64,000 nt of DNA from Takakia lepidozioides (GCA_030704615.1 CM060734.1:57040001-57104000), one strand, 5' to 3'; positions 1 to 64,000 are shown, numbered from the stretch's first letter. Notes: generated by a model from the sequence alone, not told the origin. Numbers and translations are program-made.

Positions 1-585
1 GATCTCTTTGCCCTTGTCAAGAGCTCCAAGTGTGGCACATGCATTGAGAATGGAAATAAACGTGACCTTGTCAGGCATCATCCCTTCCTGTATCATTTGC
101 TCATAGATCTCCAACGCCTCCCTACCACACCCATTCTTGGCATATCCTGTGATCATTATTGTCCATGTAAACAAATTTCGTTCAGTCATGTTCTTAAACA
201 CTTGGTGTGCATCAACTATGCTCCCACACTTGGCATATATGTTGACAAGGGTGTTGAGTAGAAAAATATTTGGCTTGAATCCACTTTGGGTCATTTGGGC
301 ATGCACCCGCTTCCCCCCTGCTAGGTCTTTCAGGTTGCCGCACTCCTGCAAGAGACAGACATAAGTATTGAAGTCTACCCAGAGGTCTGGTTGGTTCAAA
401 ATGTGCAGCGCCTCTTTTAGTCGTCCTGCCTTACATAATTTCCTCACATCCCCACAAGTGCTAGAAGAGTTCTTGTGTGATTCCTCGTACGGTCCTCTTT
501 GAAAAGTCGTGATGGTGGAGATACTATTTCTGCCAGCAGTGTAATGTCCAACAAACAACACTGCCTGATTCAATGCTGGAATCCT
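1..585 (-). CDS. PLS-class pentatricopeptide repeat (PPR) protein, N-terminal part; runs off the left edge, 5' end uncertain
   Basis: Open minus frame ...LCKAGRLKEALHIL..TYVCLLQECGNLKDLAGGKRVHAQM..NTLVNIYAKCGSIVDAHQVFKNMTERNLFTWTIMITGYAKNGCGREALEIYEQMIQEGMMPDKVTFISILNACATLGALDKGKEI, with no stop before base 1. Confidence 0.9.
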
Positions 586-1889
586 GCAAGGTCAAACTCT
601 TATACATCAAATTCACATACCATCTGTATACTTCAAAGGAACACCACTCCTTGCACACGTCTACATTTTTCGGCCTTACAAGAGAAATGCATCGAAAATA
701 TACTGCACCAATTCCTTGGAAGATGCAAATCATCATCAAAGCAATACCCATTGTGCTTTTGGCCTGGAGCTCCATGGTGTATATGAACATTACATCTATC
801 ACCAGATTGTGTTCGACCTTCTATCATGTCAGCTACCTCTGCTTTCACCCAAGGAGGGGCTGACCAACACTCAATCCAAAGGACCTCCTTTGTGCACTTA
901 TCTCTTAAGTCTGGTGATCTTGGACTTTCCTGTGGCAACCAGCTGAGAAACCTTAGATCAAATAGACACCCTTACAACCACCAAACCTCCAACCATTCCA
1001 AACAAGGTAAGAAAGACTGCTCACCTTATCAAACCTGTTGTCCCAGCACTGTAAGTAATATGAGAATAACTCCTGCCAGAGCATTTCTATCATTACTTGG
1101 GCTGCATGCAGAACTCCAAAACATGAGGAATCTCTCTCTCTATAGGCCCACCCCCCACCCCCTGTGCTGCCCTTTCGCAAGTACATTCACATGCATCACA
1201 TCGGTCGGATTGGGGAGTAGTGCGGCAGTGCTGAATATCCACAAACGATAGATAACATGATGCCTACACCTTTCCTTTATCAACATGTGATCGGATTGTT
1301 CGTTGTCTATGCTCGCGAGTTTGTGAGCGGAGTTTCCATACCATCGTCGATAGAAACTGTTAGAGAGTGTCGATATCCATGCTCTCTTCGGTAAAGTTAT
1401 GCCAAGTCCAACCGACCTCCTTTCTCTCTGAACTCATGTGTTCCAAACTACTCTGATTATAGATACAAAGTCTACCTCTATATATAACACTCAGAAGATT
1501 TTGGCTGGAGCTGAAAACACTATGAACACAACATAGCTGATTTGAACAATATCATCGACCATATCTGGAATTGGATCTGTGCCATGTGCTCAATATGCTG
1601 GAACATTCCAGTAGTGTCAGAAGCTAGATTAAGAGCTACCAGTCAAATGATTATTGTAGTTTAAAAAATGGTGTATAGCTGCCATTTCAGTGAGCTTTTC
1701 AGTGAAAGAACACATAACTAAATCTACCTATCTGAGAAAGTGCTGCATGTCACCTTTATAGAGAGGCGGAGGCTCCAAAGAATCCAGAGAGAACTGAAAT
1801 GTACAGTAGTAACAAAGGAATAACACCTCTGATATAACATTCACCCAGCAGAGATGAAAAATAAATCCAGCATTCCAGGTATCTAACAA

Positions 1890-2061
1890 GCAAGAAGAAG
1901 TGTTCTTCAGTTTCAATTTCCTGGTTGCGCCCTGTGCAAGCTGGACATAGGCGGTCCTCCCACTGCAGGTTTTCCCATCTGCCGGTCTCTATTCGTAGGC
2001 AAGGTTCTATCATCTCGGAGAACCAAGAATGTTTCTCGACGGAAATGGAGCTTTGTCGTGA
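1890..2061 (-). mobile_element. Internally deleted fragment of non-LTR retrotransposon ORF2 C-terminus (RTEX/CR1-like)
   Basis: LRIETGRWENLQWEDRLCPACTGRNQEIETEEHFFL; same family as 29352-30247. Confidence 0.85.
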
Positions 2062-2650
2062 GAAAGAGAAAGGCACCAAGGAGGACAAATTGCGTCTTGC
2101 TGTAGTGTACTTGTTGGCTGCTGAAACTACACCCCCATCTGAAGTGGAGGCTGTGGAGTCAGTGCTCGCAGAGGTGGATCTTTCCGCTTATCTGTATGTG
2201 AAAGGGACAAAACCATTGAATATTCCGCTCTCTTCAGCACAAGCTGCTAATGGAAGCAACCTTGGTGTGTGGCATGAGAGAATCTATGAACTGGCCCTGA
2301 GTGCGGTGACTGCTGGAGTGAAAAGTCTCCTGTCAGGTGGGGTGGCTCTCACAAGAGCAGTGGAGGGCTTGATGGAGGTTAGACTGGCGCCTGACAACAG
2401 AATCATATCTTCTCTTTGATCCCAAAGCACCTAAGGTAATTCAGGTTGCAAGGGGCCCTTCAAGGAGGCCATTGTGTTTATGATTGGTGGGGGCAATTAC
2501 CTTGAGTAGGGCAGTCTGCAGGAATTTGTACAACGACAGCAGCCTGCCAAAAATATTATCTATGGCACCACTGAAATTTTGTCTGGGAGAGAGTTTTTGG
2601 ATCAGCTTGCTGTGCTTGGGCAGAAGATGGGGGTTGGAGGAACCACTGCA
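2062..2650 (+). pseudogene. SLY1: SEC1-family SLY1 C-terminal fragment (copy 1), frameshifted
   Basis: KGTKEDKLRLAVVYLLAAE..VTAGVKSLLSGG..ALTRAVEGLME, then GPFKEAIVFMIGGGNYLE* and IIYGTTEI; N-terminus absent. Confidence 0.85.
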
Positions 2651-3289
2651 AGGTCTATGTCTTAGTTAAAGTAGGGTTTGTTTTACCATACATCTCCCTC
2701 TCCCTCTGCCCTGCCACTGCTGGATTCAGCAACATGATCTTGGGTTGCAAGGTTCACACTGTAGGTCAGTGTATTGAGTTGCTCAAACATAGCAGCTATT
2801 AATCTAGCAACAAGATGAAATTTGGAGGTGAAGGCCTATATGCCCAAACCTGTCTTTGTAGGAGTCAATAGTTTTAGTCCTTGTGATTCAGTGGAAGTCT
2901 AGCATGATTGCTTGACTAGGAGGCATCCCTTGTCAAGAAAATGTTGTACTGGAAAAAAGCTTGTTGGGTTGTGTATACTTCTTTGTTTCAGACCTTCATT
3001 GGGTCTGTCAAGGATTGTGATGTGTCGACTACCTTTGTCTGCTTTCTGGCTTGGTCTGGATTGTAATGAAGCCACAGGTTGTGGGGGTCATACTTCTTCT
3101 ACCTTGGATGTGCCTATGGTTATCTCCATTTGAACATTGCTTATTACTCAAATTCGAGTTCCCCATTGTTTTAAACAGCTTTTGTTGGAACTTCAAAAGG
3201 TAACCAGTTTAATTACTTAAGGCCCAGGTTGGGAGGTACTGATGATGTGCTTCTGATTTTGGATGCAGCCAAAGTCCCAGGAATGCATC

Positions 3290-3575
3290 GAAGCCTCACA
3301 CTGACATATGATGACTTGTCACAAGCAACCTTGGGGATGGCATCATGGGTCTACTGTTTAAGGGGTCTCTTGCTGATGGAATAGCAATCATAGTGCGCAG
3401 GATACAGAGTGGAGTGCTCAAGAAGAAGCATGTCAATGGTGTAGAGCTGCAGGCACTATTTAGAGTTCAGTACACAAACTCTTTGGCATTACGGAGTCAT
3501 GTCAAAGCTAAACAGTCGACTCTTCTTGTTTATGGCTACGTGGTTAATGGTTCCCTTGAGCAGGCACTACATGGT
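3290..3575 (+). pseudogene. Receptor-like kinase fragment (subdomains I-V), degenerate
   Basis: TYDDLSQAT..FKGSLADGIAIIVRRI..LLVYGYVVNGSLEQALHG followed by a GTGAGT donor. Confidence 0.6.
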
Positions 3576-3729
3576 GAGTCTTTCAATTTGCCTTGGTTTT
3601 TTTGTGTGATTTGCATGAGGACTTCCCCTCCTCTTCTACTACCTTGTGTCGATAGAGGCTTTTTTGTGGGCCTCCCCATATGGTTCTTGGCCATCCAAGG
3701 TCTCCCATTTCAGCTGACACATTTAGGAA

Positions 3730-4009
3730 GTTGCACTCCCCTGGAGTTTGTCTCCCTTTCATTTGTGTTCTCAAGGCATGTGCCAGCCTGGCAGCCCTGG
3801 AAAAGGGCAGAGAGGTCCATGCTGCCATTGAAAGCTGGAATCGTGCCAACTATCATTCTGGACACTACTCTGGTGGACATATATGCCAAGTGTGGGAGCA
3901 TGAAGGATGCAAAGGCAATGTTCAACAGTATGGCTGAGCGAAATTTAGTCTCTTGGAATGTGATGATCGCAGGGTCTGCCCAGCATGGATGTGGGATTGA
4001 GGCATTGGA
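3730..4009 (+). pseudogene. PLS-type PPR fragment, frameshifted
   Basis: FICVLKACASLAALEKGREVHAAI / TLVDIYAKCGSMKDAKAMFNSMAERNLVSWNVMIAGSAQHGCGIEALE. Confidence 0.85.
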
Positions 4010-4335
<326 letters not shown>

Positions 4336-6199
4336 AGATCTGCCTCTGTTACAGCTGTAAATAATTCTCTAACCCTTCTCATTGCCCAAAACGATGTGGG
4401 AACCATAGGGAATCGGCCTAATAGGTCCAAACAATCCCCTACCCTACGCCCTTAACACATAACCCCTAGCCTCTAGGTCCTAGGTTCAAACCCCTCCTAG
4501 AGCTAAAATGACTTGTCAAACAGCGGATGAAAAGTTGCATTTATCATCCCCTGGTCATCCATCCTACATCCATCCCATGGATGGAATACTGCTTATTTCA
4601 TCCACCATCATCCATCCAACAAAAATCCTTACCCAAGGCCACGTGTCAAAGATCCGGTGTCTCTCTCGTTTGAAACCCCAAAAGCCTTGGTTCGATTTCT
4701 ATGGACTTTCCTCCCTCTTTCTCTTGCCGAGGTGTCTCGTATTTCCCCGCAAAGCCATCTTGGCTCTAAGCCATCTCTTATGACTCTAAACGATGACACC
4801 GAAGTGACCTTGGCAGCCCCTTAGAATTCAAAACTAGCCACCAAAAACTTCCTCCAATGCATCATCCATAAGCTTCAAGCTATATTAGTCTCCCCTAAAG
4901 AATTAAATGGTCAACCCCTTAATATGAAGGACCGCTGGGCAACGGAAGATGCTTTTACCCAGCGGTCGTTGGGCTTGCTAGATGCGACGTGGCTCCATAT
5001 CAGTGGCTCCGGCACGGGACCCGCACCCTGGTCCAAACCTTTAACCCGCTGGTAAAGGCTTAAGCGAGCAGATTCCCCCCCTTGGGAATTTGAACGGGCA
5101 CCCTCCCCGGGACTGTCGCGCAGATCGACAGCCGTGGAACGCCAGTCAACTCACTCCCTCTTTGTCTCTTGGTTCGTGCTTAGTACCATGCAATAGCCAC
5201 CCACCTTGGCTATAGACTTAGCCATTAAACCATCATCATGGCTCATCTTTAGCCCATCATGCATGAAAAAAAAAACCCCACCCATCCCCATAGCATGTCA
5301 ACCATCTTTGGGTTTCACTAACCCTTGGGGTTAGTCAAACAACACCAAAATAAACATGCTAGTCATTGAGACTAAAGCCCGCCCCCCACCCTAAGCTTAC
5401 ATGAGCTAGGGGGGTCTAAACTTGATGGAATTACACACAAAAAAATGGATTGGGAAGCTAATTAAATTTCCAGCGACATGGAACCAAGCAAAAAAATGAC
5501 ACAAAATATTCCTTCTTTCTACTTTCTTGATTTCCTCTCTCTTCCATGAGGGAAAATAAAGCCTAGTGAAGAGGACTAGAGAATGTTAGATCTAGTTGCT
5601 CTAGATTCTTTTTCTCTTACTTTCAAATGATAAAAGAAAACTAACACCTCTATTTATTCCAAGCTTGAACTAGCTAATATTTGCATGGTTAGTCTTGGAG
5701 GTCAAGGGTTAGTACTTCATCACTTTGAACAACATCAAGGCCTATTGGCCAACATAAAGAGAACCCAAACTCACATTAGAGCCACCCCACTACATGGTTA
5801 GCACTCATAGGTTAGATCTTTACACTCTTAAGCCAAAAGACAAAACATAGATAAAAAAGACAACTCCTTGGGCCTCTTGGCCACTAAGGAGAGTTGGTCT
5901 CTTTCTTTCCCAAGCTCCTACTACTCCTTGGGTAGTTAGGACCAAGCTAAGATTAGATCTAAGTTTCCAACAACAATGGATAAGCAAGAGACAAGCAAAA
6001 AACACACACACATGAACAAGGGCTAAGCCTCTCTTCTCTCCACTCAAAGGGGGTCACTTGGCTAAGTATGCTACCAAAACTTGAAGGGAAGGGGTAGTGC
6101 TCACCTCTCCTATGAGGCTTATTGCTCCTACCTCCTCTTCACTCCTCGAGGGCTCACCACACTCTCAAATGACAAAACCTCTTTGCTTTCTGGGGAAGA

Positions 6200-7768
6200 C
6201 GTTCTCTTTTTCTTTGGGTGGCTACAAATTACTTGACTAAATGGATAAAAGTCTGTCATTTGGTTACCAAGGATTCTGATTCAGTAGCACAAGTCTTCTT
6301 TGAGAAGATTGTGATGAGGCATGGTTGTCCTCTTAAAATCCTTACTGATAATGGCCGGGAATTTTGCAATGACCTCTTGAATATCATATGCTTTAATTTT
6401 GGGATCAAGCATGTGACTACAGCCCCCTACCATCCTCAAACCAATGGTTTGACGGAGCGTTTCAATCAGACTTTCTGCCGAATGTTGGAAAAGAATGGCG
6501 AGATTGCAAGGGAGTGAGACATCTTCATTCCTCCTTTGGTCTTCGCTTATCGCACTGCTGTTCATGCTAGCACGAGGAAATCTTCTTTTGAGTTGTTTTA
6601 TAGTAGACGATGTCTCTCATTTGCATCATATTCCACTGATTTCCACTGTTTCTGAGCCCGCGGACTTGACTGATTTTGTAGAGAGTCCATGCTAGGCACA
6701 TGGTTTCGGTTAATGAAGCTAAGGCCAACATTGTTTTTGCTCAAGCAGTATAGGCTAGGAATTTTAACAAATGAGTTAAGTACACAGATCACTTCCATGA
6801 GAAACAGACTGTGTGCCCGTCTTCAACATGGACCGCATGCATGCAAATCTAAGGGGAAGATTGACGATCCTTATTTGTTGTACAAGTTGCTTCGTGAGAG
6901 ACGTGCTTTGATTTTGCCGCATGGACACAACACGGAAGCACATGAGGAGCCAGTGACACTTTTAGATTTGATTCATTCGGAGCTGGTTTTTGACTTGACA
7001 TGCATCAATGTTGAGGGGCGATAGGTGGAACTCACTCCTCGTGGTACAGATGTTATGGAGGCTTCGGTTTTATAGGAGTCTTTTTTGAGACTTAGACCGA
7101 TTTTCATTTTCAGATTGTAGTAGTTGTTTTGTAATTTAGTTTTTAGACTTAACATGAAGTTCCAACTTGTCCATACATGTAAGGTTTTCCTTTGCATGGG
7201 TTTTGTCCCACTGGTTTTCCCATGAAAGGTTTTCCACCCTACGACGTTGGGGAACTTCATGGCGGGGTAAGATTATTATATTTTACCTCGCGGAGCTCAG
7301 ATTTTTAAGGGGGGGGAAGAAGCCTTCACATATGTGATGGCGCATGTTCTCATGGCCTGACTTTCAGCTTATTCATTACCTTCTGACAGGTTCATCCCAT
7401 GCCATTAGTATTTACGGCAGGAGACCGTTATATACAACCTGACCTGTATTTGTTTGAGGTTTATCCTAAAGCTTTGTGGCTTGCATCTGGACCTTTCATA
7501 GATTTACGGGCCAAATCTGTTTGTAATCTAGGTACCTGTGGCATGCTGCCACGTGGGGGTATTGCCTCACCCTGGGTTTTGGGTATAAGCTTGTTCCTGA
7601 CCTTGAGTCAAGGCCTTTCTTCTCGTATGTACAACCTGTACAGGCTTCTGGACGTGCTCTGTGAGCTTTGGACGTGTGTATGTTAGCTTTGCATATGTTG
7701 TATGTAGGATCTCTACATGTTCATCTCCTTTCTCGTGATGTAAAGCCCGTTCCTTCCGAGCTCTTACA
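6200..7768 (+). mobile_element. Ty3/gypsy LTR retrotransposon 3' remnant: integrase core, polypurine tract, putative 3' LTR (7333-7768)
   Basis: YLTKW..IVMRHGCPLKILTDNGREF..TTAPYHPQTNGLTERFNQT..LVFAYRT; purine tract AAGGGGGGGGAAGA near 7307-7320; TG...CA bounded segment with TATAA. Confidence 0.85.
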
Positions 7769-7930
7769 CCCCTAGTTTAATGTGTCCTTGTGAAGACGGA
7801 AAATCTCATTCAAGCACAAAACAAGCCTTCTCTTCACTAATTTTTACTTATGATATTATTTGATATGTTAATTTACTAGTTTTCTTGCACTCGGCACGGC
7901 CCTGCACGGAAGGGGCTACTGTACTGTGGA

Positions 7931-8099
7931 CACGTGGCCTTGACACACTAGATAAATACCCGTAATAATCACACTCTTATTATTATTTTAATGTTATATC
8001 ATATTATCCGAACCGTACGGACGGACACGTGGCGAATACGTACTCGCGTCATCGAGTCTTATTGTTTATAGACTGCTGTCAATGGGAGTAAGCCACGTG
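7931..8099. promoter_or_regulatory. Three G-boxes (CACGTG) upstream of the RVE-A pseudogene
   Basis: CACGTG at 7931, 8026 and 8094, two in GACACGTGGC context; conserved at 56022, 56090 and 56185. Confidence 0.6.
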
Positions 8100-8375
8100 T
8101 GCATTGTGGAGCTCTTCACCACGGTAGATTGTACATTGACTGCGAGGAGTTGAATAATTCGGGGTGATAAAAGTAGAGTAGTGTAGTTACCTGGTCTGCC
8201 GCACGTATGGTAGCGCAGCGATGGTGTTTGTGGATTGCTGCTTGCTTCCCGCCCCGAAAGCTTGGACCCGCTCTTCACCCTCACGGCAAGCTTTTCTCTT
8301 TGTGTGCAGCTTGAACGTATCCAGGATACTGAGCGTAGTCGTTTCTTCCCGACACCATTGCATATAACAGGTCAT

Positions 8376-10719
8376 ATGAATGCTCCAGGTTTGGAGATGT
8401 GAGGGGCGATGGTATCTACATCCTCTCTATCGGGCATGCCGGACATGGGGTCTGTGCAAGCAGCTGATGACAGCTCTAAGAAAATAAGGAAACCATATAC
8501 TATCACTAAGTGTAGGGGAAGCTGGACGGAGCAGGAGCATGACAAGTTCCTTGAAGCCTTACACTTGTGAGTTAGTCCCTTCTTTTTCTGTCTCTGCCAT
8601 GTGAATGTGATTACTCTTTTTGGTAAGGAAAGAGGACCAGAAGTTTTGGGTCACTCGTACTCAAGTGATAGCGACACTGGGATTCAGGTTTGATCGGGAT
8701 TGGAAAAAGATTGAGGCTTTTGTGGGTTCCAAGACTGTCATTCAGGTGCACATTCCCATGTTGTTGCCATTTTGCAAGTGATATATACCTTGCTCAGATC
8801 TTGAACCAGTTGTTGGAAATTCTCTTGTCATCAAGCCAGTCTTTGGGCCTAACTTCTTGTTAGTGAAAGAGCCTTAAGTGGAGTCCTGTACCAGTTGCAT
8901 TATTGCCGGTTGATCTCTACTACTGGTTTGTGAACAGGGGAAACCTCACTATAGGCATCTCTGAACAGGGCTTAAACGACGCAAGGGCACAAGCAACCCC
9001 TTTGCTAGTTGTTCATATAGGTAGGAACATCTAACAAGACTCAGGATTGGGTTGTGGGGTTACTTCTCAAGTGTTTGCACGCAGCTGACTTTTTGAGGAG
9101 TTTCGATTGGGTTGCAGATACGTAGTCATGCCCAAAAGTATTTTTTGAAGGTGCAGAAGAATGGCTGGAGAGCATGTACCCCCTCCACGTCCTAAGCGCA
9201 AATCTACCAATCCTTATCCTCAGAAGGCACCTAAATGTGGTATGTAGATCAAACTCATTCGGGTTGTTTTCAGTTTAGTACTTTGTTGTCATGATTAGCT
9301 TCGGAATTTGCGGGTTATTGCACAAGAGAGTTCTCAGCTAGTGAACACCCTTAGTAATACATACTATTTCGTCAAGTCCTTCAGGCAAGTTCTAATTGGT
9401 GGATGAAGGTGTGACACCCCCTTCCTCACCTAAGAGTCACTTGGATAGGGATTGTTGCCGTTCTGACGTCAAATATGGCTGTGGTATGGGCAGAACTAGG
9501 AGGGATGGGCATGATTGCTGGACGGAATTGGAGCAATAGCAGCAGTGGAAGTTCCCCAGGGAGTTGGCCCCAACAGATGCTCCCAGCTGGTCAAGTTTTG
9601 CAGGAGTCAGGTCCACGAGGTGTGACTCATTTTACCCAGAGGTGTGACTCATTTTACCCAGGTTTCTGTGGGTTGATGGTTTCTTCGTATATCTGGAAGA
9701 AGCTCCTTTGTTTAGTGGAGGTACTGGTTAATAACGAGTCTATTATCCTGGAATTATTGGCTTTGGATGGCTTTGCAGCTGCTCCTGACGCAGAGGTGTA
9801 CCATTTTATAGGCAGTGTATTTGACCCAGGCGTTTCGGGTCACCCTAGGAAGCTAAAGGAAATGTCTTCCATTGATCGAGAAACAGTACGTAGTCTCAAT
9901 CTTGTTTCTGCTTTGAATATTTATGTAGCTGCCTCTTTTAGACTAGGAGTGTGAATCTAGTGATTTGGCTGGTAACATTTCTTATTCGCTGCAGGACTAA
10001 AGTTTTGAAAGCCCATGATCAGTAGCAGGTGTGAGAGATCACTTCTGATCAACTTACACAGGCTGCACCTCAATAGGCTTGTAGATAATGGGCAGAAATT
10101 TTGTATTGACTAATTTTTCGCAACAAAGTGGTCAAAGATTGTAGAACAGTCAATCATGTTTCACGGACCTTTTGTTTCATTTGATGTACAGGTCATACTT
10201 TTGATGCGCAATCTGTCCATCAACCTTTCCAGCCCTGATTTTGAAGAACATGTAAAAGACCTTTACATATTTCTGTTTGGATGCTTATTTGTGCAGAATT
10301 GAATGCCTAAGAGCTTAAACAGTGTCATGATAGCATTAGGCTTCCAATGTTGAAATTCATTTGCTCTGAGAGCTTTGCAAGGGCTGTCTTTTCTTAGGCT
10401 GCAAGCCTCTTCAGCAAGAAGCAAGTATTGTAGAAGGTTGGTTACAGGCTTCATTGTGCATAGTTACTGAGTTCTCAGGTCTAAGAATCTCATGGATCTC
10501 ACTTCTTGCCTTTCTTCATCGTCATGGGCCCATCTCCTATCTCAAGGAAGGGCAGAGTTCTGGCGAAGTCATCAAGTCAAAGATCTCCTTTTGGTGATTG
10601 TCTTGTTGATACTTGTACATGTTGAATCAGCAGCAGTGCTAAGTAGGCCTCTTGTTTTGTTGACACAGAAACTGTTTTTGTCAGTGTATGACATATGTGG
10701 AATGGAAGCAAAGACCTGA
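8376..10719 (+). pseudogene. RVE: REVEILLE/LCL MYB (SHAQKYF) pseudogene, RVE-A
   Basis: Same exon structure as RVE-B, but with TGA at codon 9 (8400), a 2-bp deletion after VQKNG, TKCRGSW in place of TKSRESW, loss of F in PDFAE and a 22-bp tandem duplication over the exon-4 donor (9617-9660). Confidence 0.92.
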
Positions 10720-12593
10720 CAGTGTTGATGACGAGAATGGTGCCCCTGGTGCTGGTCCTCAATCTTGCTCGGTATGTTTATACTAAGTCGTTGCCAATCT
10801 GGACGTGTTTTCAATTGAAGCCCTCCTCCTAGTGGCAATGCAGCAAAATGTCCCTAGAAGGATAATTTACTCACTGCTGACAACATTTGATGCTTGTTGT
10901 GTGACATAACGACTTCATTCAGTGCTTGCTATGTCATGTCATGCTCAACAACCCAACGTTTTAAAGTCTGTTTTGAAATCTTCAACCTCACATGCAGCAG
11001 TCATAGCAGGGTGAATCTTTTGAGGTTTTCCGAGCTTGTAGGTTTCTGATTTGTTTTGCAGAGTGCATGTAGGGGGTACTTGACTGGGCGAGGTCACTCA
11101 TTTCTGTGCTGTGAATGGTACTCACAGGATGCAGGTCACATTGATCAGGGGCGATACAAGTGAACCAGAAGAGTGCAGACTTGGATCAATCCCATCAAAG
11201 GACTTTCATGTTGCAGAGGCCTTTGCACATGGCAGTGTGGATGCTCCCCCACAGCACAGATATCCCTTCGGTCGCGGAGGAGACATGGAAGTGTGATGGC
11301 GCGCGGGTCTACACTATCAAGGCCCGAGCTTACCCCCAGCTTCCCAAATCTTGGAACCAACATCTCTGGCACTGCCCCACCTCTTCGATTGCAAACACAA
11401 GCTACGGATTGGGTGCTATGCAGGGACTGGGTGTACATACGGCGTGAATTTCTGAGCCCATTTGCTTTGTCAAATCAAGATTTGTACTGAAGGCTCTCGA
11501 AATGGTTTTGTCAGGCAGAGAAGAGGCTCTTTCGCTTGGCTGTAGTGAAGAGTTGGGCGAGCGTTCCTTTTCAAAGTGCTTGTGTTCTTGTATAATATCC
11601 CAGAATGTCTGGATTTAGCCTGAAATGCTGGCTAAAGCTGCAGAGTGTGCAATATAGCTTGCGGGTTGTAGGCAACTTGAGAGGATTTCCTTCCCTCGTT
11701 GATGGAAGACAGCTCATGTAAATATTTTGGTGTAGATCATACTCATCAGGTCATTTCTGTGTTTGGGCAGTACTGTAGTCTCAGCACGGCTGTGTGACCA
11801 GCTTGGGGCTGGCAAGGAGCTCAGGGAGGAGCAAGAATGGGACTGGTCCAGCAGCTAGTGGTCCAGGCCTTTTTGTTAGAAACCATGGAATGCCGTTACT
11901 GCAATGATGGTGCAAGATGATGATGATGGTCTGCGAAGGTAGATACCATATCCAACTCTTCTCTGTAATCTGACGTTCAAAACTTATGTCACTAGCAGCC
12001 TCTGAGCACCAGCCTGACCAACACCAGGGTGCTGACAAGAAAATGATGGCCCCATGCTTGCAGTTGGAAAGACAAGTTTCTTCCAGAGCAGGCGGATCCT
12101 TATGGTTCACCACTAGGTTCATGGTACAAGTTGCACTTCATGCTCTGTTCACCTGTAGATTCTTGCAGGCTTCTGACTTGTACTTGTACATGACCATTTT
12201 CTGGAGCGGTGCCGCGGTGGGTTCTTCTCCTGTAAGATTTGAACCGAGCAGGGTCACCTAGGCCTTACGAAGAACCAAAAACTCCGTTCCCTGATATTAC
12301 AGGGCTAGTACAGTAATCTGTTTTCAAAAATACTCAACGAAGCGATATTATGGGTATCAGAATACAAATGCATAGACCTAATCGAGGACAGGCATACTGA
12401 ATAAACTCTTGCTTTAAGAAATCGCGAATCCACCCAAGATCCCCTCGTAGGATGCCAGATGACGCAGGGTCCGTTCAGCATCTGACTCAGGTAGCTGGCT
12501 TCCCATGCACCTTCACCATTATGGTCTTCACGCAGGCTGTATAACTATTAACGTGTGGCAGGCGACCTCCGACATCCTCCGCCTCTAACATAG

Positions 12594-12790
12594 AACTCCG
12601 AGGCTGGTAGCCCGAAAATCGGGGAACGCCCGCGGGCTGGGGCCTTCTGTTTCGTGAAGCACCGTTCGGATTTTTCTTGTCAAGCTGGGAGGATCTTACG
12701 TGATTCGTAAGATGCGTCCGACGCTGCAGCCTATTTTCCGAGTGGGGAGGGGTGTCAAATAACAAAGAAAAAATCTGAACGGTGCTTTAC
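12594..12790. mobile_element. 197-bp non-autonomous insertion with asymmetric inverted repeats and hairpins
   Basis: Absent from the paralogous copy near 51490; IRs at 12654-12678 and 12765-12790; hairpin ATCTTACG-TGATT-CGTAAGAT. Confidence 0.7.
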
Positions 12791-15700
12791 AGTGTGTCCA
12801 AAGTGCCCTTATCACTCCGGTGGATAGGTGTCCAGATCAAATGCTCTCACTTTAACCCCTAAAGGACAAGGGCCGATTTTTGCCAAGACCTCAAAAACTG
12901 GACCCTGGTCCTCTAAAACATTTATATCTGGAGATTTACTAAGGCCCTGTAAAACTAACCGTTGGAATATACTCTCGACTACCCTACCTACGACCACAAA
13001 AATCCCTGTCTAAATCCAACCAGCAGATCCAAAGAATATAATGTCGAAAGTGGTGCCAAAAAAAAAAACATGAAGTAAATAGGGAAAAAAAAAGTGCTTT
13101 TTCTATCGAATTTCCCATCTGCAAAGGCTCAGAATTTTGTGTGGCCTCGTCGTAATGAGGCTGGTCACGCGACCGTCAGGCCGGCTCATTAATATAGGAG
13201 CAAACTACCTTCATGCGTCAAGGACTTAGAATTTTTTTGGCATATGAATTTTACAACTACCTCCATGTAGGTAATTTTAGGATTTTCTACATGAAGGGAG
13301 TTGCAAAACCAAGCTGGTCTACCTGCATGAGAGTAGTTGCAGCCTCTCATTTTAAGATAATAGGGTCTTCAATGGGCACGTGCGATGTGGCCGGTGGGCC
13401 CCGCGCACGGACGCCCGGCTCCCCAGCACCCCGCCCGCCCCGCCCGCCGCTGAGCGCATTCACCCAGCCGCGGGGCGCAGCTACAGCAACCGCGCCCGCG
13501 CCCCCGTCCGCCGCGCGGCCAGTCCCCTGCCCATGAGTCGGTTGCCTAGCAGTCTGCCAGTCCGCCAGTCCGCTGCTGGCCAGTCCCCTGCCATCCAGTC
13601 CGATGACGGCGCAGGATCGCCACCGTCCATTCCCATAACCCATCCGAGCCCTCCATTTTTAGGGCTGCGAAAATGGCAATGATCTTCCCACCAATCCCGG
13701 CCGCTCTCTATTGACGGTTGTTTGTTGTCCGATGTTGCGGTAGGCGTTTCCATGCACGCGACTGTTTCCTCTTTTGCGCGCGATGTTCATGATGATGATG
13801 AAGCGTGTGCTTGAACATGAGAAGACTGTCTGGGCACTACAGCCACCATCGTGCATATGCTTCCACTATTTTTGCCTTTTTGTTGTGCTTTCGGGAACCT
13901 TCGTTTTATGGTTTGATTCTATGTCATAAATATGGAAAATCCGACATCTGTCGTCGATAACGTCCTCTGCTTGTGATCCGTCATGATACGTTTAGCCCCT
14001 TCGTACTGCATCCCTCATGAGAGCCTTCACAAGTTTAGTTCATTAAGGAACCCATGGGTAACATGGGCGCGAAAATGGTGGAAGCGTATACACATGGGGG
14101 CGTGTATTGCAGATTTCGTATCGGACGATGGGACTGTTTATGTGACCAAGTATAGCGGCTTGCATCCGTCGTGCATAAGTTTGTGGAAAGGGTGGAGAAT
14201 CTGAAGAAACCCAGCTTTGTGATGGATCCACATGGTATTATATAAGGGATGGCAGCACAAAAAAGCATTCGAGTCGTCACGGAACACCATCCAGTCGTAA
14301 GGTCCTCAAACATCCACACGCACCTGCTGAATGCAGATGTCTGAGCCACGACGGGAGATATCTGACACAATTGCATCTGCAAATGCGCGTGGATGTTTGA
14401 GGTCCGTTGTGTCGCGAGTCTTTCACAGTGGGTCCGTTGGCCCGTCAGTGCTCCGGATATTCCCCTTATCGCGTGCATAACAGTCAGTTTGGAGGCGGTC
14501 TACTGGAAGTCGGTCTGTTGGGATAGCAGTCTGATGCCCTTGTGAATTTGTCAGTCTGTTGTGTCGGAAGTCTGTTGCACTAAGTCTGTTTGACTTCTTA
14601 TTTTCCCTCCGGTCAGTCTTTTGGCTTGTTCTCCCGCAGTCTGGCGAAACGTCCGTCTGCTGGACAGTTCTCCTCTATGGATATCAGTCTGTTGGACTGT
14701 GCATGCATCAGTATGTTGTGTCGCGAGTCTATTCGCAATGGTGTGTTCGACTTTCCTTTCTCCCCTTACTCTCTTTTGTCTTCATTCGCTGGCAGGGAAG
14801 TGCCTCCATATGAAGCCGCTTCGCTCAGCAAAGCGAATAGTCCGCTGGACTGGCGGTCCGTGGACTCTCGCCCGATGGGAAATGAGTCTGCTGCTTGCGA
14901 GGAGCGTGATGAATTTAGTACGATCCGTTCGTTCGGTGGACGATTCAATGCGATGACGGCGGATAGTTGGCCGCCTGTGAAATCGCGCCACGTTGGCAGT
15001 GCCATGCCCGCTTTCCCCCTTCTCACTTCTACTTTCTCCATTCTCTTCGCGCCTGTTTCTTCGCACAGTTTTGCCACTGCTTTGTTTTTCCTCTTTGCGT
15101 TTCCATCACCGTAACGAAAGACGACCGTTCTTCCCCAGGTATGGAGAGTCGCGGTGAGCCGCGAAGCGTCCGCAAACACGCTCGCCTTCGTACAACTCGA
15201 AGTTAATCACTCGGTGAGGTTCTCACTTGCTGGCGGGTTTCCATTCCATTCTGTGTCCTCTTCTTGCTTAGGGTGAGTCTTTTCATAGGACTTCTATTGT
15301 CGCTCTGTCGCTCATTGTCCTTGCCCTTCGTTTCATTCTGCAGCGATGGAGGATGCTTGTGAAAAGGTGGAGCGGACTGGTTGGATTTATGCACCAAACC
15401 AGACTGAAGAAGGAACGAAGGTATTGGTACTCACCAGACGAGTTGATCATAAAATAGTGGAAGCATTTGTAGACCTCCACGCCCGGAAGCCCAAAACTCG
15501 AATTGGCAGAAGGACAAGCTCTTCTGTCCCTTCTGTTAAGAGGTAATCAAGGACAAAATCCAACTAAATCGGCATTGTGTTGACACGGGTTGCAAGGACA
15601 CTGTTGCAATGATTCCACGGGATTTCAAGCCTTGGCCGATACTGAAAGAAATGTCGATTGTCAAAGAGGCCACAATGCGCTTGCGCGGATCAGTGCTTGA

Positions 15701-16839
15701 CCCCGCACTTTGGAATTAGACGAAGTGCGCGCACGGTATGGCGTCCATTGTGGTGGCCCGTCAATGGAGGATTTGCAAGTGCAGGGAACGTTGGACGCTC
15801 CCAAAAACGTAAACTGAGTGATGGGGCCCAAAAAAAGGAGAGGCAAAAAAAGAGAAGGCTGCAAGGTCTGCTCGCGAGGCAAGGGCAAAATCCACGCAAC
15901 AGACTGAACCCCGTCCTGGGCGGCAGACCCACACCATCAGTACTGATACTGAAAGTGAATCTGCTCAGGGCCTGGAAGGGGTGACAAGTCCAGTGGACAT
16001 TGACTTGCCTGACCAGACTCGGCAGCAGACTCACACAAATATCGCGACCCATGCCATCGGTTTAGGGTCAAAACCAAAAACTCAACAGAGCACTGAAGGG
16101 CCAGTCTGCCCTGGCACATTGCGCCTCGTTGACTTTGGGCTTTTCCCACCAGAGTGCCCACCAATTGGGGATCCAGACTTCTTCCGTTATTTCTACAGAG
16201 TTGCCCAGTCAGGTCTGCTACGCACATTAATCCGACAGGCGGAACAGAACTGGTTGAACAGCTTTGAAGATGAAGATGACGATGATGAAGTAGAGGAGGT
16301 AATGGTCAGTCTGACCGCCCAGTCTGTTCTCTGTGCTGTTTGAGTCCATCATCGGGGTCACGTTGCCTATTCAGTCTGGTCAGTCCCCTGCGTTCTCTCC
16401 TCAGTCCGCTGGCTCAGTCCGCTCGTCAGTTAGTCTGTTTTATATCGCTGCATTACTTACTGAGTCCGTTTGTCAGTCCGCTGGTCCAGTCCACTGGTAT
16501 AGTCTACTAGTTGCCTCCACCCTACGTACGCACGTTACAGTCTGCTGGTCTGTGAGTCCAGTCCGCTGCATGAGGTGAATATAGAGTCCACGTCCATGTT
16601 CCTGACGTCGAAGTTCTCTGCCGTGTACCAGGATGAACGTGTTTCTATTCGTAGGGCCATTCAGGCTTGGCGGATACCTAGCAATGATGCTCCTTTACAA
16701 GCGACTGCAGTGCGTGCGGAAGTGGACCGCGTGCGAGAGTACATATTATTGAAGTATCATGGGTCATCTGCTGCTATAGCGGCATTACATATTGAAGACG
16801 CGTCGGGGGGGAATGCGTCTGGGACAGCCGAGTCTGCCA

Positions 16840-16975
16840 TCCAGCAGACTCCCATTCAGCAGGCCGTCATCCAGCAGACTCCCGTTCAGCAGCCTGTCAT
16901 CCAGCAGACTCCAAGAGAGCAGACTCCCAACGAGCAGCCTGTCATCCTGCAGACTCCTCTCCAGGAGCCCATCAT
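16840..16975 (+). repeat. 30-bp tandem repeat encoding (V/A)IQQTPxQQP
   Basis: About 4 copies of GTCATCCAGCAGACTCCCGTTCAGCAGCCT-like units. Confidence 0.85.
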
Positions 16976-19900
16976 GCAGCCCATGCCAATGGGAAGTCTT
17001 GTCATCCAACAGACTGGACCAGCAGACTGCCTTTCTCTCACATAGCACGACGTTTTTGCAGTTTGGCGATCGCCATCACCGGTAATTCGACCCGGAGCTG
17101 AAGACCTCACACTTCCCCGGCTTAGGGTGGGAGAAATTAATCCCCATTTGGATTGGCATAATGAGCTCCACCGGATTGTTGCGGACCGCCGGTGGTCATT
17201 TGTACCCTTTCATTATTCCATGGAGTTTTCTATTGAGGAAGCCAACCATGTTCTAGAAGCCGCCTCTGCTGTTGCCATTGAAGCCACAAGCGACCAAAAT
17301 GCGCCGCCTCTACTTGTGCAGCTGATTCTCATGGATGACCCACGGCCTGAAGACCTCAGACATATGCCTATGGCACATCCAATTTTTGGGGTGCGAAGAG
17401 CACTTGTTCGGATTGACTGAGGAGGACTTTGAGCGCATGGCAGCTTCCTTCCTACAACACATGGATGCAATTTGGCAATTTCCGCTCATACAACAAGTTG
17501 ATGAAGGATCTGCATAGTTTGAGGATGGACTTACTCCATGGAACAGACCATTCACAGAAGTTTGTGGTGGATGACGCATTGCACTGGTTTGCATTGGTGA
17601 TGGAGCGAGCAGTATTCGACATTGTTTTGCAGAATCCCAATGTCTTCAAAGTCCTGTGGTGTGGGATCCCAACTGAAGACCGCATCGGCGCCATTGCTCA
17701 TCTCGATGGAGCATGCCTGTGCCGGCAAATCAAGGACATTGGCCTCGTCGGAAATCTCTTGGAAGGTAAAATGTTATGGGCAACTTTCGTGTTTCAGCTC
17801 AATTTCTTTTGCCAACTTTTTTACAAGTTCACATTTGCATAAACATGTGTTGCAGCGAGTTGATCTGGGAGACAAGCAAGTGCAGGCTGCTTTCGACTCT
17901 TTTGCCAGAGGTGCAAGGGACCTTGTCCTGGCTTTACAAGGAGTTCGGGAGACTGTCCAGCAGACTGGCCACAAGAATGTCGAACAACATATTCCCCACG
18001 ACACATGTGGGCAGACTGCCCAAGTGCTGGAGACCGAGCATGTGCACCAGACCGTCCCGGGTAATAGGCCGGATCACTCCCAGCAGACTGCCCCGCACAC
18101 ACATACTCAGTATGTGCAAACAGTACTGAGCGGGCAGCGAACTTTGCAGACTTTGCAGCAGACCGGAGAACAGACCGGCCAACAGACTGCCCCTCAGCCG
18201 ACTGTGCAGCAGACCAGCGAACATGGCCACCAGACTGCCCCTCAGCAAACTGTACAGCAGATCGACAATCCAGCCAGCAGATTGCCCCTCAGCAGACCGT
18301 GCAGCAGACCGACGAATCCAGCCAGCAGATTGCCCTCAGCAGACTGTGCAGCACACTGGCGAACCTACTCAGCAGATGGCCGAGCAGACTATCCAGGAGA
18401 CTAACAGCCAGTCTGTTCCCTGGATTGTGCAACAGACTCGGATGCACTGGCCTCACCGGGACCCTGTGGACGAATTTCTGCTGAGTTCCCAACAACATGT
18501 TTTTGGATCTGCCAGTGAGTGTTTTGACCGAGTCCACTTTTCCCCCAGGCACATTCACTGACGACGTCATCAGGTCACCGGTAAAGCATTCTTATCCAGC
18601 TCCCCGTGGCCTGCCTTCTATGACCTTCCAGGTTAGTCCCGTTTTCGTGCGCTCAGTGGCGAAAGCCATAGATGAGTCTTACGTGATGACCGAACTCAAT
18701 CTGGGAACGCAAAACCGTATCATAGATCTTACAGAAGAGTCTGAGGAAGCAATTGCCGGTGGGTCTTCCATACATGTTCTTGATGTTTCCCAAGTCCATG
18801 GAGATCCGAACACCCAGCCGGCTGTCCACCAGACTGACCAGCACACTGAACAGTGGACACATGGAAGGACTGCCGAGCAACGTGTGGCGGGGCAGCATAC
18901 TGTCTTCATTGATGAGCAGACTGAACCGCAGACTAACCAGCAGACTGCACAGGTCACAGATGGAAGGACTGACCAGGATGGCTCGGAGCGGCAGACTGCA
19001 CAGCTCAGCTTTGACTGCACAGTTCAGATTGCACGGCCTGACCAGCACACTGCACACTCCACAGAGGGAAGGACTGACGACCAACCTGCCACCGAGCACA
19101 TTGCCCACATTGAGGAAAAGACTGAACCGTAGAGTTGCCAGCAGACTGCACAGTTCACAGACGAAGAACCGGCGGCCGAGCAGACTGCCCACATTGAGCA
19201 ACAGACTGAACATGCTGGCAGGCACACTGACAAGGAACCACATGCGGCGCAGATACCGTCTGGTATAGCGCTGGATTACATGGAGTCTGCTCCCTCACCC
19301 CTTGGGCAGGTTGTGCCATTTCCTCTTTCAGCACTGTTGTTTATGTTTTAGCACATTGTGAAATTGGACTAATTCGACATTTTGCTCGGTATCCTCACAG
19401 GATGTTCGTCCCTCCGTCGGCAGACTGTCTACTTCTGTGGACATGACATCTTCCGCCCATGCTGCAAACGTGGGATCAACAGCCAAGAAAGGTGTGGGGG
19501 TGAGCACGCCCCTCGATGCGCGGGTCAGTTCTATGCATGCGACCCACGAAGCTGCAAAGACAGGTCCAGCAAGTGTAAACAAACCTGCTGACAAGCCTCT
19601 GTTGCGAAGTAGGGCAGCAGCGCTACGTTTGTCTGCTCTATCCAGCCCGCCTACAGCTGTCCCTGCTTCCCATGGGAGAGGCAAAGCCAAGAAGCCGACT
19701 ATCGTGGACCATGCTGAGGAGGTCGAGGAGGGTCCGAGTACCAAGAGACCGGCGAAGAAAAAGTCTGGCGTCTTTATGAACAAGAACCACAAGTTGGCCT
19801 TGGACATGGACAAAGATGTGGGTCGTTTCCTGGAGCAGCACAGGTGAGTACTGTGCTCAGTCTCCTCGTCTGTCTTTGTCGTTAAGTGCTTTGCGCTTTG

Positions 19901-20439
19901 TTGTGGTCAGTCTGCTGCTGGTTTCATCATTGTCTGTTGTGGTTAGTCTTGTCAGTCTGATGAATTGTTTAGCTTGTAGAGTGTTTGGTACCATGTTGAC
20001 GTCAGTCTGTTCAGTACATGAGGCTTCCCGAAGGATGGTCTGCTCTGTGCAGGATGGGTGCTCGGTTTGGCAAAGCACATGCTCTGCACGTGAAGGCAGG
20101 TAATTCCATGCTGATGTTTTTTGAAGGGGACCCACGGTTTGAATGCGGACTGTCGCCGGATGACATAAAGGTGGTCCAGAAGGTTGAGTCGGAGTGCACA
20201 GATAGACTCCTGGAGCTGTGGTGTCGATTCTATGAGAAGTCGGTTGAGGCTGCGTTCATCAACACTATTGCTGTTCTTCCAACGTCGACGTGGACGGTGT
20301 TGAAGTCATTGGGGGTGGGGCAACATGAAAGCCTTCTGGAGGTCTTGAAAGGTTGCCTCAGCACTGAACGACTGGGCAAGGACTTGAAAGAGTGCGAATT
20401 CATTTTGGTGCCAATTGGGGACGAGTAAGAACTCTTCTG

Positions 20440-20710
20440 AGTCTGCTGAGACTGTCTCCTGAGTCATAGTCTGGTTTCGCAGTGTCGTCTTGACTCTGAG
20501 CGATTAAGTTGACCTCTGTATTTGTGCAGTGGACTGGGTTTGAAGATTGAGTCTGCTGAGTGGTCGGTCTGCTGAGACTGTCTCCTGAGTCATAGTCTGG
20601 TTTCGCAGTGTCGTCTTGACTCTGAGCGATTAACTTGACCTCTGTATTTGTGCAGTGGACTGGGTTTGAAGATTGAGTCTGCTGAGTGCTGAGTCTGCTG
20701 AGTGGTCGGT
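20440..20710 (+). repeat. Two-copy intronic tandem duplication (~125-bp unit)
   Basis: TCTGCTGAGACTGTCTCCTGAGTCATAGTCTGG...GAAGATTGAGTCTGCTGAGTG occurs twice. Confidence 0.9.
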
Positions 20711-21610
20711 TTGCTGAGTGTCAGTCTGCCCATCATGATTGTGCAATGACGCCATGTTGTTTGATACCATTGCAGGGGGCACTGGAGTGTTTGTATCATC
20801 GACCTCCGCAAGGGCTGTTACACTCACCTGAACTCTATCAGGGACTTGCATAAATGTCCCTTTGTTCTAGGGTGGATTCGGAAGCTTCATGCGCAGTGCT
20901 TAGGGTACTCGATGGACTCACCAGAATGGCATGAGATTGTCCAAGCATTTCAGTTCCACGCGCCTGATGTGCCCCAGCAACCATTCAGCTGGGAGTGTGG
21001 CTTTTATGTCATGTCATTCATTCAAGTGTTTTATGAGTGGATAAAAGTTAGAGCAAATGTCTCCAAGACTGCAAAGCCAGAGAGATGAACACCTTTCACG
21101 AAGGACTGGTTTACTTTCAAGTTTGCACTTGGGCAGCGAATGCAGTGTGCCCAGTATATCGTGCGGGGGTTGGACAATGTAGAGAAACTGCTCTCATGAG
21201 TATGATGTACTTGTCATGTGAAGTCTATGTACCGAAATAAAAAATGCGAGTCTTTTCGCGTACTATTCCAGTGGTGAGCATTTTTGTGTACTGTGGGTGC
21301 TGGCATGTTTTGTAATGTTGTCACTAAACTCAATGGACACAATGGTGTCAATTTTTCCATGCACTGTGCACCCGAGTCTGCTGAGCTTGAATGTGCGAGC
21401 AGTACGCTGCCGAGGCTAGGACTGTTGGGTCTGGTACCTAGTCTGGGAGGCACCATGTCCATGAGTCCGCTGGGACGCTGGATTGGCATAAGTTGCAGGG
21501 ATGAGGTGGAAGTGTGGTGAGCAGACTTTTGGAGTGGGCAGCAGACTGACCAGCAGACTGGCTTACTGGCGCTCGCAGTCTGTTGACTGTGACTCTGTTG
21601 GGTCTTCTTC

Positions 21611-21770
21611 GTGACACCTCCACGACATGAAACCTTGTCTCTTTTCGAGGAATTGCAGACTTATATTGTCTTCTCCGTGACACCTACACGACGTGAAACC
21701 TTGTCTGTTTTCGAGGCATTGCAGACTTATATTGTCTTCTTCGTGACATCTACACGACCTGAAACCTTGC
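21611..21770. repeat. ~66-bp tandem repeat (about 2.5 copies) at the transposase 3' end
   Basis: GTGACACCT..ACGAC..GAAACCTTGTCT..TTCGAGG..TTGCAGACTTATATTGTCTTCT repeated. Confidence 0.85.
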
Positions 21771-24700
21771 AAATTTTCGAGTATATATGTGCTGCAGGTG
21801 CAGGTGCAGACACCCTCTTGCTGGTTCTCCGCAAAACCCTAGGCCGGGTTTTCCAGGCCTCCACGAAATCTCGTCTCATTTTCAGAGACATGTTGTCGTT
21901 GTCGTTCAGAGGACGAAAAGTCTTCGCTGTCGCAGGGTGCAACATTCCAGCCGCACTTTTCGCCAGGATATCAACGAGCTGCCCTCTGCACATATGAAGA
22001 GCAGATCGGGCATGTGCCTCCAGGTATTTGTCATCACCTACAATGCGAAGTATGTCCGCGAATTCTTGTTCCAATGAGGCTAAGACCTGCAGAGGTGCCT
22101 CGTCGTAGGGGAAGTCGTCCGGAGGATGTCTTTCCATGAACTGATTGGATTCGTCGATGCCGCCGGCACCATTGCCCAAGAGCAAGTTAGGTAATCCTCC
22201 ATGAATGGTTCCCAGCGCCGTGCCACAAGCGCGCACAAGGAGGCCATCCTGCAGGTCAGGGTGAAGCATCTTCAGGACACGGACCTGATGCTTGCATAAG
22301 TTTCCCTTCATTGCCCATGGGCACGTGCAACAACCCCAATCGCAATCAGGATTGTAAACAATGTATGTTGTGTCGGGGTGGTTGCTGCTGAGAACGTAGG
22401 CTGGTTCACCAGGACCCAAGGGAAGAGTAACACTCTCAGCAGGAATGTCTCGTGCCGCAAGTATAGAACTGGATATGTACTTTTCGTGTTTGTCATTTCT
22501 TATGAACCCGTGGGTCTTCAAATGGATTGCGTACCAGTAGTGTGTTAGCACACGGCCAGTGAGTTCCCATATAAGCCAGTCCACTCTACGACCACTCATC
22601 TTGTCTTTCCCCATGGCAAGTCTTGCCTTCAGATTTCCATGGTATGCCTCAAAGCTTGCGTTTGTGTCTTGGCTCGCATGAGGGACATTGCGGGCTACTA
22701 TACACCACATTGCTATTTTGGGCTTCCAGTACTGTTCGATATAGTCAAGAAATTCATGTCCTTTGGGTATTTTGACCTCATACGACGGATTCTCCTTGCA
22801 ACCCACCGAAGCGCTCTTTTCTCGTTGCGTGGTCCCCCTCTACAGTACATGAGGTCTCCCATATCCTTCAACAAGTTTACAGCGGTCACCGGATCCTTTG
22901 TTTTCTTGCATAATTGCTTCACCCATGCCTTGCGGACATGCCAAAGGCAGAGGAAAATGAGTACTCCTTCAAAAACAATTCTGCACAACACACATGGTAC
23001 ACATTAGAGTCTTGGGATCGGACTGCAATGGTGGACTGCCGGAGTGGACTGTAACAGCGACCTGTATCAGCGGGCAGAGCCACTGGACTCGCCCAGTGGA
23101 CAGTACAATGCCATGACGTTGATGTGCTGGAATAACCCCATTGGACTACCCAGTGGACTTCCCCATTGGACTTCCCCTAGCTAGGACTGGGGCAGCGGAC
23201 TGCCCAGGGACTGCCGAGTGGACTTGGCAGCGGACGGCCGACCCCAGGGACTGCTGAGTGGACTTGGCAGCGGACTTGCCAGGGGACTGATGACCGGACT
23301 TGACAGCGGACTACTAGTGGACTGCTGCAATGGACTTCGACAATGGACCGATGCTGTGGACCAACAGACTTACCGAATAGCGTTGATTTCTGCTTCGGCA
23401 TCGTCCACAATGAAGGCATTGGGTCACCAGCTCGGCAAATCTGCGAGGAGTGAATCGCGCAAGGCTCTCATCCACGGAACCAGGTCTCTTGTCCGATTCC
23501 TCGCGGATAGGATATAGACAACTGGTATACCGTTCAACCACTCGTCGAAGACCATCAACGTGTACAATGAGAACTGTTGGAATGCACAATGTAAGATGGT
23601 CAGAGCATGCAAATTCCGCTCAATTCTGCACGAGAAGACTTCATAAGAGTGATGAGGTCTGTAGCGGTTCACAATGGGTCTGCCTCTCGGTCTTCCGCAA
23701 CGTACACAACCCCAAACATACAGAAAGGGGCACACCAAATATTATGTGAATGTTGCATGGTACTATGCTATCATGCTCGTACAAGTCCATGGAATCGTTC
23801 GAATAGTACCTTGTCATGATTTGTCCCAAAGGTTGCATCACATGCAACGATACGGTCATGTCCTAGTTCCAGCATTCGTCGTTTCTGCCACGGAGTCTGT
23901 ATGCCAATAGTGAATGTCAAATCTCCATCAAAATGCTCGAATGTTGGTTCTAATTTCTCCTCTTGATAGAAAAAAACGGACGCAGGATTCTGGTCTCTCC
24001 ACATGTGCACACTCTCTGCATCATCGGCGTGCTTTTTGAAGGTTTGCCACGCACGTTTCTCGGCAAGGTTGCGAACATCTTGCTCCAACAAGAAATCATC
24101 GCGGGTCCATGCATCGCCCAAGCCGGTGTTGTTCATCACGTGCTCTTTATGCTCCATCATGATTTGGGCGACCGACAGGCCTCGGCACAAACACTCGACG
24201 ACCCAGGCTTTCAATTCCTCGCTAATGTGTGGTGCATAGGCGTGGCGGGTGTTCCTGAACTCTGCGGACTTCCCATGCGAGGGTTTCCCTTGCGCATCTG
24301 TATACTCCATGTTGTTGTAGTACGTGAGGACACAGATGTCAGGGGCGAGATAGCATTGCTGGACCTTGAAACAACATTGGCAACCACGTTTGTAAGACTT
24401 TCCATACTCCGACTTCTTTCTCCTTGGGCCTTTATGAGGGCAAGATGTTCCAGCACCCACAAGAGGTCCTCCACGCTTCTGTTTTGGATCCTCCACTATT
24501 GCCTTGTTGGTGCGCTTGTCATCAGGACCGTAGCAGCATTGATACCTGGACAGAAAATTCTAAAATCGATATCCAACGACTTGAGGAAGCATAAAATCAA
24601 AGAACTCGTGAAACAAAAAATGGCAACAGACATGCAATGAAACGTCAAAAGGACTGAGGATGGTGCACACATAATACTGGACAGAAATGTGTTGGCTCTG

Positions 24701-24993
24701 GGTGCTTTTCGCGAGCCGGGTTCCACTTTAGAATGGACATTCACCCAAAACTGAGTGGGGTAGTCCTCCAAACTCTCCTCTCCCAGGACGAAGTCACCAA
24801 CTCTATCCCAAGGTATGCAGGCCTTTTCAACATTCACTCGCACACCCATAAACCCATATTGCGTCTCACTCTTCCAATGGAGATCCTTTATGTTGAAGGG
24901 TCCTGGTTTTGCTGTTTGCAAACATTGTCGAAAAGGCCGTATAAGCGGGCTTTCCGTGATCAGTATATCATCGGGTTTTGCTTCCACGTCCAT
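21727..24993 (-). pseudogene. MULE transposase with SWIM zinc finger (At1g60560/At4g13970-like), 4 exons: 24993-24671, 24545-23810, 23573-23374, 22980-21727
   Basis: IPWDRVGDFVLGE, YQCCYGPDD, KRGCQCCF, FTIGIQTPWQ, ACDATFGTN, FIVDDAEAEINAIR, LCLWHVRKAW, DTNASFEAYH, SWIM CTCPWAMKGNLCKH; canonical GT-AG junctions; one TGA (23424-23426) and one frameshift near 22765. Confidence 0.92.
23025..23360. repeat. Transposase intron built largely of degenerate 11-12-bp GTGGACT(T)G(C/G)C units
   Basis: Many GGACT-containing units in tandem. Confidence 0.8.
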
Positions 24994-26199
24994 GCCCTAT
25001 ACAGTACAAAGGACACGCTTCTGAACATGCAAGAAACGTGCCGCAGTACAAGACACGATCGACAACGTGCCAGGAGAACAGTGCGCACGTTCGCGGCTGC
25101 TGGCAAGTGGCAGGCGGCAGGGATGCAGGTTTGAATTGCAGCCCTAAAAATGGAGGGCTCGGATGGGTTATGGGAATGGACGGTGGCGATCATGCGCCGT
25201 CATCGGACTGGATGGCAGGGGACTGGCCAGCGGACTGGCGGACTGGCAGACTGCTGGGCAGCCGACTGGCCAGCAGCGGACTGGCAGACTGGAGGGCAGC
25301 GGACTCATGGGCGGGGGACTGGCCGCGCGGCGGACGGGGGCGCGGGCGCGGTTGCTGCAGCCGCGCCTGCGGCGGGCGGGGCGGGCGGGGTGCTGGGGAG
25401 CCGGGCGTCCGTGCGCGGGGCCCACCGGCCACATCGCACGTGCCCATTGAAGACCCTATTATCTTAAAATGAGAGGCTTTGCGTAGTTGCATACCACATC
25501 CGTGGAGGTAATTACAGTAAGCGCCATCCACCGGAACTGATCTACCACCAGACCACAACCTCCTCCATGCCAAGGGTTTGACGTTTTATTGATATATAAG
25601 AGAAACAGGGGAATAGGGATCCTTTTAATGTAGCGGGGCCGCTGTCAGGTCCTGTCCCCTCTGCACCCTGCGGCCTCATTACGACGAGGCCACACAAAAT
25701 TCTGAGGCATCTGCAAACTGGTCTGACATGACACTCTCCATAATCTGGTGGCCTGTCATATAAGACGCCTTCCCTGCAAATTTCATCTTTTTCTGACACA
25801 ATCTCACGTGGGCTGCTTTGTATGCTAAAAATTGGGGGGTCAAATTTGGGGTCTTCCTTCGGGCAGGCAAAAAGGTTTGTTCAGAAAATTGAGGAAACAT
25901 TTTGAGCCGTTCATTTGGCAATCGCTCCAGTGGGAATGTTTGTGGGTGGGTATGGCTTTTCCGCAAAAACATTTCGGGCCAATCTGAGTCTCATACTAGG
26001 TCTTTTTACCCCCTTCCCATGAGACTTGCAATTGCACCTATGTGGGCCTATAATTTTTGGGCAGTAGCCCTCTCTTGTGGAGGGTTTTAGGGGGTGCCTC
26101 ATCCTACCCGTCCCTAAATTGATTAGGCCTCCACCCCTCCCAAGGCATGTCCACTCTGTTCACCTCGCCGGGCATTTTGGGAAGCCGCGGGGGTTTCTC

Positions 26200-27750
26200 A
26201 CTTTACTCACCTTTGGAGCGATAATACTATTTTTGCCTAGAGAGCTTGTCACCTCTGATATGACCAGCAGGCGGGCTGCTGCTGGTTGGGGGATGGTGAC
26301 TGCTGATTTCCCTGACCGCTGGGTTTCTCTGACCTCCCATCCCAAAGAACAGGAAGGCCCTCAACACATGGTGGGGTTTGGAGGGTATCATCCCCAAAAA
26401 AGCTTTCTTTGCTATGTCCCAGGATGGCTCTTCCCTTCGGGGCTGGTTGTTTAAAGTCCACCCTTCTGGTTTTTTACACTCTCCTGAAATTTGTCATTGC
26501 GAGGAAGTTGCCCTCTACGCGATCAGAGTCATTTGTATGAACACTGGCAAGATCAGCCCCTCAGCGGCCAATGGCTGCCACCAAAGCTCTTACTTCCTCT
26601 GGTTTTTGTTGGCTCCACTAACCTTGCTACAGTTCGACCCTGGTGAATGGATTTGGCAAGATAAGAAGCACTCGCCTTTCTTCTCTTACACGGTCAAGAA
26701 AGGGTACTCTTAACTAAACTTCCATATCCCAGTGGATCTCAAGCTTACCAAGAAATGGGCTCATTTCTCTGGCCATCCCAAATCTTGGAAGTGCATTTGG
26801 AAGGATATTTGGAGAAAAGACCGGGCTGCAAAGTTGTTGGGCTTTCTATGGAAGATGGTTAACATAATTCTCCTAGTCTCTTACTCTGTTTTTTGATGCT
26901 AGCTCAGTTTGTAAGCTCTGCAACATGAACGTGCCTGAAACCATGGAGCATTGCCTACTGTATTGTCACGCTACCCGTGCTTCCTGGCATATGGTCCGGA
27001 ATTTCTACTCCTTCTGGAACCCGGGATGACACCTCAGTGTTACTTCTTAACTTTCAAGAGGATGCATTGTGGTCACCTTGCCCGGTATGGGCTTCCCTCA
27101 GAGCTCAGACGCTATGGAATATTTGGAAACCCAGATGTGGTTTTGTTTTTGCTAACAAATGGAGCAACGCTAGGGCTATATTGTTTATGGTTCACTCAGA
27201 TTTAATGTCTGATGCTAGGAACGCTTGGTGGGTTATTGGGGAAGCTCTATGCATATGTGGCCCAAGAAGAAGGACTCAACTTCTCGATGAGTTTGACAAC
27301 TCCTGGGGCAAAGGGGGCAAAATCTGCACCAGGCAATCTGATTCCCGAGTTCTCTGGAGTGACACCATCCCATCAGGCTGGCAGTTCGCTTAGTGCGATG
27401 TATACCCCGCTGGATCGGGAGGACCAGGAGGTCAATTGGAGGCATAGAAAATCAGTTAGGAAGGGCAAATCGATTGTGCAACGGTCCTTTGACACCTTTT
27501 CTTAGATGGACTTGACTCTTGAGTCTAAGCTTTATCTTCTCTTCTCTCATTAGCAGACCTTATCAGACTCTTTCTCTGCAGAATGTTGTCTTTTGGTTAC
27601 GAAGCAGTGGCTTCCTACATCAGCCTCTATGGCACTTTGATATTGAGGTTATTTTTTCCTCATGATGCTACGCTTGTATCTTTCCCTTTTTCAATAAAGT
27701 AAAACAGGGCCACACACACCCCGTGTTCCGCAAAAAAAATAAAAAAAATA
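26200..27750 (+). mobile_element. 5'-truncated L1-clade LINE (zf-RVT region, 3' UTR, poly(A)); 5' limit approximate
   Basis: WKCIWKDIWRK..LGFLWKMV..CKLCNMNVPETMEHCLLYC; AATAAA near 27693; A-rich tail 27732-27750. Confidence 0.8.
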
Positions 27751-28385
27751 TAGATACAAAGCCTTTATACCAAGATGTCTACCTCTATATATAACACTCA
27801 TAAGGTTTTGACTGGAGCTGAAAACACTATGAACACAACATGGATGATTTGAACAATATCATCGACCATATCTGGAATTGGATCTGTGCCATGTGCTCAA
27901 TATGCTGGAACATTCCAGTAGTGTCAGAAGCTAGATTAAGAGCTACCAGTCAAATGATTATTGTAGTTTAAAAAATGGTGTATAGCTGCCATTTCAGTGA
28001 GCTTTTCAGTGAAAGAACACATAACTAAATCTACCTATCTGAGAAAGTGCTGCATGTCACCTTTATAGAGAGGCAGAGGTCTCCAAAGAATCCAGAGAGA
28101 ACTGAAATGTACAGTAGTTCTGTTCCTTCAACGCAGTAACATAGGAATAACACCTCTGATATAACATTCACCCAGCAGAGATGAAAAATAAATCCAGCAT
28201 TCCAGGTATCTAACAAGCAAGAAGTTGTTCTTCAGTTTCAATTTCCTGGTTGCGCCCTGTGCAAGCTGGACATAGGCGGTCCTCCCGCTGCAGGTTTTCC
28301 CATCTGCCGGTCTCTATTCGTAGGCAAGATTCTATCATCTCGGAGAACCAAGAATGTTTCTCGACGGAAATGGAGCATTGTCGTG

Positions 28386-28990
28386 AGAGAGAAAGGCACC
28401 AAGGAGGTCAAATTGCGTCTTGCTGTAGTGTACTTGTTGGCTGCTGAAACTACACCCCCATTTGAAGTGGAGGCTGTGGAGTCAGTGCTCCGGGCAGCAG
28501 AGGTGGATCTTTCCGCTTTTCTGTATGTGAAAGGGACAAAACCATTGAATATTCCGCTCTCTTCAGCACAAGCTGCTAATGGAAGCAACCTTGGTGTGTG
28601 GCGTGAGAGAATCTATGAGCAGGCCCTGAGTGCGGTGCCAGGTGGAGTGAAAAGTCTCCTGTCAGGTGGGCGACAGGTGGCTCTCACAAGAGCAGTGGAG
28701 GGCTTGATGGAGGTCAGACTGGCGCCTGACACAGAATCATATCTTCTCTTTGATCCCAAAGCACCTAAAGGTACTTCAGGTTGCAAGGGGCCCTTCAAGG
28801 AGGCCATTGTGTTTATGATTGGTGGGGGCAATTACCTTGAGTAGGGCAGTCTGCAGGAATTTGCAGAACGACAACAGCCTGCCAAAAATATTGTCTATGG
28901 CACCACTGAAATTTTGTCTGGGAGAGAGTTTGTGGATCAGCTTGCTGTGCTTGGGCGAAAGATGGGGGTTGGAGGAACCACTGCACCTAT
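28386..28990 (+). pseudogene. SLY1: SLY1 C-terminal fragment (copy 2)
   Basis: EKGTKEVKLRLAVVYLL..DTESYLLFDPKAPKG..GPFKEAIVFMIGGGNYLE*GSLQEFAERQQPAKNIVYGTTEILSGREFVDQLAVLGRKMG; in-frame TAG. Confidence 0.9.
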
Positions 28991-29351
28991 CTCCAGTTTG
29001 TTTTCCCATACATCTCCCTCTGCCCTGCCACTGCTGAATTCAGCAACATGATCTTGGGTTGCAAGGTTCACACTGTAGGTCAGTGTATCGAGTTGCTCAA
29101 ACATAGCAGCTGTTAATCTAGCAACGAGATGAAATTTGGAGGTCAAGGCCTATATGCCCAAACCTGTCTTTGTAGGAGTCAATAGTTTTAGTCCTTGTGA
29201 TTCAGTGGAAGTCTAGCATGATTGCTTGACTGGGAGGCATCCCTTGTCAGGAAAATGTTGTACTGGAAAAAAGCTTGTTGGGTTCTGCATACTTCTTTGT
29301 TTCAGACCTTCATTGGGTCTGTCAAGGATTGTGATGTGTCGACTACCTTTG

Positions 29352-30247
29352 AATTTGGAGCCATTACAGTCATCTTTTCTCCAAGCAATGCTTGGCGCCA
29401 GGAGCACAACTCCATCTCAGATCCTAGGGGCAGAGTTCGCATGTGTACCATTGCAATCCGAGGCCCTCTTCCGGCTTACAATCTTTCTCCATAGATTACA
29501 GGCCCTTCCACCCAAGGGGCTCGTGGCAAGGGCCCTCACAACATCTATGAGGCTCAAAGCTGCAGGTTTCAGGAACTCCTGGTATGCTCGAGTGGACAGT
29601 TTATTTCAACGTAACGGACTTTCTACTGCTTTCCTATTACCAATGAATCCAGATGAGGTGGACATCACGTCCAGACATGACCGCAACAGACTCATTAGGA
29701 GAGAGCTTATGGAATTACATGTCCAGAGAACTTGGAAGCTACCCAATCTCACAACAAAGCTCCACTTCTATCGAGAGACATTCTTGGTGCTCCGCGACAA
29801 TAGAATCTTGAGACCAAATTACCTTTCAGTATCCTTATCTCCTTCCCTCCTGAGGGCATTGGGGCGGTTCAGGGTGGGTTCCCACAACCTACGGATAGAG
29901 ACTGGCAGATGGGAAAACCTGCAACGGGAGGACCGCCTATGTCCAGCTTGCATAGGGCGCAGCCAGGAAATCGAAACTGAAGAACACTTCTTCTTCTACT
30001 GCCCTCTATACTACGAGATCCGTGGGAGATTCCACTGTTTATTCAGTGGAACCCAAACTCTCACTGATGTCTTCCACTATGAGGATCAAAACTGCTTGGC
30101 AGCCTACCTGCACAAGGCCTTCACCCTTAGACATTCGCTAGAACATTAATTGTGGTTTCTGGACTTGTTCCTCTCTCATGTTTCCATTTTGTCCCATAAG
30201 CTCTATGAGCTTTCCGCGGACGTTATAAAGTACCATTTCATTTCATT
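29352..30247 (+). mobile_element. 5'-truncated non-LTR retrotransposon (RTEX/CR1-like) with (CATTT)n tail
   Basis: Open frame ending RFRVGSHNLRIETGRW..RLCPAC..ETEEHFFFYCPLYYEIR; empty site at 3037/3038 in block X. Confidence 0.9.
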
Positions 30248-31758
30248 TCTGCTTTCTGCCTTGGTCTGGATTGTAATGAGGCCAGCAGGTTGAGGGGGTC
30301 ATACTTCTTCTACCTTGGATGTGGCCATGGCTATCTCCATTTGAACATTGCCCACCACTCAAATTCGAGTTCAAAGTGTACTAGGCTCCCACTGTCGGAT
30401 GGCTTTGCATAAACCGAGGGTGACATTCACCTTGACATGGTAAGATGACTTGAGATTAGTGATGTTTAGCTCTGGACTACTTGAGGTTGAAGGACCCTGT
30501 AGGCCACGAAGATTAGAGAGCTAGATTAGAGAGCCAGATTAGAGAGTTTGATTTTCTATTTTGTATTTTTATTTTAAAACAGGGGACAGAGGCCCTGGTA
30601 AGCACTGACTACAGTGTGTGTGCCTTGCTCTACTTCAGGTGGATTCCATTACTGGGCAGCATTGAACATGGACACAGTGAATTCCAACATGTGAAACACT
30701 TGGCCTGAGATGTATCAATGGAACCACCTGTCTGAGGCTCAACTTCTTGAACTTCTAGTTTGGCCATGATCCCGAAGATTCAGCTCACTGGGAGTGATGT
30801 TAGAGGTTCCCAACAGGCGTGTGATACCTTGTCTTTGGTAAATTAATAATGGCTACTGATAGTCACAGATTTTCTCAAGGAGAACTGATTCAATCATACC
30901 AGGATGCATCACACTGAACATGCTACTTTTTATGGTGACCTTCATCTGCCCAGTGCAGATCTTGTGTGAACTCATTCTTATCTCAAGTCGCCCATCCTCC
31001 GCAACTGCACACTCAGGCTTTGGTTTTTGTTGCAATGTTTTGTTTCGTGCAAAAGACTCTATGTAGAACTAGTTAGTAAAGGTTCAAGCTGGGTTTGATT
31101 TGTCACTGCGAACGATGGCACCTCAGTTGCTGATACACCAAGAGGGCAGGCCCATGTTTTAGTGATGCAGTCTGATGCTGTTATGGTATTGGATCATGCC
31201 ACTAATTTTGTGATTTGGACAGTAAACTGTGTGCTGATTCCGGGCTTTCTGGACGAATTGAAATACTTTCAATTCATTCTGTTATACCTCTCAAGTGGAA
31301 AGGGAAGGCATTTCTGATGGATCACTTGTCTTTTGGGGGATGACGTTGGAGACTATGCATGATAACCAGTCCCACTGGGAGAGGGGCACACATTCTCTGG
31401 TCTGTATGTGATTTTTCTAGTCAGGCTTTCATAAGTGACAGGCACTTGCATAGTGGTCTCTACCATACACTCCCACCAGAGGTCCCATTAAAACAATAAA
31501 CCTGAGCAAACCCCTTGGTTTATGGCCAGCTGGCCTTGTTCATTTTTGCAAGGGCGGTACATCCTCCATTGAATTTGATGCTGAACAATAAGCATGACCG
31601 GGTTAAAGAATCATCTTCATTGTAGACAGGACTTTGGTCTTGCTCTCACTCACAAGAGCCAGCCCGTGTTCACTTTTGCCTGGAGAAAAGTTTGTAATGT
31701 GTCCCTTTTAGACTAAGTCTCCCAGCAGACTCCTGCACTCCATAGTAACAAGTGCTCA

Positions 31759-31843
31759 CGGCTTAAAGGGAACCAAGGCCCTGTTCATGGAGGAAGTCCT
31801 CCTGCCGACAGGGGGCAGGTGAGCGAGCACTGCCCACAAATAT
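31759..31843 (+). repeat. ~85-bp dispersed repeat; second copy at 37150-37240
   Basis: TTAAAGGGAACCAAGGCCCTGTTCATGG..GTCCTCCTGCCGACAGGGGGCAGGTGAGCGAGCACTGCC. Confidence 0.85.
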
Positions 31844-32096
31844 CTTCCTGGAATCATGTCATTCTTCTCCGACCACATGGGAAGGAAAAAAAAAAAAAAA
31901 CATGGTTAGTTTTTCAATCCATAAACTGTCTTCTCGGAAATGTTTAAAGGGCCTTCAACCTTCAACTCTTCTGTAAAAAAGAGGAAAAAAGAAGAAGAAG
32001 AAGAAAGTTACAAAGTCCATGGGAAGAAATGAGTATAAAGATTGAAGTGGCATTCCAGAATGTGGTGAATAAAAACGAAATGAGGTCTTCCAAATT

Positions 32097-32194
32097 TTGG
32101 GCCCTTGCAGTAAAAGCCCTCCAAGATGAGCTGACGAGCTGACCTGAATATAACCATCCTAAATATAATCCCTTGCAGGTTACGGTTAGGGTTT
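32097..32194. promoter_or_regulatory. Site II (TGGGCC) and telo-box (TAGGGTTT) upstream of TyrRS
   Basis: Motifs at about 32098 and 32187; this pairing is typical of plant translation-machinery genes. Confidence 0.5.
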
Positions 32195-32257
32195 TAGGTT
32201 GCCCCAAGCGTACTGCTGTGTGGAGTAGCGTTGTGGGATTGCGAGGCAGGAGGTATC

Positions 32258-35200
32258 ATGGCGGGTGTTGAGGAGGATCTCTCCTCCACCATGTCTGCCC
32301 CAACTTCATCCGCAGTTCAGGAAACTGAACTTGGATTTTCCAGGTGAATATCGGTCCCCTCTTGCTATCCTCTGCTTACTGGCATGGGTTATGTGCTCCA
32401 GCTACAATGCGAATTCAAGCTGAAAGAGGACGAATGTTCCTTGAAATATTTTCTCGTGAGATTTGTACTGAAGTTTTGGTTTGTCTTTCAGAGGTATTTG
32501 TCTGCTGTAGCAGTAAGTTGCTAAGCTATGTTTGCTTCTTAATTGATTTGTGCTCTCTCTGTGTCTCTCTCTCCCTACTCTGACTCAATGTGCCACGTTC
32601 CGTTCCTTACATGTCTCGTCTTGGATGTATTGAGTGTGCAGGATGACCTTGGAAGAAAAGTTTGAGATGGTGCGGAGTGTGGGAGAGGAGTGTATCCAGG
32701 AGGACGAACTTCGGAATCTCTTGGAGAAGAAAAAGGATCCCGTCTGCTATGATGGGTTTGAACCTTCTGGCAGAATGCACATTGCTCAGGTTTGCTGGCT
32801 ACCGTCCATTGTCTGAGAAGGAAGAGGTTGGAGTGGGGAGAGACAGCACGACAGAGAGGGGCATAGACTGAGATGGGACATCCAGACAGAACATTTCACC
32901 TTTTTTCGGGGATGCCTTTCGGGATGCTGGAGGGCTTTGTGTGTGATGACAAGGTGTTTTCCAACCGACTTTTGCAGCATGGATAGCGAAGCATGGAGGC
33001 TACGTGTCGATGACTGTTTTGGGTTGTCATTACAGGGAGTCATGAAGGCACTGAACGTGAACAAGCTGACCAGGTCGGGCTGCATTTTCAAGTTCTGGGT
33101 TGCTGACTGGTTTGCCCAACTCAACAACAAAATGGGAGGGGATTTGAAGAAGATACAGACGGTGGGGCACTACATGATTGAGGTTTGGAAGGCTGTAGGT
33201 ATGGAATTGGATAGGGTGGAGTTCTTATGGTCCTCTGAGGAAATCAACAGCAGGGCAGGTGAATACTGGCCGCTTGTCATGGACATTGCCCGGCGGAATA
33301 ACCTTGCTCGCATTATCAGGTCTATTCATTTGGGTTCATCCCCATTCCGTTGTAGAGGCATGCTTGCAAGGAGTTGCTTTGTGTGATACTCCACAACCTG
33401 CACGGTTTCAAATTTTTGCATGGGCTTGAACCACATTTGCTAAACACTACACAAATGTCAACACACCAACAGGCATTCGAGGATCTAGTAGTAACTCAAT
33501 CATTCAGGCTTGTTGCTGTATACACATAGTTCCCAGTTCAACAAATGAGTTCCTCTCTGACTACTGAAAATGCTGCCAACAGAATCATGACTCAAACTCG
33601 GACCCTGCAATGGGGCTGCGGGTTTTCACTGTGAGGACCAGAGGATACTCCCTGGTGGCTGGCAGATCACCATCTTCCTGGCAGTGCCAAGGTGGTACTG
33701 TGTAGCCCATAGTACAACCCCACAAATGCCTTGGTGGCAGTCAGATTTAATTTTCACAGTAATTTAGAAAGTTGTTGGTTATTGGAGAACAAGAAATAAC
33801 TTGAGCCCAGTGAGTGGAACTAACAGACCGAATATAAGTATAGTTAGATCCTTGGCCTCAATATGTCTCGGTTGCTGTAGCTTTGAACATATGCCTTTTT
33901 ACTGCTTCAAGCATCACCTCTGGATTGGGTTTAGAGGTCTGCAGGCACCCATGACAATGCATGTTACTAGTGTGGGAGGCTTTCGCAAGTGTGAAGCAGA
34001 GTGTGCTTTCAGACTTGGGACAGTTTCTCCCTCCTATTTCCCTCAAGTTTGCATTATAACTTAGTTAGAATCTCATATTTGCCTGGGAAGTGTCAACAGG
34101 TGTTCGCAAATCATGGGGCGTACTGAACAAGACGATTTGTCAGCAGCACAGATTTTCTATCCCTGCATGCAATGTGCTGACATCTTCTTTCTGAAGGTTG
34201 GCCTCCATTCCTTGCAATATATTCATTTTCTAAATCCATTTTGGTTCCTACCGTATTTGCAAGGTTCCCTTGTTCCAACTTCAGATGCAATTTGAGAAAA
34301 TATCAAGTTTTCCTTAATTAGTAACTTTTCAGTGTTATCGGTGGCATGCAGGCTGATATTTGCCAGTTGGGTATGGATCAACGTAAAGTGAATGTTCTTG
34401 CTCGAGAATACTGTGCTGATATCAAACGCAAGAACAAGCCCATCATTTTGTCACATCGTATCCTCTTTCATGTTGTCTGCTACTAAAGATGCCTGGTTAC
34501 ACTTGACTCACTATTTATGCATTTGGCTTCCAGCATGTTGAGGTCATGGTTAATTCCTGAATGACATTGTAGATATGTTACCTGGATTAAAACAGGGTCA
34601 GGAGAAAATGTCCAAGAGTGATCCAAACTCCGCAATATTTATGGAGGATGAGGAGGTTAGATCACACTGTCACACACCCTTGTGTTTGTTTGACCTGTAT
34701 TTGTTGAAGTGGGGTTGTCTTTGGCTAACCGCGGCAGAAGGACAGCTGAGGTTTGGATGTGGTTCACTTTCTTGATACATGTGTGCTTGGTATGCAGCAT
34801 GATGTGAACCTGAAGATTAAACAGGCCTACTGCCCACCGGAGGTTATTGAGGGGAATCCATGTGTGGCATATGTCCAGTACATTGTACTTCCGTGGTTCA
34901 ATGAGTTTGAGGTGCAACGTGGGGATAAGAATGGTGGCAACAAGTACTTATCTTTTCTTTGGACCTGTTCTCTCTTCAGTTCAAGCAAACCCAATACACA
35001 AAGGTTATGGGAGTTATAAGTTTTGGCAGTTTTCTGGAATTATCAGTTCATATTATAGCCAGCTCTTTAGCTGGGGAGAGTCCCCTGAACAGCGTAGGTT
35101 AGTCATTGGGTGTGACCTTTCTTGCAAGCACTATCTGTGCAGAGGGATTTGTAGGCTGGTCATTCCTTGTAGCGGTATGGTTTGTACAGGCGGGAAAAGA

Positions 35201-35912
35201 AAACTAGCAGGGACAGGTGTCCTTGACTTTCATGTGACACCTGGTTGTATTGGTTTGGAGGACACACCACGTCTCTAGTACTGGTTTAAAGGCTGTCACA
35301 TTTTTGTGCAGGATATACAAGTCAATAGAGGAACTCAACAAGGACTACATTGAAGGAGCATTGCACCCTGCTGATCTGAAGCCTGCCCTCTCGAGGGCAC
35401 TTAACAGAATCTTGCAGGTAATTGCAGTGTCATTTGTGTTTTCCTAGGGCCAGAGGACATCATGCCATTGAGAAAGTTGATTTTGGAGTAGTCAGGTTCA
35501 CACAATTGTAGACTATGGGCTGTCATCTCAACATTTGCAGTTTCTTATGTTGGATGATTGGTGGCGGGGGATGGTTGCAGCCCGTGCGAGATCACTTCAA
35601 GAATGATCCTGCAGCCAGGGACCTGCTCAAAAAGGTCAAGGTAATAAAGCTCACGTGTTTCCTCTTGATCTGACTATGATATGTTGTATTTAGTACTGAG
35701 TAGGAAAGAATAAGATTGTGTCAGTTTCTTGGTCCAGCAGTGCACTTAGTACATCGTAAATGTGTAATTTGTCATCCAATGCATGAGCAGCAGGTTCACT
35801 GTAACCAATAGCCTTAAAATCAGGATGGGTGTGATCAAATTGCTATCATCTGTGAAGAGTTGTACTTATTGCTGTCATTTTTTGTGATCAGGGCTACAAA
35901 GTGACAAGATAG
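32258..35912 (+). CDS. TyrRS: Cytosolic tyrosyl-tRNA synthetase, 10 exons (32258-32343, 32642-32789, 33036-33319, 34100-34196, 34352-34457, 34573-34656, 34798-34943, 35312-35417, 35581-35640, 35892-35912)
   Basis: CYDGFEPSGRMHIAQG (HIGH-like motif), YPCMQCADIFFLKADICQLGMDQRKVN, KMSKS, LHPADLKPAL; GT-AG introns in phase. Confidence 0.96.
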
Positions 35913-38377
35913 TAGGCCTGCATCAAGCCGCTCATCATCGTCTATGCTCTCAGTATTGTCTTTGTAGGCAGTACGTTTTGTCAGCATGCTTTAGAAACTT
36001 GTAATAGAGATTGTACTACCCTTTCAGCAGCCCAGGGAGTTCTGTTGGCCCAGTAACTACTACCTCCGTCATTGTTGCTATCCCACCTATTGGGCAGCTG
36101 GTGGGTTCCAGAAACTGACCAAGAGGTCATCCACAGCCTCAATAACCTACATCTAGAAGTGTAGGTAGAGAAAGTATGGAGGATTGACATGTCATGTAGT
36201 GTGAAGAGTAGGGTTGACTGTGTAGTTCCGAGTGGACTTAGTGTTACATGTCAAAAGTGGAATGAGTGTGGTCTGTCGATGCCTCAGTCCACAGAGCATG
36301 CCAGCAGACTAACGGATTGTTTCACAAGGGAGAATGATAGCATAGCAAGTCCAGCAGTATATGATGCTCGTCTATATTCAGACATGCTATGCAGTGCTGC
36401 AGAGTGAAGATCCCAACTCGAGCTACTGTATAGGAAGCTTTCAGTAATGTCTCCCACTAGACACTGCATGTCTTCGAAGGTAACTTGTCTAGATTTCATT
36501 GTAGACTTCATTCGGATCTTGAACGGACAATCTTGTATGGATTGTAATGAAAACGGCCAGGCACAGTAAGTGCTGGAACGCAAGTGCCAGGGGCAGCTTC
36601 GGCATCTTCATCGACACCAACTTCACTCCTGTTAGCATCGATGCACAAATATGCACTTGTACGGGTTACGTAGTTTCTCCTTTGAACGGTAGTTAGTAGT
36701 TACGTACTGAGTCAAGACAGTTGAATGTGCTCCCAGTTGGACTGTTGCCAACGAGGGTGGGCCGAGGGTTTCAGATCATCTAAGTAGTTGGTGAGCAGGG
36801 CCCATATCTTTGAAGTCGCATTCCAGCAATCGCCTTAAATCGAATTTCGCTGCTGGGGCATGCATATCAGCATGAGCAAGAGATTACGCAAAAATCCCAC
36901 CATGGCTCTTTCTGAAGAAGAAAAAAAAGAAGAAAAAAAGAGTGAACCAGTGCTTCAACCATGGAAAGAAAGAACGGATGTCAGGAAACTCTTGATCGAA
37001 ATTCCATGTTGGGTTGGGATTTTCGCATGTGCAGCATGTAAGGTACTTGTAGCTGTCTTTACTCCCGAGTATAGCGACAAAAAGGTTTCCTTGTGATGCA
37101 TGTGGCTCAAATTTTCAAGACACAAGACCATTTCCCTTCTCCATTTTCTCGGCTTTAAAGGGAACCAAGGCCCTGTTCATGGCTTTCCTCCCAGTCCTCC
37201 TGCCGACAGGGGGCAGGTGAGCGAGCACTGCCGCAAATATGTGACATCTTTGGCTTCATTCTCAGCTCAAACTGGCCGATCTGCACTAGGAACCTGATGC
37301 ATTCAAGCCCACCAGCTCCTCCACAACACTCCATACTTCCAAATCTTCACAACAAAACCAAGAATATAATCAGACTGACCAGCACACAAGACCCGCATGC
37401 CCAGGAAACCCACGGCGGACGACCCCACCGCGTGGGAGACGTATAACCGCGGCTGGGTCCTCCGCGCGATGTATACGTAACCAACAAAGGCTGCGCGGAG
37501 TCGGTCCCGAAAAATAAATTAATCGCCACGTGCTGATCGCAGCCGCAATTAAAGGGGTGTTTGGCACGTGAAAAAGATTATTAAAGCCTAATAAGCATTG
37601 GCCCTGTCGCCCAACCCTTCTTAAGCCAAGCCCCCCCACCCGGAATTGACCTCGGGGTTGCATGGCTCTCATATTCTCTTTTCCTTTTTCTTTATTTTTC
37701 TACTAATATTCAGGTCGACTTCTTCTTATCTATTTATTTACTTAAAATCAGCTACTTATATTTAGTTAATTTAAATCTGCATAAAACAACTGGATGTCAA
37801 ACGTTCCTTCTCATTCATCCGTCGCACAAGGGTAAAGGGAGCCGACGATAGTTCGTTCATTCATCATTCACTCGGAGGGATTTCTCATCCAAATATTTCT
37901 GTCTAGTGTTATCAAATGGAAGCAAATAGGTAACAAAAGTTAGTATCCACTGTGTAAGGATTGTGTGTAAAAAGTAAATCTAGTAGTTCACTCGTCTCTC
38001 TCGCTCGACGGTGGCGTTTCGCTGGTTGTTCCGAGGCCATCGCTCTATCTGATTCTCTGGAGTGCTCTACTTAGCTGCTGTCCGTCTCGGGGGAAGCTGT
38101 ACCTGGTCCTTTCTTGTGGTAGCTGGTTGGGTTTGGAGATTTAGGTGGAATCATCTGGTGGATTGTTTGAGCGTACCCTAGGTGGTGCCTTCATGTTGAA
38201 GATCTACTCGTCCTGGACATGGGGTTTTGGGATGTCTTTGCGTCACAAGAGCTGTTTGGGAAACTGAGGAAGCTTCAGTTGTGGACGAGTTCAAGTCCAA
38301 GTGAGCAGCTGGCAAGGGTTTGAATCTGCTGGAGCACACCTTGTGCCCAAGGCAGCAGGAAGTCGCAGAAGGAGCTC

Positions 38378-41300
38378 ATGAATGCCGCAGGTGTGGAGAT
38401 GTTAGGGGATTTGGTGGCTGGGTCTTCTTTGCCGGCAATGAGCTCTGGGCAAACGTCAGAGGAAGGCTCTAAGAAAATCCGGAAACCTTATACCATCACT
38501 AAATCTAGGGAAAGCTGGACTGAGCAGGAGCATGACAAGTTCCTCGAAGCCCTGCAGCTGTGAGTTTGTATTTCTCTCTGCTCTTCCCTGGAACTTAGTC
38601 CATGTAGTGTCCCAGTTTGTTTGGTTTGTTTGGTGATAGTGAGGTTTCAGTTCACTCAGCTTTGTTTTCCCGTGGTCCCTGCGTGGATCTGCAAGTAGAC
38701 ATGACGAAGGGAACAAGTTTTCAAAGCCAGTTTAGTTGAAATTGTATGTGAGAGACGTCTTCGGTTGGACATAAGACATCTTAGACTTCTTCACCCGTCC
38801 CTACCGGGGTTCAGGCTTCAACTTGCTGGTTTTTTCTTCGACCCGACCCTTTCACAGACTCGAAGGGGCTGTCTGGGAAAGCTGTGGCATAACCTAGTGG
38901 TGACAAGAGTTAGACAAATGTTAACCCTACCTAAGTGATTGCCACTGTGGTTTCAGATTTGATCGGGATTGGAAAAAGATTGAGGCTTTTGTGGGTTCCA
39001 AGACTGTCATACAGGTGCGCACTCCTTGGTCATTGGGATCCTCTTCACGATATGTCTGCTTTAAAGAGTGAGGAATCTTCTCTAGGCCCTATTGGATGCG
39101 ATAACTGCAAGAGGAGGTCAAGACTGGGTAGTAAGTGTAACTATGATGGTTAATATGTAGTATTGATTTATAATAAGCGAAGTTCTCATGACTGGACATG
39201 AAAATGCCGATAATGGAGAAGCAATACCTCTGTAGGTGTCTTTAGGTGGGAGCAGCATTAGGGCTCAGTTCGTGTATGTGTTGGCAGCTTCCTATCGTCT
39301 GTGGGCATTGAATGGACATTTATGCGAAGTTCCTTCGGTTGCAGATTCGGAGTCATGCCCAGAAGTATTTCTTGAAGGTCCAGAAGAATGGCACTGGAGA
39401 GCATGTACCCCCTCCACGTCCTAAGCGCAAATCTGCCCAACCATATCCTCAGAAGGCACCAAAGAGTGGTAATGTGAATCAGGGATCCTGTTAGTTAATA
39501 TTTTGTAATCATGGTTAGCATTAGAAGCTGCAGGTTACTTGCCAGTTGGTACAGTGCAAGCCCATTTGGAGGTAGGTTTCTCAAGGCCATGTGTTCACAG
39601 GCACAGTTCTTCATGGAACCAAAGGCTCAAATTATTTAAACCTGTTCCACAACCATGTTCATAGTTGGGAATCCCGATTGTTTGCCTTCTAGTTCGGCAA
39701 GGTTTAGCATGTGCTTTGGCACCTTCTTACCTACAAAGCATGGATGCAAATGGGTGAGTTGCTGCCAATAGTGTAGACAATTGTCTGGATGCTACCATAG
39801 AGGGGTATTGTTTCTGACTGTCAACTTCGATTCTGGTGTGGACAGGCATTAAGCCGGAAGTTGGAGGGATGAACATAGTTGCTGGACGGAATCGAAGCAA
39901 TAGCAGTAGTGGGAGCTCACCAGGGGGTTGGCCACAGCAGATACTGCCAGCAGGTCAAGTGGTGCAGGAGTCTTGTCTACGGGGTATGGCTCAGTTTAAC
40001 CAAGTTTTCATTTGTGGTGTTTCTTTTGTGTCTGTCTGCAATGGTGCCCACTTAGATTGAGTATGGGTCACGTTGGAGTGGATGGTGCCGAACCGAAAAG
40101 ATTGGGAAGTAAATAGGGACATGGCTTACAAAGGAATACTGCGAAAGGGCCATAACTAGACCCTTTGGAACCTGGAGAAACTGGCAGTAGCCGGTTCTTT
40201 GAACCCTATGGTGACCACTCTGACTGTAGCTACAGAGTCACCCAGATAGCAAAAAGACCTGGTCTTCCTAAATATCACCCTGACTGCCACTGAACCAAAA
40301 TGTTGGGTGTGTTTAACCACACTTTGCAGAGTTTGCTCATGTCAGTGGGCCATAAGCAAGCAACTTGATCCTTCATTAGTAGTTGTGCCGGTTATAGATA
40401 TTCTTGGCTATGTCTATGCATCTCAGTCTGACATATGGGTCTGCTTTTGACAGCTGCTCCTGACTTTGCGGAGGTGTACCAGTTCATCGGCAGTGTGTTT
40501 GACCCAGGTGTTTCGGGTCACCTGAAGAAGCTTAAGGAGATGTCTCCAATTGACCGAGAAACAGTATGTCTGCTTTGAATATTTTGCTACCTTTGCCTTC
40601 AGAGTATCCAAGGAGCTAACATCTAGGATGGTAACACGCACATGGAGGAAACGATAGGGGGCATAGGCGTAATGAGTGTTATAACGGGGAGAGGCAGATG
40701 TGTCTTATAAACTTCCACAGATTGCACTTGATCAGATGTGGAATTTGTGCACAATTTCAGCATGTTGATGCAAACTTAGAATGGTTGAATGTATATCTGA
40801 ACAAGGTTGTGTTTCTTTTGGCACTCACAGGTCTTACTTCTGATGCGCAATCTCGCCATCAATCTTTCCAGCCCTGATTTTGAAGAACATGTAATATCCT
40901 GACACATCTCTGGTTATAACATTATGCATATATGCATGTGTGTGCTATTTTATTGCTGATGATGGGGTTAGAGTTGTCAGCATGTTACATTTGACAAGAG
41001 AAGCATTTCTTGTCGAAGATCAAGCACTTCCTTGGCACCATGCAAGAGGCTTGTAATGACTGTAGTACTTCGACAACGTCATATAGACTTTTCTCTGGCT
41101 CCTCGAAGATGAATGATTCATTTATTCTGTGAGACATATCATTGGCCTCTGTTGGTAATCAAGAGCCTGTCCACACTAATGGAGCTTGTATTTTTGGGAT
41201 CTGGTCAACCACCAAAGTTGCCTTTTGACGATTTTCTTCGTGGTATTTGTGCATGACAATGAGTCATTATGAATCTTAGGCAGTTCGGGAAGCTCTTAAA

Positions 41301-42135
41301 GTGCCACTGAAAATTATAGCTCTGATGGTTAGTCGCTTCTTTCTTCTGGTGCAGAAATTATTTTTGTCCGTGTACGATATAAGTGGAGTGGATGGGAAGC
41401 CTGATGATGATCAAAATGGTGTACCATGCACGGGTCCTCAACCTTGCTCGGTATGTATATCTGTTCTATCTGGATTGTTCCTTTCTGAAGCCGCCTTTCT
41501 TATACCTTCTGCAATGACACTAAAGTTTTTGTTAGTGACGAAATCCAGTTTGAGTACCATTTTCCAGGAGCTTTCAATCAAAGATGTCTTAGAGCTTCCT
41601 TCCCGAGGTTTTCTTGGTAGGAGACTTTACTGCATTGCATTATCATTTCATATCATCGTTATCATTATCATTATCATTACCTTAAGTGAGTTGGAAGGGA
41701 TTAGGTACTCTTTAAAGTCTGGGATATCAAACCTCATCTGGATGCATTGTTAACTCATATCCATGTATGAGTGGAAAATCTTTCAAGTTCTAAGCACCTA
41801 GGCTTCTACAAGATTGTGCAAAGTTGGTGGTGGGGTCCCAGAAGGACTGTGGTCATTTATCTTCTGAAGGCACCCCTCATGGGATCATGATACAGGATGT
41901 AGGTGATGATGATACCTCAGTCTCAGGCCAACTAGGAGCAACACAAATTAGTGAGCAGAGCGCAGACTCAGACCAATCCCTGCGAAAGACCCACATGTTG
42001 CAAGTGTATGCAGATGGCACTGCAGAGGCTCCCCCACAGCCGTATGATGGTGAGGGAGGCAGAAAGGGTGTGATGGCTGTGCCTAAGGCCATGGTTTATC
42101 CCCCTCTCCCCATATCTTGGAACCAACTTATCTGA
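38378..42135 (+). CDS. RVE: REVEILLE/LCL MYB transcription factor, RVE-C (8 exons; last exon tentative)
   Basis: [78 protein letters not shown]; LCL domain [39 protein letters not shown]. Confidence 0.95.
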
Positions 42136-43672
42136 CGCTCCCCCCATCTCTTTCTATGCAAACACAAGCTCCAGCTCCAGCTGCATCCATGGTGGGAAAG
42201 GCCAGATTCTGCATAAGGATTCAGTTTGATTGCAAGGCCGGTGGCACTGGAGGCGGATGTAGATATGTGGGAGCTTGACTTGAGCTCCTTTGTTTTCCAA
42301 CCAAGATCTGTATTATGAGCTCATTGTGAATAGGTTGATCTTTATGTTGGTATGTAGCGACTATTTGCCTTGCTGCAAAGAGTTGGCATAGCATTCTTTC
42401 AAGTGTTCAGTGGTGTAGTATAGCAAAAACATCTTGATTTAGTCTGAAAAACAGACTCAATCTGCAGAGTGTGTAATAGCCCGCGGTCTTTCTCAAATCT
42501 TGTAAACAGGAGGGTTTGCCTCCTTGAGTATGTACTATGTTCAACAGTATTGTGTAAATTTGAGAGTTTACATTTAAGTTATGTCGACACACCTGTTGGT
42601 CCTGTGCTTTGGCCCTTCCTGTACCTGGTCATTTTGTTTGCTATCATGCTGTCAACTCATCGGCTGTATGGATGTACTGCCTGTGAAACTGTGCAGTGCT
42701 ATCTGTTTGCCTCATGAACAGGGACTGTTGCCTCACAAACATGGACACGTCCCTGTCTAACTCTGCTGTCCTTCATTACTAGTGGGGTTATGGTCATCAG
42801 TGAACCCTCTCTCAGGGCTTTGTGGCGGAGTCTGTGGACTTGACTTTGTCCTAACGTCTCTGGGCTGGGGTAGGTGTGGACTGTTAGCCAACTGCCAGCC
42901 GAATCTCATCCAAATGTCTGCATGTAAAATCCTTTGTAAAACCTTCTCCTAGCTGCCCAGATTTGTGCGTGGGATGCAGTTCAGTTGTGAAACCATATTT
43001 CGGGGGCAAGTCCAGTGAGAACAGACAACAGACACCATCTAAGTACATACTCGAACAAGTAAATCCATAACAACAGTGTTTGTTTCGGGAAACCTTTGTG
43101 TAGCCAGCAAGCAAGTGTGTAGAATATAATACACCCATAGGTGGTGGAGAGGTTAAAAGCGTGTAATAAAAGGAATGGCAAAAGCACATAACATCTGCAG
43201 TCGGAAGTCCAACTAAATCACGTCACGCTACCCTTGTGCTCTCATCCGTTTCTGCTCATCTTAGCTCACCATCTTTCTCTCGTACATGCATTTTCGAGGA
43301 AGTTGCTAGCATAAAGCAGAGATCGGCCTGCAGTCACAGAGAAGAAGGCAATATTTTGGAGTTGGGTGAAAGATAATTTGCAAGGTAACAAGATTCGGAC
43401 GCTCATGCTCATGTTTGTATGGCTTCTTTCTGCAGCTATTTTTTCTATATTGTGAGATGCTGGATCGGTTTCTACACTTCCGATCGCAGCTGTGTTAGAG
43501 TCGATGGGTGTGATCGTTTGTGAGTAATCTGATTGACCGATCGTTCTTCTATGCTTGTGGACACTGCAAAGGAAATTGTAACACAATTACATCATCAAGG
43601 TCGGGGGATAACTGTAAGTACAAATCTGGGGGTTGCGGATCTTATCACACTCGTGTGAATTGTGCGTGCAGG

Positions 43673-43885
43673 ATGTCTCAGCCAGAGTTTCTCAAAAACG
43701 TGACGGAGTGCTGGGAAGCCACAAAGATTCGGGCCCAAAATTCGGTGAAGGCTGTAGGTGATGCGTGGACAATTTACGTTGAGCCGAAGGCGCGGGAGTG
43801 GGAAGAGACCTTGAAGCAAAAGATGGGGGATACCCAAAGATATTTGAAAGAGAAGGCGGATAAACTTACCAAGCAGGATCATTGA
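43673..43885 (+). CDS. Small 70-aa hydrophilic helical protein (LEA-like)
   Basis: MSQPEFLKNVTECWEATKIRAQNSVKAVGDAWTIYVEPKAREWEETLKQKMGDTQRYLKEKADKLTKQDH; ATG directly after a TGCAG acceptor; donor near 43385 suggests a 5' UTR intron. Confidence 0.5.
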   Translation: MSQPEFLKNVTECWEATKIRAQNSVKAVGDAWTIYVEPKAREWEETLKQKMGDTQRYLKEKADKLTKQDH

Positions 43886-44950
43886 GTATGTTCGATCTTT
43901 CCGTGGACTATCTTGGCAGCTTAGTCTGAATCACTCTCGCTCTCTCTCTCTCTTCTTCCTTCATGATACATGAAGGTATCAGGAAGAAGGGTCAGTGAAG
44001 AGGTTTCTGGTTTCGTCCTGGAATGATGGGATTGTTCATGCCTTACATAGCTGGTGGTCCTATTTCCTTCCTGCATGCCAGGGGGAAGGAAGCAAGAAGA
44101 TGCCTGGCCTTGTTTATAGGGATGCCAGTGTCCAGAAGGTCATTGGGTGTATAGAAAGAATGTGGAAACTTGAGAAGGTAGACTGTAAAAGACAAAGCTC
44201 CGCGAATTGTCACAAATTGTGGTTACATAGTGGACTTGATTGCTTGATTGATTCAATGTCTTCTCTCGAAATTGATGGGTTTCCACTTTTCTCTCCTTTT
44301 GTGGAAGTAGGAAGATGAACGTTATATCTTGGTCATCATGTTGTAGCCACTGTGAGGTCGACTTTGGTTTCAAAATCCAAACTCCAGAATGCCACGCTGC
44401 AAGTGCTGGTGATCCTTCTCACTCCCTGGATCCGCTTTCATGTGCAAATTCCTTGGCAGAGATGAAATTTTCCCAAATTGGCAAACACCTATGCTCTTCA
44501 AAGAAATCTCTTTATCTACACATGAGATGAGTGTAATCATATGATTCTGGTGACTTTTGCAACAGCAACATTGGAAGTCACTGGTATCTACAAGTAAAGG
44601 TCTTTCCCTGAGATCTATGATCTAAGAAACCCGGGAAATGATTCCAGGAATAGAAATTTTGATTAATAATCTTTGCAGTCAAAAGAGTGTACAGTGGGAG
44701 GTGGCGCCCGGTCCCGTGTTAGTTCCAACACTAGTAGAGAAAACAACACAAGTGATGGGTGTCTATCAAATCTGCAGCTCCAAAACTATCTTAAGAAATG
44801 GTCTGGACAGTTCTCAAATCAAACATCACTTTCAGATCCAGCTCCCTTCTTGAAAGCTGGCACTTGAATTAAGGTAGTATATCCGAGAGTAGAGACCTTG
44901 CCCCCTCCATATATACTCACCACCAAGCACACAAAAAACTTAAGCTGAGC

Positions 44951-46790
44951 TCAGGGCTTTGCAAGGGGATTTGGTTCATAAGCGCCATCAAAGAGGTGGT
45001 AGTGCTTTTTTTCTCTGTGGCTTCGAGGGAATTTTGTCATGTACCACTGAGCTATGGCAACATTGTAAAGAGCAACTTTGTTGTCTTTTCCACTTGCTTT
45101 GAAGGCAATCAGCCCATCATCGCTGCTCATGTCATACGTTTTTGTAGAAAACGTTTTAGTGTTAAACAACTCTTGAAAAACCAAATCTGGCATCATGCCA
45201 TTTGGGATCTCTGAGAAAATTCCAGTGGGGGTGCCCTCATTGTCCAGAACAACTTCCACAAGCCATAAGTTCCTAGGCTTTTCCCTATATCTCGTGCATG
45301 CAAAGACTCGACTAGGACTGCCTTGAACAACTTTCGGGGCTTCAATTTGGACTCCAGAAACAACCAATAAATAAAAATCAAAGCACAATCGCTGCTTGCG
45401 GTTCCTGCTAATATTAAAGTAATAAAGAGCTGGTTTCCTAAGGTCTTCCAAGCCTCCCAACCTGGTGATGACTCTAATACCCCCAAAATACACACCATAG
45501 TTCACTACTGCCATGCCTGACCTCCCACAATGTCGTTTGGAAATGGCCCTCGCATCTGTAATATAATTAGCATGAGTGTAGTTTTGTTTATCAGATGAAT
45601 ACACCACAACAGAGAGCATTTGTCCAGACGATTTTTTATTTGAACCAGAGTTCTGGTTTGTATACTGGTCAGCGGAAAAATTATCCCAGCCTGCTAGGAC
45701 CAGATAGTAATTGGTGCGCTCTACATTTGAGTAAAGAAACCTGGCCATCTTGTCGTTCATCATTCGGCCAGGGATAGGGGGCAATAAAATATACTCGCGC
45801 GTAAGGGGGTTCGTAACACATACCAAGGCTTGGTCAGAGCCCCTCAGCTTGTTGTCTTCTAGCAGCCAGTGCTTTGCATTAGGAATTTGCATTTTACCAC
45901 ACAATAAGATGGGCCCTCGGCCTGGTTGCTCTCCTCCCTCCATAGCCAGTAGACCTGCACATTACAAGTTTCCTAAAATCAGCTTGTCATATGGTGAGAG
46001 GTACAACTCCCAGATCTGAGTTGAATTCTTCCAAATATACATGGTTCTATGACATTGATCAAAGTTGCTATCTAAGGGACAATATTATTGGACCACCACT
46101 AAGCCTGACATATCTACTGCGCATGTAATCAAGATCAAAGAAGCATCCTGACTAATGCAGCCACCCTTTCGTCAGCTCTTCATAAGCCAAGACAAAGTTC
46201 AGACCTGCACCGCCAGCGATCACTTTGTCCACATCATTGGGTAGATAGTCAAGAGGGGGCAGGGATATCCAGCTGCGATTGTGCCTTCCAAAACCCTCAA
46301 CAGTATATGTCTTGTTTCTTGTTTCCATGATGCAAGGATGGTAACAATGATACATTTTTTTCTCCTTATCTGCGTACATGCTGGGGGACCATACATTATC
46401 TCTTCCAGGATTTTGTGAAGATCTTCGTTTGTGCCTCCTTAGTTGTTTGCCATCCACTGTAAAATACACCTCTACCTGTTGTCCTCGCTCAGTATAGTTC
46501 ACGTGTATTGGGCATGCGTCAGAGTCTCGCAAAGTGAACTTCACTTTTACCTGCCTCACAAAATTAGAAACGGGGCGATGAGTCAAGTGTCTTTCATCTA
46601 CAATCAATTGTATCGACACTTGGGAAACTTACAGTTGTTATTCACAGGGAAGTTATAACTTGCAAGCCACGGAGCTTAGGAGGGGGAGAGACATACCTGT
46701 CCCTTCGTTAAAAGTGTAGGGTCTATGATCCAATGAGAATGGATTAAACACTCCTTTGCATCTCTCTCCATAGCCAAATACACATCCTGC
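44951..46790 (-). CDS. Protein with F-box-associated (kelch-like) beta-propeller region; multi-exon, 5' end unresolved (may extend to about 47570)
   Basis: WISLPPLDYLP..IAGGAG|LLAMEGG..LVCVTNPLTREYILLPP pattern; 330-aa open last exon; GT-AG junction near 46205/45955. Confidence 0.65.
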
Positions 46791-49774
46791 ACACATGATA
46801 AATGATAACATGTTCAATAAACGATATTTTGGAGGTCTACAGTATGCCCCAAAGTTTGCTCAATCGAATACTTCAATTACTCTCAATGAGAAGTCCAACT
46901 AGCAACAAAGCACAAACAATCTTGGACGGCCAAAGCTTGCACATTTCAATGAAGCTACTCTTTGGGTGTTCCTGCAGGCAACCTGGTAGAAATCCAAGTC
47001 CAAGCTAAATTCATGGTAATCCCTGTTGACATCTGAATTCCTGTGTTGCACCTTTGGACAATGCTACAACCACATGTATGTCCAAGGAGGCCAAGAATAA
47101 GTACATCTGAATATAATATAGGTCTTGCATCGTGATGTGAGTGGATGAGACACTCCTTAACGTCCCCATCCATAGCCTGCAACATGATAAACAACCCAAA
47201 GATGATACAAAGATTACTTTTGAGTGACAATATGGCAAATTTTTTACTGTCCTGTTCCATCATGGCCAAATGCTAGTCTAACCTAAGAGCTTTGAAGAAC
47301 TTGGTTTCCAACCTCCCTTGAAAATGCCATCACGGAAGAAGTAGAACGAGGTTGCATTGCTCCTGCAATCTATACGATTCTGCCTATAGGAGGTTGTCTA
47401 GGTTTCAGGCAAACCTCACTGTCCTTTTGCAGATGGTCTGTTGGGCCTATGTCAACAGCTCCAAGACGTATATTCTGAAGCTCCTGGCCCTGCATATCTG
47501 TCGATTCTTCTTCAACCACCATAGGATCTGAGGTCAATTGACCGGACCCAGCCATTTGCTTTAGTTGTTGCACGTGTGGACGTCAGTCTACACGTATGAG
47601 AAGGGCGTTAACCTCGAAACATCATCGGAAGAAGCAATTTAATAGGAAAACAAGCTGAAACCGATCTGCCTTCCCCGCGACAGCTTTGGACTCTTCGCTC
47701 ATTGATGTCATGCCAAGAGTTTAAGCCTTTCACGTCCATTATACACAATCCCCTGCAGCACAAGAAAGCCCGTGAGATCACCTGAACTTTGAACTTTGAA
47801 CTTTCTAAGAGCTCAATTGATAACGAGGTGAACTCGGAGTTCCCTTTTAACTCGTCGCTCGGATTGCATTTCTTCAAAGACCATGAAGTTGCAAGATGAA
47901 ATGAAATGAAATGGTGCTTTTATAAGATGAACAATCTTGGTGCAAGAATACACAAGTTCAACCATCCGTGACCACCCTATGAGTTGCACAGTGATGGCTG
48001 TAAGCCAGCCGCTAGCCAGCTATAAGTTCAGTTTGCAATAGAGTACTGTACAATTGGACATGACTCAACCAAATTCTCGAAATGACTCACATCCTTGGAT
48101 GCCATAGTTGTGCAGGAGTCCATATCAGCTTGATTTATTATTCCGTTGCGCCAGCTGATAACCTGTCAGTCTCTACATAGGTTTCAAGACGATTTCACTA
48201 AGATCCTTCTGTCCACCTTGGAAAAGGAGACGTGTGAAGATTCAGAGGAAGAGAATGTGACCAACACCTTGACACCCAAATAAACCCTCACATCCTCGCA
48301 CAGAATTGGAAGTAGAGTTCAAGGGTTGCAGGGGGTGGGTCTACGCAAGGAAGATTTCCAGCTCTGCCCCGCATTCCCTGCCTCGTATAATTGCATTCTT
48401 CAAAAAACACATTCACTTGACATCCTTGTGCCGAGCTTGGGAAGAAACTCAAGTGCAACATACATAACATCGGATTCTTACACTCTTTGTCATAATCCAG
48501 AAAAGAATAATTTGCACAAATCCTACCAAGACTTGTCTCGATGGAAGGCTCTGGTTGAGAAATAGGACTTTGCAGAAAGATTGCTGAAATTCTTGGACGA
48601 AAGGAAAGACGAAAGAGCGTAGACCTAGTCGGTGGTTACTAGTTACGCCCCGTTGAATCCACCACACCACACCAGCCCGTCTTTCCTTTCTTCGTCGTCT
48701 TCTTTCACGTCCCTAGTTCTCACACACGTCCGGTTCCATGGATGAGGAAGCAACTAGCGATGAATAATATGCCTCATCAATGATGGAAATCCACAAATGG
48801 ACAGCCGATTATGGATGAGGACATCTAATGAGGATGACAAATTGGATTCATCCATGCTGGGCCTCCATATGACGGTTTGCTACACTGCCCCCTCTTGTCT
48901 CTCTCTCTTCGTCTTCTTGAAGATCGCTAAGCTGAGCACTTCTGCGGTTGCTGAGAACCTGGTGTGTTTTCTGATAGATCTAATCTTTCTTTTAGTGTGT
49001 TTGTCGAACAAGCTTGTATTTATGTAACAAAGTATGAAATGATGTTATCTGATTGCATATGTATCTACATTGATCGACGTGAACAAATTAGCGTGCTTTC
49101 TGATTGGAAAACCTCTTGTGCATCTTTCGTTTTCTTTCTATTTTCACTCCACAGATTGCTGCATTTTGAATGGAGATATGTGCCATTTCCAATCTCGACT
49201 AGGTAGGCCGCATAGTTTGACGTCTTGGCTCTTTGTATCTGAGAAAGAAATCAGCTATGATTGCGAGGATCAAGTGCTTCTGTCAAGGATGTTCCTCCAG
49301 GAGCTTTTCCTTTCGATGATATTCAGGACTGCAGATGTGATTGACGCTATTTACGCAGTTTATATCACAGCGACGTAGAACTAATTCTTTAGAGCGTTAC
49401 TCCTCTCTCGACCCTCCCGTGATTATTCTTGCACCACTGCAGCTTTCTTGAATTTTCTAGTCTTCAACAATCTAAATTTTTTGAAGTAGATTGGTACTAT
49501 CACTCTCCATTCGCTCCCTCAGCATTTGCGAGATTGTCGAGCTTGCCCTCTTGCATTGTAGACCATCATCTTCCGCCATCTTTAGCCAGACTCTCCCGGA
49601 TCATTCTCATATATTTTCTTCCGATATGCATAACTTCTAGTGGTCTTGTAAAAGATCAATCAGTGTGCCGGAAATGTGGGAGAAACTGTACAGAATGAGG
49701 ACTATGGGAAGAAAGACAGTGTCTTTGTTAATTCTTGTTGTACGTTGCTCTTTTTGCGTGAAGAAGGCTGAAAC

Positions 49775-51437
49775 ATGGGGAACCCTGAGAAAGAAGAGGA
49801 AGAGGAAGAGCCTGATCCCGGTCCCGTTGACACAAAGCCTGAATGCGAGGAGTCATGTAAGCCAAGGTGTGTAAAATACTGGCTTCACTATGAGGTGCGC
49901 TCCCAGCTCCCCCACTAATCCTTCTGCCTTTTCCCTTGCATCCCTCCCTCCTTATCGGGGTAACTAGCTTTCCTTTTTGCCAGCTTTTGCAAACCTTGCA
50001 AGTGGTTCGGCAGTAAATGTGATGCAGTAATGTGATGAGCTGGTTGCTACTGGTCCACGGAGTAGAGGTAAGCCAGAAGGGCCAGAAGCCAGAGGACTTG
50101 GTGACCCATTTCTGCTGGGATGTTGACCCAATCCTCCAGATCAATTGACTGCTTGCTGTTAATCATTCTGTGGCCTACAAATTGTACTGCTCTAAGGTTT
50201 TGTTCCAAAATGCTGCTGCTGCACATGTTGTTAAGAGAAAAGAGTTTTTTGTTGTTTAATAGCAAAGCTTGATTTCCAACATTACCGAGACCTGCGGGAC
50301 AAAGCGACTAGACTGAAAGCCTAGGAGTGAAGTTCCTTCACATGGAAATATGTGATCTTGACTGGAGAATGTAACAGGCTTGTGTAAAGCGGATTGAAGA
50401 TAAACCTGGGAAGCATTGTACTGGCCAATACTTCGACTACTGGGGCTGCATTGACAGATGTGTGAGTTCTTGATCTCAAATGTGTGCAGCGTGCAGCCAA
50501 TTTCCCTTGCCCCTGTACCTATTTCGTACATAGATTATGCTTAAAGGATTTTAGACGTCTCTCTCTCCATCTTTGAGCGACCTTGATGTATCCTGAAGTA
50601 GTTCTTCCACTTTGTTCTACCTTGTCCCACGGGCCCCCTAGCGTCTGTTGACGTTACAATTCTCTCTCCTTTTGTTAGCTGTTTGTCGGGGGCCCCACTT
50701 GAGCAGGTAGCCCAGTGGTTGGGTGTTTGTGCCTTGCCTGTGCATAACCTGGGTGATACTGGGTTCAATCCTTCAACGTGTGCCTTCGGACCGTCCATTG
50801 GGCCCTCGATGGCCTGTGTGTTGAGCAGTAGGCTCAGTAAATTCACTGGACGTTAAAGAAACTTTATCTTTATCTTTCCCGGTCTGTTTTCTCTTTCGTT
50901 TTTATCTCTTCTTCATGAATGAGCTCTGTGAACTCCGCGGAGGTTACAATTCTCTCTTATTGTGATGCATCCATCCGTTACATCTTTTGAAGCTAGAGGG
51001 CCACAGTCATGATCCTCCAATATGAACGTTCTCAAATGCTAGCGCTTGGGTGGTCCAGCCGTTAGTATAAAGGAATGCTATTCAAGCACTTACTAATAAG
51101 ATGTAGAAACTAGAAACTCTTTTCTCTCTCTTCAATAGTTCTTTTCTCTGACTCTGGTTTTCCTATTTTCTCTCATGTTCTTCCTTCCATTTTGTCCCAT
51201 AAGCTGTATAAGCTTTCCGCCTACGTTATAAAGCACCATGTCATTTCATTTCTCTCATGTTTTTCTTTCCATTTTGTCCCATAAGCTCCATGAGCTTTCC
51301 ACGGACGTTATAAAGCACCATTTCATTTCATTTCATTTCTCTTTTTTAAACCTCTTCACCTATCCAAGATGTGAAAGAAAAACGCGGTCGCTTTATGTGG
51401 TCAGGCGGCACCCAAGATTTTCCGCACTTTAAAGTGA
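49775..51437 (+). CDS. QCR6: Cytochrome b-c1 complex subunit 6 (hinge protein), exons 49775-49894, 50378-50461, 51405-51437 (78 aa)
   Basis: MGNPEKEEEEEEPDPGPVDTKPECEESCKPRCVKYWLHYE|ACVKRIEDKPGKHCTGQYFDYWGCIDRC|AAPKIFRTLK*. Confidence 0.95.
50668..50942 (+). mobile_element. tRNA-derived SINE-like insertion in QCR6 intron 2
   Basis: A-box TAGCCCAGTGG at 50708, B-box GGGTTCAATCC at 50761; flanked by direct repeat GTTACAATTCTCTCT (50653 and 50943). Confidence 0.55.
51168..51340 (+). repeat. Two tandem 3'-end copies of the (CATTT)n-tailed LINE
   Basis: CCATTTTGTCCCATAAGCT..AGCTTTCC..ACGTTATAAAGCACCAT..CATTT twice; matches 30170-30247. Confidence 0.9.
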
Positions 51438-53337
51438 GAGCATTTGATCTGCAAAGCGATCGACCGGAGTGGTAAGGGCACTTTGGACACACTATGGGTT
51501 GGAGGCGGAGGATGTCGGAGGTCGCCTGCCACGACGTTATACAGCCGGCGTGAAGACCATAATGATGAAGGTGCATGGGAAGGCCAGCTACCTGAGTCGC
51601 TGAACGTGCACTGGGTCATCTGGCGTCGATCTTGGGTGGATTCGCAAGTCACTTCTTTTCTTACAGCAATACAGTCGATTAGTTCTATGCATTTGTATTC
51701 TGGTAGCCATAATTTCGCTGTGTTGAGTATTTTTGAAAACAGATTACTGTACTTGCCCTGTAATATCAGGGAACGGAGCTTTTGGTTCTTTGTAAGGCCT
51801 AGGTGACCCTGCTCGGTTCAAATCTTACAGGAGAAGAACCCTCCCCGGTACGGCTCCAGAAAATGGTCATGTACAAGTACAAGTCAGAAGTCTGCAAGAA
51901 TCTACAGGTGAACAGAGCATGAAGTGCAACTTGTACCATGAACCTAGTGGTGAACCATAAGGATCCCCCTGCTCTGGAAGAAACTCGTCTTTCCAACTGC
52001 AAGCATGGGGCCATCATTTTCTTGTCAGCCCCCTGGTGTTGGTCAGGCTGGTGCTCAGAGGCTGCTAGTGACATAAGTTTTGAACGTCAGATTACAGAGA
52101 AGAGTTGGATATGGTATCTACCTTCGCAGACCATCATCATCATCTTGCACCATCATTGCAATAATGGCATTGCATGGTTTCTAACAAAAAGGCCTGGACC
52201 ACTAGCTGCTGGACCAATCCGATTCTTGCTCCTCCCTGAGCTCCTTGCCAGGCCCAAACTCGTCACGCGTCCGTGCTGAGACTACAGTACTGCCCGAACA
52301 CAGAAATCACATGATGAGTATGATCTACACCAAAATATTTACATGAGCTGTCTTACATCAACGAGGGAAGGAAAACCTCTCAAGTTGCCTACAACCCGCA
52401 GGCTATATTACACACTCTGCAGATTTAGCCAGCATTTCAGACTAAATCCAGACCTTCTGGGATATTATACAAGAACACAGGCACTTTGAAAAGGAACGCT
52501 CGCCCAACTCTTCACTACAGCCAAGCGAAAGAGCCTCTTCTCTGCCTGACAAAACCATTTCAAGAGCCTTCAGTACAAATCTTGATTTGACAAAGCAAAT
52601 GGGCTCAGAAGTTCACGCCGTATGTACACCCAGTCCCTGCATAGCACCCAATCTGTAGCTTGTGTTTGCAATCGAAGAGGTGGGGCAGTGCCAGAGATGT
52701 TGGTTCCAAGATGTGGGAAGCTGGGGGTAAGCTCGGGCCTTGATAGGTGTAGACCCGCGCCATCACACTTCCATGTCTCCTCCACGACCGAAGGCATATC
52801 TGCGCTGTGGGGGTGCATCCACACTGCCATGTGCAAAGGCCGCTGCAACATGACAGTCTTTTGATGGGATTGATCCAAGGCTGCACTCTTCTGGTTCACT
52901 TGTATCGCCCCTGATCAACGTGACCTGCATCCTGTGAGTACCATTCACAGCACAGAAATGAGTGACCTCGACCAATCAAGTACCCCCTATATGCACTCTG
53001 CAAAACAAATCAGAAACCTACAAGCTCGGAACCTCAAAAGATTCATCCTGCTATGACTGCTGCATGTAAGGTTGAAGGTTTCAAAACAGACTTAAAAACG
53101 TTGGGTTGTTGCGCATGACATGACATAGCAAGCACTGAATGAAGTCGTTATGTCACACAACAAGCATCAAATGTTGTCAGCAGTGAGTAAATTATCCTTC
53201 TAGGGACATTTTGCTGCATTGCCACTAGGAGGAGGGCTTCAATTGAAAACACGTCCAGATTGGCAACGACTTAGCATCAACATACCGAGCAAGATTGAGG
53301 ACCAGCACCAGGGGCACCATTCTCGTCATCAACACTG

Positions 53338-55751
53338 TCAGGTCTTTGCTTCCATTCCACATATGTCATACACTGACAAAAACAGTTTCTGTGTCAACAA
53401 AACAAGAGGCCTACTTAGCACTGGTGCTGATTCAACATGTACAAGTATCAACAAGACAATCACCAAAAGGAGATCTTTGACTTGATGACTTCGCCAGAAC
53501 TCTGCCCTTCCTTGAGATAGGAGATGGGCCCATGACGATGAAGAAAGGCAAGAAGCGAGATCATTGAGATTCTTAGACCTGAGAACTCAGCAACTATGCA
53601 CAATGAAGCCTGTAACCAACCTTCTACAATACTTGCTTCTTGCTGAAGAGGCTTGCAGCCTAAGAAAAGACAGCCCTTGCAAAGCTCTCAGAGCAAATGA
53701 ATTTCAACATTGGAAGCCTAATGCTATCATGACACTGTTTAAGCTCTTAGGCGTTCAATTCTGCGCAAATAAGCATCCATACAGAAATATGTAAAGGTCT
53801 TTTACATGTTCTTCAAAATCAGGGCTGGAAAGGTTGATGGACAGATTGCGCATCAAAAGTATGACCTGTACATCAAATGAAACAAAAGGTCCGTGAAACA
53901 TGATTGACTGTTCTACAATCTTTGACCACTTTGTTGCGAAAAATTAGTCAATACAAAATTTCTGCCCATTATCTACAAGCCTATTGAGGTGCAGCCTGTG
54001 TAAGTTGATCAGAAGTGATCTCTCACACCTGCTACTGATCATGGGCTTTCAAAACTTTAGTCCTGCAGCGAATAAGAAGTGTTACCAGCCAAATCACTAG
54101 ATTCACACTCCTAGTCTAAAAGATGCAGCTACATAAATATTCAAAGCAGAAACAAGATTGAGACTACGTACTGTTTCTCGATCAATGGAAGACATTTCCT
54201 TTAGCTTCCTAGGGTGACCCGAAACGCCTGGGTCAAATACACTGCCTATAAAGTGGTACACCTCTGCGAAGTCAGGAGCAGCTGCAAAGCCATCCAAAGC
54301 CAATAATTCCAGGTTAGATTAATATGGTAATAGACTCGTTATTAACCAGTACCTCCACTAAACAAAGGAGCTTCTTCCAGATATACGAAGAAACATTCAA
54401 CCCACAGAAACCTGGGTAAAATGAGTCACACCTCGTAGACATGACTCCTGCAAAGCTTGACCAGCTGGGAGCATCTGTTGGGGCCAACTCCCTGGGGAAC
54501 TTCCACTGCTGCTATTGCTCCAATTCCGTCCAGCAATCATGCTCATCCCTCCTAGTTCTGCCCATACCACAGCCATATTTGACCTCAGAAAGGCAACAAT
54601 CCCCTATCCAAGTGACTCCGGCACCAATCCAAACATTCACCATTTGCACAAAGTAGGTGAGGAAGGGCATCAGATGGGGTGTCACACCATTCCCTTCATC
54701 CACCAATTAGAACTTGCCTGCAGGACTTGACGGAATAGTATGTATTACTAAAGGAGTTCACTAGCTGACAATTCTCTTGTGCAATAACTCGCAACTTCCG
54801 AAGCTAATCATGACAACAAAGTACTAAACTGAAAACAACCCAAATGAGTCTGATCTACATACCACATTTAGGTGCCTTCTGAGGATAAGGATTGGTAGAC
54901 TTGCGCTTAGGACGTGGAGGGGGTACATGCTCTCCAGTGCCATTCTTCTGCACCTTCAAAAAATACTTTTGGGCATGACTACGTATCTGCAACCCAATCC
55001 AAACTCCTCGAAAGGTCAGCTGCGTGCAAACACTTCGGAAGTAACCCCACAACCCAATCCTGAGCCTTGTTAGATGTTCCTGCCTCTATGAACAACTAGC
55101 AAAGGGGTTGCTTATGCCCTAGCAATGTTTAATCCCTGTTCAGAGACGCCTATAGTGAGTATTCCTTTGTTCACAACCAGTAGTAGAGATCAACCGGCAA
55201 TAATGCAACTGGTACAGGACTCCACTTAAGGCTCTTTCACTAACAAGAAGTTAGGCCCAAAGACTGGCTTGATGACAACAGACTTTCCAACAACTGGTTC
55301 GAGATCTGAGCAAGGTATATATCAATTGCAAAATAGCAACAACATGGGAATGTGCACCTGTATGACAGTCTTGGAGCCCACAAAAGCCTCAATCTTTTTC
55401 CAATCCCGATCAAACCTGAAATCACACTGGCGCTATCACTTGAGTACGAGTGACACAAAACTTCTGGTCCTCTTTCCTTACCAAAAAGGGGAATATTATG
55501 TGTTCACATTCACATGGTAGATTCACATGTCAGAGACAGAAAAAGAAGGGACTAACTCACAAGTGTAAGGCTTCAAGGAACTTGTCATGCTCCTGCTCCG
55601 TCCAGCTTTCCCTAGACTTAGTGATAGTATATGGTTTCCTGATTTTCTTAGAGCTTTCATCAGCTGCTTGCACAGACCCCATGTCCGGCATGCCCGACAG
55701 AGAGGATGTAGATACCATCGCCCCTAACATCTCCAAACCTGGAGCATTCAT
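53338..55751 (-). CDS. RVE: REVEILLE/LCL MYB transcription factor, RVE-B (intact MYB and LCL domains, short C-terminus)
   Basis: [71 protein letters not shown]|[16 protein letters not shown]; exons in phase. Confidence 0.92.
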
Positions 55752-56387
55752 ATGACCTGTTATATGCAATGGTGTCAGGGAGAAACGACTAGGCTCAGTA
55801 TGTATCTCCTGGATACATTCAAGCTGCACACAAAGAGAAGCTTGCCGTGAGGGTGATGGGGGTCAAAGATTTCGGGGCGGGAAGCAAGCAGCAATCCACA
55901 AACACCATCGCTGCGCTACCATACGTGCGGCAGACCACACTACTCTACTTTTATCACCCCGAATTATTCAACTCCTCGCAGTCAATGCACAATCTACCGT
56001 GGTAAGGAGCTCCACAGTGCACACGTGGCTTACTCCCATTGACAGCAGTCTATAAACAATAGGACTCGATGACGCGAGTACGGATTCGCCACGTGTCCAT
56101 CCGTACGGTTCGGATAATACGATATAACAGTAAAATAGTAATAATAGTGTGATTATCACGGGCAATTATCTAGCGTGTCAAGGCCACGTGTCTACAGTAC
56201 AGTAGCCCCTTCCGTGCGCTGCCGTGCATTGAGTGCAAGAAAATTATATTAAATTAACATATTGAATAGTACCATAAGTAAAAATCAGTCACTGAGGCCG
56301 GGGCCTCCCCTTTTCCCCGAAAAACAGAAGCAAAATACAAATATCTTTGGTTTTTGGATTTTTGTTTTCTACGGAGAGTACACAATC

Positions 56388-56556
56388 GGGCTGTGCGCCC
56401 GGTGGTAAGTCACTCGGGTATTGGCCCGTGGGTCTGGGGTTCAAAACCCCTGTCGTCTGCATCTGTGCCTTTGGGCTGGGGCTGCCCCTGTAATGCCTAG
56501 GACCAGTTGATGGGGCTGACGTTTCCTTGAAAACAAAAAAAGGAAAAATAAGAAGA
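56388..56556 (+). mobile_element. tRNA-derived SINE-like element
   Basis: A-box-like TGCGCCCGGTGG, B-box GGTTCAAAACC near 56438, A-rich tail 56530-56556. Confidence 0.55.
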
Positions 56557-57235
56557 AGGCCCAGAGAAGGTGAGGGAAACCTCGATGAACAACCTTGGGT
56601 AAAAATGAACTACTTCATCCATTTTATTTTTAATATTTACTTAAAGGGAGCTCACAATCCAATTTGCACCGGCAATTAAATAGTAGTTTACTGAATAGTT
56701 CAAAATTAAATAATAACTATTTAATTAAAAATGAATCTGACCCAATTTTGGAGAGCAGGTTGGCCTGAGCTGAAGGGGCCACATTGAGGGTTGTGGGTGA
56801 GCTCCAGGATTGGAAAAAGTAGAGGATTGCTGTGTTGTTTGAATGAAGAGCGGCGAGCAAACAAGGGTGCCACACAGCTGAGTAGGGCATCAGGGCTGAG
56901 ATTTTCTCTGGCACTGCAGAGTTTCTTGTCTTGCAAATTTGTTTCACAAAAGTGGCCTTCAGTACGGTGAAAGGGAGAGAATGAGAAAAATTTCAGCTTT
57001 TGAGCAGATGACAATCCCATCAGGGCCGTCATCTTGCTAATATGTCTTTGCCTCAATCTACTAGAAATAGCTGTGCAAAGCCCAACCACACAGAATAGAA
57101 TATGAGTGGTGTTGTTCCTTGGAGATACATCGCATTAATTTTAGCTCTGGAATGTGGACTGCCTCTCCTAAACATTAAGACTGAATGGAAGTATCTCCCT
57201 ATTGGATTCCTGTGAGGTCCCCCAACCTTGGCCCT

Positions 57236-60200
57236 TCAAACTCGCTGTTTCTGTACATTGCTCCGGTTCCTTGAGTAAAGAGAGGAGACTAAAAGCAAGA
57301 AGACACTGACCAAAAGGGTCCATAGGCCAACCATCCAATACTTGGGACTGATGAGCGCTGGTAGTTCTCGCACCTTGTTCAGTACGCCTGCTCGCTTTGG
57401 GTGATCAACCCTACTTAAATGAACAATATGGCCTCCAAAACCCTTTTGAATAAGGGGGACTTGAGGTGAAGGATACTCTCTACTGCTACCGGGCGTTGCT
57501 CTTGTACTGTCATGTTTCGTGATCTGCACTTTCTCACTTGCATCACTGTTGTCTTTGTCTGCCTTGATAGCCATCTCTAACCTGGATTGAGGCTTCTCAC
57601 ACCCTTGCTTCACATGGTGCAAGTAGAGAGCTTCATTGAGGGTTTTCACACAGCTTATGCTTATGTTATCTCGCCTCTGTGCCCGGTCCTCAAGGGGCCC
57701 TAGGGTCGAAAGTTCTGGTGGCGTCGGGAAGAACTGCCAGCAGACATTGGTCATATCCTTGTTTCGCCATTCAGCCTTGTCGAAATGCCAATCGCTGACC
57801 TGGAAATGCAGCCCATAATGAAGCACACGAGGCTCCATGTTTGGGACGTAGCCGGGATACATCATAATATCATCTCTCCTCCTGTGCCTCAAATTGATCT
57901 GCAAAACAAAGTCACCTTCTGTCATACTCCACTAGTTTCTTTCTGGGTTCATAGAATTAAAAAAATCTCTCAAAATTTTCTATGCAGAAAGTCTGCACAT
58001 CTGATCGCCACGACATTCCTTTCACAAAGATCACAAGAAATCTTTGTGCATGTGAGACATACATTGGTGAGCAAATCTCATACCATCTTTGGATATTTTA
58101 CAGTCGTACCACATACAATCTCAAAATCTGCGAGCTGTCCTTGGGTAGCCACTTGCATATTGGCAAAAGACTACACATGTTGGCGTACGTCGATGAATGA
58201 TAGCAGATTGAAAGAAAGTTTTTGAAAAGTTCTCGTGACATGAAAATGTCTCTTTAAGACCTGGAAACAACCAGAGTACCCCTGCTCTCATAATTACCTC
58301 AGCAGAACCAAACGAGTAGCCATACATCTCACTGATCCAGCCCTTCCCAAAGATATCGCCTGTAATATTGGTTGGCCAATGCAGTTTGTCAGCTCGAACC
58401 TCCTCCGTCTTATGGAGCCAAAGGGGCGCCAGCGCACGTAGGTCGTCAATATGAATTATTATAACCCCACCCACTTTGTCACATGATTCAGGGTGTCGTG
58501 TATGGAGCTTTGCCAGAATGTTGTCGCAACCGATCAAATAGCTGCAAAACCCCTCCACCAACGGGTCATGTATCTGCCTCTTTACACTCAGTCTCATTGT
58601 CGTGTGCCCCTCGTCCCTTCCCTCCTCCTTTTCCTTAACACTTTGGTTGGGTGGGAGAAATGGACAGATCACCATAGATCCTTCTCTCTCTCTCTCTCTC
58701 TCTTCCCTTTGTGTTCCGCTCAAACTGGGCGCAGGGTCAATGGCCACAAGGCAACAGCAAGGCTACATTCTCTCTCCCTCTCTCTGTTAAGTCCTGGCGG
58801 AAAAGGGTAGAACAGATTTTCAAGTATCTGAATATTAGCCCAGAAGAATTCACCCTGCTAGATGAAGCTACCTGGAGGTTGCTATGTCTAATACCATGTC
58901 GGATGCCCCAAGACTGTCCAAAGAAATGAATTTAGGCCCAAACCATCCTTGAACGTGTCTCCAGTCTGTGACATGGGTGAGGACCTTAAGGATGACCTAA
59001 CTACCGTCGGCACTAGACTGACATTTAAACTCTGGGCGGGGAGCCTTCCTTCGAACAAGAAACAGATGCAGAGAGTAAAAGAAGATTGTAATTGCCCGAT
59101 ATGCGGGCAACCTGAAGACAACATCCATTTTGTGATACATTGTCGAGTGTAATCTCACCAGAGAGTGACCCTCCTTCAGGAATATCAAGAACATTGTCCC
59201 CACACCTCTGTTCACCAAATTAGAAAATCTTGAGGCTGGGCCTAAAGCCCTGGCCCTGTTGGGGTCTAATTGTTGGGACAGCAAGTTGATGCTTGTGTGA
59301 AGGGCTTTCTAGAGTATACCAGAAAACCAGAACAAAATTTCTTCATAATGGTCGGTCACGGGAGTGAGCCCCTCACAAAGGTATAGTATCTGTTCCCTTT
59401 TGTTCCACCCAAACTGCCACGGGGTCTTTGGCTACAAGGCTATGGCAAATGTCTTGTGAGTACATGCTCTCTCTCTCTCTTGCCTTAAACCATGGTAGTT
59501 GGGCCATTTGTTCTTTCTCTGATACTCCTCCCCATTTTCTCCCTTCTGCTCTGGCCAAACTGGGCAACCATAAAACAACAAGGACATTCTAAGAGGAAAA
59601 CACTCTCCCTTCTTTGTGGGGGGGAAATGAATGTCCCTGTCTTTGTCTTCCAAAATGTTGCTGAAGTATACTCTATGCACATTCACATGGAGTGTTAACC
59701 CCCTTTTGATTCCCCTCACTCGATGTTCTTCAATGTCAAATAAGCAAAGAGGTCGAAGAACTCACTCATAGGGAGCTGAGACAGGATGTCCTTGCTCTGC
59801 ACCAAATTCCCAGGGCGTGATAGGTCCTCGCAAAATCATGTCCGCGTCAAGGATCACCACATACTCCACATCAATTTGGACATGGTTCAGCCAATGGAGC
59901 ACCGCTGCTGGCTTGTTGATGGCTGGATACCTGCACAAACATCAGTCCAAGAGCGAAAAAGAGAGGGGGATGAAGGGAGGGGAAGGGAACTAGGTTCCTG
60001 GAACTGCAAGCACATAAATCTTGTCTGCAGAAGCATATCCACCTATTGCATGCATCACTGAGAAAGATTCATTATAATATGCATCTCGAGAAGCTGGCCA
60101 GAGCAAGACCGACGACTCATCCAAAGCAAGACAGACTGTGGGAAGGAAAACAAAGAGCAATAGCTACTGCAAAATGAGAGTAGACACAGCAGAGAAGGTT

Positions 60201-62739
60201 GGCAAGAAAGTGAACAAGTCTGCTGTCATACCAGTCTCCAGTCAGAGGGTGAAGGTTCATAGAAGGCACGACATGTGTTGGGGCCAAGTTCATGCCCTTA
60301 TAAGTCTTGAGATCCTCTTGCGAACAGCTCAACAAACGGGTGATGTAACCAGGCTGCTGACTGAGCTTGTAACTATGAAGGAGCCCAACTGTTTGCCAAT
60401 CGAAGTACGTTGTACACTCAGTTGAAAAAAGTGTGTGGATTTTGGGGTAGGAAGGCGGCATGGTCTTTGGCTGTAGACCTGGCAATGTATGAGTATTTTG
60501 TCCCCACACTCCTCCTTGCTTGTGTGTTTCCAGTGTTCTAGAGTCTTGAATACTAATCTTCAAGAATGTCAGGTAATTAGAACTTGGCGGATTGGGGCAG
60601 CCATGATTTTCATGATGTATGACCAAAGCCTCATTGAGAGTGTTGACACACTCAATGCTTAGAAGGATACCGCGCAGTTTGTCAGGGTCACTCTCAATAT
60701 CCTGTGCCTGTGCAAGACAGAAGATTTAGTAGAAATTCTGTACCTCTTGCCAGCTTCCTTGTGCGTCTCTCTCTCTCTCTCTCTCTCTATGAGCTTTCCG
60801 CGGACGTTATAAAGCACCATTTCATTTCATTTCTCTCCACAAGGCTATTGCAAACAAAGTCTCATGAATACATTTTTCTCTCTCGACACAGGACTCCTGG
60901 GCATCCCGTGGCCATAATCATCCCTTTCTTGTTTCTTTCCCCCTCTCTCATTGTTCCTTGCTTCCTCATGTCCCATAAGCTCTTTGAGCTTACATGAAGT
61001 ACCATTTCATTTCTTCTCTTCTCTCCCTACACAAGGCACTCCAGCACGCCCCTCTGCAATGAAGATGAAGTATTAGATGAGCTAAAATAAGACTCAAGCC
61101 TGATGGATCTCATGCCAGCATTTCCATCTTTGACTTCTTATTCTCACCAAGATGTTCCTCCAGTCATAGAGAAATGTTCCTCAAGCAGAAGCAAAATCCA
61201 ATCTTGGGTCCTTCACAGCTTTTGTTCAACTTCCAGTGTAAACACTACCCCAGCTGTTCTTCTCCAGTGGGGGTCATTGGGATGTGAAGGCAGATTTACC
61301 TGTTGAGGTGAAGGTGGGGCTGGGAAGAGGCGGTTGCAGTCATACACAATTCCATCATCATGAAACTCTAGCTTATCAAAATGCCAGTAGCTCACAGTGA
61401 ATGGAAGCCCATAATGCATCAAGTGGGGCTCCACACCACGTGCTGGGATGTAGCCTGGATAAATCATCAAGTTGTCATCAATTTTGTGTCGCAGGCCCAC
61501 CTGAATGTGCATAGCAAAAAAGGTTGTGACAGATCCAGTAGGAGAGCAAAATTTCCAATATCTTTGTGGTCAACAGAACACTATAGAGAGTAGCAAAGTG
61601 TATTCCAAGAAGTAAGAATGCACTCATAAAACGTTGTTTGCCATAGCCTTGTGGCTATAGACCCTCCAGGAGTAAGAGAGAATAGCAGAGAAATATCCAA
61701 CATCATTTTTCTCCCCTCTACAAGCCTAGATAATCTAGAACAACTTCATCCCTCCCCCTTACCTGGCCTCCTTTCTCTTTCCCTCTCTCTCTCTAGACAG
61801 TAGTTCTAGTGGCCCGGTCGTTTTCTATTAACTTTATTGTGTATGATAAGCTCTCTGACATTCTGTCGAAGTTGTAGAGTTTCTTTCATTCTTCCTTCTT
61901 TCCTTCCTCTCAACAAGGAGAGCCACAGCTTTCCACATCTGGAGAGATAGAGAGAAGAAAAGAAAGAGAGAAAAAGGAACTGATTAAAAATGCACAATGA
62001 AATTACTAGTGTAATTCTTGAAGGCCAAACCCAGCTTTATTTTGAAGGTAAGTACTGCTCCTGAAGAGATTGGCAACTGCCTGCAGCTCCCCTTTTTACC
62101 CCCTCACCCCCTCTTTTCTACCCCGTCCACACAAGGTGCAAATGACCACAAGGGCACTCTGGGAATAACAGTTACTCTCTTTCTCCACGGCTGGCTTTCT
62201 GATAATTTATTTGTTTCTTTTGCTTTTCTCTGATAGGCTGTTTGGGCTTTTGCTAAGCTCCTTTCTATTTGTCTCTCTCTCTCTCTTCTCAGGGCGGTAT
62301 GAAGATTTCTCTTTCTGCCCTCATCATTGGATTCTGAAAGACAGAATTGTGTAATTTTGACATGGCCCCATATATTACAGCCATTCATTGCCCATTCTGA
62401 CTGACATATCAAAGTCAAGTTTGTTTAGCTTCAGCTACTGTCCTTTTCTCCACAACATGGGAAGTAACATAAAGTTACCAAGACACATTCCATACCTCTG
62501 CAGCACCGAAGGAATAGCCATACATCTCACTGATCCAGCCCTTCCCATATACATCACCCGTGATGTTGGTGCTCCAATGCTCCTTATCAGCCCGAACTTC
62601 CTGTGTCTTTGAGAGCCAGAGCGGTGCAAAAACACGCAAGTCGTCAATATGCATGAGTATGAAGCCCCCCACCTTGTCACAGTATTCAGGGTGCTTTGTA
62701 TGCAGTTTTGCCAGCTCGTTGTCACAGCCTTTCAGATAC
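57236..62739 (-). CDS. SERGT1: Peptidyl serine alpha-galactosyltransferase (GT96), 3' six exons; 5' exons lie beyond the window
   Basis: Two repeated domains GCDN.LAKLHT.HPE.CDKVGG..WISEMYGYSFG; KIHTLFSTECTTYFDWQTVGL; YPAINKPAAVLHWL..ILDADMILRGP; C-terminal TM WMVGLWTLLVSVFLLLV. Confidence 0.95.
58790..59480 (+). mobile_element. Degenerate non-LTR retrotransposon 3' end in a SERGT1 intron, (CT)n tail
   Basis: TRLTFKLWAGSLP..CPICGQPEDNIHFVIHC; terminal motif CAAGGCTATGGCAAA followed by (CT)n. Confidence 0.65.
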
Positions 62740-63461
62740 CTGCCATACACACACCCTATCCATTTCTCAAACCAAGGGAATTCCATAACCTGAAAAAGTA
62801 ACTTCAATGCTAGGTTCTCATTCTCTCTCTCTCTCTCTCTTTCCTTGAATGTGGATATGTTCATTGTAACAACACTCAAGAACTGCCTGATCCCTCTGGC
62901 TCTTTCTCCATCCTTGAGCATACATGACATTTCATGGCAAACTAATAGATGATATCTTGTGCTAGGCCCTGTCGCAGCAGCATAATAGAGTATATGTGTA
63001 CACCTTCTACATGATCCGGTCAATGTACATTGCTCTCTTGGCTGGTCTACTGTAGCCAATGCCTTAGGAAACCTGAAAATGAAAGGCTTGAGGAATTTTT
63101 TTCTCTCTCTCTCTTTCCTTGAATGTTGCTAAGATCATTATAGATAGCATTCAAGAATTGCCTAATCCCGTTATTCTGTTCAGATTTTTTTTGTCTACAA
63201 AGGAACGGGAAATTGGATAACGACTAGGGTGACTCATTAGGGTTCACCCTAGAGGTCTTAACCTAAAGCTGCTGCCCTATATGGTTAGTAAGCTTGGCCA
63301 CTCTTCTCATTTGGAAGAGGAGCAGGCAAGAGCTGAAGGAGCTGACTATACTATGGCTACAAGCAAGGTATCCATTCAGACTCCTTCAACACTGTGATGG
63401 GCTGCTTAGTATGGCAACACAAAGTGTGTTGACACAATGAGGAAGTTACATGGACTTGACT

Positions 63462-63790
63462 AAGCTCTACTCTGAGTCTAGGAACACTTGAGCAAAACCA
63501 AGGGCTTCTATATGGGTCCTTGCTTGAGTACTTGGTCTTCCTTTTTGGGAATAGGTGCTTGTTGTCAAGCTTACTCACATGGATTTCATTAAGCTCTACT
63601 CTGAGTCTAGGAACACTTGAGCAAAACCAAGGGCTTCTATATGGGTCCTTGCTTGAGTACTTGATCTTCCTTTTTGGGAATAGGTGCTTGTTGTCATGCT
63701 TACTCACATGGATTTCATTAAGCTCTACTCTGATTCTATGAATGCTTTTGCGAACCAAAGACCTCTATGTGTCCCCTTGCTTGAGTACTT
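63462..63790. repeat. 129-bp tandem repeat (about 2.5 copies)
   Basis: AAGCTCTACTCTGA starts at 63462, 63591 and 63720. Confidence 0.92.
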
Positions 63791-64000
63791 GGCTCTAGTG
63801 ACAGCTTCCTTTTGGGAATGGGTGCTTACCGAATGAGACCCCCCCTCCCTCTGGAGCATGGGCTGAAATAGGTGCTGCTGATTTCTGTACCTATGTTGAC
63901 TAAAATGGCTGAAAGGACCTCCCCTACCTCTCCTCTCTTTGCTAGTATGACCTGTTGCAAGGATGACATTGAAAACAAATGTGAAGGGGTTTAAGCCTGG

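Follow-up and report, generated by a model that had tools for sequence, protein, structure and literature searches.

The window, a 64,000-nucleotide stretch of Takakia lepidozioides DNA that was analysed at its full length, very probably holds a dead 12.1-kb Mutator-like transposon of a distinct MULE clade that is shared with angiosperm genes, and in which the element would be a side branch and not the donor of those genes. Taken alone, the element is nothing out of the ordinary, a defunct transposon of the familiar C48-carrying MULE type, and the copy in the window is unable to make either protein intact.

The element spans positions 13341-25478 and, as the initial annotation had proposed, is bounded by TIRs and a flanking duplication; the latter is 9 bp long. 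The outer TIR arms (13341-13450 and 25369-25478) are 110 nt long and 100% complementary, and further arms carry the repeats on to about 13668 on the left and 25138 on the right. In the full alignment, the TIRs extend over about 330-340 bp, long as in MULEs generally; three indels, of 22, 38 and 3 nt, and a small number of substitutions set the two apart. The duplication has a length within the 9-11 bp range of MULEs, and we regard it as real even though its right copy is displaced by 5 bp from the TIR end, because by chance alone a 9-mer would recur so close, only a few bases from where it is expected, with a probability of about 1e-4. TIRs and duplication thus mark a cut-and-paste insertion. 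The CpG observed/expected ratio is 0.73 inside the element versus 0.42 in the DNA around it, as would suit an insertion of fairly recent date. No second copy of the element was found in the window.

Features of the element and its flanks, with positions counted from the first letter of the window.
Feature	Position	Strand	Remarks
Left TSD GTAGTTGCA	13332-13340		directly adjoins the left TIR
Left TIR, ~328 nt	13341-13668	+	holds reverse-oriented subterminal GC[AG]GACT words
Upstream passenger-gene region	15200-19847	+	Q-Q-T-rich open frames, coded by the word CAGCAGACT
Upstream protease exon, probably N-terminal half of the C48 domain	20018-20425	+	ends ...FILVPIGD, GT donor
126-bp tandem repeat, 2.1 copies	20440-20702	+	inside the protease-gene intron; word in reverse orientation
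Last exon of the Ulp1/SENP-like gene	20765-21088	+	motif from about 20777; stop 21086-21088
Transposase exon 4 (last)	21727-22980	-	catalytic E (FEAYH); putative SWIM finger CCTCPWAMKGNLCKH; stop 21729-21727
Transposase intron 3	22981-23373	-	phase 2, GTAAGT..CAG; contains a word array
Transposase exon 3, exactly 200 nt	23374-23573	-	second catalytic D (IVDDAE); in-frame TGA 23426-23424
Transposase exon 2, 736 nt	23810-24545	-	zinc-finger motifs YxCxYGP, RGCxCxF; GIQTxWQ; first catalytic D (DATFG)
Transposase exon 1	24682-24993	-	ATG 24993-24991; motif IPWDRVGDFVLGE; donor within 24655-24682
Right TIR, ~341 nt	25138-25478	-	from the TIR alignment
Extra bases TTTGC, 5	25479-25483		separate the right TIR from its 9-mer
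Right TSD GTAGTTGCA	25484-25492		same 9-mer as left; 5 bp beyond the TIR end at 25478

The element's transposase is encoded in four exons and has an N-terminal zinc finger, a MULE-type DDE core and a putative SWIM finger. The proposed gene model, with one stop and one frameshift, held up on examination. Canonical GT..AG borders delimit introns 2 and 3; for intron 1, the AG acceptor lies at 24546. Besides the in-frame TGA of exon 3, the gene carries a frameshift in exon 4 between about 22833 and 22758; across the matching stretch, the intact relative at locus L003 has a single ORF. In addition, exon 2 shows two changes in the N-terminal zinc finger, where an invariant His has become Tyr (TAT) and an invariant Cys has become Ser. 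The recent activity that had been suggested is not borne out: the window copy is not active, its transposase gene bearing a stop, a frameshift and altered residues at invariant positions. Transposase, which would bind the TIRs, would need to come from an intact copy at another site.

None of the window's transposase pieces reached the Pfam threshold for MULE, as an intron and the stop interrupt the domain. The SWIM match (PF04434) of the exon 4 piece came to 17.9 bits, short of the cut-off at 19.6, and the pattern CxC...CxH is present in the window and nearly invariant across the family alignment. Since the window pieces fall below the Pfam thresholds, the MULE classification leans on the relatives, among which the longer matches contained the MULE domain PF10551 in 12 of 67 cases, with up to 59 bits in proteins collinear with the window's, and the ZSWIM1-3 RNaseH-like domain PF21056 in 11 of 67. 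The catalytic D, D and E align in the window, the transposon relatives and both angiosperm host families described below. A search of the PDB by Foldseek with the predicted structure of the exon-2 piece gave no match below E 0.3; the mean pLDDT of this model was 65, and below 50 in the zinc-finger part. All searches, alignments and trees were based on single exon pieces.

The N-terminal motifs of the transposase had been described as closer to the angiosperm SWIM genes than to MURA or FAR1, and its domain content does set it apart from these two: neither the FAR1 domain PF03101 nor the MuDR DNA-binding domain PF03108 occurred in any of the 67 longer matches, and Pfam detected neither in the window pieces. 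Members of MURA, FAR1, MUSTANG and Kaonashi were absent from the best 150 of 634 matches. Besides two conserved angiosperm families, the clade comprises genes present in multiple copies in a liverwort, in ferns and in Taxus, and Riccia and Taxus have many divergent or near-identical copies. One distantly related member, L003, is itself TIR-bounded and has a transposase 41-50% identical; at the Riccia locus L002, no TIRs were found, the sole inverted repeats being AT microsatellites.

The proposed kinship with AT1G60560 was borne out. A 359-aa piece of the last exon matched the AT1G60560 orthogroup with an E value of 2e-20, and exons 1 and 2 aligned through the motifs that the initial annotation had named. 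By tblastn, the proteins P0074, P0283 (labelled 'like AT1G60560') and P0077 matched all four window exons. The homology between the window and the host families is collinear, running from an N-terminal IPxxRVxxFxxGE through the zinc finger and the DDE core to the SWIM finger. The second host family, several members of which are named 'zinc ion binding', runs from Amborella to eudicots. It is probably of the At4g13970 type, 'zinc ion binding' being presumably the TAIR name for At4g13970; no Arabidopsis row or label for this family occurred among the matches listed. Of the kinship claimed with both host genes, the part concerning AT1G60560 stands on homology and the link to At4g13970 on this name. 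Identity to the query amounts to 62-88% for the host genes of the listed angiosperms, each species having one or two rows in the lists of matches. No TIRs were found flanking the host loci L001 and L006. The window element is TIR-bounded and broken, and we thus take it for a mobile relative and not for a member of the host families, whose genes are conserved and TIR-less.

Gene structure ties the two sides closely together. Window introns 1-3 coincide with host-gene introns in position and phase (3/3). Hibiscus has exons of 266/652/200/245 nt, Amborella of 275/652/200/245 and Riccia of 236/697/200/269, the intron phases being 2, 0, 2, 1 in all three, and the 200-nt exon 3 recurs in the window. 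These common intron positions show that all of the genes descend from one intron-bearing ancestor. A fourth intron, kept in both host families and in Riccia, is absent from the window and L003. Since it was lost there and kept in the host genes, the latter come from a lineage that retained it.

In the maximum-likelihood tree, the host genes formed one clade (100/98) whose sister was the multi-copy Taxus family (98/83), while the window lay elsewhere, in a clade of 13 rows (99/96). The tree had no outgroup, its backbone support was weak (47/76) and its rows exclude MURA, FAR1 and MUSTANG; the exon-2 tree was a polytomy. The position of Taxus as nearest to the host genes, together with the loss of intron 4 in the window clade, would make this clade a cousin of the host genes and not their source lineage. 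The initial annotation had suggested the latter; we consider it unlikely that the element stands for the very lineage that was domesticated into the AT1G60560/At4g13970 genes, or for its direct sister, and that it was active recently. An AU test did not reject the window clade and the host genes as a single clade (p 0.176), and the common introns, the identical outer 110 nt of the TIRs, a CpG content less depleted than in the flanks and the small number of ORF-breaking lesions also speak for such a reading; against it stand the Taxus placement, the missing fourth intron and the damage to the copy, with a stop, a frameshift and two zinc-finger residues altered at invariant positions. Highly improbable is the reverse polarity, in which a Mutator element captured a host SWIM gene in the style of a Pack-MULE and the angiosperm genes represent the original condition: gene capture by MULEs is generally known, and the host genes are ancient and keep their DDE residues, but the Pfam MULE transposase model finds matches among the relatives, no other candidate for a transposase lies in two distantly related TIR-bounded elements (the window's and L003), Riccia and Taxus carry the gene in many copies, and its catalytic layout, DxTFG ... 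DD ... TNxxxExxHxxLK, is what we take to be that of MULE transposases.

The favored reading is that the AT1G60560-type and 'zinc ion binding' genes would be tamed transposases of the window's MULE clade, with the window lineage as a probable side branch that lost intron 4. Both families are conserved from Amborella to eudicots, are of unknown function and retain the SWIM finger besides the DDE residues; they look like tamed transposases of a clade that is putatively still mobile in liverworts, ferns and conifers. MUSTANG and FHY3/FAR1 took the same course, from MULE transposases to conserved genes of angiosperms (Joly-Lopez et al. 2016, PMC4948706). The window clade would be another MULE clade than theirs, a distinction drawn from the lack of FAR1 and MuDR domains in the 67 longer matches. 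If true, an old exaptation would be added beside these two, and mutant studies would gain DNA binding, perhaps DNA cleavage, as a starting hypothesis. A literature search, the coverage of which did not extend to Hoen and Bureau 2015, yielded no paper naming both families as tamed transposases; for At1g60560 and At4g13970 only two unrelated papers were found, and both are absent from the supplements of PMC5715367.

The second gene of the element lies on the plus strand, tail to tail with the transposase gene, and is the convergent, spliced C48-protease gene that had been predicted. With the longer frame from 20765, Peptidase_C48 (PF02902) was clearly detected on 20765-21085 (47.2 bits, E 3e-12), having been marginal in a first Pfam run on shorter pieces. 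In addition, the last exon aligned to the structures of SENP2 (1tgz) and Ulp1 (1euv), and the Atlas look-alikes of the protease piece were C48 clusters. The upstream exon alone gave no Pfam match; we assigned it to the C48 domain because of its position and the order of the ...ILVPI.. and HW motifs. In the active site, His, Gln and Cys are kept, and the catalytic Asp is replaced by Asn (AAC), the window reading LNS where SENP2 has LDS and Ulp1 has VDS, so the window copy lacks an intact His-Asp-Cys triad. Further upstream, the passenger-gene region contains a possible C2HC finger near 15520-15600, broken by a stop at 15537-15539. Pfam found no matches in this region, and a tblastx comparison of the left 8.4 kb of the window with loci L002-L005 gave none either. 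The passenger ORFs of L003 had no Pfam match and no detectable C48, so transposase and C48 do not always go together in the clade.

The C48-MULEs, or Kaonashi (KI) MULEs, of angiosperms, reportedly described by Hoen et al. in 2006, likewise combine the transposase of a Mutator-like element with another gene for a Peptidase_C48 (Ulp1-like) domain. The likeness of the window element to KI lies in the C48 domain; unlike Kaonashi, its transposase belongs to a clade without a MuDR or FAR1 N-terminal domain, and its host is a non-seed plant. In Joly-Lopez et al. 2016 (PMC4948706), C48-carrying MULEs are scattered over the MULE tree, and some have TIRs.

The element is also densely marked by a short word, GC[AG]GACT, of which it holds 58 copies compared with 3.2 ± 1.6 in shuffled sequences; the other 51.9 kb of the window hold 10. 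The word forms tandem arrays in the non-coding parts of the element and occurs in the TIRs, as well as in phase inside the passenger open frames, where it codes for Q-T. Dense arrays of a short element-specific word are shared with VANDAL elements, which carry VANC anti-silencing proteins and have such a word in non-coding tandem arrays (Hosaka et al. 2017, PMC5735166). Unlike in VANDAL, the word of the window element extends into the passenger open frames and the TIRs. By analogy, the passenger protein of intact members might protect its own element from silencing: the part with the repeat and the zinc finger would be drawn to GC[AG]GACT, and the Ulp1-type protease would strip SUMO from silencing factors on the element, which would place a protease-based counterpart of VANC already in bryophytes; we hold this to be quite doubtful. 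GC[AG]GACT could simply be the subterminal binding site of the transposase, for which the subterminal copies are candidates. A relative of the element carries a different repeated word, CATGTTAC.

The element ends in inverted arms of 110 nt (13341-13450 and 25369-25478) that are 100% complementary, and additional inverted arms carry its TIRs to about 13668 on the left and 25138 on the right. When the two ends were aligned directly, the TIRs proved to be ~330-340 bp long, with three indels between them (of 22, 38 and 3 nt) as well as a few substitutions. Mutator-like elements create 9-bp duplications, and a 9-bp duplication was found here as well, with its right copy displaced by 5 bases (table); the identical outer arms and this duplication uphold the initial annotation of a bounded TIR/TSD element. 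No second piece of the element was detected elsewhere in the window. About 180 bp beyond each element end lies one arm of a perfect 34-nt inverted repeat (13128-13161 and 25673-25706), of which the window holds no additional copies. Since these arms flank the element and would be only ~360 bp apart without it, the transposon seems to have landed within a small foldback or MITE-like unit.

Reading all three frames and running tblastn with full-length relatives resolved the transposase gene into four coding blocks; the splice sites were taken from the sequence. The exons were kept separate, and every search and tree used single exon pieces, never a joined protein. The original count of exons (four), stops (one) and frameshifts (one) is correct. 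The only in-frame stop is a TGA at 23426-23424 (SW-stop-PNAF), where relatives carry R, K, E or M. The single frameshift falls between about 22833 and 22758; L003, a TIR-bounded mobile relative, has one ORF across this stretch, indicating that the frameshift is a lesion. An intron at about 22833-22758 was ruled out by the same continuous ORF. The earlier tally of defects missed two residue changes in the N-terminal zinc finger: an alignment of 28 relatives shows one His and one Cys of this finger to be almost invariant, and the window has Tyr (TAT) and Ser, respectively, in their place. A 66-bp tandem repeat at 21602-21769 (2.5 copies, 92% matches) overlaps the 3' end of the ORF and the short spacer to the convergent gene.

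Features of the element and gene models of its relatives (a slash within a splice site marks the exon-intron junction)
Feature	Position	Strand	Details
Left TSD	13332-13340		9-mer GTAGTTGCA; abuts left TIR
Right TSD	25484-25492		9-mer GTAGTTGCA again; five bases (TTTGC) past right TIR end
Upstream C48-gene exon	about 20018-20425	plus	ends FILVPIGD, GT donor; fits first half of domain
Transposase exon 1	ATG 24993 to about 24682	minus	
Transposase intron 1	acceptor at 24546/24545	minus	acceptor ..TCCAG/G; phase 2
Transposase exon 2	24545-23810	minus	736 nt
Transposase intron 2		minus	donor AAG/GTACTA, acceptor AACAG/TTC; phase 0
Transposase exon 3	23573-23374	minus	200 nt
Transposase intron 3		minus	donor CG/GTAAGT, acceptor TGCAG/A; phase 2
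Transposase exon 4 (last)	22980-21727	minus	
L003 (ENA assembly ERZ24794498, NODE_250, environmental)	6914-17230		transposase 41-50% identical to that of the window
Hibiscus AT1G60560-like gene			exons 266/652/200/245/791 nt; intron phases 2, 0, 2, 1
Amborella gene, second family			exons 275/652/200/245/... nt; intron phases 2, 0, 2, 1
Riccia mobile-type gene			exons 236/697/200/269/425/651 nt; first four intron phases 2, 0, 2, 1

With the 359-aa piece of the last exon as query, a full HMMER search returned 634 proteins (E of 0.001 or lower). Metagenomes and read assemblies supplied the closest matches, which are unnamed fragments with up to 44% identity overall and 53% across the 210 columns kept for the tree. 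Long matches with names belong to Adiantum, a fern, and Riccia sorocarpa, a liverwort with many divergent copies, and Taxus chinensis contributed one cluster of 18 near-identical members. Two angiosperm groups were also recovered. The first is the AT1G60560 orthogroup, with one member labelled 'like AT1G60560', whose listed members, from Magnolia and Nelumbo to Lamiales, share 71-88% identity with the Perilla query; its presence among the matches bears out the kinship with angiosperm SWIM genes proposed at the outset. The second spans Amborella, Magnolia, eudicots and monocots and includes several members named 'zinc ion binding', the TAIR name for At4g13970; the matches contained no Arabidopsis row, and this family is only probably of the At4g13970 type. 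Among the 67 listed matches of at least 250 aa, Pfam MULE was found in 12 and ZSWIM1-3 RNaseH-like in 11, and a FAR1 or MuDR DNA-binding domain in none. On domain content, the latter result sets the family off from MURA and FAR1 as a separate MULE clade, in line with what the initial annotation supposed, with MURA, FAR1 and MUSTANG sequences lying outside our trees. The catalytic D, D and E align across the window, the mobile relatives and both host families. At the angiosperm loci L001 (3001-5614) and L006 (2001-9674), both host families retain the aligned triad together with the SWIM finger, and no TIRs flank the host loci. In the literature searched, we found no paper describing AT1G60560 or At4g13970 as tamed transposases.

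For the comparison of introns, the exact gene models of the relatives were rebuilt from their genomic loci. Introns 1-3 of the window gene equal those of the Hibiscus, Amborella and Riccia genes in both position and phase, lying before Y[WQ]C, after the residues following DATFG, and within the Arg codon of ..IR, and the 200-nt length of exon 3 is exactly shared by all four. The identical sizes of exons 2-4 in the two host families (652/200/245) mark them as old paralogues. Intron 4 (PKI/x) is missing from the window and from L003, and the reading frame is continuous there.

We then placed the last-exon piece in a tree of 58 rows and 210 columns (IQ-TREE, LG+C20). The window falls within a clade of 13 unnamed fragments (99/96), while the two host families and a Phoenix protein form one clade (100/98), to which the multi-copy Taxus family is sister (98/83). 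The Phoenix protein (P0076) branches beside both host families. Backbone support is weak (47/76), the exon-2 tree resolves only the host clade (100/99) and is otherwise a polytomy, and an AU test did not reject a tree joining the window clade to the host clade (p 0.176). The initial annotation had proposed the element as a member of the source lineage of the host genes. Shared ancestry holds; descent of the host genes from this lineage is disfavoured by the Taxus sister group and the absent intron 4, albeit with an AU test that does not reject a joint clade. Given the last-exon tree and the missing intron, the best reading of these sequence comparisons makes the moss elements a probable cousin lineage of the tamed host genes rather than their source.

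We also characterized the passenger gene. An open frame at 20765-21085 on the plus strand matched Peptidase_C48 at 47.2 bits (E 3e-12; profile positions 95-184 of 217) and aligned with SENP2 (1tgz, E 4e-4) and yeast Ulp1 (1euv); Atlas look-alikes of this piece were plant C48 clusters. The upstream exon alone gave no Pfam match, and the intron between the two exons holds a 126-bp tandem repeat. The active-site His, Gln and Cys are retained, and the catalytic Asp (LDS in SENP2, VDS in Ulp1) has become LNS (AAC). This gene terminates at 21088 and its neighbour, the transposase gene, at 21727 on the opposite strand, so that the two form a convergent pair, in agreement with the layout first described. 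Farther upstream, 15200-19850 contains long Q-Q-T-rich open frames and a possible C2HC finger interrupted by a stop. MULEs carrying C48 genes are already known and are dispersed across the MULE tree (PMC4948706). L003 has TIRs of ~330 bp, the right one cut at the contig end, a transposase without introns 3 and 4, and convergent passenger ORFs that encode 304 and 476 aa and showed no Pfam match and no similarity to the passenger region of the window. The pairing of transposase and C48 gene is thus not fixed in the clade.

The word GC[AG]GACT, often in the form CAGCAGACT, occurs 58 times in the element versus 3.2 +/- 1.6 in shuffles and 10 in the remaining 51.9 kb of the window. It is densest at 16340-19340, 20340-20840, 21340-21840, 22840-23340 and 25220-25300, lying in mirrored orientation in the subterminal parts of both TIRs, as tandem arrays in introns, and in the passenger-region open frames in one codon phase, coding Q-T; the transposase exons contain none. 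L003 has its own enriched word, CATGTTAC, which differs from that of the window. An element-specific word of this kind resembles the VANC motifs known from VANDAL elements (PMC5735166), and by this analogy GC[AG]GACT may be a VANC-like motif; it could equally be the subterminal binding site of the transposase.

The element shows a CpG o/e of 0.73 versus 0.42 in the rest of the window, and a G+C of 0.52 versus 0.45 in its surroundings. The weaker CpG depletion and the identical outer TIRs fit a fairly recent insertion. The suggestion of a recently active member nonetheless fails for this copy, which is dead, carrying the stop, the frameshift and the altered residues. The H-to-Y (TAT) and D-to-N (AAC) changes are each consistent with a single C-to-T or G-to-A transition, and the transposase stop would likewise be one, provided that the ancestral codon was CGA, as initially suggested. 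Such transition-type lesions would fit the decay of methylated DNA.

Outside the element, the window contains host-type ORFs of the kind expected in a land-plant genome: a PPR-repeat ORF at 3345-4097, and ORFs at 57236-58747 and 62475-63059 whose weak matches to hydroxyproline O-arabinosyltransferase score 23.5 and 22.8 bits against a cut-off of 23.9.
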